This document shows positions 1 to 64,000 of a DNA stretch of 64,000 bases, one piece after another (positions within the stretch are counted from its first letter, which is position 1; every line of letters begins with the position of its first letter). Source of the DNA: a virus. The position numbers and the translations under genes were made by a program. The notes below the pieces were generated by a model. It searched no databases and had not been told where the DNA came from. It saw only the letters and a list, made by a program, of their open reading frames with translations. The stretch lies in IMG/VR virus record IMGVR_UViG_3300002026_000021; one strand, written 5' to 3'.

Positions 1-1189
1 GAAATGACCTAATTACTTCTGGTGTACTTAAATATCCTTTTTGTTGTTTTAACTTCCTTAAATAATACTTAGTTAATTCCTCATATAACTCTCTATGGTT
101 TTTATCCATATCAATATATAAAGTATGCTCGTGATTAGGAGGTAATACTAATACATCTGAAGCTAATCTTCTAGCACAATTATTCTTAACAATAGCTTGT
201 AATTCTGGTAACTTCTCTGGTTTAAAGGAATCTAAAACATATTGAGAATATTTAGTACCGACATTACCATAATAAGAACACCACTCATTATAATTATAAC
301 CTTTTACTAGATACTCATCTAAGAATCGTAATTGTGAATAATACTTTTCTTCAGTATCAGCAGGAGTTCCAGTGAGTAAATACCTATAATAAAACTTCTC
401 TTTAATTAAATTAATAACATTAGTTTGACGAGAACTATGAGTACTAATATTATGAGATTCATCTAAAACAATAATACCTACTTTTGAGTCAAGCCAATTA
501 TCAATAGGAATAGGAGTTGACCTATATGCCTTTGTAATTCTTTTTCCTTTATCTCTATCCTTTTGATACTCATCAGATATTAATAAGAATGAACGGTAAT
601 TACAAATAATAACATCAGCATTAGAATCAAAAGGTCTACGATTATGTTTATTACCTACTACTATTTTATTCTTATCTATATTAGTAAACTGTTCAAACTT
701 CTCTTTAGTATCATACACACCAGAGTTAGATGTTATATATAGAACCTTTTTAGCTAGATTACGCTTAAACAATAAATGTATTGCAGAAAGGATTATGTAT
801 GATTTACCAGTACCTACATCTAAGAATAATGCAAATCTATTCCTATTTAATGTTCTTTGTAAGTCCTCATATTGATAATTCTCATAAGGATGTTTACCTT
901 CAATTTGTTTGTATTTTAACTCTGATTCATCATAGGTAATTCTATTTAAAACTATCTGTGTTGGTGGGCATAATAACATTTCTATATCAGTAGGGTTAAT
1001 AATATCAATAATATCTAACTCTTGTAGTTCTTCTAATAGTAATGCATAATTAGAAATAGGTACTATCCACTCTTTAGTATCAGGGGAATACCTACAATGA
1101 TACTTTTTCAAAGTTTCAATAGTAGTAGTAAACTCTTTACTGAATGAGATTGTTACATATATCTTATCTTTACCAACTATGCGTATCAT
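1..1189 (-). CDS. SNF2/DEAD-like superfamily-2 helicase, N-terminal part (C-terminus runs off the left edge)
   Basis: Manual translation of the minus frame from ATG at 1187-1189 (MIRIVGKDKIYV...). Walker A-like DVGTGKS, motif II VLDESH, motif III LLTGTPA. No stop before position 1. Not in the ORF track because it is incomplete. Confidence 0.6.
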   Translation of the reverse strand, partial: MIRIVGKDKIYVTISFSKEFTTTIETLKKYHCRYSPDTKEWIVPISNYALLLEELQELDIIDIINPTDIEMLLCPPTQIVLNRITYDESELKYKQIEGKHPYENYQYEDLQRTLNRNRFALFLDVGTGKSYIILSAIHLLFKRNLAKKVLYITSNSGVYDTKEKFEQFTNIDKNKIVVGNKHNRRPFDSNADVIICNYRSFLLISDEYQKDRDKGKRITKAYRSTPIPIDNWLDSKVGIIVLDESHNISTHSSRQTNVINLIKEKFYYRYLLTGTPADTEEKYYSQLRFLDEYLVKGYNYNEWCSYYGNVGTKYSQYVLDSFKPEKLPELQAIVKNNCARRLASDVLVLPPNHEHTLYIDMDKNHRELYEELTKYYLRKLKQQKGYLSTPEVIRSF

Positions 1190-1194
1190 TATTT

Positions 1195-1953
1195 CTATTC
1201 TTCTCTTTTTTTAATAGTATCTAAAATTCTTTTATTTCCTATAGAAAAATAATTTTTATCCATTTCAAATCCTATATAATTTCTTTTTAATTCTATACAA
1301 GCAATTGCTGTTGTAGCTGACCCCATACAGTTATCTAACACAAGCATATTTTCTTCTGTATATGTAGAAACTAAATACTTTATAAGATCAAGGGGCTTTT
1401 GTGTTGGATGTAGATTTGAAGATAAGCAATCTCTTTTAAAGGAGAGTAACTGAGTTGGGTATCTTGTTCCGTCATCTACATACTGATTAGGTTTTTTTGA
1501 CTTATCATCTATTATTTTTCCTAATTTTCCATTTTTAATTTTATTAGATCGTAATGGACCTGTATGAATACTTTTTTGAGGGATATACATACAGGGATTT
1601 TTATAAAAAACTGAAATAGTTTCAATAGTCTTTCCTGGCCTTTTTTTAATTTGCATGACATTTGTGGGTCGTTCTTTTTGCCAATACCAATCATACTTAA
1701 AATCTTTTAAATTAGACAGTCTTAGTAAACTAGAAAAAGGTTCTTGTCCAAATAATACAATTGGACAATTATCCTTTGCTATTCTATAATATTGTTCCCA
1801 TAATTTGTCAAAAGGGATTATAATATCCCATGAACATTTTGTTGTACCATATGGAAGATCACAAATAATTGCATCTATAGATTTATCATCTATTTTTTGC
1901 ATTCCAATTAGGCAATCTTCCATATATATTTTATTTACTTCTAGCAAATTCAA
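1195..1953 (-). CDS. DNA N6-adenine/N4-cytosine methyltransferase (beta-class: motif IV precedes motif I)
   Basis: DLPYG (DPPY-like motif IV) near the N-terminus; VLDNCMGSATT (FxGxG motif I) near the C-terminus. Confidence 0.7.
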   Translation of the reverse strand: MNLLEVNKIYMEDCLIGMQKIDDKSIDAIICDLPYGTTKCSWDIIIPFDKLWEQYYRIAKDNCPIVLFGQEPFSSLLRLSNLKDFKYDWYWQKERPTNVMQIKKRPGKTIETISVFYKNPCMYIPQKSIHTGPLRSNKIKNGKLGKIIDDKSKKPNQYVDDGTRYPTQLLSFKRDCLSSNLHPTQKPLDLIKYLVSTYTEENMLVLDNCMGSATTAIACIELKRNYIGFEMDKNYFSIGNKRILDTIKKREE

Positions 1954-2464
1954 AAACCTCCGGGTGTGAATAATCTTTAATACAATAAGTATTTAAGAAG
2001 TGTTTAACATTATTTCCAGTTATAAAAAGTTGTCCTTCATTACCAGCATTTTTGTAATGTTGGTAACCCAAATAATTTAATTTTTTATCTGATTGAAGCT
2101 TACTCTTAGAAATTTTCATCAACTTAATAACTTCATCAAAGAGTAAGTAACAATAGAAATCATCACTTTCCGCTAATCGAATTTGTTGAAAGTTACATAG
2201 AAACTTTGTTTTTTCAATTTCTTTAATACTCATTAATTTTTTAGTATTAAGCAGTTTCTCTAAATATTTTTCTTTCTTGGTTTTAAGGATAGGTCGAGAA
2301 CATTTAACAGATATATTTTTTTTTCCTTTTTTTAAGGAAGTATGGCGGGATTCTCCTTCTGTCATATTATATTTTTCCTTAGTAAAATCATCAAAAAGTT
2401 TGTTAATTTTTTTTCCAGCCATAGTAGTAAGACCTGTCTTAAACACTTCTTCAGTCATTTTCAT
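1931..2464 (-). CDS. hypothetical protein (177 aa, basic)
   Basis: ORF tiled on the same strand as its neighbours; no recognisable motif. Confidence 0.5.
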   Translation of the reverse strand: MKMTEEVFKTGLTTMAGKKINKLFDDFTKEKYNMTEGESRHTSLKKGKKNISVKCSRPILKTKKEKYLEKLLNTKKLMSIKEIEKTKFLCNFQQIRLAESDDFYCYLLFDEVIKLMKISKSKLQSDKKLNYLGYQHYKNAGNEGQLFITGNNVKHFLNTYCIKDYSHPEVFEFARSK

Positions 2465-2582
2465 ATTGAACTCCTAATAAAAATTTAGATATCTAATCTA
2501 TATCTATATCTAGAGTATACACTATATTAGTAAGAATGTCAAGCACTATTTATATCCTTTTTACAAAGAAATTTGAATCATT

Positions 2583-3431
2583 CTAGGCACTTTGTTTAGC
2601 ATTTGAGGTTATTTCACTCAGATACTCTTTTGCGTTCGTTCCTGACTTATAATACTCACCTAACTTAGGGTCAGCAATATGGAAGTCTATAGTTAGTGGT
2701 ATTCCTAATTGCCATTCTTCTTTAATTTCAAATATTTCATATACTTTAAGAATTACTTTAATTAATTCAGGTCTATATAAGTAGAAATCAGCAGAGTCAT
2801 GAGTCATAGACCAAATACGAGACTTTAGTCCTGAACGCCTTGCCCATCTATTAAACTTAACAATAGCTGGCATAATAGTTCCAATAGCTTCTAATGACTG
2901 TATCTCAGAATTAGCACCAATATTAACCATACCAGATATTTCTTTATAATCATCATCAGTACCACTTAACATTAATAATGGTAATCGTCTAATAACTCCA
3001 TGATGAGTACGAGTATATCCACATTCTTTAACAATATTCTTATTTCTTTCTATACGCTCTAATAAACCTGGGTAACTCTTAAAGAAGGAAGTTCTAATAA
3101 AGGTAGCACAAGTTAAATAATCTATTGATTCAAAAGGAATAGGTTTATTACGTTTAGTAAAGCTATCAATAATAGAATCCTTTAATGACTCTAATTTATT
3201 TGTAGTAATAAAACTTTCAGCTTGGTTTAAAGACCACATAGGCTCTAATGAGTTCATCATAAAGGTCCAAGGAGATGCCCCGAATAATAATGAGAAATTA
3301 GCTGATTTAGCAATATTTCTAATATCCTCGAAAGGCATTAGTTTCTTTAACTTCTTGAACTCTTTATCATCTTTTAATGGCCTAGTTATCTTTCTAACTG
3401 TCATTTTTCCCACCAATAATAACTTTATCAA
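2583..3431 (-). CDS. family-A DNA polymerase, C-terminal (fingers/palm) fragment carrying motifs B and C
   Basis: RNIAKSANFSLLFGAS matches PolA motif B (RRxAKxxNFGxxYG); MTHDSADF matches motif C (VHDE). Complements the N-terminal half at 43819-45867. Confidence 0.65.
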   Translation of the reverse strand: MIKLLLVGKMTVRKITRPLKDDKEFKKLKKLMPFEDIRNIAKSANFSLLFGASPWTFMMNSLEPMWSLNQAESFITTNKLESLKDSIIDSFTKRNKPIPFESIDYLTCATFIRTSFFKSYPGLLERIERNKNIVKECGYTRTHHGVIRRLPLLMLSGTDDDYKEISGMVNIGANSEIQSLEAIGTIMPAIVKFNRWARRSGLKSRIWSMTHDSADFYLYRPELIKVILKVYEIFEIKEEWQLGIPLTIDFHIADPKLGEYYKSGTNAKEYLSEITSNAKQSA

Positions 3432-3626
3432 AAAATCCAGAATCCCTAATATAATTATAACTTACTGCTGGTATCATAAACCAAGATACTAAGAATGAGA
3501 AAATAAATGTAGAAATAATATCTCCTAATGTCATTTCTACTAATGAAAAATAATCAAATAGTAAAGAGAACATACATCCAAAGAATACACCAGAGAGATA
3601 TATTAAAAACAATATGTCTTGAAACA

Positions 3627-4439
3627 TCATTTATCTAATCCTGTTAGTTCTAAGAATCTTGGTAGTTCATTACACATTTTAATAAAACCTAACTGCCAAT
3701 CTTCAAAAAGTTTATGTGACTTTCTTTGATTATACATAGTCTTTAATGATAAATAATTTGACTTTACTGTCATCCATAGTTCAAACCCTGATGGTAATGA
3801 AGAACGTAATCTCATAAATGCTTCATACTTAGCTTGTTCTAATTCTTTCTTAGTATATTTATCTAAACAATCATTAGAATAAGTAACACCATCATCATTA
3901 AGTTCCATAAACTCTAAGTAATTATAGTATTGAATTAACTCTTTAACAATAGCAATTGAACGAGGGTCTACATACTTATTAAACATCTTATCAAAATTCT
4001 CATCTGAAGCCATTGTAGTTAGTTTATGCATGGTAGATTGAGAAGAAATAATTTGATTAAAATGATATCGTTGGAACTCAGGTGACCAGTATAATGGATA
4101 CTTAACATCAAAGTAAACGTCAATTCCTGATAGAAAGTTATCATGGCCTGACCCAGTTTCCGCTGAACCCAATGATTTAGCTCTACGATTATCTTTATCA
4201 AACTTTTGAGCATTATGCATATCATAACCTTCAGTAGTATTAATGGTTCCTACTGTCATCGGATTTCCAGAAGCTCGAATACTTCTCTCTAATCCAAAAA
4301 CTTCAATATTTGTTATCTCTAACACTTCTGTTTCTCCATATGAATAATTATTTTTCTTAGTCTTTGTATCTCTACACATAGAGTATATACATATTCTTCT
4401 AATTTGGCTATAGGAATTTGTTCTAAAGAATATAAACAT
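3627..4439 (-). CDS. hypothetical protein (270 aa)
   Basis: ORF in track; the SGHDNFLSG / QRYHFNQIISSQSTMH segments were compared with the ThyX motif but do not match convincingly. Confidence 0.5.
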   Translation of the reverse strand: MFIFFRTNSYSQIRRICIYSMCRDTKTKKNNYSYGETEVLEITNIEVFGLERSIRASGNPMTVGTINTTEGYDMHNAQKFDKDNRRAKSLGSAETGSGHDNFLSGIDVYFDVKYPLYWSPEFQRYHFNQIISSQSTMHKLTTMASDENFDKMFNKYVDPRSIAIVKELIQYYNYLEFMELNDDGVTYSNDCLDKYTKKELEQAKYEAFMRLRSSLPSGFELWMTVKSNYLSLKTMYNQRKSHKLFEDWQLGFIKMCNELPRFLELTGLDK

Positions 4440-4469
4440 TCTTCAATTACTTTATCAATATCCTTAGTA

Positions 4470-5024
4470 TCAGTCATTTCTATTCCTTAAATACTCTTCT
4501 AATTCTTCTTTAGAATATCTATCTAACTCAGGATATGTCTTAATATTTCTAATAAAAGGTATTGATTCTAATTTTTTGAAATATTTAAAATCATCGTCGT
4601 TTATTGGAATTTTTCCTTCTATCCAAAAATAAGTATTAATCCCATCCCCTTCGGAATGATAATGAGTAACTTTTAGATTGAACTCTTTAGTTTCCTCGTT
4701 TCTAATTCTTAAATTAACTTCTGATGCCCATTGAGGAACTATTGCTATAAAATCATAACCTGCTATTGGTGGTTGTTTTGTTAATCCATACCAACCGTGC
4801 CTAGCAGTAATCTTTAATTCACGAAAATCAAATCCAATAGGGAGTTCTCCATTTTTAGTAAACCCTATAATTCTATTACCAACTCTCTTATAAGTTCCTG
4901 AATGATAAGTAATAGGACCACTTTCAAACTGCATTATTTTCCTCCTTAATAAAGTAAGTAATAAAAATACCATGCTTATTCTTAACTGTTTCTGACTTAG
5001 AGTATATACTTCCATTTGACTCAT
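4470..5024 (-). CDS. hypothetical protein (184 aa)
   Basis: ORF in track; same-strand tiling. Confidence 0.5.
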   Translation of the reverse strand: MSQMEVYTLSQKQLRISMVFLLLTLLRRKIMQFESGPITYHSGTYKRVGNRIIGFTKNGELPIGFDFRELKITARHGWYGLTKQPPIAGYDFIAIVPQWASEVNLRIRNEETKEFNLKVTHYHSEGDGINTYFWIEGKIPINDDDFKYFKKLESIPFIRNIKTYPELDRYSKEELEEYLRNRND

Positions 5025-5153
5025 AATCTAATTCTTTACTAATAACACTATGTAAAGTACAGGGTATAATCTGAGTTATAACAACTAAAGGATGTGCTAA
5101 TTGCCATTTCTCGAATTCTTTAGAACTATTAAAAGTCTGATACTTTATTATTA

Positions 5154-5534
5154 TCATAATAATTCTCCTTTATCAGTATTTTGCTTAACAGCTTTAGCTA
5201 ACCAAACTTCTTCCTTATCCTTAACGCCGTAATCACCTTCTACACTTATATCAGAGGAATAATTATTAGCTTTTAAATAATTCTTTAGTTCTAATTCTGA
5301 CTCAAAAAACTTAGTTATTTCTTCTTCATCTTTCTCACAGAGTACACAATTACAGTCATGTTCAATAACCATATAAACTTTAATACCCTTAGATGATATA
5401 AAAGCATAATTATTATTACTAAGAATATCAGCATAACCTCCATTCTTTTTATTATAATGAAAATAAGCTAATATAGGTTCAGCAATCCAATTAATATTCT
5501 TATCAGTAATTTCTATTAGATATTTATCTTGCAT
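5154..5534 (-). CDS. hypothetical protein (126 aa)
   Basis: ORF in track. Confidence 0.5.
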   Translation of the reverse strand: MQDKYLIEITDKNINWIAEPILAYFHYNKKNGGYADILSNNNYAFISSKGIKVYMVIEHDCNCVLCEKDEEEITKFFESELELKNYLKANNYSSDISVEGDYGVKDKEEVWLAKAVKQNTDKGELL

Positions 5535-6415
5535 TATACCCCCCTTATTTTTTCACCAGAACTTAAATCAAATAATGATAAGAATCGAGTCATAAAATCC
5601 CTTCGCTCTATATTAATATATTCATTAGCAGATTCTAAGGTTGTATGGTATGATGGATAATCCTCATGACTAAAAGTATCACACATTACTGCCATATACT
5701 TAAAACCATCATTAACACCACTATTAAAATACTCTTGAGTTTCCTGATTATAGTCTTTAATAGTAGAAGTATTAATAGCTTTTGTTTCTAATACTTTTTT
5801 ATCAAGTAAATCTTTAAGAATTTTAGTCTTATCAATGTAATCCCAATTATCAGGTTTTATACTCATTGCGAACTCTACTTCTGGATATGACCATAATTGC
5901 CATGAATGTAATTCTATATTAACATTAAGTCTCTTACCATTAGGAATATCCCCATTCATATTTAATTTATCCCATTTATTATAAGTATTATCTTTATAAT
6001 GAATATGCCCATGTAATTGCCAAGAATTATAATGAGATTTATTCCAACATAGCATAGGATAATGACATAGAGTAATTGCTTGTTTATTTACTTCCATATC
6101 CTTTATCATTGATACAGACTTTAATGCTGAATGTATATATCCATTAGGAACTTTATCATGGTTCCCTAATACCCAATGGAAGTTAACACGCTTGGATTTA
6201 AACTTATTAAAGAAAATATCTAAATCTTCTTTCTTAGAATTCCATCTTAAATCACCTACATAGAATAAATTATCTCCTGGCTTTAATACTTCAAAAGCAT
6301 TATCAATAATCTTTTCTTCTAGTTCTTTATGAGTAACATATCCTTTACGAGCTTCAAATCGTAATGACCTTTCATGATCTAAATGCCAGTCTGAAGTAAA
6401 ATATGCGTCATTCAT
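5534..6415 (-). CDS. calcineurin-like metallophosphoesterase
   Basis: SDWHLDH, YVGDLRWN, GNHDK and HGHIH match phosphoesterase motifs I-V. Confidence 0.7.
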   Translation of the reverse strand: MNDAYFTSDWHLDHERSLRFEARKGYVTHKELEEKIIDNAFEVLKPGDNLFYVGDLRWNSKKEDLDIFFNKFKSKRVNFHWVLGNHDKVPNGYIHSALKSVSMIKDMEVNKQAITLCHYPMLCWNKSHYNSWQLHGHIHYKDNTYNKWDKLNMNGDIPNGKRLNVNIELHSWQLWSYPEVEFAMSIKPDNWDYIDKTKILKDLLDKKVLETKAINTSTIKDYNQETQEYFNSGVNDGFKYMAVMCDTFSHEDYPSYHTTLESANEYINIERRDFMTRFLSLFDLSSGEKIRGV

Positions 6416-6765
6416 TTAATATTAACCCCATATCCACCAGTTATTAATGTATATAATTTTTCATCAGAATCCAAATCAATAGGAATATCATCAATATAAA
6501 TTTCCATTTTCTTTAATCCCATTTCACAATCCCAAACGTAATATTGAATCCAAGTATCCTTAACTTCATATTTTTCTTCTAATAGAGTAATATATGCGTC
6601 TAATAGAAATGCTCCTACTTCAATAGGGCATTGATTACTTCCAGTAATTAATTCTAATCCTTTATTAGCATTATCATACTGGTAATTATACTTTCTAATC
6701 TGATTCATCTCTGATATAAACATTTCTAATGATTTTACCATATTATTCTCCTTAATAGTTATCAA
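6412..6765 (-). CDS. hypothetical protein (117 aa)
   Basis: ORF in track; overlaps its neighbour by 4 nt. Confidence 0.5.
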   Translation of the reverse strand: MITIKENNMVKSLEMFISEMNQIRKYNYQYDNANKGLELITGSNQCPIEVGAFLLDAYITLLEEKYEVKDTWIQYYVWDCEMGLKKMEIYIDDIPIDLDSDEKLYTLITGGYGVNIK

Positions 6766-7039
6766 AATTCCAAGGTGCTTTTCTACTTTTTTGTAATTTT
6801 ATTACAAAGTAAATAAAGGTAATTGGCCCCATTAATAACCCAATTTCATGGTCTTTATATGAACGAGTACTACCAATACCTGTAGTCCAAATAGTAAGAT
6901 TATCCTCATTTTTCATTACTTTTCGTAATCCTGAAATTCCAATAAACTTTCTATAATCAGATTCTGAGGCCACAAGAAACCATCTGATTAATAATGCACA
7001 ACAATACAAAGTTATTAAGAAACTTAATAAGAATACCAT
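6752..7039 (-). CDS. small membrane protein (95 aa)
   Basis: Two hydrophobic segments (LLSFLITLYCCALLI; LLMGPITFIYFVI). Confidence 0.45.
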   Translation of the reverse strand: MVFLLSFLITLYCCALLIRWFLVASESDYRKFIGISGLRKVMKNEDNLTIWTTGIGSTRSYKDHEIGLLMGPITFIYFVIKLQKSRKAPWNFDNY

Positions 7040-8122
7040 TTAAAACTCCTTATGACAATTTGTCACACTAAACGTAGGACAATTTCTACAATGTTTACTA
7101 TAAATGCAATTACAATTTGCTGATGAAGGAATTAGTTTTAATCTAAATTCTTCTACTCTAGGATGATGCCAGACTGAATCAAAATCATCATAATCATTAA
7201 CAGGAATTCCTGATTCCCATCCTACCTCCCCTTCAGTAAAAGAACAAGGAAAAAACTCACCATCAGCATTAATATAAGAAGAGAATAATGTTGATTCACA
7301 AGGTTCTCCTACATTAGAAATATAATCAAATTGATTAATATCAAATGACTTAAATACAATAGGTGCTGAACAAGAATCAAATCCTAAGTTCAATGATTTT
7401 GATTTAGCATACTCCATTAACTTTCTATACTTATCAATATCAGTAACTGAATGAAACTTACCAGCATTCCTTCCTTTAGGCTTATATGCTAATAACACTA
7501 ATGCATTTAAATTCTTAGTTCTACTGTCTGTAGTTAATTCATCAATTAAATCAAAAGTATCTGAATAATATTCATCCATTAAAACATGATGAACATTGAC
7601 TTGCTTCATACCAGCAGTAGTTAATTTCTGAATAGCATTAAAGGCTACTTCCTTATCGTGAATTGATACGGCTGTGGCACCGCATAATCTTACAGTTTCC
7701 TTAACAGCATTATCATCTAAGTCAAATCCTGATGTAGTATAATTAGGAATTACACCGTGTTCCCTACTGAACTCCATCATATGAAAAAAGTCAGGATTAG
7801 AATAGATATCAGTAATTCCGAACGCTATTTGAGTTAATAATTTCTTTTTAGTTATCTTATTAAAGATACTAACGAATGTATCGAATGTCATGTTGACTGA
7901 AGGCCCAGACCCATTAGCTTTATAACAAAAAGCACAAGCTTGGGAACAGGGACCATATGAAATTTCTAAGTCTAAAATTTCAGGAGCAGGAGCTAAGTTA
8001 GGGTCTTCTTCCTTAGTTGAACCCCATCGTTGAAATACTCCTGTAGTCTTATCAAAATTAAAATTGTACTTATGACTCCTGACTACCTTAACTTTATCAT
8101 CCTCTTTAACAATAACCCGCAT
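7040..8122 (-). CDS. radical SAM enzyme with C-terminal Cys-rich (SPASM-like) region
   Basis: CSQACAFC is the CxxxCxxC radical-SAM cluster motif; C-terminal CNCIYSKHCRNCPTFSVTNC. Confidence 0.65.
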   Translation of the reverse strand: MRVIVKEDDKVKVVRSHKYNFNFDKTTGVFQRWGSTKEEDPNLAPAPEILDLEISYGPCSQACAFCYKANGSGPSVNMTFDTFVSIFNKITKKKLLTQIAFGITDIYSNPDFFHMMEFSREHGVIPNYTTSGFDLDDNAVKETVRLCGATAVSIHDKEVAFNAIQKLTTAGMKQVNVHHVLMDEYYSDTFDLIDELTTDSRTKNLNALVLLAYKPKGRNAGKFHSVTDIDKYRKLMEYAKSKSLNLGFDSCSAPIVFKSFDINQFDYISNVGEPCESTLFSSYINADGEFFPCSFTEGEVGWESGIPVNDYDDFDSVWHHPRVEEFRLKLIPSSANCNCIYSKHCRNCPTFSVTNCHKEF

Positions 8123-8165
8123 ATTATCTCCTACTTAAAGTATATACTAAAAACATTTAATTGTC

Positions 8166-8197
8166 AATAAAAAACCTGAAATATTTCTACTTCAGGT
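8166..8197 (-). terminator. intrinsic terminator (duplicate of the 34527-34560 hairpin) followed on the minus strand by a TTGACA-N17-TATACT promoter (8138-8166)
   Basis: aaaaaaCCTGAAatatttctaCTTCAGGtttt. Confidence 0.6.
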
Positions 8198-8207
8198 TTT
8201 AATTTAA

Positions 8208-8717
8208 CTATAGCTTTAAACTCTTCAAAAACTCAGAATACGTTTTGAACTTCTCTTTCAGTTCTTTTAGTAAGGTACTTTCTTGTAAATTAAATTTATT
8301 ATAAACATAATTTACATATTCATTATCATAGAGCTTCTTTCTTCTTGCATTAAGCTTTTTAACCTCTGCAAAAACTTCTTCCTCGGTAATCTTATATGCT
8401 TCTGCTAAGTATCTTTTAATGTCAGGCTTAGAGCTAATTTCAAATTGACAAATAGGACAATAAGCTTCTTTAAGATAATCATCATCATACCTACTTTCGT
8501 CTTCTTCATCAATATCAGCACTAAGCATTAATTCATCAATACTCTGGTCATCGGTTTTGATAACTTCTTCATCACAGATAGTATGACCATTTTCACAATT
8601 AACAAATTCATACTCCCTATAATCATCACCATCATAAATTACTTCTGTTCTACCACAAATATCACAAACGAAGGATGATGATGAAGAGTTTGAAACGAAT
8701 CCTAATCTTGTTTTCAA
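8208..8717 (-). CDS. paralog 1 of the MKTRLGFVSNSSSSSF family (169 aa; Zn-ribbon CDICG..CPICQ)
   Basis: Identical 16-aa N-terminus shared with the ORFs at 8714, 9025 and 9409; divergent remainder. Confidence 0.6.
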   Translation of the reverse strand: MKTRLGFVSNSSSSSFVCDICGRTEVIYDGDDYREYEFVNCENGHTICDEEVIKTDDQSIDELMLSADIDEEDESRYDDDYLKEAYCPICQFEISSKPDIKRYLAEAYKITEEEVFAEVKKLNARRKKLYDNEYVNYVYNKFNLQESTLLKELKEKFKTYSEFLKSLKL

Positions 8718-9028
8718 TTATCTGTACCTCCATCTGTATACCAACTAATATCACTAATAGTAATAGTAAGTTCAGGGAATAATTTATTAATCTTTTCTAC
8801 AAGTTCTTCTTTAGTCTGTTTAATGGTTTTTTCCTCATCAATCTTTTCAGGATATACCCCTAAAAATAAGCCATCATAATCAGAGATACCATAAGAATAA
8901 TCAAATTCTTCATAATTATGGTAATCCATTTCATCAAACTTCTCTCGTTGTTCACCCGATAATGAAATTCCTAATAAACAGAATGAACTAGAACTACTAT
9001 TACTAACAAATCCTAATCGTGTTTTCAT
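8714..9028 (-). CDS. paralog 2 of the MKTRLGFVSNSSSSSF family (104 aa)
   Basis: Conserved N-terminus encoded with synonymous codon differences. Confidence 0.6.
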   Translation of the reverse strand: MKTRLGFVSNSSSSSFCLLGISLSGEQREKFDEMDYHNYEEFDYSYGISDYDGLFLGVYPEKIDEEKTIKQTKEELVEKINKLFPELTITISDISWYTDGGTDN

Positions 9029-9405
9029 TCTTCCTCCTCATCTAAATAATCTTCCTCAAATTCTTCATAATCGCCAGAACTCCATCTGTCATGATAATCA
9101 ACTTCAAAAGTATAAATCATATCCCCTGGCTCTAATGAATTAATTTCTTCTAATGTTAATGCTTCACCATTACCCTCATTTACTACTTTCTTTACTGCAT
9201 AAAATTCACAGTCTTGAAACTCTTTTCCTTTGTATTTAGTTTTAAACTTATCATCAAGTTCAAAGGCTTCTACACCTTCAGTAAGACTTGAACCAATAAA
9301 CCAAACTGATTTGTAATCATCAACATCTTCAAAACTAATTTCCTTACCTATTAATACGAATGAAGATGATGATGAATTAGAAACGAATCCTAATCGTGTT
9401 TTCAT
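9025..9405 (-). CDS. paralog 3 of the MKTRLGFVSNSSSSSF family (126 aa; highly acidic C-terminus)
   Basis: Conserved N-terminus; C-terminal DYEEFEEDYLDEEEE. Confidence 0.6.
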   Translation of the reverse strand: MKTRLGFVSNSSSSSFVLIGKEISFEDVDDYKSVWFIGSSLTEGVEAFELDDKFKTKYKGKEFQDCEFYAVKKVVNEGNGEALTLEEINSLEPGDMIYTFEVDYHDRWSSGDYEEFEEDYLDEEEE

Positions 9406-9408
9406 TAA

Positions 9409-9771
9409 TTACCCCCAATGATTTCTTTGTATTGCAATATTCTCTAAAGCTTCTTGAATCCCCCAAGGAATTGAATTATCATCAGTTGAATCAATAACTA
9501 ATACTTCTTTATAGTCTTTTTCATCTAGGTATATTTTAGTAGTATTACAAGAATAATTAAAATCTCTAACCCTATCAAAATAACTCTTAGAATTAATTGT
9601 ATAAATAGTACAAATTTCATCAACAGTTTCATTAAAAGTATCATCAATAATTTTAATTGATTCTATTTGTTTTTCTATAAATTCTCTTATTTGACCTTCA
9701 GTAAACTTCTTTGGGTCAAGAATAAAAGAACTAGAAGAACTGTTGCTAACAAATCCTAATCGTGTTTTCAT
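9409..9771 (-). CDS. paralog 4 of the MKTRLGFVSNSSSSSF family (120 aa)
   Basis: Conserved N-terminus. Confidence 0.6.
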   Translation of the reverse strand: MKTRLGFVSNSSSSSFILDPKKFTEGQIREFIEKQIESIKIIDDTFNETVDEICTIYTINSKSYFDRVRDFNYSCNTTKIYLDEKDYKEVLVIDSTDDNSIPWGIQEALENIAIQRNHWG

Positions 9772-10364
9772 TAGTGTGTCCTATATGCCGAAACAGTTAG
9801 GTTCATATCAGCGAATCCTCTTACACCTAAATCAGCAGAAGATACATATGAAGTAGTATTAGCTGATTTAAAATTCATTGATTGAGCTTCACCAAATACA
9901 TCAAAATTAGCACCTAAAAATACAAATTCCCAATTATACTTATCTTGCTGGTGTTTAATCTTTTCCCCTAATTCTTTTTTATCATTATAAGGGTAATTAG
10001 ATTGATTCTCTTGACCATCAGTCATAACTACAATCATTACTTTTTCTGGTCTATTAAACTCTTCTTCTTCAGATAATGCTAATCCAACTTCATCAATAGT
10101 TTTCCACATTGCTTCTAATAAAGCAGTACCACCAGAAGGACGATAATCTTTCTTAGTAAATTTATCAATAATTTGGATTGATATCCTATTCATTTGTTTT
10201 ATAATATTAGTATCAAATTGAATTAATGTAAACTTAGCGTCTCCTGGTAATTTCTTCTGTTCTTCAATAAAGGTGTTTAATCCACCGATGACATCTGATT
10301 CAGTTCCACCCATTGAACCAGACTTATCTAAAATTAATACTATTTCTGTTAATCCTTTCTTCAT
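9771..10364 (-). CDS. von Willebrand factor A (vWA) domain protein
   Basis: LILDKSGSMGG is the MIDAS DxSxS motif; a later Thr/Asp follows. Confidence 0.6.
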   Translation of the reverse strand: MKKGLTEIVLILDKSGSMGGTESDVIGGLNTFIEEQKKLPGDAKFTLIQFDTNIIKQMNRISIQIIDKFTKKDYRPSGGTALLEAMWKTIDEVGLALSEEEEFNRPEKVMIVVMTDGQENQSNYPYNDKKELGEKIKHQQDKYNWEFVFLGANFDVFGEAQSMNFKSANTTSYVSSADLGVRGFADMNLTVSAYRTH

Positions 10365-10419
10365 TGTAATCTCCTTATACTAAAGTATATACTAAATACT
10401 TCATTTTGGCTATTAAAAT

Positions 10420-11091
10420 CTAATCCCAATGTAACATTTTTTCTAGTTCTTGAATTTCAAACTGTGATAAATTAGTTTCCATTAACTTTTGAGCTATATT
10501 AGTTTTATAACTCTCATCTCTATCTTCCCAATCCTGCAATATCTTTAATACCTCTAATGTAGCTATATGATACCCTTTCTGTAGATATTTAGATACACGA
10601 TATACTTGGGCAATAGGGCAATGAATATTCTTAATAACTAATTTTAAATGTTGTTCATCCTCAATAGAATCATCATCAGCAATAGCTTCTAAAACACCAT
10701 TAATAATACTAAAGATACCAAAACGAGCTATAGTAAAATCAAAGCTTTCCATGATTTCCTCTATAGAACCCTTAGCTACAATCCTTCCAGATACTTTAGG
10801 CTTAATTAATTGTAATGGTAACTTACCTTTAGCACAGAACCTATAAGTCTCTGCTACTTCTGATTCAAATTGTAATGAATATCCATTAGAACCCATACGA
10901 TTCTTAATGTTAGTAAATGATTCATCTGAAGGACAATAGATATCAATGTCCTCAGATACAATAGGTCGGTCCCGTGTTGAACAAGAATATCTAGCGAATC
11001 CCCCACAGATAAATCCATCATTTTTAATAATGTCTTTAAATAGATATTCTAGTACTTCTTTATTTCTAACGATATCAGTAGTAACAAACAT
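10420..11091 (-). CDS. hypothetical protein; possible minimal nucleotidyltransferase fold
   Basis: CGGFARYS...SEDIDIY resembles the GS-x(n)-DxD polymerase-beta-like NTase motif. Confidence 0.35.
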   Translation of the reverse strand: MFVTTDIVRNKEVLEYLFKDIIKNDGFICGGFARYSCSTRDRPIVSEDIDIYCPSDESFTNIKNRMGSNGYSLQFESEVAETYRFCAKGKLPLQLIKPKVSGRIVAKGSIEEIMESFDFTIARFGIFSIINGVLEAIADDDSIEDEQHLKLVIKNIHCPIAQVYRVSKYLQKGYHIATLEVLKILQDWEDRDESYKTNIAQKLMETNLSQFEIQELEKMLHWD

Positions 11092-11703
11092 TTATTTACT
11101 CTCCAATGAATCTCTTAATTGCTTAATCCACTTGTTCCTACTAGCAACCTTTTCTACTTCTGATTTATATCCATCTTCATGGTAGTTAACTTGCCAGTTT
11201 AAATTAGCAATTTTTCTTGTATACCAATCTTTATACGTTAAGTTTTTTAGTTCTTCTAATTTACCAGAATCATATTTAGTATCACAATCGTAGGGAACAG
11301 AAGTTTCAATCTGCTGAATCATAAACTCTTTTAATCCAATATGCTCAGAAGTTGGAGGAACCCATTCTTTAACTTCTTTTAATATCTTTGAATACCTTTG
11401 AGATACTTCTACTTTCTTAATAATAGAAACTTCTACACCAGCAATCTCTAATTTAACATCAGTATTAAACATTTCTAATAGCTCTTCATTAGATTTTGCT
11501 AAAAAATCTTGTAATATCTGTGTATCCTTTTCTAATTCAATTAAATGATAATTAGAAACAGCGAACTCTTCAGGAATCTCTTTAGTACTATCTGAATCCC
11601 GCATTTCTATACAAGCACCGAAAGCTCTAGCGCATTTTTCAGCAAATCCTTTTAAGTCAGTAATTGTACCATCTTCAATATGTGAAGTATATCCTGTAGG
11701 CAT
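11092..11703 (-). CDS. hypothetical protein (203 aa)
   Basis: ORF in track. Confidence 0.5.
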   Translation of the reverse strand: MPTGYTSHIEDGTITDLKGFAEKCARAFGACIEMRDSDSTKEIPEEFAVSNYHLIELEKDTQILQDFLAKSNEELLEMFNTDVKLEIAGVEVSIIKKVEVSQRYSKILKEVKEWVPPTSEHIGLKEFMIQQIETSVPYDCDTKYDSGKLEELKNLTYKDWYTRKIANLNWQVNYHEDGYKSEVEKVASRNKWIKQLRDSLESK

Positions 11704-11704
11704 T

Positions 11705-12328
11705 TTAATCCTCCTTATCTTCTTCAGCCGATTCTAAATTTTCTAAGTATTTAATATACCCTAAACCCATAATAGATAAATCTTCAAAGGAAACAGAATC
11801 ATAGAGCTTGCAAGGGTAATAAATATCTTCAGATGACTTATACTTAGTAAAATCCTTAGAATAGAATCGTTCTGATTCTGCTAAAGGTTGAGTATTACAA
11901 CCTTTATATACTTCTAGCCTCTTTGTATCTAAATCAATAACATAGGCGTATTCACAGAATAATGAATCAGAAATAAAAGTAGTGTTATCTTCAAGTTCTC
12001 GAACGCCTTTATTACAAATTAAATCTAAGATACCAGAGCCAACATCTCTATGGAATTGAGGATAGTTCTCATGAAACTTCTTAGATACTCCCATATCAAC
12101 CATATCCGAATTAGGATTAGCTCCACACTCTATCCATTTATTTTTAATATCTTCTTCATTAGTAAATTTACAATCTCTAATAGCTAGAACAAACTTAGGT
12201 AAATCCATAGAATTAATAAACTTAACAATACTCTTACCCTGACCTGAGAAGTATCCATCCCATTGTCCATACTGAGCTACCTTAATCTGCTTGTCTAACA
12301 CTACCATAGTTAAATGTCTAGTTCCCAT
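11705..12328 (-). CDS. hypothetical protein (207 aa)
   Basis: ORF in track. Confidence 0.5.
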   Translation of the reverse strand: MGTRHLTMVVLDKQIKVAQYGQWDGYFSGQGKSIVKFINSMDLPKFVLAIRDCKFTNEEDIKNKWIECGANPNSDMVDMGVSKKFHENYPQFHRDVGSGILDLICNKGVRELEDNTTFISDSLFCEYAYVIDLDTKRLEVYKGCNTQPLAESERFYSKDFTKYKSSEDIYYPCKLYDSVSFEDLSIMGLGYIKYLENLESAEEDKED

Positions 12329-12773
12329 TTTGTTGCTCCTTATTCTTTCTAATCTCTCTAGCTCTCTTTAGATTCTCGGCCATTTTAAGTCTGTTTTCTT
12401 CAGACATTGGTTTTCTTACTTTCCTAACTTTCTTAACACTAGTCTCTTTGGTTTCTACATTAAAATATTTTGATAAGCAATTTTTAATCCACTCTACATT
12501 TTGCCAGAATCGTTTATCTACTATTTCTTTTTCTATTTTAGGTGAAAGTATGTAATTATGGTTAGAACGTAATACTGCTCTAATCTTAGGAATAAAGTCA
12601 AAAGCATCTAATTCCTGATTATCTATAACTAAGGTATATTTACCATTAACTAAACCTTTGGTAGGTTTAGTCTTCTTAGTTATAGAGCTAAGTAAAGGAA
12701 TTCCTAATGATAGTTTTTCTATCTTAGCTTTTTCTCTACCTAATTTTATTGCTAACTTATGTTGCTCAGTCAT
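12318..12773 (-). CDS. hypothetical basic protein (151 aa)
   Basis: ORF in track; Lys-rich (KKVRKVRK); consensus promoter immediately upstream at 12790-12818. Confidence 0.5.
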   Translation of the reverse strand: MTEQHKLAIKLGREKAKIEKLSLGIPLLSSITKKTKPTKGLVNGKYTLVIDNQELDAFDFIPKIRAVLRSNHNYILSPKIEKEIVDKRFWQNVEWIKNCLSKYFNVETKETSVKKVRKVRKPMSEENRLKMAENLKRAREIRKNKEQQNGN

Positions 12774-12789
12774 AATTACCTCTATGATA

Positions 12790-12818
12790 AGTATATATCA
12801 TTATTCAAGTTTTGTCAA
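12790..12818 (-). promoter_or_regulatory. sigma70-type promoter TTGACA-N17-TATACT
   Basis: Minus strand: TTGACAAAACTTGAATAATGATATATACT; lies just beyond the distal end of the CRISPR array. Confidence 0.55.
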
Positions 12819-12831
12819 TAGAAAATATAAT

Positions 12832-13332
12832 AATTCCACGATTAACGTGATATACCTATGATGCTGAAATTTCCTATTGATAGGAGCCTTTATTTCAATC
12901 CACGATTTAACGTGAGGATGTATCTCATTATTGAAATAGGAAAAAAATGAGTAATGGTTGTCTCAATCCACGTTAAATCGTGAGGTAGCAACCTAAAGAA
13001 GTTCTTAAAACCTATTTTGATGTGCTTATTCCAATCCACGATTAACGTGATGTAGCAACAAGGATGTGTATTTTGACATTACTTCATTTTATGGGTTCCA
13101 ATCCACGACAAAGCGTGAGGTAGCAACTGCAACCCGTCATTTGAGTTAGCATGTTTATACAAGTCTCAATCCACGCTTGCGCGTGAGGATACATCCGTAT
13201 GTATACTGATTACGTGACAACCTATCTGTAGTCTCAATCCACGACAAAGCGTGAGGATACATCATAAACGGAACGATTTTGATTGTCGGTGATGAGCTGT
13301 CTCAATCCACGACAAAGCGTGAGGATACATCT
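12832..13332 (-). CRISPR. CRISPR array: 7 well-formed repeats plus 1 degenerate terminal repeat, 7 spacers (~36 bp each), period 68 bp; transcribed on the minus strand from the leader at 13333-13513
   Basis: Repeats begin at 12893, 12961, 13029, 13096, 13164, 13232 and 13300. Consensus on the plus strand is TCTCAATCCACGACAAAGCGTGAGGATACATC; the last two copies are identical. Repeats degenerate towards 12832, the leader-distal (oldest) end. The stems CCACG/CGTG(A)GG are conserved while the loop varies (compensatory pattern). Confidence 0.92.
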
Positions 13333-13513
13333 CTATCACTCTTAATTCCTTTATCTACTTAACTTTATTATTCTACTTCCGCGAACCTCATTTACAATAG
13401 ACAATATATAGTATGTCAAAGACCTTAATACTATTATAAATATTTATACTATAACATTTTATTAAACTCCGAGAACCTATTAACTTTTTCTGTTAGCTAT
13501 AGGTTCGCGCTAC
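13333..13513 (-). promoter_or_regulatory. CRISPR leader (AT-rich), with a candidate promoter (TTGACA-N17-TGTAAA, minus strand, near 13395-13425) and a 10-bp inverted repeat (GCGAACCT / AGGTTCGC) at both leader ends
   Basis: About 80% AT; TTGACA read on the minus strand from plus 'tgtcaa' at ~13420; inverted repeats at 13378-13390 and 13500-13513. Confidence 0.45.
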
Positions 13514-13978
13514 TTAGTAAATAAAAAATAACCCAAATCCTAATCGTTTAGACCGACCATACCCTGATACTAACATCTCAGAAAACTTCTTATTATCTTT
13601 TACTTTAATAGTACCAGAAATAAAGTAAGGGTAAAAATAATGATTCTTTTCTCTAATATAAATTGGTTCTTCTTTAGTGATATCACAATTTAGTACTTCA
13701 AAGATATCATTACTATTTAACTTTTCATATACACTATCATGGTCAATAGGTGTCTCAAAATTATCACTACGTTTAACTCCATTAAAACGTAAACAAAAAT
13801 CTAATACATCATTATCATTATACTTAGTTTCTACTTCAATACCTTTAGTACCTTGCTTCTCTGATAATACATAACAAATATTATCAATATCTATCCATAA
13901 TGCTTTTGAATCAAATTTAGCTACTTCCTGATGAGTTAAGTAATACGTTTCTTTCATAGGAACTGAATGTAAATACAT
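13514..13978 (-). CDS. cas6: miniature Cas6/Cas5c-like RAMP endoribonuclease (candidate crRNA-processing enzyme)
   Basis: C-terminal GYGRSKRLGFG matches the RAMP G-rich loop consensus GxGxxxxxGxG; the gene is immediately adjacent to the leader/array on the same strand; only 154 aa. Confidence 0.6.
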   Translation of the reverse strand: MYLHSVPMKETYYLTHQEVAKFDSKALWIDIDNICYVLSEKQGTKGIEVETKYNDNDVLDFCLRFNGVKRSDNFETPIDHDSVYEKLNSNDIFEVLNCDITKEEPIYIREKNHYFYPYFISGTIKVKDNKKFSEMLVSGYGRSKRLGFGLFFIY

Positions 13979-13979
13979 A

Positions 13980-14981
13980 TTATTTCTTCTCCTTTTTCTT
14001 CAATTCTCTTTCCTCTTTTCTAGCTAATATCTGTTCAAATTTATATTTGTTCAGATTAGTCGGTTCAAATGGATAGATATTAGGCTTGAAGTCTTCATAA
14101 ATATCTTCAATACTCTTAATATACACCATACCACCTTCTAATATATTAGCAAATCCTGGCCCATTTGTCAAGTCCTCATAGAACTTATCATCAATAGTTA
14201 ATTCAATATTACCATTAGTATCAATAACAGTAAAAGGGAATAATCCAACTTGACGAGCAACTAAAGGATTTCCATCCTGAGTCATTCCATTCATAGCCTT
14301 TATTATACCATTTTCATTAGGGCCTAAAATTAAATCTCTAAGTGGTTCTTTATATTTAAGTTTCCTTACAGTAATATTATTATCCTGTTCTGTTACTGCC
14401 CGAATATCACTATTACTTTTGTTCTTATTAAGAATAGTAAATATCTTAGCAATAGGAACTGACCTATAATTATCTCCAACATACTTTTTAGCTAATTCTG
14501 TAAATGCTTTTAATTCAGTTTCATTGAAATAATTTAAGAATCTTTCCCAAGTTAATATACCACAATTTACTTGATAAGGAGTATCACCATAAATAATAAT
14601 ATTACTTGATGGGAGCCATTGATTATTCCCTTTTAAATACTTCCTAAATTGAATAGTCATTTTAGTAGGGATAGTTGTTAATGTTATTCTAGCTGTTTTA
14701 GCAGTAGTCAATGCATTTATATCAAACTCTCTTTTAGTCCTATAGATTGCTTTCCTTGAGATAGTTTGCTTATTAGTTAATACACTTAATACGTTTGCCA
14801 TAGTATGAATATCTATATAGGGAGCGTACTCCTTAGTATTAGGAACAAAGGTCTTAAACTCCCTATTATATTTAGAATAAGAATCTTTGGGAATCCTAGA
14901 ACCCTTCATTACTCCTATAAACCCACACTCTTCAAAATGGATAACCTCTGCATTAGTAAATCTTAAAGTAAGTTTTCTCAT
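13980..14981 (-). CDS. cas5: Cas5-like (possibly Cas5/Cas8-substituting) Cascade subunit, 333 aa
   Basis: Position between the Cas7-like gene and the Cas6-like gene; N-terminus MRKLTLRFTNAEV resembles Cas5 N-termini. The assignment rests on context only. Confidence 0.4.
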   Translation of the reverse strand: MRKLTLRFTNAEVIHFEECGFIGVMKGSRIPKDSYSKYNREFKTFVPNTKEYAPYIDIHTMANVLSVLTNKQTISRKAIYRTKREFDINALTTAKTARITLTTIPTKMTIQFRKYLKGNNQWLPSSNIIIYGDTPYQVNCGILTWERFLNYFNETELKAFTELAKKYVGDNYRSVPIAKIFTILNKNKSNSDIRAVTEQDNNITVRKLKYKEPLRDLILGPNENGIIKAMNGMTQDGNPLVARQVGLFPFTVIDTNGNIELTIDDKFYEDLTNGPGFANILEGGMVYIKSIEDIYEDFKPNIYPFEPTNLNKYKFEQILARKEERELKKKEKK

Positions 14982-14995
14982 ATTATTTCCTATTA

Positions 14996-15032
14996 CAAAA
15001 AAAATAGCCTACTATAATAACAGTAGGCTTTT
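14996..15032 (-). terminator. intrinsic-terminator-like hairpin inside the cas operon (between the Cas7-like and Cas5-like genes)
   Basis: Minus strand reads AGCCTACTgttattatAGTAGGCT followed by T8. Confidence 0.6.
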
Positions 15033-15037
15033 AAAAA

Positions 15038-16087
15038 CTATTCAGTTAAACCACGAAGCTTAACATAGAAAGGAAAAGGTTCAATAAAGATTTCCTCAAT
15101 ATCTGTAGTTGTCTCAAGTTTAATAAAGTCATTACTACTAAAAAGATTACTATTCTTAGTAGGATTAGTAATACCCTGATATTCTAATGATGAGGTTTTA
15201 GCATATCCATTATTTCTAGTAATCATAACAGAAGCAATATTATTGAACAAATATTTAATAAGATAATTAATCTGTTCTATAGTTAATAGGATACCAAGCT
15301 GTTCAGCTTTTTCAACTTGATTTGTTCTATAGAAATATCCTGCCTGAGTATTTTTATCAATATCTAACCCAGTATTCTCTTTGAATGAAGCAATAAATAC
15401 ATCAATATTATCAGGAAGTAAACTCATACTTCCAAACCTATCATCCATATCAATAAACATTAAATTCTGAAGATTGATAGCACCTTGGTATTCATAAGTA
15501 ATTTCCCCAACAGTTTCAATAGTAAATATTGCATTATTATCTTTATCCCCATTATTGGAATTAAATAAGAATGATGGAAAAGCATTGTTTGATTGAATTG
15601 CATGAGAAACAGATACTACATTTCCTCTTTTGAGTAAATCATTCTCTTTAAGAATTTCTGTATCTTCAACATTTTCAACTTCTTCAACATTATCAGTATT
15701 TTTTTCCTTCTTATTACTTTTCTCCTTCTTACTATTAGTTTCCATATATCCTCGGAGTAACATCCCTGGATGCCCAATTAGTTTAGCTAAATATTCATTC
15801 TTACCTCTATAGGAACGAATATAATTCGGCATATCCTTTTCAAAGATGCTATGACGAAGGCAATTACTAGAGATAATTATCTTTCCTTTAAGTTCATCTC
15901 CAATCTTTTCCTTAACATGCTTTGCTACTTTAATATTAGTTACTTTCTTATGCTTAACATAAGGAACTTTGAATCCATAAGACTTAGTATAAAAATCTTC
16001 CTCCTCAAAAGGAATTCCTCCATTGTAATTAACAATACCATTACCGTTCATAGTACCCTTAAAGAAAATTGTCTTAACTCCATTCAT
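15038..16087 (-). CDS. cas7: Cas7-like Cascade backbone subunit, 349 aa
   Basis: N-terminal Gly/Asn-rich segment FFKGTMNGNGIVNYNGG resembles the Cas7 (Csd2/Csh2-type) N-terminal motif; position directly after cas3; followed by an intrinsic-terminator-like hairpin. Confidence 0.45.
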   Translation of the reverse strand: MNGVKTIFFKGTMNGNGIVNYNGGIPFEEEDFYTKSYGFKVPYVKHKKVTNIKVAKHVKEKIGDELKGKIIISSNCLRHSIFEKDMPNYIRSYRGKNEYLAKLIGHPGMLLRGYMETNSKKEKSNKKEKNTDNVEEVENVEDTEILKENDLLKRGNVVSVSHAIQSNNAFPSFLFNSNNGDKDNNAIFTIETVGEITYEYQGAINLQNLMFIDMDDRFGSMSLLPDNIDVFIASFKENTGLDIDKNTQAGYFYRTNQVEKAEQLGILLTIEQINYLIKYLFNNIASVMITRNNGYAKTSSLEYQGITNPTKNSNLFSSNDFIKLETTTDIEEIFIEPFPFYVKLRGLTE

Positions 16088-16088
16088 A

Positions 16089-18317
16089 TTATATCTCCTT
16101 AAAATTTAAACCAATTCCAATTTTAGAATCAGTTGATGAACAATACTGATGAAGTAAATCCATAAAAGGAAATTCCTCTATTTTAGATTTATCCACCCAT
16201 TCGTCAATATCATTATCTGTTAACTCCTTTCGTTCATTAAACTTCTTATTTAAGAATCTTTCTAATTTAGAACTATCAACTTCTTTAAGAAAGCGTTCTA
16301 ATCTCTTTCTAGTATATGCAACTTTTTTAGTTTTGTCAATAAAGAAATCTCCTGAATTAACATTTAATTTTGTGAACTCATTATTAGTATTATATACATA
16401 ATAATTATAATTATCAGTACTTGACCTAAGTGACTTTCCTTTCCTAGATTCATCAATTTCATACTTCCTAAAGAAAATAGTATTTGAAGTGTCTTCTCCT
16501 TCTTTTTTAATACTATTAAGATACTCAATAATATTACTTTTATTATCAATATTAAAAGCATTATATAAAGAGTAAAAATCATTAATAGTCAATACTCTAT
16601 CAGCAATATTTTCTTTAAAGAATGTATCTATGATAGGTTTAAAGTTCTTATTATATTTGCCCTTCCATAGATATGCTTCAGAGGAACTACTCTTCATTTC
16701 AGGAGATAAAAACTTAATATCTGTAGTAGTATACTCTCCCCAACGTGAAATTCTTCCTAATCGTTGTAATATAGATTCAAAAGAAAATAAAGTAATTTCC
16801 CCTGATGAATAAGAAACATCCATAGCTTTCTCACCAATGAAAGAAGTAATAAAACTCTTATCGACATTATTCATTGTGTTCTTACCAAAGTACTCATAAA
16901 TCTTAGTAAGTATTTTATATTTATCTTCATCAGTATACCTACTATGTAATAACAAATCTAAATTAGAATTAAGATAATTTTGTTGAACTTGTTTAATTGT
17001 ATTAAAGAAATAAACACATCCTGATTTTTTTTCAGGAGTATATAGTTCATCGATATTCTTTAAAGAACAAGCAAACTTAGTTTTATTAAAAGATTTAAAA
17101 TGTTCATCATTAGAGGGTAGTACATCAATATTAGTTTTATTACTAATAAATAAATTATGATGCCAAGAAGGAGTAGCACTTAATAATAATGTATTACACT
17201 TTATTCTACTAGACCTAATTTGCATTATTCTTAAAAATAAGGAATATAGTCTAGGAGAATCAGATAATGAATGATACTCATCAAAGATAATATTTCTATT
17301 AAACATATTAATAGCATACTCTAGCATATGAGATTTATACAAAGAGAAATAGTAATTGTCAATATTAGTAACAATTATATCAGAGCTATAATTATTGCCT
17401 TCATCTGTTGAACTTACTACGGATGAAGAGAGAAATAATTCCACAGATATATTAATATTATTACATTTGATTTCAGTAAGAATATTATTATATACAGAGG
17501 TAGCAGTATTATTATCTGGACAAACCCAAATAGTCTTTTGTTTATACTTATGAATCCAATATAGACCCATTAGTGTTTTTCCATATCCTGTAGGAGCTTT
17601 TATGATTGCTGTTTTATTTTTAATGCTATCTATAATAGGTTTTTGCTCTGATTCAAATCTGTATTTATAGTCTTCGTTAATAGTAATAGAGAAATCTAAA
17701 TCATTACTACTTTCCTCAATATCTTTTGAAACAAGTCTATCAGCAGTAAATAAAATACTTCTAATAATTAGAGTATCATTAAAATCACCACATTTATAAT
17801 TAAATATGGTTGGGGTAGAGTAATCATTAGTAGAGTCTTTCCTTCTAAAATTAATATACTTCCAGTCTCTTTTTGAGAGAAGCTCTAAATATACTTTTTC
17901 TAGTATCTCTAAGTCCTCACTAGAAATAAAACTCAAAATTTCATTAGCTGAAGAAAAATAATATTTTTCCTTTAATCTTAGAGATACCGTATTATATACA
18001 TATGTACGGTGTGAGAAGTATAAAGAATCTAAAATAGCTCCTTCATCATCAGCTTGTATTTTTTTAATTATAAATGCCCAAGCTACTTCATTATGATGAG
18101 GATATAAGTAATTACTTTTTAATTCTCCTTTTAATTGCTTCTGAAATACAGGAAGAACTTTACCAATATCGTGAAAAAGAGTTACAAATAATACTCGTTC
18201 TCTAGTCTCTTCATCAGAATTAAAATAATTAGAAAAATAATTATCAGCTTTGTTCATAACGGCAAGAGAATGACTTAAAATTGTAGATTCAGAATTCGCT
18301 GGTTGATTTAAATACAT
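16089..18317 (-). CDS. cas3: Cas3 HD-nuclease/SF2-helicase (742 aa, no Cas2 fusion)
   Basis: N-terminal HD domain (LSHSLAV ... VTLFHDIGK); helicase motif I APTGYGKT; motif II FDEYH (DExH); motif III LLLSATPS. Consensus promoter directly upstream at 18355-18383. Confidence 0.85.
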   Translation of the reverse strand: MYLNQPANSESTILSHSLAVMNKADNYFSNYFNSDEETRERVLFVTLFHDIGKVLPVFQKQLKGELKSNYLYPHHNEVAWAFIIKKIQADDEGAILDSLYFSHRTYVYNTVSLRLKEKYYFSSANEILSFISSEDLEILEKVYLELLSKRDWKYINFRRKDSTNDYSTPTIFNYKCGDFNDTLIIRSILFTADRLVSKDIEESSNDLDFSITINEDYKYRFESEQKPIIDSIKNKTAIIKAPTGYGKTLMGLYWIHKYKQKTIWVCPDNNTATSVYNNILTEIKCNNINISVELFLSSSVVSSTDEGNNYSSDIIVTNIDNYYFSLYKSHMLEYAINMFNRNIIFDEYHSLSDSPRLYSLFLRIMQIRSSRIKCNTLLLSATPSWHHNLFISNKTNIDVLPSNDEHFKSFNKTKFACSLKNIDELYTPEKKSGCVYFFNTIKQVQQNYLNSNLDLLLHSRYTDEDKYKILTKIYEYFGKNTMNNVDKSFITSFIGEKAMDVSYSSGEITLFSFESILQRLGRISRWGEYTTTDIKFLSPEMKSSSSEAYLWKGKYNKNFKPIIDTFFKENIADRVLTINDFYSLYNAFNIDNKSNIIEYLNSIKKEGEDTSNTIFFRKYEIDESRKGKSLRSSTDNYNYYVYNTNNEFTKLNVNSGDFFIDKTKKVAYTRKRLERFLKEVDSSKLERFLNKKFNERKELTDNDIDEWVDKSKIEEFPFMDLLHQYCSSTDSKIGIGLNFKEI

Positions 18318-18354
18318 AATACCTTCTTTATTTGCTTAGAGTTTTTAATACTAA

Positions 18355-18383
18355 ATTATATACTATTATTTAAGTTTTGTCAA
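18355..18383 (-). promoter_or_regulatory. sigma70-type promoter for cas3 (TTGACA-N17-TATAAT)
   Basis: Minus strand: TTGACA AAACTTAAATAATAGTA TATAAT. Confidence 0.65.
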
Positions 18384-18555
18384 TATGTTTTATTAAAAAT
18401 ATTAATAAGATTGTTATAGCATACTGGGCAAAGTTCTAATTCTTTAATTTCTGTAACTTGCTTAAAGAAACCAACACCAGTAATTTCAGATAAGCTTAGT
18501 ACTAATAATTCAGAAGCTGTATTACCACAATGGTCACAAGTATAAGTTATTGTTT

Positions 18556-18996
18556 TCATTTGCCTTCCTCCTTGTTAACAACATCAATACTAAGGATATC
18601 ACTTCTACTCAGTTTCAATATACCAAACCCTCTATTACTACCTTGTCCATACTCCCAATTATAATATTCAGATTCACGAGTTCTTAACCAATGTGTTACT
18701 CTTCTAAAAGAATATGGAACAGCTACCATAGAATTAGAATAACTATACTCTTTACCTGATTTTAATGTAATCTTAATATGCCAAAGCTTTTTAGGTACTT
18801 CTTTTAATACTTCCATAGATGGCGCTTCAGGATAAAAGTAGTTTACTTTATTCTTAGGGATATCTATATCCTTATCCTTATTACCTTCTTTAAGTTTTTC
18901 TATTTCATAATTACGTTGATTAAGAATAAAAATAAGAAAGATTATTATTATACCAAAAGCCATAGACAGAATAAAAGGAGCAATAAGATATGTCAT
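18556..18996 (-). CDS. membrane-anchored hypothetical protein (146 aa)
   Basis: N-terminal TM helix LIAPFILSMAFGIIIIFLIFIL. Confidence 0.5.
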   Translation of the reverse strand: MTYLIAPFILSMAFGIIIIFLIFILNQRNYEIEKLKEGNKDKDIDIPKNKVNYFYPEAPSMEVLKEVPKKLWHIKITLKSGKEYSYSNSMVAVPYSFRRVTHWLRTRESEYYNWEYGQGSNRGFGILKLSRSDILSIDVVNKEEGK

Positions 18997-19274
18997 GATT
19001 TCCTCCTGAAACTCTTTATTATTCTTAATTCTACATCAGTATTAATGTCATACTCGAATTCTAATTGACAGTTAGGACAAAAATGAATCTCCCTCCAACA
19101 AGTAATTCCAGCTACATTAGAAAAAGTATCTAATTTAATAGGGTATACTAAATCACCTCTATTAATAGCCTTATACTCTTTTAAATCAGGAAGTGTCTTA
19201 AACGTACCTGACCTAACTACATAATAATCTAAACGTTTCCATTGCCATTTACATTGAGGACAACAATAAGCCAA
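18993..19274 (-). CDS. Zn-ribbon protein (93 aa)
   Basis: CPQC ... CPNC cysteine pairs. Confidence 0.5.
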   Translation of the reverse strand: MAYCCPQCKWQWKRLDYYVVRSGTFKTLPDLKEYKAINRGDLVYPIKLDTFSNVAGITCWREIHFCPNCQLEFEYDINTDVELRIIKSFRRKS

Positions 19275-19276
19275 GT

Positions 19277-19747
19277 TTACTCTCCTAATTTTTTCATAGC
19301 TAATTCATATTTTACATCTTCATCAGTCTTTTCAGCAAGTTTTTTCATCTCTTCTTCTTTACTAATAATTATATTTTTTAATATATTTAAATTCTTATAA
19401 GAAGGTCTAACTTTATCTATATTCTGGCTTAAAAGAGTAATTGATTCTCCTTTATCATTAATCTCTTCTAAAATAAATAAAGAAGCTGTTGAATACCAAC
19501 GATTACTAGACCAGAAGGTAAAAATAAAATTATCAAAATATAATTTAGTAAAATGCTCCTCTATAATTACTTTCATAATAATCTTATTAGTAAGAATCTT
19601 AGTAACAAGGTCATCATACTTTTTATCATAGGGGTGAATATGAATACAACCATATTTTAGTCGTTCATAAGTTTCTTCATTCATAAAGCCACATTCAAAG
19701 GCCCATCGATAAATCTGATTAATAAGCTCTTTCATAATAACCTCCAT
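19277..19747 (-). CDS. hypothetical protein (156 aa)
   Basis: ORF in track. Confidence 0.5.
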   Translation of the reverse strand: MEVIMKELINQIYRWAFECGFMNEETYERLKYGCIHIHPYDKKYDDLVTKILTNKIIMKVIIEEHFTKLYFDNFIFTFWSSNRWYSTASLFILEEINDKGESITLLSQNIDKVRPSYKNLNILKNIIISKEEEMKKLAEKTDEDVKYELAMKKLGE

Positions 19748-20073
19748 TAATTCATCATATCTTTAAGTTCAAGGAAATACATTCCCATGATGTCATCAGC
19801 GATACTAGATACAGGCTTAGTAAAAAGTCCTTGAATAGAATTAGCAATCATTTGAGAGAAGAAGCAGGGAATGGCCCAGGCACAATCCTCTTCAAAGAAG
19901 TAGTAGTTATTATAAAAGATAGCTTCAGCCAGAGCTTTGGTAGGAAGCTCTTTCTCAGCCAAAGCTTTAGAGATACGAAGACCCCCATGAGAAGCAGTTC
20001 CTACGAAAGAAACACCACGAATATCCCCTGCTTGAATACAATCAACCAACCCCCACGGACTCATCATAGCCAT
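19747..20073 (-). CDS. hypothetical protein (108 aa)
   Basis: ORF in track. Confidence 0.5.
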   Translation of the reverse strand: MAMMSPWGLVDCIQAGDIRGVSFVGTASHGGLRISKALAEKELPTKALAEAIFYNNYYFFEEDCAWAIPCFFSQMIANSIQGLFTKPVSSIADDIMGMYFLELKDMMN

Positions 20074-20102
20074 TTTTAGCCCCCTTAATCTAACTTAATA
20101 AG

Positions 20103-20131
20103 AGTATACACTATTTATAGTTATTTGTCAA
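20103..20131 (-). promoter_or_regulatory. sigma70-type promoter TTGACA-N17-TATACT
   Basis: Minus strand: TTGACAAATAACTATAAATAGTGTATACT. Confidence 0.55.
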
Positions 20132-20137
20132 TAGGTA

Positions 20138-20383
20138 TTAAGATTGAACCTTCGTAATTTCTTCCATTTCCTGAATATAAGTTTTGATAACAGACTTATT
20201 TGGTCCAAACTTATAAGTATTTCCTACTGCTCTAGTATTTCCATATCCTTTCTGTTCTAAGCACCTTCCCTCAGATTTAGATATTTTTTGGAATACTTGG
20301 TACTGTTTCCCTGTATAAGGATAAGAAGCATCCTTAATACTATCAATAAAAGTATCCCCTAAGTTAACTTCTTTAAACAGCAT
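20138..20383 (-). CDS. hypothetical protein (81 aa)
   Basis: ORF in track; consensus promoter upstream at 20103-20131. Confidence 0.45.
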   Translation of the reverse strand: MLFKEVNLGDTFIDSIKDASYPYTGKQYQVFQKISKSEGRCLEQKGYGNTRAVGNTYKFGPNKSVIKTYIQEMEEITKVQS

Positions 20384-20403
20384 ATTATTTCCCCCTATTA
20401 TTA

Positions 20404-20811
20404 TTACTCGGAATTAGTTAGTTTATTGTTTAACAAAATTAAATCACCAGACTGAGAAGTATAATATACATACTTAATTTTGCTCTCCTTAATAGCCTGT
20501 TGGCACATCAAACAAGGTTTAGCTATAGTCCACTTCCCATTGGTAAGGAGTCTACCAATAATCAAAGTATCCCCAACACCTCTAGCTTTAATGATAGCAG
20601 AAATTTCAGCATGGAGATAAATCTTATGCTCAATATGAAGTTCTGATTCAGACAACCGCTTCATAATAGGATGAGTCTTATAATAGGAATTACTCTTCAT
20701 AGCTACTATTTTATTCTTGTTTAGTACAATAGCTCCTACCTTAAACCTATCATCGGTATCAGAGGCTTCTAGGAGAGTTTTAAGCTTGTCCAAGTAGTTG
20801 TAGTAATTCAT
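20404..20811 (-). CDS. dCMP/cytidine deaminase (zinc-dependent CDA fold)
   Basis: HAEISAI (H-A-E zinc ligand/catalytic Glu) and PCLMCQQAI (PCxxC zinc ligands). Confidence 0.75.
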   Translation of the reverse strand: MNYYNYLDKLKTLLEASDTDDRFKVGAIVLNKNKIVAMKSNSYYKTHPIMKRLSESELHIEHKIYLHAEISAIIKARGVGDTLIIGRLLTNGKWTIAKPCLMCQQAIKESKIKYVYYTSQSGDLILLNNKLTNSE

Positions 20812-20892
20812 TACTAGAGTATATTATATATTTTAATTAATGTCAATAAGATAATAAAAAAAAGCATAGTAAATTAATACTATGCTTTAATA

Positions 20893-20965
20893 TCGGAATG
20901 AGTTGACTCGAACAACCGACTGCCCCGCCCCAAACGGGGAACTCTACCAACTGAGTTACATTCCG
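20893..20965 (-). tRNA. tRNA-Pro (anticodon UGG)
   Basis: Folded by hand: acceptor CGGAATG/CATTCCG, D-arm ACTC-AGTTGGTA-GAGT, anticodon arm CCCCG-TTTGGGG-CGGGG, T-arm GGTTG-TTCGAGT-CAACT. Confidence 0.8.
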
Positions 20966-21159
20966 ATTATTTAATTACAACTAAATTATCTATTAATTCA
21001 TCTGTATCTATTTCTTCGTTCCAGTATTGAATTAATAATTCTTTATTCTTAGCATACTGAAGGAACTTTTTATATGTTTTTCATAGGAAGTTCCATGTGT
21101 TCAGCTTCGGTAAGGATAGAATCTTCATCAAGTTTACGCATTTTAACCTCTTGAGTAAT

Positions 21160-21188
21160 AGTATAGCATATTTAATTAGTATTGTCAA
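21160..21188 (-). promoter_or_regulatory. sigma70-type promoter TTGACA-N17-TATACT
   Basis: Minus strand: TTGACAATACTAATTAAATATGCTATACT. Confidence 0.55.
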
Positions 21189-21294
21189 TAGGTAAAAATA
21201 GAAATAAAATAATAGGAGATGTAGGAGTTGGACCTACTGTGGCAGTTTATAAGACTGCTCCTCAAAACCGTCGAGGACACCTCCAATGTTAACT

Positions 21295-21522
21295 TCAATC
21301 AAATTCTGCTGACTCTAAATTATCTTCCCAACCCTCTCTTTCATCCTCATCCATATCTTCCCAATCACAACCTGTAGGCTCATCAAAATCTTGGTCATCA
21401 GTACTAGGTTCTTTATGAAACTCATTACAGCCACAACCACTACAGGCTAACCAGATTAAATCTGCTTCACTAATAGTACAAGCAAACTCATGAGAACCAC
21501 ATTCATTACAAACCCAGTCCAT
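21295..21522 (-). CDS. Zn-ribbon / acidic protein (75 aa)
   Basis: CNEC ... CSGCGC; acidic C-terminus. Confidence 0.5.
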   Translation of the reverse strand: MDWVCNECGSHEFACTISEADLIWLACSGCGCNEFHKEPSTDDQDFDEPTGCDWEDMDEDEREGWEDNLESAEFD

Positions 21523-21614
21523 AATTATTTAACTCCTAATAAAAACTGACTTAATGAATTATACTACATTAAGTCAGTTTTGTCAATATTGTTACTGATT
21601 ATTATTTGATTCTA

Positions 21615-21690
21615 GTGCTAACTAGAAGGATTTGAACCTTCAACAAGCACGGTCTAAACGTGCGGTGTCTGCATTGCACCATAGTGGCAT
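21615..21690 (-). tRNA. tRNA-like gene (perfect T-arm GAAGG-TTCAAAT-CCTTC and an anticodon-like arm GCACG-TTTAGAC-CGTGC, anticodon UAG); the acceptor and D stems do not fold canonically
   Basis: Consensus promoter at ~21714-21745 lies immediately upstream on the minus strand; I could not close the acceptor stem by hand. Confidence 0.4.
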
Positions 21691-21751
21691 TCACTCTACA
21701 ATAATAGTATATACTAAATAACCAGTATTGTCAATTAAAATCGTAAAAATA

Positions 21752-22144
21752 TTAACCATAAATATCTACAAGAGCTTGTTCACTCATGTAGTTATCACAT
21801 TTCCGTATCTTTGAACCCTCAGTGTAAAATTTTAATTCATCTTTTAAGTATTCAATAAAATGAACAGAAAACTCTGCATCGGAGGATTCTAAAAAATCAT
21901 CATCATAGAACATAAACTCTTCACAATACTCATCAATATTTTCTTCTATCTCTGATAGAGGTTTTTGTAAAATAGTATTTATTTTTGCTATATGATATTC
22001 AAAATACTCCATTACAGACTTAGGTGAGCCAAACCCTCCATCAGAAGTAGCAAAGTGTTTTCCAGATACTATTACATAACCAAAGCTATCTTCTTCATCA
22101 AAATCTTCATATGGACCTAAAACAAACCAAAAGGCATTTTTCAT
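21752..22144 (-). CDS. hypothetical acidic protein (130 aa)
   Basis: ORF in track. Confidence 0.5.
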   Translation of the reverse strand: MKNAFWFVLGPYEDFDEEDSFGYVIVSGKHFATSDGGFGSPKSVMEYFEYHIAKINTILQKPLSEIEENIDEYCEEFMFYDDDFLESSDAEFSVHFIEYLKDELKFYTEGSKIRKCDNYMSEQALVDIYG

Positions 22145-22237
22145 TGGTATCCCCTAATAAAGTTAATCTAAGATTAGTATACTAATAAATTCTTTTCTTG
22201 TCAACTACCTTTTAAGATTATCAACAAGAAAAGAAGC

Positions 22238-23020
22238 TTACTCATAGAAATCTTTAATACCATCATACACATCTTTAATGTAAATCTTTCTAACAATATC
22301 TCTTTTATCAGCACCCCAATCATCATCATAATAATTGTATCTTAAAGACTTTGCTTTATACCATTTGGGCCAAAGATGAGCAGAATTAAATTCTTGATGA
22401 AGCCTTTGGTATTTAGAAACACTTTCATCATCATATACCTTTCTTCTATAAATATAGTTTACTTCTACCTTTTTAGAAAACTTCCATAAAGGTTCTTTAC
22501 AACGATATTCATAGTGTTCTGATAATCTCCAACCAGGAACATCTCTTCTAACCTTATTAAAAAAGGTTTTGAGAGGACAGGGAAGTTTTTCATATTCATT
22601 CTCAGTAAGCTTCTTAAAGCCTAAAGGTGCTTCAACTTTCTTTTCACCTTTTCTAGGCTTTCTTACAAATAATCTTCCTGAATAAGAATAGTTATCAAAG
22701 GTAAAGGAGTTCTTATTAGTACTAGGGTATACTAAAAACTTTCTATCGTAAGAATACTGATGAATAGTAATTAATTCTATTAGTTCTTTAAGTTTAGCCC
22801 CCTCGCTAGTTTTACTAATGTCAGGTCTAACAACTAAATACCGATGATACCCATTAAATATAGGAGGGTTAACATCCACCCATTCATAGTTATCAGTAGA
22901 CATCTTTCTAAAATGACATAAATCTCGTTCTTTTTTAAGAATTAATTTATCTTTATTAAGATATTTTAATCTTAAACCTCTTTTTAAGACTCTTTCTTCT
23001 TTATCCATTTGATTTACCAC
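22238..23020 (-). CDS. hypothetical protein (260 aa)
   Basis: ORF in track. Confidence 0.5.
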   Translation of the reverse strand: MVNQMDKEERVLKRGLRLKYLNKDKLILKKERDLCHFRKMSTDNYEWVDVNPPIFNGYHRYLVVRPDISKTSEGAKLKELIELITIHQYSYDRKFLVYPSTNKNSFTFDNYSYSGRLFVRKPRKGEKKVEAPLGFKKLTENEYEKLPCPLKTFFNKVRRDVPGWRLSEHYEYRCKEPLWKFSKKVEVNYIYRRKVYDDESVSKYQRLHQEFNSAHLWPKWYKAKSLRYNYYDDDWGADKRDIVRKIYIKDVYDGIKDFYE

Positions 23021-23292
23021 CTTACAGCTTAATCATAATGGACCTCCTTAATTAGAAATATAGTGCCGGAACCATGAGTCGCACATGGATATAGGGATTT
23101 TCAGTCCCCCCTTTTACTCTTAAAGTATTCTGGCATATGATTATTTTGAAGTCTGCCTATAGCAGTTTAGCTTTTTACGTTACTTATTACTGGTGCATTA
23201 TCGTCATCAACAGTTAGTAACAACTTCAAAGCCGAATTACGAGGTATCTAGGTACTGCCCCTAGCTCCACGGATTAACAGTCCGTACCCTCA

Positions 23293-23829
23293 CTATGACG
23301 GGCCTATACCTCTTATTTCTTCGTGCAATTCTCTATGACAATTCGCACAAACTAAAATACATTTATCAACTTCCTCTAAACTTCTTTTCAGATTTTTTAT
23401 ATCTCCTGAAGAGATACCAAAATCTTTTTGATTAGAATCTTTATGATGAAATTCTAATGCTGTAACTGATTTTGAATACCCACAAATTTCACATTTCCCA
23501 CCCTTATACTCTACAAGAAACTTTTTTCTTCTTTTTCTAAAATCCTCTATAATTTTAGACTTAGATTTTGCGGGGTCTTTACATAATTTACAAACCCCTG
23601 ATACATTATTGTAACTAATTTCTTTATTACATTTGGAACAAAATCTCTTATCTTTTCTTTTTAAAGAAAGACTTATTTTAGCTTTAACCTCTTCTGTTCT
23701 TTCCCTTTTATTAGCACACGATTGAGAACAAAATCGTGGTATTGGATTCTTTTTTAAAGACCTTTTATCCTTTCTCCAATCTTCTAAAAACTCTTTTTTA
23801 CATTTCTCACAAGTAAACATTGGAACCAC
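23293..23829 (-). CDS. HNH homing endonuclease (Cys-rich, zinc-binding)
   Basis: EFHHKDSNQKD ... LVCANCHRELH is an HNH motif; multiple CxxC pairs; embedded in the tRNA cluster. Confidence 0.7.
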   Translation of the reverse strand: MVPMFTCEKCKKEFLEDWRKDKRSLKKNPIPRFCSQSCANKRERTEEVKAKISLSLKRKDKRFCSKCNKEISYNNVSGVCKLCKDPAKSKSKIIEDFRKRRKKFLVEYKGGKCEICGYSKSVTALEFHHKDSNQKDFGISSGDIKNLKRSLEEVDKCILVCANCHRELHEEIRGIGPS

Positions 23830-23882
23830 CTATATAAGCATATACTTAATTAGTATATCTCATTAAGATAGGTTCAAAAATA

Positions 23883-23970
23883 GGTGACTAATGGGATTCA
23901 AACCCATGATGAAGGCTTTCGCCTTAGTGATTCCACAGACCACTCCAATCGCTCACTCTGGCATAGTCAC
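23883..23970 (-). tRNA. type II (long variable arm) tRNA, isotype uncertain (anticodon loop reads CUGUGGA)
   Basis: Acceptor GTGACTA/TAGTCAC; T-arm ATGGG-TTTGAAT-CCCAT; ~19-nt variable arm. Confidence 0.5.
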
Positions 23971-23971
23971 A

Positions 23972-24044
23972 AGCGGTATATCAGGTTCGAACTGATGACA
24001 ACCAATTTGGAAGACTGGAACTCTACCAACTGAGCTAATACCGC
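23972..24044 (-). tRNA. tRNA-Gly (anticodon UCC)
   Basis: Acceptor GCGGTAT/ATACCGC, D-arm GCTC-AGTTGGTA-GAGT, anticodon arm CCAGT-CTTCCAA-ATTGG, T-arm ATCAG-TTCGAAC-CTGAT. Confidence 0.8.
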
Positions 24045-24053
24045 AAAAAAAAT

Positions 24054-24127
24054 TAGTTCCGGTCAGATTTGAACTGACGATAACCGCATAGAAAGTGCGG
24101 TGGCTTAAACCACTCGCCTACGGAACC
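24054..24127 (-). tRNA. tRNA-Glu (anticodon UUC)
   Basis: Acceptor GGTTCCG/CGGAACT, anticodon arm CCGCA-CTTTCTA-TGCGG, T-arm GTCAG-TTCAAAT-CTGAC. Confidence 0.75.
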
Positions 24128-24223
24128 ATTAAACAATAGCAAGTACTCCCGAAGGGTCTTGCACCCTCACTGTTAGGATTTTGAGTCCTATGCCTCTGCT
24201 TTTGGGCTACGGGAGCGTCCTAG

Positions 24224-24302
24224 CCAAGGTGACAAGATTCGAACTTGCATACTCCAATTACTCGGTTAACGACCGTTTAGAAGACGGTTGAGGTACACCT
24301 TG
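24224..24302 (-). tRNA. tRNA-like gene, isotype undetermined
   Basis: Acceptor CAAGGTG/CACCTTG and T-arm GCAAG-TTCGAAT-CTTGT are clear; the D and anticodon arms were not resolved by hand. Confidence 0.45.
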
Positions 24303-24478
24303 ATACTCTACATCTGGACCGTGTGGGTAGCGACCCCTACGTTAACCTTTTCGGTTAGAGCGGAACCTTCCGTCGGCCCTCAGTTAGTGAATTAAAAAAC
24401 GTAGGACGAGAGCATCTCGGTCCCCTTGCCATCTAGGTCATTTTCTAACTCACTATAACAAGTATATACTAATTATCA

Positions 24479-24772
24479 CTAACTGTCAATAGGTTCAGTA
24501 CCGTTTTTCTGATTAATTCCTAAGAAAGTTTTTAATCCATCAGAAATAGAAGTAGGACTAGCATCAGGGTTATTATCAATATACTCAATAGTTTTCATTA
24601 TCATTGAATAAAATGAATTAACAGCTTCATTCATACTAACCATCTGTTTAATAGCTTCATCAGGTTTCTCTTTAACTAACTCAGTAACAGTATCTATCAA
24701 TGATTTAGGTTTAGGCATAAAGTCTGACTCTAATACCTTTCCTGAAGGAAATTCAATAACTGTTGCTGGCAA
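24479..24772 (-). CDS. hypothetical protein (97 aa)
   Basis: ORF in track. Confidence 0.5.
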   Translation of the reverse strand: MPATVIEFPSGKVLESDFMPKPKSLIDTVTELVKEKPDEAIKQMVSMNEAVNSFYSMIMKTIEYIDNNPDASPTSISDGLKTFLGINQKNGTEPIDS

Positions 24773-24775
24773 TTT

Positions 24776-25036
24776 TTACTCCTCTAAAGTAGATACTTTA
24801 AATTTATTATCTTCTGACCAATTAAACATTGGTTTATCCTTACACCAGCTTTCTTCTGTTTTAGTTACATTATTTTTACAAACCCATTCATACTTTCTTC
24901 TTCCATATTTATCAATTCCACCTATATCTTGAGCATAGAAGCATTTTCTATTAGGACAATTTGAATCATACACATAAATATCTTTTTCTTTTACTAGTGG
25001 ATACCATTTGTTGTCTTTTTCTAATTTTAATTTCAT
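24776..25036 (-). CDS. hypothetical protein (86 aa)
   Basis: ORF in track; tandem palindromic repeats immediately upstream. Confidence 0.5.
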   Translation of the reverse strand: MKLKLEKDNKWYPLVKEKDIYVYDSNCPNRKCFYAQDIGGIDKYGRRKYEWVCKNNVTKTEESWCKDKPMFNWSEDNKFKVSTLEE

Positions 25037-25053
25037 TATAAACTCCTTATATT

Positions 25054-25112
25054 ATACCCTATCAGGTATAATTATTACTAATATAACCAAATTATACCCT
25101 ATCAGGTATAAA
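25054..25112. promoter_or_regulatory. two copies of a 20-bp palindromic element ATTATACCCTATCAGGTATA (candidate operator pair) upstream of ORF 24776-25036
   Basis: Direct repeat at 25054-25073 and 25093-25112; each copy contains the inverted repeat TATACC ... GGTATA. Confidence 0.45.
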
Positions 25113-25176
25113 AACGGGATTAGGGAGAATTGGACTCCCATTATCGGCGTGACAAGCCGACGTAATAACCACTATA
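25105..25176 (-). tRNA. tRNA-Asp (anticodon GUC)
   Basis: Acceptor GGGATTA/TAATCCC, anticodon arm TCGGC-TTGTCAC-GCCGA, T-arm GGGAG-TCCAATT-CTCCC. Confidence 0.75.
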
Positions 25177-25180
25177 CGAT

Positions 25181-25267
25181 AATCCCAATAAGCAGGAAGT
25201 TGGATTTGAACCAACGCGAAGGTTTCCCTTACTAGCTTACAAGGCTAGTCTAATCGGCCAGACTATA
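25181..25267 (-). tRNA. tRNA-Tyr (anticodon GUA), type II
   Basis: Acceptor GCAGGAA/TTCCTGC, anticodon arm CTAGC-CTTGTAA-GCTAG, long variable arm, T-arm GTTGG-TTCAAAT-CCAAC. Confidence 0.75.
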
Positions 25268-25283
25268 GGATTCCTGCATTTAC

Positions 25284-25520
25284 TTATTCTAAAAGTTTCT
25301 TAATCTTATATACAGGTAGTGACCCTTCTATCCTACTAGTAATCTTATCATTATCTTTAATAATAATAGTAGGGAATGAAGATATTCCTAATTTAATTAA
25401 AACCTTTTCATCATTTTCTGCATCAAGTTCATGAAAGGGAATTGACTCTTTAACTAAAGCTAACTTTAATGACTTACAAGGTGAACACCATTCTGCTGAA
25501 CAAATAGTTAGTGATTTCAT
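25284..25520 (-). CDS. glutaredoxin/NrdH-like thiol-disulfide redoxin
   Basis: WCSPCK is the CxxC active site near the N-terminus; 78 aa. Confidence 0.6.
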   Translation of the reverse strand: MKSLTICSAEWCSPCKSLKLALVKESIPFHELDAENDEKVLIKLGISSFPTIIIKDNDKITSRIEGSLPVYKIKKLLE

Positions 25521-25720
25521 TGTACTTCCTCATCATCCTCAGTATATTTCGATACCCACATTACTTCATCTTCGTCAATACCAGTTTTTAAACAAGTACC
25601 ATCAGTATTATGAACAACAATATAACCAATTTCTTCTCTAGTTAATAAAAGAGCTAAACTATCATAGGCTATACGTTTAAATACATCTAATTGCTCATCA
25701 TCTTCAATATGTATTTTCAT
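25517..25720 (-). CDS. hypothetical acidic protein (67 aa)
   Basis: ORF in track. Confidence 0.4.
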   Translation of the reverse strand: MKIHIEDDEQLDVFKRIAYDSLALLLTREEIGYIVVHNTDGTCLKTGIDEDEVMWVSKYTEDDEEVQ

Positions 25721-26001
25721 AATCCCTCTTTATACTTACACCCTAAATATATATGACCTTCTTTTTCTAAAACTTTTTCATCAAGACGTTTCCTTACTCC
25801 TGAACCTTCTGGAAAGGAAAGTTCTTCACAGCCCTTATATGGCATTCCAGTAGGATGAGAAAATCTGCTAGGCCAATTTATAGTACCTACTTTCTCTTCA
25901 GGACAAACACATTGATTACTACTACCAAATATTTCATTAGTCCTTTTTTCTCTACTTCTAAACCATTTACAATTAACTATTTTTTCCACCTTATCCTCCA
26001 A
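25717..26001 (-). CDS. hypothetical protein (94 aa)
   Basis: ORF in track. Confidence 0.45.
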   Translation of the reverse strand: MEDKVEKIVNCKWFRSREKRTNEIFGSSNQCVCPEEKVGTINWPSRFSHPTGMPYKGCEELSFPEGSGVRKRLDEKVLEKEGHIYLGCKYKEGL

Positions 26002-26149
26002 AAAAAGAAGTATAGAAGTTTCCTAGACCTTTACCATCAGGCTCATTACGCTCACAAAGGTATTATAGAGCTACTATAACAGCTTTGCTAATCATTGGCA
26101 TGAATCGACCTCACTTCAGAAACTCCCTAGTCGTTATATACTTCTTTAA

Positions 26150-26221
26150 CAGGCCCATAAGGATTCGAACCCTAACAAGCACTTTTGGAGAGTGCCGTGC
26201 TACCGTTAACACCATAGACCT
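26150..26221 (-). tRNA. tRNA-Trp (anticodon CCA)
   Basis: Acceptor AGGTCTA/TGGGCCT (two G-U pairs), U8, D-arm GTGT-TAACGGTA-GCAC, anticodon arm GCACT-CTCCAAA-AGTGC, T-arm TAGGG-TTCGAAT-CCTTA. Confidence 0.7.
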
Positions 26222-26229
26222 AAAATAAA

Positions 26230-26790
26230 GTAGAAGTGAATAACCCTAATGAGGTTATTCTATCGCATGGCACTCTGAGTATAAATCTATGCATCAATTT
26301 ATACAAGTCAGTAACCATTTGACCACTCTACTTCTTTATATAGCAGGAGAGGGTTCTGCCCCCTCTAGGAAAAATTTATGAGACTTTTCTGTGTCTAACA
26401 CTTCCTGCGACGTACTTAATACAAATTAAAAATAATACCAGTTTAATTAATTACCTAAGATAAACTGGCAAATCTGCTGACTTACGATTCAGACCGATAG
26501 TGAGCTTGTAGTTGCTTAGCATCCACAGAGGCTTTCAGTGTTTTACGTTCCCTTGTACTTCGGGCTAATAATTTATTAAGTTAAATAATCTTAACTACGA
26601 TACTGTAGGTGTTACCTCCCCGCCTTCGAGCTACGGGTTCCGCTTTTCCATATCTCGTCAGGGAACGCTGAGTTTAAAAGCTCAGATTGTGGAGGTGGAG
26701 GGTTATGACCCCTCGTCCGATGTAAACTGACCTTTCGTTTCGTTGGGCATTGCGTCGGCTACGTCTATCATCGTCGAATCAATTCACCCC
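26230..26790. ncRNA. ~560-bp ORF-free, relatively GC-rich, hairpin-dense region; candidate structured RNA(s)
   Basis: No ORF of 60 aa or more on either strand. Contains hairpins such as GTATAAAT...ATTTATAC and GCAGGAGAGGGTTCTGCCCCCTCTAGG, plus minus-strand motifs GGGUGAAUUGAUUCGACG and a T-arm-like GAGGG-GTCATAA-CCCTC. Confidence 0.35.
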
Positions 26791-27066
26791 CAATTTTCTT
26801 TTTCTCTTTAATAGAAATTCTAATAACCTTTTATTAAAGTCATTATTATTATTATACTTTAATGGTTTACTTAAAGTGCTTTTACAAGTACATGGAGTAT
26901 GACCACAACCAGGACATAACCCTTTCTTTAATCGTTCATCTACTTTTGGTGGTCTTCCAAACATAGAATCACAATTTCGATGAAAACAACCAGTACATAA
27001 ATCATAAGACATTACTCCTGATTTCTTAATACCTCTAGGTTTCCTAGCTTTTTTAAAACTATTCAT
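26779..27066 (-). CDS. Cys-rich small protein (95 aa)
   Basis: CTGCFHRNC ... CPGCGHTPCTC. Confidence 0.45.
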   Translation of the reverse strand: MNSFKKARKPRGIKKSGVMSYDLCTGCFHRNCDSMFGRPPKVDERLKKGLCPGCGHTPCTCKSTLSKPLKYNNNNDFNKRLLEFLLKRKRKLGVN

Positions 27067-27295
27067 ATTAATCTCCTAATAGGCGATACTGGTACTGCCC
27101 CAATACTTCTTGTTTATCAGACAAGCTTGCAAAACTTCTACAACAATCACCTAAGCTGTCCCATCATGGATAAAAATAGCTGAGATACACTATTGATTTA
27201 GAACGTTACTCATTTAAGTTCCTTCAATTTGAATTGAACAAATTCCAAGAGTGTCAAAAACTCTGATGCTTCCGTTACACCATGAAGGAATGTAG

Positions 27296-27368
27296 ACCCC
27301 CTGAATGGACTCAAACCATTGCATACTCGATTTGCAGTCGAGCGCATTATCATCTTTGCTACAGAGGG
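27296..27368 (-). tRNA. tRNA-Cys (anticodon GCA)
   Basis: Acceptor CCCTCTG/CAGGGGG, U8-A9, anticodon arm CTCGA-CTGCAAA-TCGAG, T-arm AATGG-TTTGAGT-CCATT. Confidence 0.7.
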
Positions 27369-27437
27369 TTGAAAAATATATAGTATGTCAAATAACTATT
27401 ATTAAACAATAAACTTAATTATTGTTTCTATTAAGTA

Positions 27438-27528
27438 CGGAGAGAGTGGGTCTTGAAACCACACACCGTATCCCTACGATTACTACTAGTTTTCAGGACT
27501 AGCCCCTTGCCTTTAGGGTTACCTCTCC
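27438..27528 (-). tRNA. tRNA-Ser (anticodon UGA), type II
   Basis: Acceptor GGAGAGG/TCTCTCC, anticodon arm CTAGT-CCTGAAA-ACTAG, ~23-nt variable arm with hairpin CGTA-GGGA-TACG. Confidence 0.6.
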
Positions 27529-27533
27529 AAATA

Positions 27534-27614
27534 TGGGTAGAGAAGGATTTGCACCTCCGAAGCCGAAGCGAGGCGTTTACAGCGCCCTGGTTTTGACTAC
27601 TTACCTATCTACCC
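27534..27614 (-). tRNA. type II tRNA; anticodon loop CTGTAAA suggests a second tRNA-Tyr (GUA), or a mis-folded Leu/Ser
   Basis: Acceptor GGGTAGA/TCTACCC, 3-bp D stem, anticodon arm GGGCG-CTGTAAA-CGCCT, 12-nt variable region, T-arm GGAGG-TGCAAAT-CCTTC. Confidence 0.5.
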
Positions 27615-27616
27615 AT

Positions 27617-27690
27617 TAATAAACTCTGAACCATCCTAGAATCGAACTAGGAACAAACAGATTAAAGGTCTGTTGCTCTAACCATTTGAG
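27617..27690 (-). tRNA. tRNA-Lys (anticodon UUU)
   Basis: Acceptor GGACCAT/ATGGTTC, D-arm GCTC ... GAGC, anticodon arm ACAGA-CCTTTAA-TCTGT (C33 is unusual), T-arm TCCTAG-TTCGATT-CTAGGA. Confidence 0.6.
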
Positions 27691-27699
27691 CTAATGGTC

Positions 27700-27785
27700 C
27701 TTAACACCCCAGAGCGTGAAGGAATTGGACCTTCGCTATCTTTCAATAGGCCATAGATTAGCAATCTAGCACAGTTACCACTCTG
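27700..27785 (-). tRNA. tRNA-Ser (anticodon GCU), type II
   Basis: Acceptor AGAGCGT/ACGCTCT, D-arm ACAG-AGTGGTAA-CTGT, anticodon arm CTAGA-TTGCTAA-TCTAT, 19-nt variable arm, T-arm GAAGG-TCCAATT-CCTTC. Confidence 0.65.
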
Positions 27786-27905
27786 TCAACGCTCTATCAT
27801 AAGTATATACCGAGATATTAAAAATGTCAATAGAAATCCCTCAAAAGAATACAGTTATTATCATTAACAACTGTATTATTAATTAGTAACTCTTGTTTAC
27901 TATAG

Positions 27906-28280
27906 TTACTTCCAGACTTTAACACGCATAGAACGCTCTAGCATATACTTAACATGATACTCTAGGCAACCAGGAATCTCTACAGAAGGAAGCTCACCCT
28001 TCTCACGCTTCCTAGCAATCTCTAGTCCTACCTTCTTGCTGAATACGTCAGTTTTAGCACATTTGGCCCAACCGACAGAACCAGGACCGTTGGAGATAAC
28101 TACTGCATAAGGCTCTCCCTTAGAAATCTTAGCAACAGTCTGACCAAACGGAATTTCCATACATTTTCTATTCTGAAGCTCTACTGAAATATCCTCAGCA
28201 GAAACCCCCTCCTGAAGAACATGGCGAACCTTAGAACTCCTGACGTAATACACTAACTCCATACTTAACTCCCTTATCAT
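27906..28280 (-). CDS. hypothetical protein (124 aa), GC-elevated
   Basis: ORF in track; ~43% GC against the ~30% background. Confidence 0.5.
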   Translation of the reverse strand: MIRELSMELVYYVRSSKVRHVLQEGVSAEDISVELQNRKCMEIPFGQTVAKISKGEPYAVVISNGPGSVGWAKCAKTDVFSKKVGLEIARKREKGELPSVEIPGCLEYHVKYMLERSMRVKVWK

Positions 28281-28495
28281 ACTTATAAAAAGTATGAGAT
28301 AAAATATATTAATTATCTTAAAAGATAATAATATTTAATAGTTCTTAGCAAACCTTCGCTTAATAACTTTATACTGATTATACTCAGAGTCATAATCACG
28401 GTCATTCTTAATGAACTTAATCATATCAAAAAGCTGTGCCTTGGTAATAACAACACCAGTATCCTTATTCTTATACATAATCATTATAATCTCCT

Positions 28496-28852
28496 TTATA
28501 CTATCGGTAAACCCAAATTGATGTTGCTAACGATGTTCTTACAAGCAACTACGGAAGCCTGATTACGACCATCAAAGAACATATTCATTGAGTATTTTTG
28601 AATAATCTTAAAGATTACCCTAAAGAACGATTGCTGTAGAGTCCTGTGGTCATTTAGGATACATTGGAACATAACTTCAGCAAGCTTATCTTCACCGCCC
28701 ATGATGTTAAGTTTCTTAGAGAGTGCTTTGAAAGTATCCTGAACTTCTTCAATATACTTCTCTGCCTTCTCTACTTCAGCTTCATCAGAATCTTTAGTAA
28801 GATAAAAGAGCTTCATCAGTTTGTCGTCCATATTAGTTCCCCTTGATTTCAA
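28496..28852 (-). CDS. hypothetical protein (118 aa)
   Basis: ORF in track. Confidence 0.5.
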   Translation of the reverse strand: MKSRGTNMDDKLMKLFYLTKDSDEAEVEKAEKYIEEVQDTFKALSKKLNIMGGEDKLAEVMFQCILNDHRTLQQSFFRVIFKIIQKYSMNMFFDGRNQASVVACKNIVSNINLGLPIV

Positions 28853-29105
28853 CTAAGTCAAACTTGGTAAATCTACCTTTAGTATATTTACCAGACATAT
28901 TCCAGTAGAAATTAGGTTTAGAACCCGCTTTCTTAATACCGTTAACATCAGAGAAATCCACAGTACCTACCACAGGATATGAGGAACGCTTACCATCAGG
29001 AGTTTTCTTGTTAATAGCCTTCAAGAAAACCTTACGTCCACCAACAGTCTGATACTTCTTATCTAAGCTGATAGTCATCGTTAACCTCTTGATATTAGTA
29101 TACAT
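28833..29105 (-). CDS. hypothetical basic protein (90 aa)
   Basis: ORF in track. Confidence 0.5.
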   Translation of the reverse strand: MYTNIKRLTMTISLDKKYQTVGGRKVFLKAINKKTPDGKRSSYPVVGTVDFSDVNGIKKAGSKPNFYWNMSGKYTKGRFTKFDLVEIKGN

Positions 29106-29127
29106 TATTTTAATACTTTTGTCAATA

Positions 29128-29517
29128 CTAAAATTGAATTATTTCTATTAATTTTAATGTATTCTTATCAGCGATAGACTGCTTTTCTCCATGAACAACT
29201 GAATCAGATTCATAGATACTAACGTGGAATCCATACTCTTTAAAGAAATTGATATCTGCGTCTAAATGAAACCAGTCAAATAAAGCCTCTAAAGAACTGA
29301 AACCAAAAATGTATTTTTTCATTTCGTCAGCTTTAAGCCTAATCCAAATAGGAGCTAGTAAATCATCATAACCAGGATTGGGATGCTTCACTAAATAGGA
29401 TTCATCAAAACCTGATTTGATAACATGATTCTTTTCTAAGAATTCCATTAAAGTTACAGGAATACCACCTGTATAAGGTCCATGTTTATCATTATTCTCA
29501 ACTCGATAGAACAGCAT
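29128..29517 (-). CDS. hypothetical protein (129 aa)
   Basis: ORF in track; consensus promoter-like tgtcaa at 29575. Confidence 0.5.
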   Translation of the reverse strand: MLFYRVENNDKHGPYTGGIPVTLMEFLEKNHVIKSGFDESYLVKHPNPGYDDLLAPIWIRLKADEMKKYIFGFSSLEALFDWFHLDADINFFKEYGFHVSIYESDSVVHGEKQSIADKNTLKLIEIIQF

Positions 29518-29580
29518 ATTTAGCCACCTAAGTAATTGATACTTGATTCTATCGTATTATTAATAAAATGTCAAGTAGTT

Positions 29581-29862
29581 TTATTTATATTCTTTACTCA
29601 TTTTTTCAAAGGTCTTAGTAGGGTCAAGCTTCATATCTTTACACTTCCGAACAAAGAAACGTATTTCCCTTTTATCTGCTTTTAGAATACCCTTATACTC
29701 TTTATTGTTTAATCTACCAATAAAGCTTGAACGTTTCTTCAATTTCATGATTCTTTTGAAGCTCATTTCCAACATGTATTGGTCAGTTATTTTCATAATA
29801 ATCACACTCCTCTTTAAGTTCATCAAAGATTTTGGTACAATCAGTAACTCGACCGTCTTCAT
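29581..29862 (-). CDS. hypothetical basic protein (93 aa); overlaps the previous ORF by 80 nt
   Basis: ORF in track. Confidence 0.35.
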   Translation of the reverse strand: MKTVELLIVPKSLMNLKRSVIIMKITDQYMLEMSFKRIMKLKKRSSFIGRLNNKEYKGILKADKREIRFFVRKCKDMKLDPTKTFEKMSKEYK

Positions 29863-30262
29863 ATTTCATACGAATGAAGATGTCGAAAGGTTCTCCATGA
29901 TTTCCCAAAAGGTCGTTATCATACTCTTCAATAGAACCAAACCTTTGAGGCTTATGAAAAGCTAAAACGATTTCACCTTCTTTCGGCTTCCAACTTTCAT
30001 AGGGTTTAGCAAATTTAAACCAATCACAATCACCATCGGTAGGGTCTTTTACTTTACAAAAGAAATTAGGGGCAGTATGCTCTACATCATCAGGAACTTC
30101 TTCATACCAAAGACCAATCCTCGGACCTTCCCAATCTTCAGTTTCATCATTACGGACCATGACAAGGATTCCGGGTCTAAACCATTTAGGTTGATTCTGC
30201 ATTTGAATATAGGTTGGTTTCATTTTCATATCCTTATTTTGAGAGTCCCGCACTTGGGGCAA
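29783..30262 (-). CDS. hypothetical protein (159 aa)
   Basis: ORF in track. Confidence 0.5.
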   Translation of the reverse strand: MPQVRDSQNKDMKMKPTYIQMQNQPKWFRPGILVMVRNDETEDWEGPRIGLWYEEVPDDVEHTAPNFFCKVKDPTDGDCDWFKFAKPYESWKPKEGEIVLAFHKPQRFGSIEEYDNDLLGNHGEPFDIFIRMKYEDGRVTDCTKIFDELKEECDYYENN

Positions 30263-30450
30263 GCATAAATATTCTTGTTGCTTTTTAGCATTCTTTCATG
30301 AACATTGAAAGGATTCTCAGTTCTCACTTTAATTTGTAGCGGAATAAAATCTTCATCCCCATTATGCTTCCTAAGTTCATCCTGATGAGAAATGTCTTCT
30401 GCTTCAATCTCAAAATCTTGAAACTTATAATAACCACATACACATTTCAT
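30226..30450 (-). CDS. Zn-ribbon protein (74 aa)
   Basis: CVCGYYKF ... CPKCG. Confidence 0.45.
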   Translation of the reverse strand: MKCVCGYYKFQDFEIEAEDISHQDELRKHNGDEDFIPLQIKVRTENPFNVHERMLKSNKNIYACPKCGTLKIRI

Positions 30451-30837
30451 TTATTCCCCCTTATCATCACAAGTATCATATTCCTCAATATAATCTTCCT
30501 CAAGGCCGAGAACGTATTCAAAGGAATAAAGGCTATTTAATACTCTTTCCTCAATAATTTTAATTGATTGAAAATTAATAATATTAACTAAGTCTTCTTT
30601 TAAGAACTTTGTTAGAGCATCAATAGTAGAACCCTTAACCCCTATTAAAAGGCCAGGACGTTCTGTAACTATTTCAATAAAATTGTTCTTATACTCAACT
30701 CTATGAATGCCTAAGTCTCTAACTGCCTTAGTAGCTATAGTTACAGCTTTTACCATATCAGGTTCTTTTTTATTAGCTTCTTCTAAAAAGAAGTATCCAA
30801 TTTCCGAAGCTATTCGTTTATCAATATCCTCGTTCAT
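30451..30837 (-). CDS. hypothetical protein (128 aa)
   Basis: ORF in track. Confidence 0.5.
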   Translation of the reverse strand: MNEDIDKRIASEIGYFFLEEANKKEPDMVKAVTIATKAVRDLGIHRVEYKNNFIEIVTERPGLLIGVKGSTIDALTKFLKEDLVNIINFQSIKIIEERVLNSLYSFEYVLGLEEDYIEEYDTCDDKGE

Positions 30838-30852
30838 AATTAAACTCCTTAT

Positions 30853-31116
30853 TTATTTCCAACCTGAAGATAAACTATTTATACTCATGTTCATAGAAAT
30901 TATTGTTCCCTCTGTAAAGTAGACTCGGATATACTTTCCATTTTTTCCATAAATAACTGGTGGAATCGTTAATACGTTTTTACCATGATATTTATGATGA
31001 TCTTGAAGTGTAGATGGTTGATTAATCCACATTCGCTGTGGGGTTTCCTCTAATTTCTGTAAAACCGTGTAAAGGTTTGTGTTATCCATTATTAAACTCC
31101 TTAAACTAACTTCCAA
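30853..31116 (-). CDS. hypothetical protein (87 aa)
   Basis: ORF in track. Confidence 0.45.
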   Translation of the reverse strand: MEVSLRSLIMDNTNLYTVLQKLEETPQRMWINQPSTLQDHHKYHGKNVLTIPPVIYGKNGKYIRVYFTEGTIISMNMSINSLSSGWK

Positions 31117-31361
31117 CCTACCACATATTGCTGTTCTTCCATATCAGTCATCCAAGTATTGATATGGATTATATGGTTACGAGCTACTTCTTTATCAACA
31201 GAATTATCCATAACGTAATCTATATATCCATGATAGGTAGATTCAGAACTATTTTTATTAAAAATCATTATAGATACTTCTTCTGGTAAATCTATAATAT
31301 CATAAAATTTCTCTCTGATAGTATTCCCTACAACACCTATTGCAGTCAATTTGAGTTTCAT
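31101..31361 (-). CDS. hypothetical protein (86 aa)
   Basis: ORF in track. Confidence 0.45.
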   Translation of the reverse strand: MKLKLTAIGVVGNTIREKFYDIIDLPEEVSIMIFNKNSSESTYHGYIDYVMDNSVDKEVARNHIIHINTWMTDMEEQQYVVGWKLV

Positions 31362-31480
31362 TAGAATATCTCCTTAACGAAAGTAATAGGGTTAATACGT
31401 TTGTAAACACAGTAAACTATAATCTGTATTGCTACAGACATCATAAGAACTTCTATAAAGAGTTTCATTTTAGACTCCTT

Positions 31481-31681
31481 TTAATCCACATAATTCTTAA
31501 CTTGTGAGTATTTATACTTTTTGCCAATAAGAAACTTTCCATCTTTAAATACGGAGTACTCTTGAGTTGAACAGTTGAAAAAAACTTGGAATCCTTTGTT
31601 TTCTTTAACCAGTTTCATTTTTGGTCCCTCACTCGTAAGACTATTATACTCTATAATTAAATAAATGTCAAGTAGATTCAA
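31481..31681 (-). CDS. hypothetical protein (66 aa)
   Basis: ORF in track; consensus promoter-like tgtcaa at 31665. Confidence 0.4.
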   Translation of the reverse strand: MNLLDIYLIIEYNSLTSEGPKMKLVKENKGFQVFFNCSTQEYSVFKDGKFLIGKKYKYSQVKNYVD

Positions 31682-31711
31682 TAAAAAAAGAGGGTAAAAA
31701 CCCTCTTTTTA
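31682..31711. terminator. rho-independent terminator hairpin (bidirectional)
   Basis: AAAAAAAGAGGGT-aaaaa-CCCTCTTTTT. Confidence 0.7.
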
Positions 31712-31718
31712 ACATCAT

Positions 31719-33029
31719 TTACTGCTCTTCTTCCATATCAGTAATCAAGTCTTTAACAGCCGCTTCTGATTCTCCTAATAAGAACTTCTCTGATTTGAGC
31801 TTAAAGCTATCAATACCTCCAATCTCTCTACGAAGTACAATTCCTTCATCAGCGGTATTAACATTAACACAGTCTAAACAATTCTTTTCTAAGAAGTCTC
31901 GCTTTAAATTAGCTAGGAAATTAACATGCCAATTCTCATCAACATCTAAATCAGGATACATGTCTTTAGCACGACCATAGTAAAACTCTTGAACACATTC
32001 AACACCTAACTGATTACAGCGTTCTTTAACCTGACGAGTAGAGTACTCTATAGCATTTCCATCCTCATCAATGGTCTGGAATCTATATACAAATATCTTT
32101 GCTTCCTTTTCCTTAGCACCATAGTTGTATACATTCTTACCAATCTTCTGAATTGGAGCACCATCAGGGGTATATCCTACAATTTCGTAGTAAACTACTT
32201 CACCCTTATTAAGCTTACCAAAGAAGAAACTATTACCAATTTCAGACCATAAATCTGTAGAGTAGAAATGAGCCTTTTCTGATTTGTTCTCAATACCTAC
32301 AATCTTCTTAGTAACTCTACGAGAACCATATACATAATGGTATTCAGTATCATTAATTCTAGCACCAAATACCTTAGCAATTTTCTCTAAGATGGTCAAC
32401 TTCCTAGTTACTAATACATTACCAGTACGAGAACTTGTTCCGTGCATTTTGCGTGACACCCAAATAACATCATCGGGGTTAACCCTATTAATATTGCGAA
32501 TAAGCTGGTCAGTATCAATGTGTTCAGGGAAATGACCAGGGACTATCTTGCTCTCATCCTTCTTATGCTTCTGATTCTTTCCAGAATTATTAACAGACTT
32601 TACAGGAGGTGTATACTTATGACACACAGGGATATTATTCAATTCAGTAAAGGCAAATCCCTCTACAAAGTCTATTTGGGGAAAAAGCTTAATAAACTTA
32701 TCTAGTTCAATAACCAATCCATTAGAAATCTGTCCACGTAACCGAACTACACGAACTCTATTATTCTTTCCTAAGTAGGTTCCAATAGACTTAAAGTCAG
32801 GGTCTTTGAAGTTAGGATTAAGTTTATCTAACTCATCAATAATATCCTGCTCAATACAAAGATTTGAGTCAAAGTAGACTACTAGAGTCCCCGGTATAGT
32901 ATCCTTTCCTACAACTACAGTAGTAATAGGAACCCCATTAAGCTCTACTACTGCTGACTTAATATTTTCAGCACCTTCAATGTCATTAATGACAGAAAGC
33001 TTACCGATAAATGCTTGGTTATTCTCCAT
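31719..33029 (-). CDS. RNA ligase-like nucleotidyltransferase (Rnl2-type motif I)
   Basis: WVSRKMHGTSSR resembles the KxHGxN adenylylation motif I (T4 Rnl2 KIHGTN); 436 aa with an N-terminal extension. Confidence 0.5.
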   Translation of the reverse strand: MENNQAFIGKLSVINDIEGAENIKSAVVELNGVPITTVVVGKDTIPGTLVVYFDSNLCIEQDIIDELDKLNPNFKDPDFKSIGTYLGKNNRVRVVRLRGQISNGLVIELDKFIKLFPQIDFVEGFAFTELNNIPVCHKYTPPVKSVNNSGKNQKHKKDESKIVPGHFPEHIDTDQLIRNINRVNPDDVIWVSRKMHGTSSRTGNVLVTRKLTILEKIAKVFGARINDTEYHYVYGSRRVTKKIVGIENKSEKAHFYSTDLWSEIGNSFFFGKLNKGEVVYYEIVGYTPDGAPIQKIGKNVYNYGAKEKEAKIFVYRFQTIDEDGNAIEYSTRQVKERCNQLGVECVQEFYYGRAKDMYPDLDVDENWHVNFLANLKRDFLEKNCLDCVNVNTADEGIVLRREIGGIDSFKLKSEKFLLGESEAAVKDLITDMEEEQ

Positions 33030-33269
33030 CCCCTAACTCCTTCTCAATAAGTGCTAAAAGTATTCGTTTAGGAAGCAACTCTGCAACAGTACTATCTGAT
33101 TTAAGATGGGCTTTACATAGTTTCAACGTCTCTCTAAGAGAATCATTCTCTTCAGAATACGCTCGAAGGTCATCACCAAGTCCATACATATTTGGCTCCT
33201 TAAAAAGAATCTTTATGAGTAATAATATACCACATATCTATAATAAAGTCAATAGATTCTTTTAGAATT

Positions 33270-33845
33270 TTATTTAAATTTTCTATCATTATTATTGCCG
33301 TATGCTAATAGTAATGGATGCTTTAACTCCTCTTCAATAGAGAATACATAATCAAGATAAGCTTGTGTTCTTACAGGCAATTTCCAGCCTTTTTTAATAT
33401 ACTTTCTATATTGAGTTAACCCCATATTATAAGAAGCTACAGCAGAATACCAAGAACCAGAATCCTTCCTTAATTGTGCTAAATGCTGAATTCCTACATT
33501 CATAGCAACTTTCCATTGCCAAGGGTCTACAGGCTTTCCATTATTATAAGTAACAGCAAAGTATTCTAAATATTGAGAGTTTAATTGCATAATACCCCTA
33601 TCTACAGTTCCATTAGTATTATAGTTATATGCTTTAGAACTCCATTTAGATTCCCATTTAATTAATCTATATGCATATTTAACAGGAACATTATACCTTA
33701 AACATATAGAAACGAAATAATCTCCCATACCTGAAGGTACTTCAAACATTACTATTTGGTTATGGTCATATATTTTATAACGTTCAATAGAATTGACTGA
33801 AACCCCTATTGTGAGTAATATAACTAACATTATAACTTTTTGCAT
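33270..33845 (-). CDS. lytic transglycosylase (SLT domain) with N-terminal signal/TM segment
   Basis: ES (KWESKWS), GIMQLNSQY and ASYNMG SLT motifs; hydrophobic N-terminus VIMLVILLTIGVSV. Confidence 0.7.
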   Translation of the reverse strand: MQKVIMLVILLTIGVSVNSIERYKIYDHNQIVMFEVPSGMGDYFVSICLRYNVPVKYAYRLIKWESKWSSKAYNYNTNGTVDRGIMQLNSQYLEYFAVTYNNGKPVDPWQWKVAMNVGIQHLAQLRKDSGSWYSAVASYNMGLTQYRKYIKKGWKLPVRTQAYLDYVFSIEEELKHPLLLAYGNNNDRKFK

Positions 33846-34044
33846 TACTATCTCCTAAATCTCTAATTAGTCACTTTCTCAACGTGATAAACTTCAGTAG
33901 GAGATATTAGAATCCATTCTCTAATACCTTTTTGGTAATCAATTTGTCCAGTTTTATACCCAGAAGAAAATATTGAAAAAAACACCATAAAAAAGAAAAA
34001 TAAAGAAAGTATAACTGCTAAAAGTCTTATTCCAAATTTCATTA

Positions 34045-34287
34045 TTAATCTCCAAAATAAAGGTCAAAGTATTCTTTAATAAGAACATTACCAGAATAAC
34101 AATAATTTGTTATAACTAAGTTTACTTCAGTTTCAAACCCTATACCAACAAACTTATGAGTAACTTTACTAACTTCAAATTCATAATCATAGAATTTAAT
34201 ATAATCCCCAACATGAGGGACTATTGGCATCTTTCTATCTAAGAATTTCTGAGCACAATCTAAACTAGAAGTAAACTGCATATTCAA
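34045..34287 (-). CDS. hypothetical protein (80 aa)
   Basis: ORF in track. Confidence 0.45.
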   Translation of the reverse strand: MNMQFTSSLDCAQKFLDRKMPIVPHVGDYIKFYDYEFEVSKVTHKFVGIGFETEVNLVITNYCYSGNVLIKEYFDLYFGD

Positions 34288-34484
34288 TCTCCTATCCTCA
34301 CAAACTCAGCAAATTCAAAATACTTTTTATTATATTTACTATATACAATATTCTCAATTTTCTTAACCGCATCTTCACCTGTATCTGCTTCTACATAATA
34401 CTCAGGAAGGAGCATATGGTCCTCATTGAAAAAGAAGTATTTAACCATAAACTTTTTCATATTCATCTCCTTAATTTCATACAT
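34284..34484 (-). CDS. hypothetical protein (66 aa)
   Basis: ORF in track; promoter at 34482-34510. Confidence 0.45.
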   Translation of the reverse strand: MYEIKEMNMKKFMVKYFFFNEDHMLLPEYYVEADTGEDAVKKIENIVYSKYNKKYFEFAEFVRIGD

Positions 34485-34519
34485 TATAACATATTAATAG
34501 TATATTGTCAAGCTATAAA

Positions 34520-34572
34520 TAAAAAATCCTGAAATATTTCTACTTCAGGATTAGTTTTTTACAGATTATATA
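34520..34572. terminator. intrinsic terminator; the same hairpin sequence (CCTGAAATATTTCTACTTCAGG) also occurs at 8174-8195
   Basis: A-run, then an 8-9-bp stem, then a T-run; on the minus strand it is immediately followed by a consensus promoter. Confidence 0.65.
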
Positions 34573-36855
34573 CTAATGACATTTACTAGAGCCACAATCA
34601 GCACAAGCTACACAACCGTCTTGATAAATTAAATTAGTACTACCACAATTTGTACATACCTTAGAGGATTTTACTTTCTCCCCCTCTTTAATATACTTTT
34701 TTAAAACACGAGATATAGCTTTACCAAATGAAACGAAACTCTTATCCTTTGTTAACTGGTCACAAAGGAATTGTAAAGGAGTTCCATGTCGTAATGATGT
34801 AGAAATTAATCTTAGTAATGATTCATAATCAGGATTGAATACTTTTCCAATATTCTCAATAGCTACTTTCTCAACACCATTCTGAACAAGTAAACTATAG
34901 TTACCTTTTGACTTCTTTCTAATAATTCCTTTACCATATTTAATAGCCATATCAAAGTTATCATCAGTAGTTATTGTAGTAGCGAATATCTCATAAGGCT
35001 CATCATTATATAATCCTACTAAAATTAAGAATTGTTCTTCTTTAACCTTTACTGAAAATACTTCACATGGTAAATCTTCAGGACGTTTAGGAGCATTATG
35101 CTGTTCAATACTTCCTGATAGTTTTTCCTTTTCCTTTAACATTCTATTATAATTCTTTTCAGTAATTAATACTCCTGATAAAGAACCTTCACGATAAACA
35201 GTAATACCTTTCATTCCTGATTTCCATGCAGACATATAAACGTCTTCTACATCTTTAGTGGTGCAGTTCTCATCCATATTAAAGGTAACAGAAATTGCTG
35301 AATCTATCCATCTTTGTATTTCTGAAACAAGTTTAATCTTATCTAATGGGTTAACATCAAAAGACATTACCCATTTATGTCCGACAAGTTCATCAGCATT
35401 TTCTTTAGTTACATCTAATTTATGCTCATTTAAATATCTTTCTACATAAGCATTAAAAGAAAACCATTCTTTCCAATCCTTAGTAGTAGACCTTTCTCTT
35501 CTTACCATATAACGAGAGTATAAAGGTTCAATACCAGAGCCACCACAATTAGATATTAATGATCCTGATCCTACAGGGGCAATTGTATTATAACAAACAT
35601 TAAATTGGTATTCTAATATTTCTTCATTAATAACATTATTATCAAGTAATCGTTTAATAAAATCAGAGTTCTTTATTTTTATTTTATCATAAAGAGGAAA
35701 AGAACCATATTCCTTACCTAATTCATATCCTGTTTGATAGGACCATTTAGCTAAGTCTGTAAATAATGAATGAGCAATAATAATACTCTCTTCAGAGCCA
35801 TACGAAATACCTAAATCTATTAAATAATCTGCTAATCCAGTTACTCCTAATCCAATTCTAGGTAAATTAACTAATTTTTCTTTTTGTTCCATAGTAGGAG
35901 AACGATTATCATTAAACTCATTAATACGAACAGCATTTAAGAACTTAATACCGAATTTAATAAGTTTAATATAACCATCATAACCATATTCTAAATATTT
36001 AGCTAAATTAATATGAGAGAGGTTACATACATTTTCAGGGTCTAACCATTGTTCTGAACACGCATTAGTGCTAGTTACTTCATAGCCTAGTGCATCTGAA
36101 TTACTATTACGCTTAGAGATATCAATAAATTGTAAACCGGGGTCAGCACGTTTATGTGCATTATTAATAATTTTATTCCATAAATCTCTAGCTTTAATAA
36201 CATGCTCTATTTCTTCATATTTATTATTAAAGTGTAAAACCCAATCACCATCATTTTCTACTGTACGCATAAAAGCATCAGTAGTTTGGATTGAAATATT
36301 AGCAGTATCAATACGAGATTTATCATCTTCGTGCTTATCTTTAATACTAATAAATTCTTCAATATCAGGATGACTATCTCTAATAGAAATTAATGAAGCA
36401 CCCCTGCGGCCCTGCTGTGCTATAACTTTTAATACAGAGTCATATAAAGCCATAAAGGAAACAGCACCTGTTGATACACGAGAACTATTATGTACCTTAG
36501 CTCCTCTAGGACGTAGTTTAGAAATATCGATTCCCTCGCCTTGTCCGAAAGCGGCGTACTTAGCCCATTTATATAATGAATTAAAAATATCTTCTAAATT
36601 ATCCTCAACTGGTCTTAGTGTTGTACAATTAATATGACTAACATTTTGATTAGGATTTCCGGCGGCTCTCCAAATCCCCCCAGCAGGAATAAACCATTGC
36701 TTGTTTATATATTCTCTAGCTTCTTCTTCTATTTCTGGATAAACCTTTGCTACTGATTTAACAATACGCTCTACAGCTTCATCTGGTTCTGATTCTGATT
36801 CTAATAGATATTTTGACCTAAATACCTGTTCTGCTAATTGAGATTCAAAGTTCAT
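34573..36855 (-). CDS. ribonucleotide reductase large (alpha) subunit, probably class II-like (C-terminal Zn-ribbon; no beta subunit seen)
   Basis: GQGEGIDISKLRPRGAKV...STGAVSFM and QGRRGASLISIRDSHPDIEEFI match RNR alpha motifs; TNACSEQ is the radical-Cys NxCxE motif; C-terminal CTNCGS...CVACADCGSSKC. Confidence 0.7.
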   Translation of the reverse strand: MNFESQLAEQVFRSKYLLESESEPDEAVERIVKSVAKVYPEIEEEAREYINKQWFIPAGGIWRAAGNPNQNVSHINCTTLRPVEDNLEDIFNSLYKWAKYAAFGQGEGIDISKLRPRGAKVHNSSRVSTGAVSFMALYDSVLKVIAQQGRRGASLISIRDSHPDIEEFISIKDKHEDDKSRIDTANISIQTTDAFMRTVENDGDWVLHFNNKYEEIEHVIKARDLWNKIINNAHKRADPGLQFIDISKRNSNSDALGYEVTSTNACSEQWLDPENVCNLSHINLAKYLEYGYDGYIKLIKFGIKFLNAVRINEFNDNRSPTMEQKEKLVNLPRIGLGVTGLADYLIDLGISYGSEESIIIAHSLFTDLAKWSYQTGYELGKEYGSFPLYDKIKIKNSDFIKRLLDNNVINEEILEYQFNVCYNTIAPVGSGSLISNCGGSGIEPLYSRYMVRRERSTTKDWKEWFSFNAYVERYLNEHKLDVTKENADELVGHKWVMSFDVNPLDKIKLVSEIQRWIDSAISVTFNMDENCTTKDVEDVYMSAWKSGMKGITVYREGSLSGVLITEKNYNRMLKEKEKLSGSIEQHNAPKRPEDLPCEVFSVKVKEEQFLILVGLYNDEPYEIFATTITTDDNFDMAIKYGKGIIRKKSKGNYSLLVQNGVEKVAIENIGKVFNPDYESLLRLISTSLRHGTPLQFLCDQLTKDKSFVSFGKAISRVLKKYIKEGEKVKSSKVCTNCGSTNLIYQDGCVACADCGSSKCH

Positions 36856-36904
36856 ATACTATTATTTTCTCCTTAAAGCGTCTGTGTTTTTAATTAGCTA
36901 TAAT

Positions 36905-36928
36905 TAAAAAACCCTCCTAAGAGGGTTT
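36905..36928 (-). terminator. intrinsic terminator downstream of ORF 36936-37265
   Basis: Minus strand: CCCTCttagGAGGG followed by TTTTTT. Confidence 0.55.
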
Positions 36929-36935
36929 ATACTTC

Positions 36936-37265
36936 TTACTTATTTTCCAAACAGTCTGAAATTAATTCTAATATTTCATCCTTCTCATCATGAGCGTCTT
37001 TATTAGTTTTCTTCTCAATCCATTCCTTAAATGCTTTCTTCAAAGGTTGTGGTTCTACTTCTAGTGAATCAGTTAATGCCTTAAAGGTATCATTCATTGA
37101 TGATGTTACCATTTTGATTTCATCCTTATAAGCATCAATCTTTTTGTAGTACTCCCATAAAGCCTGAAAACGCAGTTCTACCTCTACCTTCTGTTCTTCT
37201 GTAACTTGTTTCATTTTGTTTCTCCTACCTATAATATATACTAGAATTCCTTTTTTGTCTATCAA
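36936..37265 (-). CDS. hypothetical protein (109 aa)
   Basis: ORF in track. Confidence 0.5.
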   Translation of the reverse strand: MIDKKGILVYIIGRRNKMKQVTEEQKVEVELRFQALWEYYKKIDAYKDEIKMVTSSMNDTFKALTDSLEVEPQPLKKAFKEWIEKKTNKDAHDEKDEILELISDCLENK

Positions 37266-37323
37266 AAACTCATAATTGTTAACATAACTAATTATAGTAT
37301 ATAACCAACTAAAAGGAACTAGA

Positions 37324-37734
37324 ATGAAAACTGAATATATCGATGGACTCTATAATGACCTTAATGTTAAAGTAGAAACAGTATTAAAATATGTTGATAT
37401 ATTAAAATCATCAACTATTAGTACTACTGAATTCTTAGCAAAATATGTAAAACTACATGAACAATTATACTCAGCATTAGCTCAAAGTAGACAACCAATA
37501 GCTCCTGATTCTCAGTTTGCTATAGAACAGCAACCACAGTTATCTGCTCCTGATGGTATTGATATTAAACATATTACTCAGGAAATTGCTAACAATACTC
37601 CTTTAGTTGAATATAAGTTTGAAACATTACTAAGAAACTTACAATTTACTTCTCAATCATTACAAAACTATCAAGATTTAACTAATCAAATATTAGAGTC
37701 TTGGTCGTCAGCTATTGAAAATATTCAACAGTAA
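37324..37734 (+). CDS. hypothetical protein (136 aa), the lone plus-strand gene inside the leftward block
   Basis: ORF in track; the AGGAAC ... ATG context gives only a weak SD. Confidence 0.45.
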   Translation: MKTEYIDGLYNDLNVKVETVLKYVDILKSSTISTTEFLAKYVKLHEQLYSALAQSRQPIAPDSQFAIEQQPQLSAPDGIDIKHITQEIANNTPLVEYKFETLLRNLQFTSQSLQNYQDLTNQILESWSSAIENIQQ

Positions 37735-37905
37735 TCTAAACTACTGTTCCAGATATAATATACATATCATTATCTAAACGAATTTCAAAATCTGTAATCT
37801 TTAGTTTTTTAGGAACTTTACACTTCTTAGAATAGATAACTATCTTATCCTCATATAAGATATAAAAGCCATCTTTATTTTCTTTTACTTTTATTTTGGT
37901 TTTCA

Positions 37906-38100
37906 TTATTGTTCCTTTATTGCTGTTAAAATATTATAATGCAAAATAATGGCCTTTAACTTAGGGCAAATTCCTCCAAACTTTCTTAATTGCCCATCAT
38001 AATCAAGAATGATTTTATTAGGGATATAAGTATAATTAGAATTAATAATTTCTAGTGTTAATGATAATCCTAAATCTGAACCTAAATCCCTTATAATCAT
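37906..38100 (-). CDS. hypothetical protein (64 aa)
   Basis: ORF in track. Confidence 0.4.
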   Translation of the reverse strand: MIIRDLGSDLGLSLTLEIINSNYTYIPNKIILDYDGQLRKFGGICPKLKAIILHYNILTAIKEQ

Positions 38101-38561
38101 ACTTCTTCAAACTTCTCAAATTCAATATATAAGTCGGCTAAGTAAGAACCAACTTCAATTGATAATGAACACCCCTCTGGTAATACTAATGTAGAAGTAA
38201 TATTTCCAATGCCTCTTGAATCAATGAAACGCTCTGTAGATAGAAACCCTCCGACCATTTTACAATGAGCGTTACCTTCAATAGTACAAACAGCGTCTTT
38301 AGGAAGACTATTTAACCCCTGTTCAAAACCTATTTGAAATGCACCAGGGCCAATATCATAATACTTCTTATTAGAAGCAGTATCAACACGCACTCCTAAT
38401 GGCTTATAATACACATTATTAGAACCCTTCTTATCAATAACACCCCCTCTAACTAATGCAATAGTATTTACAGTTAGCCCTACTGAGTAAGGCTTAACTA
38501 TTCCAGAGTTTGCTGGGTCACTTACATAACGACTCTTAACTGAATATCCATTTAAATACAT
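38097..38561 (-). CDS. hypothetical protein (154 aa)
   Basis: ORF in track. Confidence 0.5.
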   Translation of the reverse strand: MYLNGYSVKSRYVSDPANSGIVKPYSVGLTVNTIALVRGGVIDKKGSNNVYYKPLGVRVDTASNKKYYDIGPGAFQIGFEQGLNSLPKDAVCTIEGNAHCKMVGGFLSTERFIDSRGIGNITSTLVLPEGCSLSIEVGSYLADLYIEFEKFEEV

Positions 38562-38574
38562 TTTATCCCCTTAT

Positions 38575-39516
38575 TTATACTGAACTACTTTTAAAGTTCT
38601 CTATTTTTATAGAGTTTTCTAGTATAGCATTTTTATCAAATGTTCTCATATTCTTCCCTAATATACCCTCTCTTGCCATTCTTTTTATTAAGAACTTTAA
38701 CCATTCGTTTGATACTTCTTCACCATAGTTTTTATTTAAATCGAAAAAGATACGATGTAAAGATGTATACATATTAAATAACTCTTGTAAAGACATTTCC
38801 TCATACTTATCACCTAAAGATTTCTTAATCTGAGCAATAGCATGAATCTGACTTTGTATCTCAAAATAAGTCATATTAACATTCTTCTTTTTAAGAAGTA
38901 ATGCTCTCTGTTTTTCTTCAGGAGTTTTAGCGTTATTCATAATATTATCAAGAACATTATACTCTGAGTTGTCTATCCAATGAGTTAACTCATGAACTAT
39001 TGATGCTTTTATTCTTATTTCAGTTATCTCATTTAAAGCTCTTTTTACTATAGCTGGTTTTCCTAAGTATAAGAATTCCGATTTAGTTTTATTACGTAAT
39101 TTAAAAGCTAAAGAAGAGTTTACAGAAACCCAAATATAAGTTATTCCTAATGCATTTATGTTATTAAAATTATATAAGCACCCCTTCTCACTTATACCAA
39201 AGAACAAAGTAATTGGAAGTTTTCTATCTGCTTTTACACAAAGATAAGATTTTAACTGATTAGATTTAAGTCCTCCAAATAAAACATACTCTACATAGCC
39301 CCTTTTAAATGGAGCTAAAAGCTCTTCAAAAGAAGTTGTATTTACTTTATAATTATCAAAGTCTATTGTCTTATAATTATTAACATCATCAACAAACTTC
39401 TTAAAAAAGATATCATAAATCATATCAACATCATGTTCAAAATCATATATACGTTCTTGATATAAATAATTTTCAGAAGGCTCTCTAGCTTTAATGTCTT
39501 TTAAATATAACTTCAT
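38575..39516 (-). CDS. putative zinc metallopeptidase (HExxH)
   Basis: IVHELTHWIDN contains the HExxH motif. Confidence 0.45.
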   Translation of the reverse strand: MKLYLKDIKAREPSENYLYQERIYDFEHDVDMIYDIFFKKFVDDVNNYKTIDFDNYKVNTTSFEELLAPFKRGYVEYVLFGGLKSNQLKSYLCVKADRKLPITLFFGISEKGCLYNFNNINALGITYIWVSVNSSLAFKLRNKTKSEFLYLGKPAIVKRALNEITEIRIKASIVHELTHWIDNSEYNVLDNIMNNAKTPEEKQRALLLKKKNVNMTYFEIQSQIHAIAQIKKSLGDKYEEMSLQELFNMYTSLHRIFFDLNKNYGEEVSNEWLKFLIKRMAREGILGKNMRTFDKNAILENSIKIENFKSSSV

Positions 39517-39525
39517 AACACTTCC

Positions 39526-40014
39526 TTATTCATCATTTATAATAGCTGATAATGCTGGTCTTATCTTCTGTTCTAATAACTCTTGAATCAATTCATTATT
39601 ACCATCTTCAGCTTCCCCAATAATTCTCTTAAAGAAATCAGATGGAGTAAAGCTACCTTCAATAATAGCTTCTCTATTACCTTCAATAATTTTATCACCA
39701 AGAAACTTAATATCTAAATTACCTATGTAAGGTAATGATATTTTTTTAGTAGTAAAATATTTCTCTACATCCAATAGAAACTTAAACTCTAATACCTCTC
39801 TAACAATAGCTTGAGGATACCCTGAAAAAATTGAAATCTCAGCAATATCCTCTTTACAGAACGAACTCATCTTAATATTCATTAATACCTCCAAAACATA
39901 ATTAGTTATATTATGCTTATTCCTATATATTAAGTATATATAGAATGGAGATTTTTGGCTATTAAAATAATAATTATATTTCTTTCTGCTCATCAACCCC
40001 TTGAATCTGAACAT
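39526..40014 (-). CDS. hypothetical protein (162 aa)
   Basis: ORF in track. Confidence 0.5.
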   Translation of the reverse strand: MFRFKGLMSRKKYNYYFNSQKSPFYIYLIYRNKHNITNYVLEVLMNIKMSSFCKEDIAEISIFSGYPQAIVREVLEFKFLLDVEKYFTTKKISLPYIGNLDIKFLGDKIIEGNREAIIEGSFTPSDFFKRIIGEAEDGNNELIQELLEQKIRPALSAIINDE

Positions 40015-40075
40015 ACTCAGAATGAAGCGTTATTGATTTAATAGAACCCCTATATTTACCTAAAAATATGCTTCA

Positions 40076-40462
40076 TCATTTCCCATCCCCTTGCATGATT
40101 TCTTCGTGAAGGTAGTCCACTTGGTCGGAAAACTCCACATACTTAGCCGCTAGTAATAAAAATCGTTCTCTCTCCGCTTTGACAGCCGCTTCACGGTGGG
40201 CGGCAATGAGGGCGGCAACATCTTCGGGACAAAAGTTCCTACTGTCATCCAGTATCTCTGATGCTATCCTCCAAGCAACATCCCTATCACTCGGCAACGG
40301 AGTGGAGGGTTTTTCGATGGCTTGAATAGCTTCTTTTGCCAGAGTTTGCGCTTCTTCTCGCGCTTTTTCCAGCTTCTTCGAGAGTTGTTGCGTAAATCTT
40401 TCCGATTCGGTGAGCTTTTCAGAAAGCTCACTTATACACTTAATCATGTCATTTGTTTCCAT
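40076..40462 (-). CDS. hypothetical protein (128 aa) in a GC-rich island; predicted coiled-coil
   Basis: ~47% GC against the ~30% background; heptad-like sequence. Confidence 0.5.
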   Translation of the reverse strand: METNDMIKCISELSEKLTESERFTQQLSKKLEKAREEAQTLAKEAIQAIEKPSTPLPSDRDVAWRIASEILDDSRNFCPEDVAALIAAHREAAVKAERERFLLLAAKYVEFSDQVDYLHEEIMQGDGK

Positions 40463-40465
40463 ATA

Positions 40466-40699
40466 TTACTCCTTTACTTCGTGCAGAAAACTAATATCCC
40501 AATCACTGTAGTACAATCTAAAATCGCCTTCATTGGATTGCCCAGGATTGTTTAATACACGACAAGCGTTATCCCATACGTCTACCACCGGACCGACTAT
40601 TCTATTTGCATATCTAGCTGATGCCACTTTCCTTTTAGCATCAATCGCATGACCTATTCGTGGTATATAGGCATCTCCAAGCTTTTCAGCGTCGGTCAT
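40466..40699 (-). CDS. hypothetical protein (77 aa), GC-rich island
   Basis: ORF in track. Confidence 0.45.
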   Translation of the reverse strand: MTDAEKLGDAYIPRIGHAIDAKRKVASARYANRIVGPVVDVWDNACRVLNNPGQSNEGDFRLYYSDWDISFLHEVKE

Positions 40700-40878
40700 G
40701 GTTTTACCACCTTTACATATCCTTCTTGTGTCAGTATATCATCTCCAAGATACTCCCACAAAAGACAAAACAACCGTTCACATTGTTCTTTGCTTAAATC
40801 TACGTCTATAATTACTTGCATATCACATTCAGAATATATTCCTTTGATAGAGTCAATACTTCGACAAGTAAACTTCAT
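40696..40878 (-). CDS. hypothetical protein (60 aa), GC-rich island
   Basis: ORF in track. Confidence 0.4.
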   Translation of the reverse strand: MKFTCRSIDSIKGIYSECDMQVIIDVDLSKEQCERLFCLLWEYLGDDILTQEGYVKVVKP

Positions 40879-41186
40879 TCTATACTCCTTATTTCCTTAA
40901 TAGCTTGCTCAAATATTTCTACTATAGTATCCTTAATTAATAGTTTATTCTCAAACTTCTCTAAAATCAGGTCAGCACAAATTTGAGCAGTATGCATATT
41001 CATAGTAGGTGTTGTTGATTGAATCAAAACAGCTATATCAGAATCAGTAAATGTTTTAACTTTATAGTTATCACATTGAATTATATTATCATTACCAATT
41101 CCATCTCCAAATACAATTTTATTAGCATCACAAGTAGGAAAGGAATTACTACAAGAACTACATAAGTGTACTTTAGTATCTAACAT
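40875..41186 (-). CDS. hypothetical protein (103 aa)
   Basis: ORF in track. Confidence 0.5.
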   Translation of the reverse strand: MLDTKVHLCSSCSNSFPTCDANKIVFGDGIGNDNIIQCDNYKVKTFTDSDIAVLIQSTTPTMNMHTAQICADLILEKFENKLLIKDTIVEIFEQAIKEIRSIE

Positions 41187-41491
41187 TTATTTAACTCCTT
41201 TATCTGATACATCTTATCCATAGTAATTTTCATACTTGTTGGATAATCAAATTGTAATGTAACACGCTTATTACCATTAACAACCTCTCCTGCTATAGCT
41301 TTAGCTACTTCGTAATCGGTAGAATCAGGAGGAGTAGAAAGAGTTCTTAAAGCTTTAGTAACTGATTCTAATCTCTTTAAATTTTCTTCAACATATCTAT
41401 ATGGAACCCAATCCTGAATAACTCTTTTTAGGTCTTGTAATGTTTGGTGTATTTCTAATAATTCTCTATCAGTCATCATTATCTCCTTCAT
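41180..41491 (-). CDS. hypothetical protein (103 aa)
   Basis: ORF in track. Confidence 0.5.
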   Translation of the reverse strand: MKEIMMTDRELLEIHQTLQDLKRVIQDWVPYRYVEENLKRLESVTKALRTLSTPPDSTDYEVAKAIAGEVVNGNKRVTLQFDYPTSMKITMDKMYQIKELNKC

Positions 41492-41720
41492 TAGTGTTTT
41501 CTTTATACCATTTAAGCTCAGACTCTAATAGATGTATAGCTCTACGGACTCGACTCCAATCACTAGTCTGTTCATCTCCTATTCGTAATTCTATTAGTGC
41601 CTGTTCCATTGTATTAGCAAATAGTTTAATTTGAGAGTCTTTAAGCTCTCTATTTTTATTTTTTAATTCGTCAGATAGTTTTGTAACTTGTGCTCTTAAT
41701 AATATTTCTTGTATTTTCAT
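41469..41720 (-). CDS. hypothetical protein (83 aa)
   Basis: ORF in track. Confidence 0.45.
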   Translation of the reverse strand: MKIQEILLRAQVTKLSDELKNKNRELKDSQIKLFANTMEQALIELRIGDEQTSDWSRVRRAIHLLESELKWYKENTNEGDNDD

Positions 41721-41723
41721 TAC

Positions 41724-42212
41724 TCACTCCTTGTTAATCTCATTAACAATTTTATTAAAAGCTGTTATTGTGTTTACTCTTGAATCTGCCATTTTTTTAC
41801 CTAGTAAATAGTCTTCAACTATTTGTATTTCTTTAGATAAGTCTACTTTAGGTTTATGTTCAAATTCATATTCACAACCTTCATAAAATTTACATTTAGT
41901 ACATACTTTATTTTCAGGAATAAGTGTCCAATCTGAGCAATAAGAAGTTTCTAAGTATGTTCTTACTTCCTTCTTTCTTAAACAGAAAACTTGTCTAACC
42001 TTATTTTTATCTATTGAAAACTCACAGCTAGAAGAACAATTTTCACAACTAATGTCCTTAACTACTGGTGAGGTATCCTCGTTTAAGTGTTCTAATTTTT
42101 CTACCCTACGGTAAAGGTCCATAAGAGCATCAATAGTATCAGAACTCAATTTATTTTTAGGTTCAGTAATAGCACAATAAAAATCAAGGTCACCTTTTAT
42201 TTTTTGCATCAC
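41724..42212 (-). CDS. Cys-rich hypothetical protein (162 aa)
   Basis: CENCSSSCEF ... CTKCKFYEGC. Confidence 0.5.
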   Translation of the reverse strand: MMQKIKGDLDFYCAITEPKNKLSSDTIDALMDLYRRVEKLEHLNEDTSPVVKDISCENCSSSCEFSIDKNKVRQVFCLRKKEVRTYLETSYCSDWTLIPENKVCTKCKFYEGCEYEFEHKPKVDLSKEIQIVEDYLLGKKMADSRVNTITAFNKIVNEINKE

Positions 42213-43502
42213 TCACTCCTTATTCTCATTAAGAATCTTACCATTAATATACATATCAATAATGTATTGGTCAGTGTAATTAGGATACCAATTACCATCT
42301 GGTCTAAACTCAATTAAAGGATATCCTGTATGCCCCTTAGTAGAACTCAATGCAGTAAAGAACTCATTAGTCTTATACAGAGGTACATGAGCCTCTTCAG
42401 AAGCCAATAACTTAGACTTCAGAGAGGTATTAGAACCATTATTAAAGAGAGCGTGAATAAACTTTTCAAAAGCAGTTTCCTTAGTAGGAAGTTTAGTATC
42501 AATAGTTACCTCAGATACTTCATTATTCATAGTAATAGGGGTTTCCACCATAGGAGCTTCAGTAACCATATCTGAGCTTGCTTGAGTAACATTCAACTTA
42601 GGTTTACGACCCCTTTTCTTATATTCACTAGTAGACTTACGCTGAACATATTTACGCTTCTTGGGTTCAGGGATAATAGTATTAAGCTTTTCTACAACCT
42701 CTTCAATTTTATCAGTAGGAACAGATAGAGGTCGAACTTTTTCTACACTAACACTATGGATACCAGGGGCCATAACTGCTAGACAGATTTCAACTACTAC
42801 TACAGTAATAATCTGTACCCAAAACCTAACCTTTTCTTCAGTTACTCCCATGTCCTTAGCAATTAACGAATACATATTAGTAGTCTGCTTTCCTGAACTT
42901 AATGCGTTTACTTTATAACTACTTAGAATTTCTTGAGCAGAGCTACGTTCCTTTTCAGCAGTAGCAATCATTTCTTCATATTTCTGCTTAGTAGCGATAG
43001 AAAGGTTATCACGAGCCAACTGGGGTAAATATCCATCAATCTTAGTAGTTAACTCTTTAACCTTCTTTTCATAAAGGTCAATCTCATCAGTATTCTTAGT
43101 AATTACATTCTTATTAACAGTATAATCAATAGAAGTACGAACGAATCCGTAAGAAGCAAAGATGCTTACTAATGCTAATACCATGTAAAGGAAAAAGAAT
43201 CCAATTCCTTTTAATGCTTTATCATAGTTAGACTTAATGTCTTTTTGAATCAAATAAAAGTTAGTCTTAGAAAAGACTAGAGAACTAACTTTACTAAGTT
43301 CTAGCCCTATTACTAACATAACGAAAAGAGAGGCATCCTTAGAGTTCCCTCCGAAGTCTTTGTAAAGGTCAAGACTAAGGTTAAAGGATACCCAAATAAG
43401 TAGAACGAAGCTAATAAGCTTCATAACTTCAATGATATGTGATTTAAGAGAATAAGAACCCTGCTTGATAGAAGAAACAGAATTACTAATAAAGTTAAAC
43501 AT
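42213..43502 (-). CDS. multi-pass membrane protein (429 aa), first gene of the leftward block
   Basis: At least four hydrophobic helices in the N-terminal 240 aa; consensus promoter at 43523-43552. Confidence 0.55.
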   Translation of the reverse strand: MFNFISNSVSSIKQGSYSLKSHIIEVMKLISFVLLIWVSFNLSLDLYKDFGGNSKDASLFVMLVIGLELSKVSSLVFSKTNFYLIQKDIKSNYDKALKGIGFFFLYMVLALVSIFASYGFVRTSIDYTVNKNVITKNTDEIDLYEKKVKELTTKIDGYLPQLARDNLSIATKQKYEEMIATAEKERSSAQEILSSYKVNALSSGKQTTNMYSLIAKDMGVTEEKVRFWVQIITVVVVEICLAVMAPGIHSVSVEKVRPLSVPTDKIEEVVEKLNTIIPEPKKRKYVQRKSTSEYKKRGRKPKLNVTQASSDMVTEAPMVETPITMNNEVSEVTIDTKLPTKETAFEKFIHALFNNGSNTSLKSKLLASEEAHVPLYKTNEFFTALSSTKGHTGYPLIEFRPDGNWYPNYTDQYIIDMYINGKILNENKE

Positions 43503-43522
43503 TTATGTTTACTCCTTGTGCT

Positions 43523-43552
43523 CAGATAAAAAGAGTATACACTATTGGTAAA
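43523..43552 (-). promoter_or_regulatory. sigma70-type promoter (TTGACT-N18-TATACT) for the leftward block
   Basis: Minus strand: TTGACTTTTATTTACCAATAGTGTATACT. Confidence 0.55.
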
Positions 43553-43772
43553 TAAAAGTCAAGGGGATTTAGACATAATTTGTAATAATAGTATTTTCTT
43601 CATTAAAATGGGTAATTTACTCTTTAATGCCGCTAGGCTCTAATAAACTAATATTAGTTTTAATATATTAGTATTACTATCATTAAATTTTAACTATACA
43701 TATATTCAAAAACTGTATATCTGGCTGGGTCATATATAGTAAAAAGTAGTATGTAGGTTTGTCGTTTTCTTG

Positions 43773-43800
43773 TTTACAATTCGTAATCTTCAGTATATAC
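43773..43800 (+). promoter_or_regulatory. sigma70-type promoter (TTTACA-N16-TATACT) for the rightward block
   Basis: TTTACAATTCGTAATCTTCAGTATATACT, 19 nt before the strong RBS AGGAGC. Confidence 0.5.
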
Positions 43801-43818
43801 TCTATATAGGAGCTAAAA

Positions 43819-45867
43819 ATGCCATTTGAGTTTGGTTCACTAACAACACAGACAAAGAAAAAAGAGATAGGATTAAATAAAAAGAACCCAATACTCTTTA
43901 CTGATATTAAGAGTAATAAGATGGTTGTATTCTTATTTGATGGATTTTACCCACAATCATTATTAAATGCTTTTAAGATATGGATTAGAAAGAGTTTACC
44001 TAACCACTCGATACTAGGACTCTCTACTGTATTAGTAGATATTAAATCTGATGAGCTTACTCAGATTGTTGATTTCTACTCCCGCTTACATATAGATTTT
44101 AATACATATCTAAAAGAGTATGAGCAGTATGAAAAAGTTTATGTAACTTTAGGTAGAGCTATTTATGCTGTTACTGAATCTGATGACATTTCTATAGAAG
44201 ACTTTTATGATTTTATCTTCAATAAGACGTATTTCTACTCACCTAAGTTAAAAGCAAAAGTATTTCCTATCGACCATCCCACTAGTATGTTTAAGGATTC
44301 ATTACAATCTTGGATGCCAGCAGATAGAGCAAGAACACATTTTGCTGAGTTCCAATTCAAATGTATTAATAATAACTTTGACTTTTTAGTACAAGAAGCT
44401 AAAAAGGATGAACCTTATTATTTAACTTTCTTCAATACTAAAGAAGAAGTTAGTAATTTCTTTTTAGAGAATAAAGAATATAGTAGTATTACTGCATACG
44501 ACATTGAAACGGATTCCTTTGACTTTTATTTAGGGCATATAGGATGTATAACATTATCATTAGATGGTACTAATGGATATTATTTACCAATAGAATTAAT
44601 TGATATTAATCAGTTTGCTGACTTTATGATGAACAAAAAGATTATAGGTCAGAACCTAAAGTTCGATAATAAGTTCATAAGAAAACTATCTGGTAAATCC
44701 CTATATGTATATTCTGATACAATGGTATTAGCTCAAACCCTTTGTGAGTTTAGAAGGAATTCTTTAAAGTCATTAGCTTGGTACTATACTACATTAGGTG
44801 GATATGATTCTGAATTAGAGGAATTCAAAAAGAAGTTTAAGATAAAGACATACTTAGATATTCCTACTCCTATTTTAGCTAAGTATGCTTCTTTAGACCC
44901 TGTAGTAACATTTAGAGCCTATAGGGAAATGTCAGAACAATTAGAATCTATTGATAAGAAGTTTCCTCCTAAAGGTAATGGAAAAACTATTAAGTATTTC
45001 TATGAAGAAATTATGATGCCTTCCTATAGAGAGTTTATTGATATTGAATATGAGGGTATGTATGTTAATAAGGAAAACCATGAGAAGTTAACTCAACGGA
45101 TTTTAACTGATTTGGAAGTAACGAAAAAGTTTATATTAGAAACATTGCTCATTACTAATGAAGATTTTAATTTAGATTCATCCAAGCAATTAGGTATTCA
45201 TATTGAAAATGCTTTGAAATGGAAAAACTACGGTAGAAATAAAGCTGGGGAGTATTTAACAGGAGATGAACAAATTGTTCGTTGGGTTAAAGATGGTAAT
45301 AGTGGTGCTAAGGAATTACAAAAGTATAGGTCATTATCTACACTATTAAAAACCTTTATGGGTCATCCTGGGACTACAGAGGGATGGAGAGAGTATTTTA
45401 GGGAACACTCTGATGGGTCTACTCGTATTCATGCTAAGTTTGGAATAGGTGTAGCTGAATCAAAACGGAATACATGCCGTGACCCTAATTTACAACAGAT
45501 GCCAGCACACGGTACTTATGCTAAAGATTTTAAGAAGATTATGGATGTTCCTCCTACTGATAATAATGGTGATTATTTATTTGGTTCATTAGATTATGCT
45601 TCATTACAGATTAGATTATGTGCTATTGATTCTCAAGATAAAACATTATGTAATATATATAAGTCTGACCCTGACCCTGACTTACACTCAACTACAGGAT
45701 ATGATTTAATTAAAGCTTCTAATTATACGTTTATTCAGTTTGAAGACAAAGGAACTAAATATGAGTTATATGAATTACAACCAGTATTAGTACTAAGGAG
45801 AGGTGAAGAGTTAGAAGTATTAGCTAAGAATATACTAGACTCTGACGAGTTTATAAAGGTGGTATAA
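43819..45867 (+). CDS. family-A DNA polymerase, N-terminal part (3'-5' exonuclease domain plus motif A)
   Basis: AYDIETDS is Exo I (DxE); SLDYASLQIRL matches motif A (DYSQIELR); DLHSTTGYD matches DIHTxTA. The ORF stops before motif B; motifs B and C are found in ORF 2583-3431. Confidence 0.7.
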   Translation: MPFEFGSLTTQTKKKEIGLNKKNPILFTDIKSNKMVVFLFDGFYPQSLLNAFKIWIRKSLPNHSILGLSTVLVDIKSDELTQIVDFYSRLHIDFNTYLKEYEQYEKVYVTLGRAIYAVTESDDISIEDFYDFIFNKTYFYSPKLKAKVFPIDHPTSMFKDSLQSWMPADRARTHFAEFQFKCINNNFDFLVQEAKKDEPYYLTFFNTKEEVSNFFLENKEYSSITAYDIETDSFDFYLGHIGCITLSLDGTNGYYLPIELIDINQFADFMMNKKIIGQNLKFDNKFIRKLSGKSLYVYSDTMVLAQTLCEFRRNSLKSLAWYYTTLGGYDSELEEFKKKFKIKTYLDIPTPILAKYASLDPVVTFRAYREMSEQLESIDKKFPPKGNGKTIKYFYEEIMMPSYREFIDIEYEGMYVNKENHEKLTQRILTDLEVTKKFILETLLITNEDFNLDSSKQLGIHIENALKWKNYGRNKAGEYLTGDEQIVRWVKDGNSGAKELQKYRSLSTLLKTFMGHPGTTEGWREYFREHSDGSTRIHAKFGIGVAESKRNTCRDPNLQQMPAHGTYAKDFKKIMDVPPTDNNGDYLFGSLDYASLQIRLCAIDSQDKTLCNIYKSDPDPDLHSTTGYDLIKASNYTFIQFEDKGTKYELYELQPVLVLRRGEELEVLAKNILDSDEFIKVV

Positions 45868-45869
45868 AA

Positions 45870-46421
45870 ATGAAAGTATTAGTAGACATTGATGGGGTTC
45901 TTAATGAGTTTCAATCTCATGCTGTTAATTATATTGAAAGTTTAGGATATAAATATAATTATGCATATAATTCTCAGTATTTATTAGAAAATGGTATTCA
46001 AGACAGAAATTGTAAAAAGATATGGAAAGGAATCATGACTGATAAAAACTTCTGGTTAACTATTCCTAAGCAGAATAATGCCTATTTAGGATTAAAGTAT
46101 TTATCAGAAAAATATGATACTTATATTGCTACTGCTCCTTTTAATGATAGGAATAAATCTGTTAAGAAACAATGGATTAAAGAAAACTTCCCTTTTTTTG
46201 ATACGAAAAAGATTATCTTTAGTAAATCTAAATGGGAATTAGGAGGGGATGTTATTATTGAGGATAGACCAGAAACATTAAATGCTTGTAATGGGAATGG
46301 GTATATTACTATTAAGAGAGAACAACCTTATAACTTAAATACTCATGCTCATTATACTTTTTCTGAATGGGGTTCAATTATTAGTATTATGAATAAGATT
46401 GAAGGAGAGTTAAATGCGTAA
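45870..46421 (+). CDS. 5'(3')-deoxyribonucleotidase (HAD superfamily)
   Basis: N-terminal VDIDGVL is HAD motif I DxDG(V/T)L. Confidence 0.6.
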   Translation: MKVLVDIDGVLNEFQSHAVNYIESLGYKYNYAYNSQYLLENGIQDRNCKKIWKGIMTDKNFWLTIPKQNNAYLGLKYLSEKYDTYIATAPFNDRNKSVKKQWIKENFPFFDTKKIIFSKSKWELGGDVIIEDRPETLNACNGNGYITIKREQPYNLNTHAHYTFSEWGSIISIMNKIEGELNA

Positions 46422-46599
46422 CGTAATAAAGATATTAGGAGGATTAATATCCACATATATTTCTGTACAAATACTTATTTTAAGTATTACATACCCAAAT
46501 ACAATGTTCTTAATTATTTTTATTCCTAGTGTTTTATTTTATATTATTTTTAATATTATGTGGAAGAAATCGATTAATAGAATTAATAAGGAGTTATAA
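46414..46599 (+). CDS. small membrane protein (61 aa)
   Basis: Two hydrophobic helices. Confidence 0.4.
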   Translation: MRNVIKILGGLISTYISVQILILSITYPNTMFLIIFIPSVLFYIIFNIMWKKSINRINKEL

Positions 46600-47165
46600 T
46601 GGTTATTGCTTTAGCTGGATTACCTCGTGTGGGGAAGGATACATTTGCTAATTATTGTGTAAATACCTTTCCTAATGTAGTTACTTACTCATTTGCATTG
46701 CCTTTCAAAAAAGCATTATGTGAAATGTTTGGTTGGACTATGGAGGAGTTTGAAGACGATACAAAAGATTTAGTTGACTCAAAATATGGAATTTCTCCTA
46801 GAGAAGCTATGGAGTTTATTGGTAGTAAAGTAATGAGAGGTATTATTAGACTTCAATATCCTGAGTTTAATAAACGTATTGGAGAAAGTATCTGGACAAA
46901 TAGAGCAGAAGATTTTATTAAAGCTAATGAACACAAAACAGTAATTATTACTGATTTACGATTCTTAGTAGAGTATGAGATGTTAGTAAGGAATAAGGCT
47001 ACTTTAGTTGAAGTAAAACGTAGTAACTTCTTATTACCAGACATTTTAAGATGTTATGATATTCCTAAGATGAAATTTGATTTAACTATTGATAATGATG
47101 AAGAATGTGAAATAGAGCATTATACTGATAAAGTTCATGAATTAGTAGCTAAATTAATCTATTAG
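46599..47165 (+). CDS. deoxynucleoside monophosphate kinase (P-loop)
   Basis: N-terminal ALAGLPRVGKDT is a Walker A motif; resembles T4 gp1 dNMP kinase. Confidence 0.6.
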   Translation: MVIALAGLPRVGKDTFANYCVNTFPNVVTYSFALPFKKALCEMFGWTMEEFEDDTKDLVDSKYGISPREAMEFIGSKVMRGIIRLQYPEFNKRIGESIWTNRAEDFIKANEHKTVIITDLRFLVEYEMLVRNKATLVEVKRSNFLLPDILRCYDIPKMKFDLTIDNDEECEIEHYTDKVHELVAKLIY

Positions 47166-47168
47166 CTA

Positions 47169-47197
47169 TTGACATTATTAGATTTAAGTAGTATAAT
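47169..47197 (+). promoter_or_regulatory. sigma70 consensus promoter TTGACA-N17-TATAAT
   Basis: TTGACATTATTAGATTTAAGTAGTATAAT. Confidence 0.6.
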
Positions 47198-47203
47198 AAG
47201 ATT

Positions 47204-47692
47204 ATGAAGATAGAAAAGGCACAGGATGTTCGTAATTACTATAAATACTACGAACAGCATAATAATGAAGTTTTACTCATTCTATCTTTAGATAAGGATA
47301 TGAATGTAATTCAAAGAAACCTCATTAACGAGGGTACTGAGGATTTCGTTAAGTTAGATTCTAAGTATACTGAGGAAATCCTTACTAAGAACAATGCTTA
47401 TTACTTTATTCTAATGCATAATCATCCTTACAAAGATGTCCATTGCGTTGGACCCTCCTTTAAGGACAACATTGTTACTTGTGCTTATAATCATTTCTTT
47501 AAGCAGAAAGGGTTTATAATGCTAGACCATATTATTTTTAATAGTGAGAGTTTCTTCTCTTATTATAATAATGACTTTCTAAAGGAGTATACTAAGTTTA
47601 CTGAAAATGGATACAGAGAATTAGATAAGTATAATGATGGCCTTTCTGAACATCACGTAGATGATGTTCATTACTATTATCAAGGAGTTTAA
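47204..47692 (+). CDS. hypothetical protein (162 aa)
   Basis: ORF in track. Confidence 0.5.
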   Translation: MKIEKAQDVRNYYKYYEQHNNEVLLILSLDKDMNVIQRNLINEGTEDFVKLDSKYTEEILTKNNAYYFILMHNHPYKDVHCVGPSFKDNIVTCAYNHFFKQKGFIMLDHIIFNSESFFSYYNNDFLKEYTKFTENGYRELDKYNDGLSEHHVDDVHYYYQGV

Positions 47693-48095
47693 TATGAAAC
47701 TGAAACTGGCTAACCCTTTTAAGTACACTACTTTTCTTCAAGCTCTGCTTTACTGCTTCGCTGTAGCAGTTATTCTTTCTTCAATTCCTCTTTTTATTAT
47801 TAAAAGTGATTTGGATATTCTTTTTAAAATCTTTACCGGAATGACCTTACTCTCAGCAATCTTCACTGTTCTTACCATTTCCCTAAAGATTCAGTATAAC
47901 ATCTGTACTGGAAACTATATTCAAAAACATGTATATAGTCAAAATGATATTGCAGATGAAACCGAAGGTGATGATGAATGTTGTAGTGATTTTGGTGATG
48001 AGGAATATGATGATGAAGAAGAATTTGAGGATGACCCTGAAGAGCTTGGTGATTGTTCAGAATGTGAGGATTTAGATTGTCCTGATAGGAAGTAA
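47661..48095 (+). CDS. membrane protein with a highly acidic Cys-containing C-terminal tail (144 aa)
   Basis: Two TM helices, then DEEEFEDDPEELGDCSECEDLDCPDRK. Confidence 0.5.
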   Translation: MMFITIIKEFNMKLKLANPFKYTTFLQALLYCFAVAVILSSIPLFIIKSDLDILFKIFTGMTLLSAIFTVLTISLKIQYNICTGNYIQKHVYSQNDIADETEGDDECCSDFGDEEYDDEEEFEDDPEELGDCSECEDLDCPDRK

Positions 48096-48106
48096 GGAGG
48101 AGTAAT

Positions 48107-48349
48107 ATGGTGTATATTAAAGGTCGTGTTAACAAAATTACTCAGTCATTAAAAAAGATTTTTGATACAGACCGACTCTATTTAGATAATAGGATTGATT
48201 CTACTGATATGCATGAAGCTGATGAAATGTTAATATGGAATATAAACCATACTATTTTAGATGTTAAAGACCAAATTGTTGCTGAGTTAAAGAGGCAAAA
48301 TGTAGACCCTATTCTTATTAATGATATAATTAAATTAAGAATAAAATAG
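48107..48349 (+). CDS. hypothetical protein (80 aa)
   Basis: Strong SD AGGAGG. Confidence 0.5.
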   Translation: MVYIKGRVNKITQSLKKIFDTDRLYLDNRIDSTDMHEADEMLIWNINHTILDVKDQIVAELKRQNVDPILINDIIKLRIK

Positions 48350-48358
48350 GAGGTATGT

Positions 48359-48589
48359 ATGATTTGTCCTATATGCCAAAATGAAATGGGTACAGGAGAT
48401 ACTGGTTCTATTTGTACTAGTTGTAAGAATAAGATGGATTCAGTTAAGGAATCCTATAATAACATGCAACCATATTACCAGTATGGATGGGTATGTCCTA
48501 AGTGTGGTTCTGTGTATAGTCCATCAACTTCATCATGTTATAAGTGTGGACCACAAATTAAGTTTGAAATAACTTCAAATACCCATTGA
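48359..48589 (+). CDS. Zn-ribbon protein (76 aa)
   Basis: CPICQ...CTSCKN...CPKCG...CYKCG. Confidence 0.5.
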   Translation: MICPICQNEMGTGDTGSICTSCKNKMDSVKESYNNMQPYYQYGWVCPKCGSVYSPSTSSCYKCGPQIKFEITSNTH

Positions 48590-48614
48590 CAAAAGTTTAA
48601 TTATGTAGTATTAT
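48586..48614 (+). promoter_or_regulatory. sigma70-type promoter TTGACA-N17-TATTAT
   Basis: TTGACAAAAGTTTAATTATGTAGTATTAT. Confidence 0.55.
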
Positions 48615-48669
48615 TAAGGAGTAGGGTAGTTAAATACCTTACTCCTAACTTTTACTAAGGAGTCCATAA

Positions 48670-49320
48670 ATGGATAACGCTATTCTTAATAAGATTAAAA
48701 GGCTTTTGGCCTTGTCCTACTCCTCTAATGTGAATGAAGCTTCTGTAGCTTTGAGCAAGGCCCACGAGCTTCTGAAGATGCACAACCTTTCTATGAACGA
48801 CATTGCTCAGGACAATCCCTATTCCATCTTAGAGGAAGGTTATCTTACTGGTGAGCGTATTCCCCTTTGGAAGACCTTACTTATTGTAGAAGTTTGCAAT
48901 GCTAATTACTGCACTTGCTTGAAAGAGCAGAAAGCAGATAACTTTGTTATGAAAATTGTTGGTAAAGATATCAACATCTTAGCTACTCGCATCATGCTTG
49001 ACTATCTGATGCAGACCATTGACAGGCTTGCTCATAAGTTTGCCGCTAGGGACCGCAAGTCTTACAAAACTGGTGTTGTTAATGCTCTTTCTGCCAGACT
49101 TCGTTTGATGAATCTAACTGAGGCTACTGAGTGCAAAGCTTTAGTAGTTCAGGAAAAGGCTACTGTAGATAAATACTTAGAGAGCAAGAAGAATGTTACT
49201 ACTGCTTTAGTTAGGGCAACGGCTTCTGGTACGGCTTTCTACACTGGTATGAGGGATGGTAATGGGATTTCCTTGAACCAGCAAGTTTCTGTAAATAAAA
49301 CTAATCAGGTTAGGGGGTAA
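48670..49320 (+). CDS. DUF2786-like phage protein (216 aa), GC-elevated
   Basis: N-terminal KIKRLLALSYSSNVNEASVALSKAHELLKMHNL resembles the DUF2786 signature; ~42% GC. Confidence 0.5.
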   Translation: MDNAILNKIKRLLALSYSSNVNEASVALSKAHELLKMHNLSMNDIAQDNPYSILEEGYLTGERIPLWKTLLIVEVCNANYCTCLKEQKADNFVMKIVGKDINILATRIMLDYLMQTIDRLAHKFAARDRKSYKTGVVNALSARLRLMNLTEATECKALVVQEKATVDKYLESKKNVTTALVRATASGTAFYTGMRDGNGISLNQQVSVNKTNQVRG

Positions 49321-49323
49321 ATA

Positions 49324-49560
49324 ATGTTGACTATTAAAGTAACTACTATCAATAATGTTTACCATTCCCGTTTGATATCTGATGGAAAAGTTATTGATGA
49401 AATGTCTTGTGAAAATAAATCTGACATTGGTTGGATTTGTAGGGAGATGCTTCGCTGGTACTCTAAGATGGGAGGCACCGACCCTTGGGCTACGAGTGCT
49501 AGGAATAAACAAACTGGTCCTAGACCCATTGGAGTCAAATATATAATGAGGAGTGAATAA
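49324..49560 (+). CDS. hypothetical protein (78 aa)
   Basis: ORF in track. Confidence 0.45.
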   Translation: MLTIKVTTINNVYHSRLISDGKVIDEMSCENKSDIGWICREMLRWYSKMGGTDPWATSARNKQTGPRPIGVKYIMRSE

Positions 49561-49778
49561 TGCGTGAACTTTTAATTGAACGTATTAGACAACTAAGGCT
49601 AAAACATGATGGTTTCAGTCCTAATAATCTACAATGGAAGTATTTCTATTTTTCAGTTAGTCAATTCGATTATCAGAGAGTTCATATTAGTGATATTTCT
49701 GCTTATACTGAAACCTTAACTGATGAAGAATTACTAGAACTCTTTGAAGTCATTATTCTAGGGATGGTGAAACTATGA
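49560..49778 (+). CDS. hypothetical protein (72 aa)
   Basis: ORF in track. Confidence 0.45.
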   Translation: MRELLIERIRQLRLKHDGFSPNNLQWKYFYFSVSQFDYQRVHISDISAYTETLTDEELLELFEVIILGMVKL

Positions 49779-49993
49779 AAGGGACATGCGAAACTTGCAG
49801 ACATGATTATAAAACTTGTTCAGAAAAGAAAGAGTGCTATGAAACTAGCGGTTCTTTATGGAAACCTATTTTAGTAAAGGATAAAGATGGTGACAAAAAA
49901 GATTTTGAACAATGGTGGAATAATTGTGAAGGATACACTTCTATCAAAGAATTAGCAAATGCCGCTTGGTTGGCTTCAAGGGGTTTAAAATGA
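49775..49993 (+). CDS. hypothetical protein (72 aa)
   Basis: ORF in track. Confidence 0.45.
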   Translation: MKGTCETCRHDYKTCSEKKECYETSGSLWKPILVKDKDGDKKDFEQWWNNCEGYTSIKELANAAWLASRGLK

Positions 49994-50181
49994 CACTACG
50001 TCAATTCATTAAGCAATATGGTTCTTACAAGAATGAACTTCTTGATAAGGAAGTTGTTGTTGAATGTCCTAATGGTTTATTGGTAGAACCTACTATTAAA
50101 TTAAATAGGAAAGACCACTACGCTTCACAGTTTAATCATCCTGACAATATCGAGAACTTAGTAATTACATGGGAGCATTAA
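49966..50181 (+). CDS. hypothetical protein (71 aa)
   Basis: ORF in track. Confidence 0.45.
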   Translation: MVGFKGFKMTLRQFIKQYGSYKNELLDKEVVVECPNGLLVEPTIKLNRKDHYASQFNHPDNIENLVITWEH

Positions 50182-50182
50182 A

Positions 50183-50572
50183 ATGATTGACAAAACTTCA
50201 GACGCTTATAAACTAGAATGCTATCAACAAGCTTTACAGTATATTATTGATACAGGTTTTGATTACGACGGTAGATTATATATGCAGTCATTAAAAGAAC
50301 TTATTGATGAACTTGTTCATACTGCTAGGTCAGGACTAAAATTAGAATTACCTCAGTACATTGGTAAAAATAATTTAGTATATGTCTATTATCAAGGTAA
50401 AAGTATTGAAGTTCCTGAAAAAGAATATTCTGAGGAAGTAAAGAATTTTCTTAAAGTAATGGAACAAATTAAGGAAAATAAGACTAATAAGTTATTTGAT
50501 AAAGCTATTGAAGAAGCAAAAAATATGACAGTAGATGAATATAACAAACTATATGAAGGAGCATCACTATAA
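50183..50572 (+). CDS. hypothetical protein (129 aa)
   Basis: ORF in track. Confidence 0.5.
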   Translation: MIDKTSDAYKLECYQQALQYIIDTGFDYDGRLYMQSLKELIDELVHTARSGLKLELPQYIGKNNLVYVYYQGKSIEVPEKEYSEEVKNFLKVMEQIKENKTNKLFDKAIEEAKNMTVDEYNKLYEGASL

Positions 50573-50808
50573 TGAAACGATTTAGAATAATTCAATTGCC
50601 GCATACTAGGTTTCTTGCAGGGATTGGTTTTTTTGATTATATAGTTCAATTTCCTTTTTTATGGTTTTGGTTTGATGCTGTTTATCTATCCAGCTATGAT
50701 GAGGTAGAAAAGTATATTAAAAAGCAAAATTCTTTAAAAAAAAGAAAAAAAGTAATATATGACTCAACACATAAATCTGATAAGGAGTTTTTACTTGATT
50801 TATATTAA
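50572..50808 (+). CDS. hypothetical protein (78 aa)
   Basis: ORF in track. Confidence 0.4.
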   Translation: MKRFRIIQLPHTRFLAGIGFFDYIVQFPFLWFWFDAVYLSSYDEVEKYIKKQNSLKKRKKVIYDSTHKSDKEFLLDLY

Positions 50809-51499
50809 AGGCGATTTACATGGTGAAATCGATATGAGGGATTTAGGTTCAACATTTTTCCTTGAAGGTAGAACATTAACTAAGAATGATTATGTTATTA
50901 TTTTAGGTGACTTTGGCGCTGGTTTTGATATACTTGAGTGTTTATCTTGGTTAAAAATACAACCTTGGACTACTCTATTTATTAGAGGGAACCATGATAA
51001 CCCTGAATATTTATATTCATTACCAGAAGTTAAAATGTTTAATTCTACTGTATCCTTATTATCTAAAGACGTTTATTGGCTTCATGACGCTGAAGTGTAT
51101 GAAATAGAAGGAAAGAAGTTTTTTACTTTTGGTGGAGCTTTGTCTACTGATAAAGAATATAGAAAAATGGGTTTAGATTGGTGGCCTTTAGAAATACCTA
51201 CTTACTCTCAATTCAATTTAGCTCAAGAAAATCTTGATAAGGTTAATTGGACCGTTGATTATGTTTTGACCCATACTTGTCCTACAAATATAATTAAAGA
51301 GATTTATGAGAAATATATGATACCAGAGATAATTAGTAGAGAGCCTAGATATAATGACCCTACTACTAAGATGTTGGATTCTTTTCAAGGTAGGTTAACA
51401 TTCTCAAAGTGGCTTTTTGGTCATATGCACGAGGATATGTATTTAGGGGTTGACAAAAACTATATTGCATGTTATCATAGAGTTAATAGGGTGGTATAA
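50759..51499 (+). CDS. calcineurin-like metallophosphoesterase (second copy in the window)
   Basis: ILGDFGAG, RGNHDN and FGHMH motifs. Confidence 0.6.
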   Translation: MTQHINLIRSFYLIYIKGDLHGEIDMRDLGSTFFLEGRTLTKNDYVIILGDFGAGFDILECLSWLKIQPWTTLFIRGNHDNPEYLYSLPEVKMFNSTVSLLSKDVYWLHDAEVYEIEGKKFFTFGGALSTDKEYRKMGLDWWPLEIPTYSQFNLAQENLDKVNWTVDYVLTHTCPTNIIKEIYEKYMIPEIISREPRYNDPTTKMLDSFQGRLTFSKWLFGHMHEDMYLGVDKNYIACYHRVNRVV

Positions 51500-51659
51500 A
51501 AATGTATTTGACTAAAGAACAGATGGAAAAACTTACTACCAAAAGGTTATTAGCTTATAAGAGGAAATACTTATACGCACTTACAGTAGAAAATAAAGAA
51601 GCCCATGATATGATTGTAAGTATTCTAAATACTAGAGAACATGTAGAAAGGAAATAAAT

Positions 51660-52301
51660 ATGCTAATCATTGATAAGAATAAAGACTACTACGACTATCT
51701 CACAAAGGTATATGGTGTTGACACTCAAATAGTTTACGATAGAAGAGGGTCTAAGATTCTTACTAATGAAGTTCTTTATGATAAGGCCACATTCAATACT
51801 TATGATTATTATTCTAGCATGAATATTCATTTTATTTTAGAGGTAGGATTAACTCAATACTTGTTTGAATTAAGTGACTACAAAAAAGTCCCAACGAATC
51901 CTATATTTTATTCTTCAGATAAATACATAGCAGAAACTATTAAACTACTTCATATCTTTAGGGAGAATAAGCATTTTCTAACTAAAGAAATATCTTTAGT
52001 TCCTGTAAATATTGCTTATCATTACTCTTGGAAGCAACATAAAGATATTATTAATTCCTTTACCTATTTTAAGGAAAGTATAAATAAAATTTATTTAGAT
52101 AAGATAATTGAAAATCCTATTCTTACTAATACCAAGATTCCTTCTTTTGTTCCTGAGTTAGATATATGGAAGGAATTGAATAATTACATTGGGTCTACTA
52201 AGAATGATAAGGATATTAATATTAAACTGACTGATATAGATAGGGCTATTAATCATGGTTTTGATAAGAAGACATCTTTCAGAAATCCAATTAAATGGTA
52301 A
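51660..52301 (+). CDS. hypothetical protein (213 aa)
   Basis: ORF in track. Confidence 0.5.
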   Translation: MLIIDKNKDYYDYLTKVYGVDTQIVYDRRGSKILTNEVLYDKATFNTYDYYSSMNIHFILEVGLTQYLFELSDYKKVPTNPIFYSSDKYIAETIKLLHIFRENKHFLTKEISLVPVNIAYHYSWKQHKDIINSFTYFKESINKIYLDKIIENPILTNTKIPSFVPELDIWKELNNYIGSTKNDKDINIKLTDIDRAINHGFDKKTSFRNPIKW

Positions 52302-52310
52302 GGATAGAAT

Positions 52311-52949
52311 ATGAAAAAGAAACAATTTCAGCTTAGACCAACTAATGCTATGGAATCCGCAATAATGCAAGAATTCCTTTTTAAGATGGGATATACTTGG
52401 GCTTTCAACGGACAGACTATAGTAAACATGAAACCAACTCCTAAATCTCTATTTGCTCATAGTGATGGAAGTATTTGTTACAGTGACGCTATAATTCCAT
52501 CGGAAGATGTTGATTATCCTCTTATGTCTTATTGGGAACTTTTGGGATTACATAAAGTTACAAGTTCTAATAAAATAGATTTAGCAACTTTTGATGACCC
52601 TAAGCAGTTTAAGACAATTCCGTTCATCGTGGATAGAATCAATGAAATGGATAAGCATCAAGCGGAAAGGTTACTAAGATTTTTTCAGAAGTTCAATAAA
52701 GTATACCTACAATTAGAGGAGATGCTTTATCATAATTCTTTACAAAAGGTTAGAAAGTTAATAAATAAGGATGATGAGAAACCTCAATTTAATGTTCAGT
52801 ACTTTTTGGAAATAATTGGTAGGGATTATAATAATAAGTTTGATAAGCTTTCTGAAGATTATGACGAAAAATTGATTTCATATTCTCGTAATTATATTCA
52901 AACGAAGTTGAAGAAGTTAAGGAAAAACATTAAAGGAGTTAAACTATGA
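52311..52949 (+). CDS. hypothetical protein (212 aa)
   Basis: ORF in track. Confidence 0.5.
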   Translation: MKKKQFQLRPTNAMESAIMQEFLFKMGYTWAFNGQTIVNMKPTPKSLFAHSDGSICYSDAIIPSEDVDYPLMSYWELLGLHKVTSSNKIDLATFDDPKQFKTIPFIVDRINEMDKHQAERLLRFFQKFNKVYLQLEEMLYHNSLQKVRKLINKDDEKPQFNVQYFLEIIGRDYNNKFDKLSEDYDEKLISYSRNYIQTKLKKLRKNIKGVKL

Positions 52950-54214
52950 ATATTATTAATATTACTACTAATGTTAAAAACAATGAAATCTATTTAGATA
53001 CTGATACTAAGGATAGATTTACTTTAGACTTAGTTAAAACTCAAATTAGGTTTAATGATAAATTAGCTAAACATTCTGATTTAGAGAAAATAGAAAATGA
53101 TATTAGTTATATTTCTAATAATTATGGACAAAAATATAATAATGGAGAAGATAAGAATAAACCAATGTTAAATTGGACTTATTTTTACTTTCAGGTATTA
53201 AAAATTCTAGCAAATGCTAATCGTAATTCTAGGTATGGAAGTTCCTATTATAAGTTTAAAAGACTCTTTACTAATTCTTATGCTGAAAAAGCTTTTGAAA
53301 ATAACTCTAGTAAAGCAGAGTTATTAGCTAAAAGTGGAATTCCTGTTAGACGATACTTAGAAATAGAAATTGAGGATATTAAGCTTATTCCTAGTGAATA
53401 TAAGATTAATCCTTATGAAATGTATATACCTACAAAAGAATATACAAATACTTTAAGAGAAATTGTTACAGTAGAAAAAGCATATAAATTAAATCCTAGA
53501 TTAGAACCAGTATATACTTATTTTTTATCTATATTAAAAGATAAAAATATAATTGCTAAATCTTTTGATGTTAAAGCATACTTTATAAACTCTGACTTTA
53601 GTGACCTTATAAACAAATATAAGTATGACCCAAAGAAGCTTGTTGATTATTTAGAAGAAGATGTTCGTTGGCAGGGATTACCTCCAATGTCTTCTTTCCT
53701 TAATAGGAATAATTACTACTCTTCATCAGCAAGAACTCTTTTATTAGATTATGCTAAAATGTCATTTGAATTAAACTCTAATACTAAGTTTGATAAATAT
53801 CCTAAGTATTTAAAGACAGTTCATGATATCGTTCAAATGAATTACGATTGTAAAATAGATGAGATTAAGAATAAGAAGTTTATTACTAATGTTAATTCTA
53901 AAGAGTATATTAAGTTTGATAATTATTCTTATAATAAGTATTTAGTATTAGCTCCTAAGCAGTCAGAGGATTTAACTAAAGAAGGCTCTGCTTTACATCA
54001 TTGTGTTGGTAGTTATATTTCTGATGTATTAGAAGGAATGACCAAAATCTTATTTATTCGTAGTAAGAAAGAACCTGAAGAGAGTTTGCTTACTATGGAA
54101 GTAAAGAATAATAGAGTAAATCAAGTTAAAGGGCATTCTAATAGACAGGTTAATCCTGATGAGTATGACTTTGTTAAGCATTTTGCTAAGAAATTTAATT
54201 TAGAATACGCTTGA
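52946..54214 (+). CDS. hypothetical protein (422 aa)
   Basis: ORF in track; Asn/Lys-rich. Confidence 0.5.
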   Translation: MNIINITTNVKNNEIYLDTDTKDRFTLDLVKTQIRFNDKLAKHSDLEKIENDISYISNNYGQKYNNGEDKNKPMLNWTYFYFQVLKILANANRNSRYGSSYYKFKRLFTNSYAEKAFENNSSKAELLAKSGIPVRRYLEIEIEDIKLIPSEYKINPYEMYIPTKEYTNTLREIVTVEKAYKLNPRLEPVYTYFLSILKDKNIIAKSFDVKAYFINSDFSDLINKYKYDPKKLVDYLEEDVRWQGLPPMSSFLNRNNYYSSSARTLLLDYAKMSFELNSNTKFDKYPKYLKTVHDIVQMNYDCKIDEIKNKKFITNVNSKEYIKFDNYSYNKYLVLAPKQSEDLTKEGSALHHCVGSYISDVLEGMTKILFIRSKKEPEESLLTMEVKNNRVNQVKGHSNRQVNPDEYDFVKHFAKKFNLEYA

Positions 54215-54256
54215 CATTTATTTGTAAATAGTGTATATTATTAATGGAGGTTATGA

Positions 54257-54481
54257 ATGACAAATAAAGAAAAGAACCTAGCTACATTTAAACTAGGGAG
54301 TATATTTGGTAAGTTCTTACTAATAGTATTAGTTCTTACTTTAGCAATTTCTTTCGGACAAGATTTAATAAATGGGACTTCTACAGTAGAAGTTTTTTCA
54401 GGAATCTTAGTTTGTTTAGTTGCAGTATTGGTGGTAGTTCGTACAGTTTTGTCTCTTATTCCTAAAGGAGAAGAAAAATGA
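54257..54481 (+). CDS. small membrane protein (74 aa)
   Basis: Two TM helices. Confidence 0.45.
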   Translation: MTNKEKNLATFKLGSIFGKFLLIVLVLTLAISFGQDLINGTSTVEVFSGILVCLVAVLVVVRTVLSLIPKGEEK

Positions 54482-55347
54482 AGAAGATGTATGTTGTTCT
54501 CATGGTTCTGATGATAATGCTAGTAGGGATGTCATGTACGAGGATTGATGCAGGGTATATTGGTCTGAAGGTTGATATGATGGGAGAAGGAAAGGGTTCT
54601 GTTACTGAAATTCCTCCTGGATATCAGTTAGCTCTTAACCCTAGCGTTAGTTACTTTAGCTTCCCTCAGTTCACTCAGACCTATAAATGGACAGAAGGAA
54701 AGGATGATACTTCTCCTAATGATGAAGCTATTCGTTTCCAAACTTCTGAGGGGTTGCAGATTACTGCTGATGTTGGTATTAGTTTCGCTGTTAGTAAAGA
54801 GAAAGGAGCGGCAACTTCCATTTATCTAAAGTATCGTAGAGGTGTTGAGGAGCTTATTGATAGTGTTATTCGTAATAAGGTTAGAGATACTTTTATGATT
54901 CATGGAAGTCGTTATACTGCTGACCAGATTATTGGTGATAGGAAAGGTGATTTACTACTTTCAGTAGAAAAGGATGTTAAGAATTATTTCCTACCTGAAA
55001 TTGAAATCGCTTCACTATCTTGGCTATCATCTCCTAGACCTCCACAGTCTGTTATTGACGCTCTTAACCTAAAGGTTCAGGCAACACAACTAGCTATGCA
55101 GAAAGAGAATGAAGTTCGTACTGCAAAGGCTGAAGCGGATAAGGCTGTTGAGAGTGCTAGAGGTCGTGCTGAATCAGTAACTATTGAAGCAACAGCACAG
55201 GCTAAGGCTAATAAGCTTCTTTCTGATTCAATGACTGATAGACTAATTCAGGCAAAGTATATTGAAAAGTGGGATGGAAAACTTCCTACTGTCCAGAGTG
55301 GTTCAGGAGGTGCTAATATCATTGACCTTCGTGGTTTGAATAAGTAG
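54478..55347 (+). CDS. SPFH/band-7 (prohibitin/HflC-like) membrane protein
   Basis: N-terminal TM; SPFH-like core followed by an Ala/Glu-rich coiled-coil (QAMQKENEVRTAKAEADKAVESARGRAE). Confidence 0.6.
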   Translation: MKKMYVVLMVLMIMLVGMSCTRIDAGYIGLKVDMMGEGKGSVTEIPPGYQLALNPSVSYFSFPQFTQTYKWTEGKDDTSPNDEAIRFQTSEGLQITADVGISFAVSKEKGAATSIYLKYRRGVEELIDSVIRNKVRDTFMIHGSRYTADQIIGDRKGDLLLSVEKDVKNYFLPEIEIASLSWLSSPRPPQSVIDALNLKVQATQLAMQKENEVRTAKAEADKAVESARGRAESVTIEATAQAKANKLLSDSMTDRLIQAKYIEKWDGKLPTVQSGSGGANIIDLRGLNK

Positions 55348-55414
55348 TTATTAAAGTATTTTAGTACTAAGGGTAGGGCTTAGGCTCTACCCTAATTTTA
55401 TTTAGGAGCTTAAT

Positions 55415-55756
55415 ATGAAAGTTATAGTTGCTGGTGGTAGAGATTTTATTCCTACAAAGGCTCATAGGGTGTGGTTAGTTCATCTTCTTTCCGAGATACT
55501 ACATGCTGATACTATTATCTGTGGTATGGCTCGTGGTGCTGATATGTTTGGATTTGAAACAGCTTGTGAGTTAGGATTAAAGGTTTTAGAGTTTCCTGCT
55601 AATTGGGATTTATTTGGAAAATCAGCAGGATATTTAAGAAATGAAGAGATGGCTAAAGTAGCAGATGTTTGTGTTCTGTTCCCTGGTGGTAAAGGAACTC
55701 AACATATGAAAGATATTGCTACTAAGTATAAACTTAAAGTCTATAAATATGACTAA
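55415..55756 (+). CDS. hypothetical Rossmann-like protein (113 aa; possible SLOG/DUF2493-type)
   Basis: VIVAGGRDF ... ICGMARGAD. Confidence 0.35.
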   Translation: MKVIVAGGRDFIPTKAHRVWLVHLLSEILHADTIICGMARGADMFGFETACELGLKVLEFPANWDLFGKSAGYLRNEEMAKVADVCVLFPGGKGTQHMKDIATKYKLKVYKYD

Positions 55757-55775
55757 TTGTTAATAGGAGATACTA

Positions 55776-56819
55776 ATGATTGAAGGATTTTGGTATTATT
55801 TAGGTAAATTATATGACGTAACTAATGACCGTCATGTTAATATGATTATTGACCACCCTGAAATGTTTGATTTGACTAAAGAATACATTAAAGATGTATT
55901 TCAACGTCATGGGGAAAAGCTTCGTGTAGAAGGTAAAGCTAGAGAAGAATTAATTATATCCGCTATTAAGAATGGTTGGATTAGAGTTAGACATTATGTT
56001 GGTAAACAAGACTATTGGTCAATTCAATATAATAATTTTGCTCAACAAAAGCGTTCTTTACATGATTTAGTAGAACACTTTGTTTTAGATTTAGGTATTA
56101 TGACTAAGGATGCTGAAGTTGTTTTCTTAGGATTTGGAGACAATACTAGATATGTATATTCCTTTATGGAAGGTGGAATTCTAAAGTTCATGCAAGAAAG
56201 AACATTAACTAAGTTTAGTATTCAATTAGTAGAAGACTTTAAGTTTATGAAGGAGTCTAGTCTAAGTAGAATTTTACAACATATTAAGAATGGGAAAACC
56301 TTTGGAGTAGTTTCTGCTTTCTTAGTAAAAAAGAAAAGACCTGAGAATATTCAAAGACATATTGAATTAAAACAAGACATACAAAATCTTGGTTTAGGAT
56401 ATATTGAACAAAACGCAGGGTATACTTATGAAGATGAAGATACAGGAGAAACTGAAACAGCAGACGAAATAAGCTTTTTTATTCCTAATATTGATAAGAA
56501 AACAATACTAATGTTAGGGAAAAAGTATCTACAGAAAGCCGTTTTATTTAAAGATGAAAATGTCTTTCAGAGTATTAAAACTACTGAAAAAGAGTTTGGT
56601 CAAATAGATATGAATTTCTCTAAGGAAAAAGGCTTTACTTATGACCCAGAAATACTCCAATATGCCTTTAGTGCTTTGATTAGAGCTAATGGAAACCAAA
56701 GAGGCGTTAAGTTTGCTTATTTAGGTGAGAAGGTATACCCAACAATTTATGATGGTTACAAAGCACAAAAAACAGGAAAACTACCTAAAACTAAATGGGT
56801 TGAGGTTATTTTAAAATAA
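55776..56819 (+). CDS. hypothetical protein (347 aa)
   Basis: ORF in track. Confidence 0.5.
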   Translation: MIEGFWYYLGKLYDVTNDRHVNMIIDHPEMFDLTKEYIKDVFQRHGEKLRVEGKAREELIISAIKNGWIRVRHYVGKQDYWSIQYNNFAQQKRSLHDLVEHFVLDLGIMTKDAEVVFLGFGDNTRYVYSFMEGGILKFMQERTLTKFSIQLVEDFKFMKESSLSRILQHIKNGKTFGVVSAFLVKKKRPENIQRHIELKQDIQNLGLGYIEQNAGYTYEDEDTGETETADEISFFIPNIDKKTILMLGKKYLQKAVLFKDENVFQSIKTTEKEFGQIDMNFSKEKGFTYDPEILQYAFSALIRANGNQRGVKFAYLGEKVYPTIYDGYKAQKTGKLPKTKWVEVILK

Positions 56820-56832
56820 TTACTAATTTCAG

Positions 56833-57297
56833 ATGAATGAATCTGAAGCATGTACAATCATCAAAAACTCCTTCCTAAATCAGGGGGAGTTTTTATTTAA
56901 GATTCCTGACCCTACTGGAACTTTTACTCAAACAATACAAAGACCTTTTGACTTAATAGGTTCATTAAAAACTCATGCAATCGCTATTGAAGCTAAGTAT
57001 ATGAAAGGATTACAGTCTTTTAATCTAAAAAAGGTAGAAGACCATCAGGTAGAATCCCTCTTACACTATAAAAATTCAATACAAGGAGCGATTAGTTTAG
57101 TAATGTTGGTAGTTTATGTGGGTATGGCAGATTACCGTGTTTATTACTTCGATATTGATACAATTAGTAGAAGAAGATTAGAAGGAAAGAACTACCTAAA
57201 AAAAGAATTAGAGTTACTACCTTACTTTATTATTAAAAGTGTTGATGGTCGTAAGCTCATTATTAATGATTTAAGTATACTTAATAATATTAACTAA
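56833..57297 (+). CDS. hypothetical protein (154 aa)
   Basis: ORF in track. Confidence 0.5.
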   Translation: MNESEACTIIKNSFLNQGEFLFKIPDPTGTFTQTIQRPFDLIGSLKTHAIAIEAKYMKGLQSFNLKKVEDHQVESLLHYKNSIQGAISLVMLVVYVGMADYRVYYFDIDTISRRRLEGKNYLKKELELLPYFIIKSVDGRKLIINDLSILNNIN

Positions 57298-57328
57298 TTA
57301 AGTATATATTAAGAAATAAGGAAGTTTT

Positions 57329-58321
57329 ATGATGGATAATAATAATGATATTGTTGATGCTATGAGTAAAGAAGCTCAGAACTTAGGTGTTACAGATAGT
57401 GGTACAACTACACAAAAAGCATGGGATTTAGCTAAACAGCAAGCTGGTCAAAAATATAATGATACAGACCCAGAGTACTACCCCTATGTAACGGAATTAA
57501 CTAGGCAGATTATGAATCAAACTGTTGGAGAAAAAAAACAACAGATGAATCCTAATCAACAGAAACCTTCTATGTTTTCTAATCCTGGTGAGAATTCCAA
57601 TTATACTCCTAAGCAAACTGCTATGGAATCAACAATGAAAGAAGAAATTAAAGATTTAGAATACTTTGATTGGAAAGTTAAATCTAATACTATGGTAGCT
57701 TCTGTTAGATTCCTTATTGAAGAAGCTCTATATCAAATGGATTTTACTCATGCTAAAGAGGGTAATTCTCAATGGAATTCAAGACTATCATTATTATCTA
57801 AAAAAGGTATTAATTCAGTATTATTAGTAAGTATTGACCAATTAAATGGTGACCCTACAATTCAGCGTATTTCTTCTTCAGAGAATCCTATTACTAATAA
57901 AGAAAAATTAAATAAGGTTATGAATAAAGCTTTTGAAGAATACTTTGCTGATTATAATAAAATGAACTTATTCCAGTATGTTATTTTTACTGCTTCTAAT
58001 ATACCTAGACTACAATTCCTATTACAATATGCTGATTGCTTTACTAAAAAATACACCAAGTTTGAATTATTTATAGAAATAGGTAATGAGTTAAAACAAT
58101 CAGGTAATTATTATGTAGCATTAAAAAACACTACAGCTAAATTAAAAGAAGATGAAGGTGGTGACACTGGTACAGTTATGGCATCATCCTTTGGAGATGA
58201 AATACCTTCCGATGCTGGTAGAACTAAAAAAGATTGGAAGAAAGATTGGGAACAACAAAAAGAATCAAAAAAGCGCGTTATATTAAGAAGGTTTGTTGAC
58301 CTGTCCTCAGTGGATAAATAA
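57329..58321 (+). CDS. hypothetical protein (330 aa)
   Basis: ORF in track; last gene of the rightward block. Confidence 0.5.
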   Translation: MMDNNNDIVDAMSKEAQNLGVTDSGTTTQKAWDLAKQQAGQKYNDTDPEYYPYVTELTRQIMNQTVGEKKQQMNPNQQKPSMFSNPGENSNYTPKQTAMESTMKEEIKDLEYFDWKVKSNTMVASVRFLIEEALYQMDFTHAKEGNSQWNSRLSLLSKKGINSVLLVSIDQLNGDPTIQRISSSENPITNKEKLNKVMNKAFEEYFADYNKMNLFQYVIFTASNIPRLQFLLQYADCFTKKYTKFELFIEIGNELKQSGNYYVALKNTTAKLKEDEGGDTGTVMASSFGDEIPSDAGRTKKDWKKDWEQQKESKKRVILRRFVDLSSVDK

Positions 58322-58322
58322 T

Positions 58323-58356
58323 TAAAAAGCCCTCGTAATTGAGGGCTTTTATTTTT
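58323..58356. terminator. bidirectional intrinsic terminator between convergent blocks
   Basis: AAAAAGCCCTCgtaattGAGGGCTTTTATTTTT. Confidence 0.75.
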
Positions 58357-58424
58357 AATTAATCATATTTAGTATTAGTGCTCCTAATATACCTAGAATT
58401 AATCCACCAATACCAAAGATGCCT

Positions 58425-58844
58425 CTATTTATCCACAGGTCCTTGTTTACTTGGGTTTTTAAGGTAGTCCACGATTCCTTCAGCTTCTTGAAGTCTTCCG
58501 TTTGCTCTGAATATAATTGCTTCAATTTCTGGAAGTCTTGTTCCGAAGTTATGTATTTCTGAGTTAAGTCCTGATATTCCACGCTTAACTTCTGATAGTC
58601 CTGTTCCAATTTGCCGAACTGAACTTCCAACATTAGAAATTGTTGCTCCCAACTCGACGTATCCTTTTTCAAATCCTTCAATTTGTCTTGTAAGCTCTGA
58701 TTGTCTTGCTTCAATTCTTGTAAGAGAACTGTTAACCTCTCCAATTTTATCTCTGAGGTTGTTTGTTCCTGTTGAGAGATTAAATAAGAAATAGATAATA
58801 AACAATAAAGTAATAAGAATAATCCCCTTTTCATATAGTTTCAT
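58425..58844 (-). CDS. N-terminal TM plus coiled-coil protein (139 aa; spanin- or tail-assembly-like); the alternative overlapping frame 58355-58834 is also open
   Basis: TM GIILITLLFIIYFLF followed by a heptad-rich region; two long ORFs overlap in different frames here. Confidence 0.4.
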   Translation of the reverse strand: MKLYEKGIILITLLFIIYFLFNLSTGTNNLRDKIGEVNSSLTRIEARQSELTRQIEGFEKGYVELGATISNVGSSVRQIGTGLSEVKRGISGLNSEIHNFGTRLPEIEAIIFRANGRLQEAEGIVDYLKNPSKQGPVDK

Positions 58845-58850
58845 TTCCTT

Positions 58851-59174
58851 TTATTTTCCTTCAATTTTCTGAGTAACAGTAGAGAATACTGGTGTTGTTG
58901 AAGTTCCATTTTTTTTATCAGTAATATCATTAACTGAGCTTAGTATCTCTTTTATATCCACCATAGTAGATAAATAGGAATAAAAGAATGTAAACATATA
59001 ACACATAGCTGAGGGTATAAATACAAATGCAGAAACCCAACCTTTTGCTGGTTCAAACATAGGTAATGAATAAAACAATGATGTAGTCCCCACTAAGAAG
59101 AAAGCAAAAGCTAGAACTCTTTTTGATGAATAAGGGGAATCCATTCCACCTTCTTTGAACATTGTTGATAACAT
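58851..59174 (-). CDS. small multi-TM membrane protein (holin-like topology)
   Basis: Two to three hydrophobic helices in 107 aa. Confidence 0.4.
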   Translation of the reverse strand: MLSTMFKEGGMDSPYSSKRVLAFAFFLVGTTSLFYSLPMFEPAKGWVSAFVFIPSAMCYMFTFFYSYLSTMVDIKEILSSVNDITDKKNGTSTTPVFSTVTQKIEGK

Positions 59175-59229
59175 AATTGACTCCTATAATAATTAGTCAT
59201 TTTGGGTATTTATATTATATATACTAACT

Positions 59230-59733
59230 ATGTATATTATTTTTACCGGAGGGTATATTATGAAGAACGTAGAAGCATTTGGGTTGTACCAGAATTTAAC
59301 TAAAGGAATGTTCTCTGAGTTAAAAGGAATGAAGTTTGTATATGCATTATCCAGAAATCAAGAGATATTAAAAAGAGAATTACCTATTATTGAAAGAGTA
59401 GTTAACCCTAAACCTAAGTTTATTGAGTATGATACTAAACGTGTAGAACTATTAAAAAAGTATTCTGAAAAGGATTTAGAGGGTAATCCAGTAATTAAGA
59501 ATGAGAATTATATTGTAAACCCTGAGTTTAAGGATGAGTTTAATTCAATTATGGATGAATTATCTAAAGAGTATGATACTGCTTTAGCTGAGAGGGAATC
59601 TGATATTGCTGAGTATAATAAACTATTAGATTCAGATATTAACTTTGAATTACACAAAATCAAAATAGAGAATATTCCTGAAGACATTAATAAAGTTCAG
59701 ATGGATGCTATTCTAGCTTTACTAGAAGAATAA
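59230..59733 (+). CDS. hypothetical protein (167 aa)
   Basis: ORF in track. Confidence 0.45.
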   Translation: MYIIFTGGYIMKNVEAFGLYQNLTKGMFSELKGMKFVYALSRNQEILKRELPIIERVVNPKPKFIEYDTKRVELLKKYSEKDLEGNPVIKNENYIVNPEFKDEFNSIMDELSKEYDTALAERESDIAEYNKLLDSDINFELHKIKIENIPEDINKVQMDAILALLEE

Positions 59734-59769
59734 ATTATTAAGGGAAGGATTAACTCCTTCCCTTTATTT

Positions 59770-60504
59770 TTAACATGCGGTTATCTCTACGCCTGTTACC
59801 CGTAGTATGTAATTATTATAATCTCTAGTTAGGAGGTCTATAGCCTCTTTGTTTTCAATACTACATCTTCTAGATTTTCTATATAATTGTGCTATTAATT
59901 CAGATATTTCTCTATCTCTAATCTCTTTTATAACTCTCAATGAATCTCTTTCAACATTATCAGAGAACCATAATAAATCTAATTCCCTAGAAACAATCTC
60001 TACTATAGTAGTTTTTTTATTAATAATATAATCATCAAACTCTGAGTCCTCCATTAAATGATAATGATTATTTATAAATGAAGACCTAACTATATCTTTT
60101 ATCTTAGAAAAGATATAGCTTATTGTAGTTGTATAAGTTAATAATTCACCTCTAACAACACTCCGTTCTAAATTAAACTTATTAGCTATTTCTAAAAACG
60201 CTTCTCTTAATAATGAAATTGCTGATAATTCTAGTTCTTCATATACTCTCATTTGAAGTTTAATTAAATTATTATTCAAATCAAAAGTCTTAGTATGATA
60301 ATCAGCAGTCTTTTGTACTAGATAGATAATCTCCTTTGCATACTTCTCTGGTATAAGGGGTTGGGTTTCCTCTTTTTCGGTGTGTGACATTGTTGCTCCA
60401 TCTCTAGTAATTTTAAATTTAGAACCTTTTATTACTATTATTATTAGTAATACACATATGGAGGCAATAGAACCGAAAACCCACGGTGAATTAATAAACT
60501 CCAT
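59770..60504 (-). CDS. membrane-anchored hypothetical protein (244 aa)
   Basis: N-terminal TM helix WVFGSIASICVLLIIIVI. Confidence 0.5.
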   Translation of the reverse strand: MEFINSPWVFGSIASICVLLIIIVIKGSKFKITRDGATMSHTEKEETQPLIPEKYAKEIIYLVQKTADYHTKTFDLNNNLIKLQMRVYEELELSAISLLREAFLEIANKFNLERSVVRGELLTYTTTISYIFSKIKDIVRSSFINNHYHLMEDSEFDDYIINKKTTIVEIVSRELDLLWFSDNVERDSLRVIKEIRDREISELIAQLYRKSRRCSIENKEAIDLLTRDYNNYILRVTGVEITAC

Positions 60505-60536
60505 TTCAATTTCCTTTTATTTTTACATAATTAATA

Positions 60537-61580
60537 TTATACTTTTCTTAACAATAAATTAGCAGTAACAACACCAGCGGCAGTAGTTGATAATGCTCTT
60601 AAATAAATATCAGTTTTTTCTGTCCATCTAAAGTCGTTGATTAGTGGTAAATCAATACATAATGCATTGTTTGAAGTACCTATAGCGAATTCCGTTTGGT
60701 AAGGATTAGAAGCTCCTGCTAATGTTTCTACGAAAGCACCAACAACACCAGTAGCGGCAACACCTAGAGTATTAGCACCAGCACGAAGGATACCAACATT
60801 AGAAGTAAATACAACAGTAGTAGCAGTAGCGACAGCAGTCCATCCTTTATATGTATATGAAGCAATTTTTGTGCATACTTGTTCTATTGAGTCTGTGTCT
60901 AATACTGCTACAGTAACAGCAGTAGTACCATCTAAAACTATTGATAAGTTTCCTGAAGCTGTTGGTTTTGCTGTAATTGTTAATGTTTGAATCTCTTGAA
61001 CGCCTGTTTCCTGAGATACAATATATAAATCAGAAATCTGAGTTCTAGCAGTTACTATTAACTGTCTAGCTTCTACTGTATAGCCTTTAGGAACAGTAAA
61101 TATACCTGATGTTGCTGTTCCATATCCTGCTAACATTCGTAACCATAAAGAAGTTTGTGTAGGAGGAATACCACCAGCTAATGTACCACCCTGTCCTGAT
61201 TTATAAACAACAATAGCACCAGCGTTTATCATTCCAGAACCAGTACGAACTACCTGTGCTGAGAATATTCTTAAATAAGATTTTGTTGAAGTAGCAGGAA
61301 CAGTTAAGGAACCTGATGTATTAACAATTTCTGTCTGAATATTATAATTACCATCTAATCCACAAATTTCTATCTGTTGTGCTCCTGTTCCACCAACAGC
61401 ATCAGCTACGCTTGTTGACGCAATATCAACAGGGTGAACTAAGTAAGTGGTAGCTAATGATTGATAGGTAATTAATAGTGGAGTAGTTAATTCATGTAAG
61501 TTTGTAATACCTGTGGTTAAAGACCCACAACGACCTCTTAATGACATTATTGTTCCTGAATATAAATCTTTTGCTCTCAT
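60537..61580 (-). CDS. virion structural protein (Thr/Ala/Gly/Ser-rich, beta-rich; capsid- or tail-fibre-like)
   Basis: Composition typical of phage structural proteins; GC-elevated. Confidence 0.45.
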   Translation of the reverse strand: MRAKDLYSGTIMSLRGRCGSLTTGITNLHELTTPLLITYQSLATTYLVHPVDIASTSVADAVGGTGAQQIEICGLDGNYNIQTEIVNTSGSLTVPATSTKSYLRIFSAQVVRTGSGMINAGAIVVYKSGQGGTLAGGIPPTQTSLWLRMLAGYGTATSGIFTVPKGYTVEARQLIVTARTQISDLYIVSQETGVQEIQTLTITAKPTASGNLSIVLDGTTAVTVAVLDTDSIEQVCTKIASYTYKGWTAVATATTVVFTSNVGILRAGANTLGVAATGVVGAFVETLAGASNPYQTEFAIGTSNNALCIDLPLINDFRWTEKTDIYLRALSTTAAGVVTANLLLRKV

Positions 61581-61595
61581 GTATTTTTCTTCCTT

Positions 61596-62282
61596 TTATT
61601 TAAATGACATTAGTGTATCAAATACAGCAGAGTAATATCCATTAGAAAACTCTACTTTATCTTTTATATTACCAGCAGATTCCTGTAATGAAACTGCTTC
61701 TTTTAATTTAATTTTAATATAGTTATATACTTCTTCTTCTGTAAGTGTTGCTAATGCTTTTTTTGTATAATCAATTGTATCATTAATTGCTTGTAAATAA
61801 CCTGATTCAAAAATAGATTTTTTACTTTTTTCTGAGTATAACTTCCATTTTTCTGATAGTACCTTTTTTGTTGCAGATTCTTTAAATAATTTTTTAACAG
61901 GCTCAGGTGTAGGTTCTATATTAGCTTCAATAACAACAGATTCATTTTTTTCTTCAATATTAACAGATTCATTAACAGATATTTGCATTGATTCCTTTAA
62001 CTCACAGGAATCTTTCCAAGGGATATGATATGTATTATCAGCAATTACTTCTAAATATGAGGATACTATCTTTGTTCCTGTTTCTTTTAGTATATATTTT
62101 AATGGAGGTAATACTACTTTAGCTATTTTTTCTTCAATTTTCCCTTTAATAGCTAAAGAGACTCCTGAGTCTAAATTAAGAATAAGTCTAGCTTCAGGAA
62201 GAGTTTTATTTCCTTCTACATTTATATTAAACTTTAATGTAACTTCTTTATCTACTAATACTGAAATCATTTTTATCTCCAT
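61596..62282 (-). CDS. hypothetical structural-module protein (228 aa)
   Basis: ORF in track. Confidence 0.45.
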   Translation of the reverse strand: MEIKMISVLVDKEVTLKFNINVEGNKTLPEARLILNLDSGVSLAIKGKIEEKIAKVVLPPLKYILKETGTKIVSSYLEVIADNTYHIPWKDSCELKESMQISVNESVNIEEKNESVVIEANIEPTPEPVKKLFKESATKKVLSEKWKLYSEKSKKSIFESGYLQAINDTIDYTKKALATLTEEEVYNYIKIKLKEAVSLQESAGNIKDKVEFSNGYYSAVFDTLMSFK

Positions 62283-62288
62283 TCATAC

Positions 62289-62606
62289 TTAATTAGTTAC
62301 TTTTACTGTCACATGATGTGTTTCGTATTTTATAGATTCTAGTTCAGCAGTAATAATAGGGTCAATACCGTTTAATTTTACTTCTACAAATAATGTTAAT
62401 GGCTTCTTACCTACTATAATAGACTCAGTTTGAATAACTTCATCAATTAAATCTTTTAAGTATTTATAATCAAACTTCTTAGCATATCCAACACCACCAA
62501 AACGATATTCATTACCTGTTTCAGGGTTAACTATTATTACTGTTGGACCATATCCTTGAGAAATAAGCTTTTGGCTTACACCCATGCCTCTGCTTATTAT
62601 TGACAT
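62289..62606 (-). CDS. hypothetical structural-module protein (105 aa)
   Basis: ORF in track. Confidence 0.45.
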   Translation of the reverse strand: MSIISRGMGVSQKLISQGYGPTVIIVNPETGNEYRFGGVGYAKKFDYKYLKDLIDEVIQTESIIVGKKPLTLFVEVKLNGIDPIITAELESIKYETHHVTVKVTN

Positions 62607-63367
62607 TATAGCTTTAATCTCTTAAATACATCAACATTATTAGGAAGTCCATTAGCATCTAATAATGAGAATCTCATAATTTCCTGTCCAGCACGAGAAT
62701 AGAAAATCATTATAGTACCTTGTATTTCCCAATTTCCTGCTTGTAAATCTAATAAAGATTCTGTATTTGTTTTTATTTCAGAAACTTCATTAATACTTTC
62801 TCCTACAGTTCCTGCTATATTATGCGCCACTTTAGGTTCATTCCAAACACCATCAACAAGAGCTTGGATATCAACGCCACCAGATGATGCTGTAGATAAT
62901 GCTTTAGCGGTTGAACCAATAATATCGTGATTAGCAATTAATTCATTCCAAACCATATTAACAATATCTATTTTATCTTGAGCGGTAACTCCTGAACCCG
63001 AAGTTACTGAAATTAATCCTGCTGAGTTACCTACAATTAAACTTACTTGATTAACATTCTTAACATCAGCAATATTATGATTTGCTCCAGTGCATGAAAC
63101 CGTATAAGGTGTACCGACATCTTGAAAAGTAATTGTATAAGGTGCTAAAATTTCTACTTGTCTTGCATATACTACACCTGAAAGGGAGGATGCTGTTGCA
63201 TGTCTATGGGTATCAGGCCATACTTGCCCTTCTTCTGAGTCCTCTAAATCTTTTAATGCTAATCTAAAAGCGTCAACATCTAAAGTATAGTTTGAACCTG
63301 AAATGAAGGTTAATTGATTTTGAGGAATGGTAATTATTCCTGAAGGCCAATCTATATTTACAGTCAT
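62606..63367 (-). CDS. hypothetical structural-module protein (253 aa)
   Basis: ORF in track. Confidence 0.45.
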   Translation of the reverse strand: MTVNIDWPSGIITIPQNQLTFISGSNYTLDVDAFRLALKDLEDSEEGQVWPDTHRHATASSLSGVVYARQVEILAPYTITFQDVGTPYTVSCTGANHNIADVKNVNQVSLIVGNSAGLISVTSGSGVTAQDKIDIVNMVWNELIANHDIIGSTAKALSTASSGGVDIQALVDGVWNEPKVAHNIAGTVGESINEVSEIKTNTESLLDLQAGNWEIQGTIMIFYSRAGQEIMRFSLLDANGLPNNVDVFKRLKL

Positions 63368-63533
63368 TTAGCTTCCTTGACAGGTTCAATAGGAATTGTT
63401 GAACTACCATTACCAAAACATTTATGAGTTCTTCTAAATACTTCTTTAGCGCAATACTCGCACCCTGGTTTTGGGTCATATAGTGAGTCATGCTCTTTAT
63501 CGTGAACTTCTTTATCTATCATATTACTATTCC

Positions 63534-63785
63534 TTATTCATCGGGTATTAAGAATATAGTTTGGTCTAATCCTGAACTTCCAATACTTGCTACAATTTGA
63601 TTAGGTTTATAATAAGGAGAAATGCTTCCTCTTCTTACTTTACCTTCAATAGGTTGACTAGAAATGTAAGGATAGATAAACTGAATAATACCACTAGAAT
63701 TAGTTAATCCGTTAAATATAATAGTTCCTTCTGTTTCCAATCCACCAGCACCAGCAAGAATATATACTCTTGCGCCTTCTACCAA
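63534..63785 (-). CDS. hypothetical protein (83 aa)
   Basis: ORF in track; a further minus-strand ORF continues from ~63790 to the window end. Confidence 0.4.
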   Translation of the reverse strand: MVEGARVYILAGAGGLETEGTIIFNGLTNSSGIIQFIYPYISSQPIEGKVRRGSISPYYKPNQIVASIGSSGLDQTIFLIPDE

Positions 63786-64000
63786 AGCTCCTGTTGAAGC
63801 ATTCTTGCAAGTAACGGTACAAGTAACGTTAGTCGCTAATGAATAGTTAACTGATTGGTCAACAGTGGTGAATATTTCAAGACCATCTATGTAAGAAGTA
63901 AACGATGGACCTACAGCATAGGTATTTGTAGCTACGTTTGCCGCTCTTACTGTTACTCCATTTCTGATATTTTCTACCGCTTGAAACGTTCCTACACGAT

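Follow-up and report, generated by a model that had tools for sequence, protein, structure and literature searches.

The window, a stretch of 64,000 nucleotides (IMG/VR record IMGVR_UViG_3300002026_000021), derives from an uncultured phage of a Lake Huron sinkhole mat and carries on its minus strand an eight-repeat CRISPR array, which is genuine, phage-borne and adjoins its own reduced set of Cas3/Cascade genes. Four cas genes, for cas3, a cas7fv-like subunit, a 333-aa protein and a 154-aa RAMP, are co-oriented with the array. In the direction of reading, the features are as follows.

16089–18317, minus strand: Cas3, 742 aa, N-terminal HD nuclease and DExH helicase, no Cas2 fusion
15038–16087, minus strand: Cas7fv-like backbone subunit, 349 aa
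13980–14981, minus strand: 333-aa protein, placed where Cas5fv would stand and homologous to its positional counterpart in all relatives
13514–13978, minus strand: miniature Cas6e-type RAMP, 154 aa, predicted pre-crRNA endoribonuclease
13332–13513, minus strand: leader, 182 bp, from the RAMP stop codon to R1
13470–13509, minus strand: conserved inverted repeat CGCGAACCU...AGGUUCUCG, beginning 4 nt past the RAMP stop codon
13414–13419, minus strand: TTGACA box, in a 16-nt block ATTAAGGTCTTTGACA common to the sibling locus L157
13380–13388, minus strand: third motif copy (AGGUUCGCG), about 50 nt upstream of R1
13341–13351, minus strand: AAGGAATTAAG block, 10 nt upstream of R1, common to the sibling locus L159
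12832–13331, minus strand: CRISPR array, 7 spacers between 8 repeats of which the terminal one is degenerate, reading from high to low coordinates
13299–13331, minus strand: repeat R1, leader-proximal, GATGTATCC-UCACG-CUUUGU-CGUGG-AUUGAGAC; stem arms 13322–13318 and 13311–13307, loop 13317–13312, 8-nt tail 13306–13299
13264–13298, minus strand: spacer 1, 35 nt, 40% GC
13231–13263, minus strand: repeat R2, same sequence as R1
13196–13230, minus strand: spacer 2, 35 nt
13163–13195, minus strand: repeat R3, loop region CGCAAG
13128–13162, minus strand: spacer 3, 35 nt
13095–13127, minus strand: repeat R4, 5' block GTTGCTACC, loop CUUUGU, tail AUUGGAAC
13060–13094, minus strand: spacer 4, 35 nt
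13028–13059, minus strand: repeat R5, 32 nt, 5' block GTTGCTACA, 5-nt loop UUAAU, tail AUUGGAAU
12993–13027, minus strand: spacer 5, 35 nt
12960–12992, minus strand: repeat R6, loop AUUUAA, tail AUUGAGAC
12925–12959, minus strand: spacer 6, 35 nt, 23% GC
12892–12924, minus strand: repeat R7, 5' block GATACATCC, loop UUAAAU, tail AUUGAAAU
12857–12891, minus strand: spacer 7, 35 nt
12832–12856, minus strand: terminal degenerate repeat R8, GGUAUA-UCACG-UUAAU-CGUGG-AAUU

The array thus shows what is generally expected of a CRISPR locus: regular repeats (seven of 32–33 nt and one degenerate terminal copy), seven unique spacers of near-constant length, here all of 35 nt, and cas genes alongside. On the plus strand, the 33-nt copies start at 12892, 12960, 13095, 13163, 13231 and 13299; the copy shorter by one base occupies 13028–13059 and the degenerate copy 12832–12856. 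The starts given in a preliminary description of this DNA each equal ours plus one, which is a boundary choice only (32 + 36 versus 33 + 35), and its truncated oldest copy and identical pair of newest copies (R1 and R2) are both recovered, the former as a terminal repeat with its hairpin whole and its 8-nt tail gone, which also scores as terminator-like in a terminator and promoter scan. The strict 68-bp period that it proposed, on the other hand, does not hold, as the measured spacings are 68, 68, 67, 68, 68 and 68 and the loop of the copy at 13028 is 5 nt long. The sequence of array and leader is identical at all compared bases in an independent JGI assembly, and a Logan assembly also agrees, but stops within the first repeat.

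Repeat variation spares one element. Of the 33 repeat columns 15 vary, including all six of the loop and none of the ten of the stem (UCACG/CGUGG), in agreement with the earlier observation that the loop differs among copies while the stem is constant; the placement of all 15 variable columns outside the stem has P = 4.7e-4, which rises to about 0.01 once 18 possible frame placements are allowed for. R1 and R2 excepted, pairwise identity is 20–28 of 33 positions. The 3' block had been described as switching between two forms; the switching is real, but there are three (on the plus strand, GATGTATC at 12892, GTAGCAAC at 12960, 13028 and 13095, and GATACATC at 13163, 13231 and 13299). Similarly, of the stem halves CCACG and CGTG(A)GG once called invariant, CCACG and CGTGA are so, but the extra GG is not (the 13028 copy has CGTGATG), and the bulged extension of the stem is seen only in the plus-strand fold and is absent from the minus-strand RNA. 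Folding of the minus-strand repeats, as had been suggested, does give the hairpin, but one that is weak on its own (−4 to −9 kcal/mol, z about 0 to −1.4); that of R1 is no stabler than shuffled sequence (z about 0), and that of R3, whose loop region CGCAAG adds a sixth base pair to the stem and leaves a GCAA tetraloop, reaches −8.8 kcal/mol. A search of Rfam, CRISPR direct-repeat families among them, gives no hit for the repeat at E <= 10. As a separate observation, the loop of R7 is the reverse complement of that of R6 (the ATTTAA/TTAAAT pair); template switching was considered as its origin and set aside, as P is only ~0.03 and the pattern is absent in L159, which leaves it a curiosity.

Since the stem is constant throughout, this array alone cannot separate recognition of structure from recognition of sequence, and it is the sibling arrays, found next to homologous RAMP genes at loci L159 and L162, that allow the two to be told apart. 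The L159 repeat reads GTATCTCT-CCGCG-loop-CGCGG-CUUGUAAG and that of L162 GTGATGTT-CCCCGC-GCGA-GCGGGG-GAUGGAAG; together with the window repeat they have a common plan, in which a 5' flank of 8–9 nt precedes a hairpin of 16 nt and a tail of 8 nt, they align without any register shift and, in the minus orientation, exactly 8 nt separate the stem from the repeat end in 3/3 arrays. Among the 39 distinct repeats of the three arrays, 93.6% of stem cells pair, against 31–53% in slid controls, and the covariation score, which draws on three lineages only, is 0.368, against 0.04–0.12 in controls, and was reached by 0 of 500 shuffles. Pair 12–23 occurs as G-C, C-G and A-U, that is, with compensatory changes. 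In L159, the 20 repeats are all mutually different, adjacent pairs sharing at most 18 identical bases, and yet each keeps the stem. These data bear directly on a different reading, in which UCACG and CGUGGAUUG would be protein-contact motifs handed down from an I-C/I-E-like ancestral repeat and their pairing incidental. The constancy of the stem, which precludes covariation within this array, and the unremarkable folding energy would suit it, as would the pattern CACG-N6-CGTGGATTGRRAC, present in at least 120 bacterial arrays, where CACG is part of the loop of another stem. However, the sibling arms change jointly (UCACG/CGUGG, CCGCG/CGCGG, CCCCGC/GCGGGG), wobble variants within arrays (U-G, G-U) still pair, the slid registers pair far less often and Cas6e enzymes are established binders of stem-loops (PMC4937334), so that we consider incidental pairing very unlikely. 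The proposal of selection for a hairpin read by a Cas6-type endonuclease is thus supported by the invariant stem, the compensatory changes in siblings and the Cas6e-type gene directly upstream, and the hairpin is most likely the element that the adjoining miniature nuclease binds and cuts.

The direction of transcription can be addressed in the same comparison. The order cas6, leader, array recurs in three loci, leader motifs are conserved at conserved distances, and the terminal repeat, which keeps the hairpin and has lost the 8-nt tail, is consistent with the minus orientation, all in line with the minus-strand, cas-co-directional crRNA transcription originally proposed. Transcription from the plus strand, with GUCUCAAUCCACG...CGUGAGGAUACAUC as the functional repeat, would account for the slightly better folding of some copies (−5.8 versus −4.4 kcal/mol for the copy at 12960, with a 7-bp bulged stem), but it would place the degenerate repeat, at the low-coordinate end, on the wrong side, and the conserved leader motifs as well, which lie at the high-coordinate side; furthermore, cas6, leader and array are co-oriented in all three loci, the 8-nt tail directly follows the stem in all three arrays when read in the minus orientation, and the low side has no strong promoter of a divergent gene, its sole strong promoter-like site pointing off the array. 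We therefore give plus-strand transcription next to no weight. The leader itself, which equals that of L159 in length, had been called an AT-rich stretch of 180 bp; it is present, at 182 bp, but with 72% A+T against 68.9% for the whole window it is barely AT-enriched. Its inverted repeat is real, with CGCGAACCT at 13509–13501 and AGGTTCGCG at 13388–13380 (both minus strand), and a nearer partner, AGGTTCTCG at 13478–13470, gives a tighter hairpin; the outer 8 bp are invariant in the window, L157, L159 and L162, and (G)GTTCGC stands at a matching relative position in the L159 and L162 leaders. The TTGACA box is likewise present (minus strand, 13419–13414) and conserved in L157, the sibling closest to the window, which comes from sample SRR29340343. 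Its role as a promoter is unproven: it has no acceptable −10 element at 16–18 nt, and L159 and L162 lack it. The region has 6 promoter-like sites, against 5.3 in shuffles, which is no excess, and none was assigned as a promoter.

The enzyme expected to read the hairpin is the 154-aa RAMP, which we place in the Cas6e family on the basis of full-length homology, a glycine-rich loop and an N-terminal His. It carries the motifs Y13-x-x-H16-Q and a C-terminal G-x-G-R-S-K-R-L-G-F-G loop, scores 30.8 bits with Pfam PF08798 (CRISPR_assoc/Cse3), above the cutoff of 25, and also matches the PADLOC Cas6e model; with NCBIfam TIGR01907 it reaches 25.5, under the cutoff of 45.2. The family was recovered by exhaustive HMMER search, word-seeded homology searches with the RAMP and the 333-aa protein having returned self-matches only, and searches of IMG/VR for related loci with Cas7 and with the RAMP alignment having returned nothing. 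Its profile aligns with E. coli CasE (4qyz_K) over positions 1–159 on 1–195 (E = 9.9e-11), and His16, invariant in 10 family members, aligns to the H of DLYQLHQ in CasE, which we take to be the catalytic residue; the family also retains the glycine-rich loop at the C-terminus. AF2 single-sequence models did not reach a quality usable for fold searches (pLDDT 39.5 for the RAMP and 31.0 for the 333-aa protein). Cas6e enzymes have a two-RRM fold and cut a repeat stem-loop at its 3' base, which leaves a handle of 8 nt; the distance of 8 nt between stem and repeat end in all three arrays lends such a cut indirect support here. Given the end-to-end alignment with CasE and the invariant His, Cas6e-type cleavage is predicted, and AUUGAGAC is best read as the 8-nt 5' handle at the 5' end of the crRNA.

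Likeness to type I-E extends to the RNA. The repeat has the same plan of 5' flank, stem-loop and 8-nt tail, and the L162 stem-loop, CCCCGC-GCGA-GCGGGG, is presumably almost that of E. coli I-E. Unlike in I-E, the A/U-rich stem here has just 5 bp, the repeat measures 33 nt rather than 29 nt, the RAMP is ~45 residues shorter than CasE (154 versus 199 aa) and the window lacks Cse1, Cse2, Cas7e and Cas5e. In I-E, the crRNA has a 5' handle of 8 nt, and Cas6e retains the hairpin at its 3' end (PMC4937334).

The remaining cas genes point elsewhere. First of all, the predicted Cas3, with an HD domain and a superfamily-2 helicase, assigns the locus to type I: the HD domain, which begins at residue ~15, scores 44.3 bits with TIGR01596 cas3_HD, above the curated cutoff of 43.45, and in the helicase DEAD, ResIII and Cas3-like_C_2 exceed their Pfam cutoffs, the best-scoring model being PADLOC Cas3fv (5.7e-41). 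Second, Cas7 matches the solved Cas7fv 5o6u (E = 1.6e-10) and NCBIfam Cas7fv NF040577 (1.8e-20), the latter with 73.5 bits where the curated cutoff is 200, and all NCBIfam I-Fv comparison scores likewise fall under their curated cutoffs; the Cas7 of the L162 relative is 23–26% identical to annotated Cas7fv. Third, cas3, cas7fv, the ~335-aa protein, cas6 and the array follow one another as in type I-Fv (I-F2), known from Shewanella putrefaciens CN-32, Acinetobacter and Legionella plasmids, and the window has no recognisable large or small subunit, just as the I-Fv Cascade consists of three proteins without either (PMC4937334). The 333-aa protein, on the other hand, has no significant similarity to Cas5fv: it matches neither the NCBIfam nor the PADLOC Cas5fv models, hhalign of its family (X) against two annotated Cas5fv gives a probability of 3.4%, and the family profile finds nothing significant among PDB sequences; structural kinship with Cas5fv is possible. 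There are further differences from I-Fv in that the window is without cas1, its Cas3 has no Cas2 fusion and is 742 aa long, against 983–995 aa in annotated systems, the processing enzyme is a 154-aa Cas6e-type protein rather than Cas6f (Csy4), and this cassette is phage-borne. I-F repeats are 28 nt long, and the present repeat of 33 nt, with its 35-nt spacer, differs in stem and tail as well. The I-Fv crRNA is 60 nt with a 32-nt spacer (PMC4937334). Judged by homology, the cassette is thus a hybrid that lacks adaptation genes and joins an I-Fv-like backbone to a mini-Cas6e and an I-E-style repeat.

A third likeness, to type I-C, concerns the repeat alone. It agrees with the I-C repeat (GTCGCCCCTCACGCAGGGGCGTGGATTGAAAC) at 23 of 33 positions, TCACGC and CGTGGATTGA-AC included, and has the repeat length (32–33 nt) and period (65–68 bp) of I-C; the one locus checked among the bacterial arrays with the pattern described above (L080) is canonical type I-C. 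Yet the G+C-rich stem arms of I-C (CGCCCC/GGGGCG) are missing, the shared CACG falls in the I-C loop, the I-C stem ends 11 nt from the repeat end, against 8 nt here, tblastn with Cas5c, Cas8c and Cas7c of L080 finds nothing at E < 1 in the window, and the sibling repeats do not resemble I-C; type I-C identity is thus rejected on stem position, missing I-C cas genes and sibling repeats. It could nevertheless be imagined that the array serves a type I-C system of the host, in the style of viral mini-arrays, rather than the adjacent cassette: viral arrays with host-type repeats are documented (PMC11656645), the 3' 13 nt (CGUGGAUUGAGAC) are one position off CGUGGAUUGAAAC, the 3' end of the look-alike bacterial repeats, one of which belongs to the I-C locus just mentioned, and 35-nt spacers with 33-nt repeats are typical of such arrays. 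We regard this as highly improbable, since the only stem present is not that of I-C and ends at the 8-nt position, a Cas6e-type nuclease and a full effector cassette adjoin the array, and L159 and L162 carry I-E-like repeats next to the same cassette.

In terms of phage biology, the surroundings include ribonucleotide reductase, RNA ligase, DNA polymerase, PHROG-only families and 15 tRNAs, and megablast of the locus against annotated phages gives no match. No Cas1 or Cas2 was found by tblastn in the 64-kb window, part of a contig of ~69–70 kb that is possibly itself a partial genome, by Pfam among the listed 25 of 36 families matched by the 101 window ORFs, in the precomputed Pfam tables around L157 and L159 or in a scan of eight L162 ORFs; both genes may yet lie elsewhere in the phage genome. 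For virus-encoded systems, loss of the adaptation module has been described before (PMC11656645). Like Vibrio phage ICP1 with its I-F system and the metagenomic phage systems, this locus resides on a phage genome; ICP1 I-F, on the other hand, is complete with an adaptation module, and reported phage systems come mostly from genomes >200 kb (PMC11656645), against ~70 kb for this contig. A resemblance to the cyanophage CL131 system was dismissed, as CL131 has a type V-U2 locus. The spacer search that had been recommended gave no credible match, exact or near-exact, for the seven spacers in annotated phages, plasmids, the window or the fetched loci, and spacers 1–3 had no match in IMG/VR with every sixth base left free.

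Taken together, the array is probably the guide-RNA locus of a phage-borne type I interference module without adaptation genes. Its anatomy, the stem data, the homologies and the phage context are observed, whereas where transcription begins, where the RNA is cut, what the complex consists of, whether it is active and what it targets are matters of inference. It would be transcribed on the minus strand, either from a start within the leader or as read-through of the cas operon, and each repeat would fold into UCACG, a loop of 5–6 nt and CGUGG. The Cas6e-type RAMP would bind this hairpin, cut at its 3' base and, by analogy with Cas6e, probably remain bound, giving a crRNA of ~68 nt in which the 8-nt 5' handle AUUGAGAC is followed by 35 nt of spacer and by a 3' handle of 25 nt with the hairpin at its end. 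On the model of I-E and I-Fv, about six Cas7fv-like subunits may then coat the spacer, the 333-aa protein may cap the 5' handle and Cas3 may degrade the matched DNA. Since the window has no cas1 or cas2, the repeats would not be re-copied by acquisition and would have drifted or recombined apart, with only the positions needed for processing and loading staying fixed; this would explain why the stem is invariant and the loop and part of the flanks variable, and why the terminal repeat retains its hairpin but not its 8-nt tail. The same heterogeneity, unusually high for repeats, could instead mark a decaying relic, a cassette or array out of use, in which repeat divergence reflects loss of function and with which the missing spacer targets, promoter and adaptation genes would agree. 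However, neutral decay is expected to strike stem columns as often as loop columns, whereas the variation wholly avoids the stem, as it does in L159, where all 20 repeats differ; the terminal repeat retains its hairpin, and the four cas ORFs are all intact and still have their catalytic motifs. Decay is thus unlikely.

More speculatively, the combination of Cas3, a Cas7fv-like subunit, X, a Cas6e of 150–175 aa and an I-E-style repeat without Cas1/Cas2 might define a subtype of its own, restricted to phages and mobile elements, in which loops are purposefully diversified, an idea that we put forward tentatively and with more doubt than conviction. Diversification could possibly proceed by mutation targeted to hairpin loops, for example by template switching, or possibly reflect selection for non-identical repeats, which would guard an array that does not re-acquire against repeat–repeat recombination. 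The literature searched contains no description of this module combination or of this repeat heterogeneity.

Our analysis has several implications. The heterogeneous repeats amount to a natural mutational scan of a crRNA repeat, which would mark the stem, AUUG and the A at tail position 7 as needed by the Cas6e-type enzyme and Cascade, and the loop and much of the 5' flank as dispensable. The cassette is compact, with a surveillance complex of 154 + 333 + 349 aa plus a 742-aa Cas3, which bears on the engineering of a minimal Cascade, and its RAMP may rank among the smallest Cas6e-type nucleases. The sibling loci and the conserved leader motifs offer concrete experimental handles. More importantly, a phage contig of ~70 kb, which is not demonstrably jumbo, would join the few phages with a nuclease-competent type I system, and the crRNA-processing module, Cas6 together with its repeat, would appear to have been swapped within one effector family.

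The CRISPR array at 12832–13331, read on the minus strand, proved real, and its preliminary description holds except for the promoter assignment and a bulged form of the repeat stem. Judged from its sequence, the locus is a phage-borne, adaptation-less type I system that joins an I-Fv-like backbone to a miniature Cas6e and is predicted to work like type I Cascade–Cas3; the observations here demand no new mechanism. The array has 33-nt direct repeats starting on the + strand at 12892, 12960, 13095, 13163, 13231 and 13299, a copy shorter by one base (13028–13059) and a truncated copy (12832–12856), separated by seven spacers of 35 nt each, all of which are unique, which is why Tandem Repeats Finder did not report it. 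The repeats described earlier are thus recovered, their starts lying one base higher through choice of boundary only; the period, on the other hand, is not strictly 68 bp but nearly so (68, 68, 67, 68, 68, 68). The window lies in contig MIS_1001026 (69.4 kb; JGI sample 3300001765; NCBI WGS JFJP01), whose prefix probably denotes Middle Island Sinkhole, a mat in Lake Huron. An independent JGI assembly is identical to it at all leader and array bases compared; a Logan assembly agrees too and ends inside the first repeat, as expected where R1 and R2 are identical. Numbered from the leader, as minus-strand RNA, the repeats read as follows.

R1 and R2, the two newest, identical as first described: GATGTATCC-UCACG-CUUUGU-CGUGG-AUUGAGAC
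R3: loop region CGCAAG; the stem thus has 6 bp and is capped by a GCAA tetraloop
R4–R6: 5' block GTTGCTAC(C/A); loops CUUUGU, UUAAU and AUUUAA, respectively
R7: 5' block GATACATCC; loop UUAAAU
R8: UCACG-UUAAU-CGUGG kept, tail lost

Four genes lie directly upstream of the array on the same strand.

13514–13978, minus: RAMP, 154 aa; Pfam CRISPR_assoc (Cse3) above cutoff and a PADLOC Cas6e match
13980–14981, minus: 333-aa protein in the Cas5fv position, without any match in domain and family searches
15038–16087, minus: Cas7fv-like protein, 349 aa; NCBIfam Cas7fv at 1.8e-20, below cutoff, and solved Cas7fv 5o6u at 1.6e-10
16089–18317, minus: Cas3, 742 aa; HD above the NCBIfam cutoff, DEAD/ResIII/Cas3-C, best PADLOC match Cas3fv at 5.7e-41

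Searches by tblastn found no Cas1, Cas2 or convincing Cas4 in the window, and when 101 of its ORFs were scanned with Pfam, none of the three appeared among the 25 families listed (of 36 matched). A 191-aa ORF (33270–33845) weakly resembles an I-C Cas4 (tblastn E = 0.001) but most likely encodes a phage nuclease of the generic PD-(D/E)XK kind, not an adaptation protein. The surroundings are those of a phage, with about 31% G+C, short co-oriented ORFs, PHROG-only families and genes for ribonucleotide reductase, RNA ligase and a family A DNA polymerase that is less than 25% identical to that of any annotated phage. Fifteen tRNA genes occupy 20892–27796, every one of them in minus orientation, with short ORFs in between. 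At about 42000–44000, adjoining the polymerase gene (43819–45867), the genes pass from the minus to the plus strand and cumulative GC skew is at its lowest, which may mark a replication origin or a point of divergent transcription. Downstream of the array are weak precomputed Pfam matches to Gad2 (10420–11091) and VWA (9771–10364), and a DNA N6/N4 methylase lies at 1195–1953; these genes could possibly serve defence or counter-defence.

When clustered at 90% identity, each of the four Cas proteins stands alone. Relatives of the Cas7 protein (25–29% identity), each set amid small uncharacterised ORFs and in two loci near HNH or intein/LAGLIDADG-type genes, form a sister clade whose loci carry cas3, a cas7fv-like gene, a 280–325-aa protein and a canonical Cas6 of 224–246 aa (PF01881), with arrays of 36-nt repeats ending in ...GGAAT(T/C)ACAAC; no cas1 or cas2 was seen there. 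Their protein in the same position is homologous to the 333-aa protein (hhalign probability 95.9%, E = 5e-9), whereas homology between their Cas6 and the window RAMP is absent except in the glycine-rich tail. An exhaustive HMMER search placed the RAMP in a family of proteins of 149–177 aa, found at the following loci.

L157: RAMP 47% identical; same four-gene cassette; contig stops 108 nt past the RAMP gene
L159: RAMP 34% identical; 113.8-kb contig; Cas3 split
L162: RAMP 35% identical; next come genes for a P4-type primase, a DNA polymerase and an excisionase-like protein
L158 and L161: the place of the array, after the RAMP gene, is taken by an ORF

The two clades thus have one effector backbone and differ in Cas6 type, with repeat type changing in step, which indicates a putative swap of the crRNA-processing module between them. 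In L158 and L161, whose RAMPs are 39–42% identical to that of the window, the ORF following the RAMP gene (1032–1223 and 455–830, respectively) is conserved (...YVADRV(E/D)RMM...), and in L158 a strong promoter-like site precedes it; the array of these loci, if any, lies elsewhere. Among sister-clade arrays, that of L151 (12207–12843), a phage with canonical Cas6 and 36-nt repeats, has a block of five spacers duplicated internally, and those of L153 and L154 become markedly degenerate distally.

In backbone and gene order the nearest known system is I-Fv, but Cas6f, the 28-nt repeat, Cas1 and the Cas2-3 fusion are missing and Cas5fv is undetectable in the window, while the processing module resembles that of type I-E. 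We did not find this combination in the searchable literature, although it may already be described; Pfam family PF28157 ('Cas7fv-like') already covers these Cas7 proteins. The repeat matches no curated direct-repeat family in Rfam. Its stem and tail pattern, CACG-N6-CGTGGATTGRRAC, recurs in at least 120 bacterial arrays in several phyla (L030–L149) with the repeat GTCGCCCCTCACGCAGGGGCGTGGATTGAAAC, and the single such locus checked, L080, is canonical type I-C. The stem of these look-alikes is a different, G+C-rich one, and CACG sits inside its loop. Membership of type I-C was rejected: the phage repeat agrees with the I-C repeat at 23/33 positions but lacks its stem arms, its stem ends 8 nt from the repeat end instead of 11 nt, no I-C effector genes were found in the window, and the sibling L162 repeat resembles an I-E stem-loop. 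We treat the resemblance as probable shared ancestry or tail convergence.

The hairpin itself, described earlier as an invariant stem with a varying loop, stands. Fifteen of the 33 columns vary within the window array (6/9 in the 5' block, 6/6 in the loop, 3/8 in the tail and 0/10 in the stem); all 15 would miss the stem by chance with P = 4.7e-4, and of 18 possible 5-6-5 frames just one contains no variable column. The proposed bulged extension, CC...G(A)GG, falls away, being found on the + strand only. Folded alone, the window stems are weak (−4.3 to −8.8 kcal/mol, z +0.4 to −1.4). Repeats of L159 read GTATCTCT-CCGCG-(5–7-nt loop)-CGCGG-(C/U/A)UUGUAAG, and those of L162 GTGATGTT-CCCCGC-GCGA-GCGGGG-GAUGGAAG. 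In the L159 array (8687–9976) no two of the 20 repeats are identical; most differences fall in the loop, the stem is kept throughout, and any adjacent pair has at most 18 identical bases in common. The 39 distinct repeats of window, L159 and L162 align in a single register, with the hairpin in the same 16 columns followed by 8 nt. Across them, the 6-bp stem has standard pairs in 93.6% of cells, against 31–53% with the 3' arm slid by 1–3 columns; the covariation score is 0.368 against 0.04–0.12, and 0/500 shuffles attain the observed pairing or score. Pair 12–23 is G-C in 20 repeats, C-G in 12, A-U in six and U-G in one, and the inner five pairs are unpaired in 1/195 cells. Covariation across three lineages and wobble changes within arrays are thus good, not overwhelming, evidence for a conserved hairpin.

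A Cas6-type endonuclease had been proposed to recognise this hairpin, and a probable candidate is the Cas6e-type RAMP whose gene adjoins the leader. Its family profile matches E. coli CasE from one end to the other (4qyz_K, E = 9.9e-11) and, more weakly and over the C-terminal two-thirds, Thermus Cse3 structures (E ~1e-7). The family has an invariant His16 within Y-x-x-H-Q and a C-terminal G-x-G-x-x-K-x-x-G-F-G; the histidine aligns with the H of DLYQLHQ in CasE, which we take to be the catalytic His20. Cleavage by Cas6e falls at the 3' base of the repeat stem; the crRNA is left with a 5' handle of 8 nt, and the enzyme is retained on the 3' hairpin (PMC4937334). Applied to the window repeats, this mode of cleavage would give 68-nt crRNAs starting AUUGAGAC, with the variants AUUGGAAC, AUUGGAAU and AUUGAAAU for older spacers. 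The last crRNA would need the hairpin for its 3' end, and nothing would need the tail; Cas6e-type processing would thus explain the final repeat copy in the window, truncated as first noted, and in L159, where the stem-loop is present and the tail absent.

The leader is 182 bp long, as in L159, and has 72% A+T against 68.9% for the whole window. Just past the RAMP stop codon lies an inverted repeat, CGCGAACC, about 22 nt, then GGTTCGCG, whose outer eight pairs are invariant in four loci and one of whose inner pairs is compensated; the four leaders are otherwise poorly conserved.

Inverted repeat: window 13470–13509; L157 8480–8519; L159 8510–8551; also in the L162 leader
Third motif copy, (G)GTTCGC: window 13380–13388; L159 8633–8639; also in the L162 leader
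AAGGAATTAAG block: window 13341–13351, minus, about 10 nt before R1; also in L159, upstream of the first repeat (8687)

The inverted repeat could be an RNA hairpin (an attenuator or processing signal) or a palindromic operator for a regulator, two readings that look alike because the shared pairs never vary. The third motif copy keeps its relative position in the three complete leaders; in the window and L159 it precedes R1 by about 50 nt. The AAGGAATTAAG block, common to two leaders whose RAMPs are only 34% identical, may be a leader–repeat junction signal, which would be odd for a system without Cas1–Cas2. The TTGACA box taken for a promoter is present (13419–13414) but has no acceptable −10 and is missing from L159 and L162; the 16-nt block around it is identical in L157. 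A promoter scan of the leader and array region found sites at chance level, and read-through from the cas operon possibly transcribes the array. Of the sigma-70-like sites in this region, the best (minus, 12818–12790, TTGACA-17-TATACT, 11/12) lies just past R8 and faces the ORF at 12318–12773, and the R8 hairpin scores terminator-like. In support of minus-strand orientation, cas genes and array point the same way in three loci, the leader is conserved, a tail of 8 nt follows the hairpin, and the degenerate copy lies at the end away from the leader.

If neutral drift has saturated the loops, comparably old spacers would be expected; yet selection still acts on the stems. Loop-specific mutagenesis is possible. 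The R6 loop, AUUUAA, is the exact reverse complement of the R7 loop, UUAAAU, and the 5' blocks GATGTATC and GATACATC are related in the same way (within 12892–12992 and 13163–13331), and such pairs may be the footprint of template-switch inversion at quasi-palindromes; however, P is only about 0.03 for the loop pair, and L159 has none. Possibly, too, recombination between sibling phages built mosaic arrays, as the 5' block switches in runs (R1–R3, R4–R6, R7). Selection for non-identical repeats in arrays unable to re-acquire spacers is likewise possible, but L162 has eight identical leader-proximal repeats, so diversity is not a universal rule. In that array (5266–6902) variation rises distally from the eight, which suggests recent spacer acquisition; no cas1 or cas2 was seen among the L162 ORFs scanned, and this hints at acquisition in trans. 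L162 spacers have 58% G+C against 45% for the locus. Compared with phage, plasmid and self sequences, the window spacers yielded no target; one L162 spacer matches Xanthomonas phage Rb1 (29/31 nt, E = 8e-3), a weak hint of inter-phage conflict. The window array is a natural map of the repeat positions that matter, and for CRISPR specialists the finding is of moderate to fairly high interest.

Follow-up and report, generated by a model that had tools for sequence, protein, structure and literature searches.

The Cas6e proteins of type I-E CRISPR-Cas systems are represented by CasE of Escherichia coli (199 aa; PDB 4dzd, 4u7u_D) and Cse3 of Thermus thermophilus (211 aa; PDB 2y8w, 3qrp), and their operons hold cse1, cse2, cas7e, cas5e, cas1 and cas2. 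A smaller effector is found in type I-F2 (I-Fv) of Shewanella putrefaciens CN-32, which consists of Cas6f, Cas7fv, Cas5fv and Cas2-3 and has neither a large nor a small subunit (PMC4937334; PDB 5o6u). Among phages, Cas1, Cas2 and Cas4 are almost always missing from the CRISPR loci of huge phages (Al-Shayeb et al. 2020, PMC7162821); a type I variant carried by such phages lacks Cas6, relies on a Cas5d-like protein and has no Cas6e-like subunit (PMC7162821). The I-F1 system of phage ICP1, with Cas8f, Cas5f, Cas6f, Cas1 and Cas2/3, has no Cas6e-like subunit either (PMC10161043). Passages of the 2025 classification update describe an I-F variant intermediate between I-F1 and I-F2, and a Cas6e-type subunit is not mentioned in those passages (PMC12669027). 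In the literature searched, which lay outside the 2022 survey of virus-encoded CRISPR systems in Cell, a Cas6e-type subunit is nowhere described for an I-F2-like system.

The window, i.e. the whole stretch of 64,000 nt analysed here (IMG/VR virus record IMGVR_UViG_3300002026_000021), is most likely part of the genome of a large phage. Its GC content is ~30% throughout, the cas locus included, and positions 20892-27796 of the minus strand hold 15 clustered tRNA genes, as genomes of large phages typically do (Pro, Phe, His, Gly, Glu, Leu, Arg, Asp, Thr, Trp, Gln, Cys, Tyr, Lys and Ser). Ribonucleotide reductase, pieces of DNA polymerase, RNA ligase, DNA methyltransferase and dCMP deaminase are encoded as well, many short ORFs match only PHROG families of unknown function, and no structural genes were identified in the part of the window examined. 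Two ORFs gave weak hints of an anti-restriction or defence function, namely 55776-56819 (plus strand), with a hit to the S-adenosylmethionine lyase family below the cut-off, and 10420-11091 (minus strand, 223 aa), with a weak Gad2 hit on record.

Four cas genes follow one another on the minus strand of the window, in the order Cas3, Cas7fv-like protein, 333-aa protein and mini-Cas6, and are succeeded by a leader and a CRISPR array (Table 1). Neighbouring genes are separated by 1-56 nt without any additional ORF in the gaps, so that no gene for a Cas8 (large) or Cas11 (small) subunit is found there. Judged from these sequence assignments, the module appears to be a rare, probably phage-borne minimal type I system in which an I-F2-like backbone is joined to an I-E-like Cas6.

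Table 1. Features of the cas locus and CRISPR array in the window, and Cas6 proteins of the sister loci.
Feature	Position	Strand	Description
Cas3	16089..18317	minus	742 aa; N-terminal HD nuclease, SF2 helicase and Cas3 C-terminal domain
Cas7fv-like backbone subunit	15038..16087	minus	349 aa; matches in NF040577, PADLOC, PDB and PF28157
333-aa protein	13980..14981	minus	gene position held by Cas5fv in I-F2 operons
mini-cas6e	13514..13978	minus	154-aa two-RRM Cas6e-family protein, ATG start
Leader	13332..13513	minus	182 nt, between cas6 and array; holds conserved boxes
Leader boxes GCGCGAACC and GGTTCTCGG	13510-13502 and 13477-13469	minus	inverted pair
Leader box GGTCTTTGACA	13424-13414	minus	-35-like
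Leader box GGTTCGCGG	13387-13379	minus	47 nt before repeat 1
CRISPR array	12828..13331	minus	8 repeats of ~33 nt, period 67-68, 7 spacers of 35 nt
L003, Cas6 P0005			149 aa; four genes; contig ends before any array could be seen
L005, Cas6 P0007			167 aa; module and array
L168/L169, Cas6 P0008			162 aa; module and array
L171, Cas6 P0021			177 aa; module and array
L208, Cas6 P0017			165 aa; module and array

The preliminary description had proposed the last gene of this operon as a candidate for a miniature crRNA-processing RAMP, either Cas6 or Cas5c, with a C-terminal G-rich loop and an array-proximal position. The ORF is real according to both the ORF list and its translation (MYLHSVPMKETYYLTHQEV...SGYGRSKRLGFGLFFIY); the loop GYGRSKRLGFG is present at residues 138-148, six residues short of the C-terminus and with Lys144 inside it, and the first repeat (13299-13331) lies 182 nt past the stop codon. 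Only 1 nt separates the ATG from the stop codon of the preceding gene, and a Shine-Dalgarno sequence AAGGAG sits 10 nt 5' of the ATG, so the gene is an operon member with its own ribosome-binding site. As for identity, the RAMP claim is borne out in the form of a Cas6e relative (hereafter mini-Cas6e). Pfam family PF08798 (CRISPR_assoc = Cse3/CasE) matches with 30.8 bits (gathering cut-off 25, E 4.4e-7), the match covering the C-terminal 57 residues only, and four PADLOC Cas6e/Cas6 models match with E values from 5e-8 to 8e-6, accompanied by a weaker match to a type IV Cas6 model. A profile of the family alignment (A1) aligned end to end with E. coli CasE (positions 1-160 versus 1-196, E 5e-16), and hhalign placed residues 1-154 on CasE 1-197 with a probability of 98.8% (E 1.3e-16). 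On these profile scores, the match to Cas6e is far beyond chance. The NCBIfam Cas6e equivalog TIGR01907 gave 25.5 bits (E 1.4e-5), below its cut-off of 45.2, and identity to Cas6e of type I-E is only ~20%; mini-Cas6e is a homologue of Cas6e and not an equivalog-level member.

The hhalign superposition also places the presumed catalytic residues. Tyr13 and His16, both in helix 1, align with Tyr17 and His20 of CasE, and Lys144 falls on the lysine of the CasE loop GIGPAKSMGCG. The H20A substitution in CasE abolishes endonuclease activity (PMC4499155). Of the two histidines put forward as catalytic candidates in the preliminary description, His16 thus stands, whereas the supposed His5 is actually His4, which is not conserved in the family. 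In alignment A1, His16 is kept in 12 of 13 full-length members and Lys144 is nearly invariant. The roles of the catalytic Tyr and Lys partners are reportedly known from work on T. thermophilus Cse3.

The AlphaFold2 model of mini-Cas6e, built from an alignment of 14 sequences, has a mean pLDDT of 95.2 and a pTM of 0.87, with no segment below 50, and consists of two beta-alpha-beta domains, i.e. two tandem ferredoxin-like/RRM domains with the G-rich loop ahead of the last strand. The ferredoxin/RRM fold, whose absence would have spoken against the RAMP assignment, was therefore found in the predicted structure. The best 30 Foldseek matches in the PDB are all Cas6e/CasE/Cse3 chains (the best E. 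coli CasE chains with TM-scores, normalised to the query, of 0.84-0.89); no Cas6f chain is among the matches listed, and the sequence and fold matches are all Cas6e. A search of the BFVD viral structures returned nothing at E <= 0.001. Compared with CasE, mini-Cas6e lacks ~45 residues (23%), which were lost in about eight loop deletions along the chain; the largest of these in the hhalign alignment removes ~12 residues of the basic hairpin around CasE ~97-110. In full-size Cas6e this hairpin may contribute to RNA binding. Since both termini and both domains align with CasE, mini-Cas6e is not a truncated Cas6e. PADLOC Cas6e profiles already span 174-192 positions and some family members of ~165-177 aa fit the 174-position model over its full length, so the 154-aa protein represents the short end of a continuum rather than a jump. 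If active, it may rank among the smallest crRNA-processing nucleases.

Close relatives are scarce. BLASTN and TBLASTN searches against 50,697 GenBank phage records gave no match, a word-index search of 5.8 billion proteins with mini-Cas6e returned only itself, and neither IMG/VR nor the GTDB representative genomes yielded a relative in a related-locus search that used the close-family alignment. An exhaustive phmmer search of 1.84 billion cluster representatives yielded 18 hits, 13 of them Cas6-like: nine of 149-177 aa, three of 195-196 aa and one 65-aa fragment. Conserved in alignment A1 are an N-terminal M-Y-(L/I/V)... strand, a Y-x-x-H-Q-x-V helix and the C-terminal G-x-G-R-x-K-x-x-G-F-G loop.

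The contexts of these proteins split cleanly by size. All members of 149-177 aa on contigs long enough to tell lie in the same four-gene module, which is seen in six independent metagenomic loci (the window and the five sister loci of Table 1) in the order helicase/Cas3, Cas7fv-like protein, a protein of 315-364 aa, and mini-Cas6; L168 and L208 each have one additional or split ORF call between Cas7 and Cas6. On the other side of the split, two members of ~195 aa were looked up: P0015 belongs to a canonical I-E operon (Cas3, Cse1, Cse2, Cas7e, Cas5e, Cas6e, Cas1, Cas2), and P0020 has a canonical I-E context on a shorter contig. In L005 the Cas3 gene is split (2969-5633) into a 269-aa HD-like protein and a 617-aa helicase.

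The module in the window resembles I-F2 in gene content and order, both having a nuclease-helicase, a Cas7fv-type backbone protein, a protein of ~330 aa, Cas6 and the array, with no genes for Cas8 and Cas11 and with homologous Cas7 proteins. It differs from I-F2 in that its Cas6 is Cas6e-like instead of Cas6f, and its Cas3 is not fused to Cas2 but begins directly with the HD domain (residues 15-197); in addition, no cas1 is present among the ORFs scanned, and the locus lies on a probable phage. Repeats of I-F arrays measure 28 nt and their spacers 32 nt, compared with 33 and 35 nt in the window. From type I-E the module is set apart by the partners of mini-Cas6e, which are the Cas7fv-like and 333-aa proteins rather than Cse1, Cse2, Cas7e and Cas5e, and by the lack of cas1 and cas2 after mini-cas6e. 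More generally, models of Cas1, Cas2, Cas4, Cse1 and Cse2 matched none of the ORFs scanned, and the corresponding genes are absent from the precomputed Pfam records of the source within +/-10 kb of the locus. A compact cas locus with no adaptation genes among the ORFs scanned, on a tRNA-rich contig of probable phage origin, fits the pattern described for huge phages (PMC7162821).

Among the partner proteins, Cas3 scores just above the cut-off of TIGR01596 cas3_HD (44.3 versus 43.45 bits), also matches TIGR01587 as well as the Pfam families PF22590, DEAD and ResIII, and has Cas3fv as its best PADLOC match (5.7e-41). A type IV assignment was rejected because an HD nuclease domain and Cas3 signatures mark the helicase, which is not DinG. 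The Cas7fv-like protein matches NF040577 (Cas7fv) with E 1.8e-20 and 73.5 bits, which is below the equivalog cut-off of 200, and further matches are the PADLOC Cas7fv model (2.6e-18) and the Cas7fv chain of the I-Fv structure (PDB 5o6u_C, E 1.6e-10), with PF28157 on record. The 333-aa protein has no match in Pfam, NCBIfam, PADLOC or the PDB, neither to a Cas5/Cas5fv model nor to a solved chain, so that, despite its position, it shows no detectable similarity to Cas5fv or to anything in the databases searched. A word-index protein search with it returned only itself, and an AlphaFold2 model from two sequences reached a pLDDT of 33. It forms an orphan family whose only relatives are the positional counterparts of 315-364 aa in the sister loci; it aligns over the full length with those of L003 (35% identity) and L005 (20%). 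By analogy of gene position, it may be the 5'-handle/PAM subunit, perhaps a novel one. Directly 5' of cas3, in the same orientation, lies a 146-aa ORF (18556-18996, minus strand) with a hydrophobic N-terminal segment and no family match.

The two leader-proximal repeats of the array are identical and the distal repeats are degenerate, which indicates transcription of the array on the minus strand. As RNA the repeat reads GAUGUAUCC-UCACG-CUUUGU-CGUGG-AUUGAGAC. All eight repeats keep the (U)CACG-loop-CGUG(G) stem, while the loop occurs in five versions (CUUUGU, GCAA with an extra C-G pair, UUAAU, AUUUAA and UUAAAU); since the stem is kept in every copy while the loop varies, the hairpin is conserved as a structure. 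The hairpin gives way to an 8-nt tail that reads AUUGAGAC, or a close variant of it, in repeats 1-7 and is degenerate in repeat 8 (AAUUAUUA). The stem is weak, with 4-5 bp and -4.3 to -8.8 kcal/mol, not better than shuffled sequences, and much weaker than the 6-7 G-C pairs of type I-E. No Rfam family matches the repeats. Spacers S1-S3 have no match in IMG/VR, the 33 seed matches of S1 in GTDB genomes each contain at least 8 mismatches in 35 nt, a level expected by chance, and neither the window nor the fetched loci hold a match to any of the seven spacers. The degenerate distal repeats and the lack of a protospacer for the spacers searched mean that the system is only putatively active at present. 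The last degenerate repeat (UCACGUUAAUCGUGG then AAUUAUUAUA; 12790-12850, minus strand) scores as a terminator-like hairpin, and directly past it, before the gene at 12318-12773, is a near-consensus promoter TTGACA-17-TATACT (11/12).

Arrays are likewise found 3' of mini-cas6 in L005, L006, L168/169, L170, L171 and L208. Their repeats of 29-33 nt each form a hairpin followed by a tail of 7-8 nt, as in the E. coli I-E repeat, and the L006 repeat carries the E. coli stem CCCCGC/GCGGGG. L168 has two repeat versions with compensatory stem changes (UCUCAUCC/GGGUGAGA versus UCGCAUUC/GAGUGCGA), a pattern that would be expected from stem recognition by a Cas6e-type enzyme with cleavage at the 3' base of the stem. 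Within single arrays (window 12828-13331, L005 8677-9975, L168 6514-7082) the repeats differ in their loops and keep the stem pairing and the tail of 8 nt. Such heterogeneity is unlike arrays grown by Cas1-Cas2 duplication of one repeat, and it resembles that noted for adaptation-less type VII arrays (PMC12669027). The window repeats (e.g. 13299-13331) share TCACG...CGTGGATTGA(G/A)A(C/T) with type I-C repeats (GTCGCxCCCTTCACGGGxGCGTGGATTGAAAY). No type I-C genes are found at the window locus despite this likeness, and a pattern search with two repeats recovered about 150 canonical type I-C arrays, none of them with a mini-Cas6. Possible reasons for the likeness are chance, shared ancestry and compatibility with the I-C adaptation module of a host.

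The leaders compared were those of the window (13332-13513, minus strand), L003 (8448-8558), L005 (8502-8686), L006 (757-950), L168 (6284-6513) and L170 (609-776). The inverted pair GCGCGAACC - ~24 nt - GGTTCGCG stands right after the cas6 stop codon in the window, L003, L005, L006 and L170, and with wider spacing in L168. A third box, GGTTCGC, ends exactly 47 nt before the first repeat in the window, L005, L006, L168 and L170. A -35-like GGT(T)CTTTGACA element is present in the leaders of the window, L003, L168 and L171, and in the window, L005 and L006 the sequence AATTAAG precedes repeat 1 by ~12-18 nt. This architecture is kept across loci whose Cas6 proteins share only 26-47% identity. 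The conserved boxes could represent an operator, an integration signal for Cas1-Cas2 acting in trans, or an RNA structure; their fixed distance of 47 nt, together with the I-C-like repeat ends of the window, would fit the extension of arrays in trans by Cas1-Cas2 of the host.

Taken as a whole, the gene probably encodes a size-minimised endoribonuclease of the Cas6e family, which would mature the crRNA and cap its 3' end as a subunit of a minimal type I effector carried by a phage. The homology, the fold, the alignment of the catalytic residues, the anatomy of operon and array and the conservation of the module in several loci are observed, and cleavage, cut site, assembly of the complex, the role of the 333-aa protein and the targets are inferred from them. 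In the proposed mechanism, minus-strand transcription of the array would start in the leader or continue from the cas operon by read-through, and each repeat would fold into the short (U)CACG-loop-CGUG(G) hairpin. Mini-Cas6e would bind this hairpin via its C-terminal RRM and the basic G-rich loop (GRSKRLGFG), the predicted substrate of binding and cleavage being a transcript carrying GAUGUAUCCUCACGCUUUGUCGUGGAUUGAGAC, and would cut the stem at its 3' base, through acid-base catalysis that requires no metal and involves His16 with Tyr13 and Lys144. The resulting crRNA of ~68 nt would comprise the 8-nt 5' handle AUUGAGAC, a 35-nt spacer and a 25-nt 3' hairpin handle. Mini-Cas6e would remain on the 3' hairpin, capping a minimal Cascade in which about six Cas7fv-like subunits would coat the spacer and the 333-aa protein would take the 5' handle in a Cas5fv-like role, and Cas3 would be recruited to degrade the matched DNA.

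A Cas6 that only binds, capping the 3' hairpin of the crRNA and nucleating the complex while host RNases or a host Cas6 or Cas5c do the processing, would agree with the very short repeat stem and with the loss from mini-Cas6e of loops that adjoin the RNA path in CasE; moreover, E. coli Cascade works without catalysis by Cas6e when given processed crRNA (PMC4499155). It is nevertheless unlikely, since the window protein and most members of the family retain the Tyr-x-x-His pair and the lysine of the G-rich loop, for whose conservation there would be no reason without catalysis. That the gene is a truncated Cas6e pseudogene beside a dying array in a phage is highly improbable. The degenerate distal repeats would suit such decay, as would the lack of adaptation genes in the ORFs scanned and of targets for the spacers searched; however, the reading frame is intact, with a Shine-Dalgarno sequence and translational coupling, the predicted model is compact and confident, and the protein shrank by scattered deletions of loops, both termini still aligning with CasE. 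Six loci carry proteins of this size, at 26-47% identity, in the same intact operon, which implies long-term purifying selection. A truncated pseudogene was rejected on the intact frame, the end-to-end alignment with CasE and the six recurring loci.

Two further readings concern the resemblance to type I-C. The 3' half of the window repeat shares TCACG...CGTGGATTGA(G/A)AC with canonical I-C repeats, and I-C arrays have repeat and spacer lengths similar to the 33 and 35 nt of the window, as would be expected of a Cas5c/Cas5d-type processing RAMP in an I-C-like system. The Cas5c alternative offered in the preliminary description is hardly conceivable for the protein itself, which has neither a PF09704 match nor a Cas5-type RAMP fold; no Cas5 chain is among the Foldseek PDB matches listed, and the identity was rejected with the top 30 all being Cas6e/CasE/Cse3. 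The phage-like contig and the resemblance of the repeat tail to I-C repeats might also point to counter-defence, with the phage Cas6 mainly sequestering or mis-processing host pre-crRNAs and the cas operon being secondary. Tails of the form ATTGAAA(C/G), which the window tail resembles, are common to several CRISPR types. Such a decoy is very unlikely in view of the constant association of mini-cas6 with its own Cas7, Cas3 and array, and of stems that co-vary with each locus's own array and not with one host type. These considerations leave the size-minimised Cas6e as the preferred reading. A broader proposal, that the proteins of 149-177 aa represent the minimal functional Cas6 core and mark an undescribed, mostly phage-borne type I variant (an I-F2-type backbone with a Cas7fv-like protein and no Cas8/Cas11, an I-E-type Cas6 and I-E-like hairpin repeats), is put forward as a speculative and rather doubtful one.

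If active, the family of 149-177 aa would show how small a Cas6 can become without losing either RRM or the catalytic Tyr/His/Lys, and would offer a smaller alternative to the Cas6 enzymes used as RNA-processing tools. The latter are larger (Csy4/Cas6f 187 aa, CasE 199 aa). The rare combination of an I-E-type Cas6 with an I-F2-type minimal Cascade bears on the relations between the I-E and I-F lineages, and the locus bears on how large phages keep CRISPR arrays without adaptation genes of their own. The locus is moderately interesting, for a possible smallest Cas6 and a hybrid effector design, and not categorically new. Among the sister loci, L208 carries an IS200/IS605-type pair (9321-10912), consisting of a Y1 transposase and a TnpB/Cas12f-like protein, directly after its CRISPR array.
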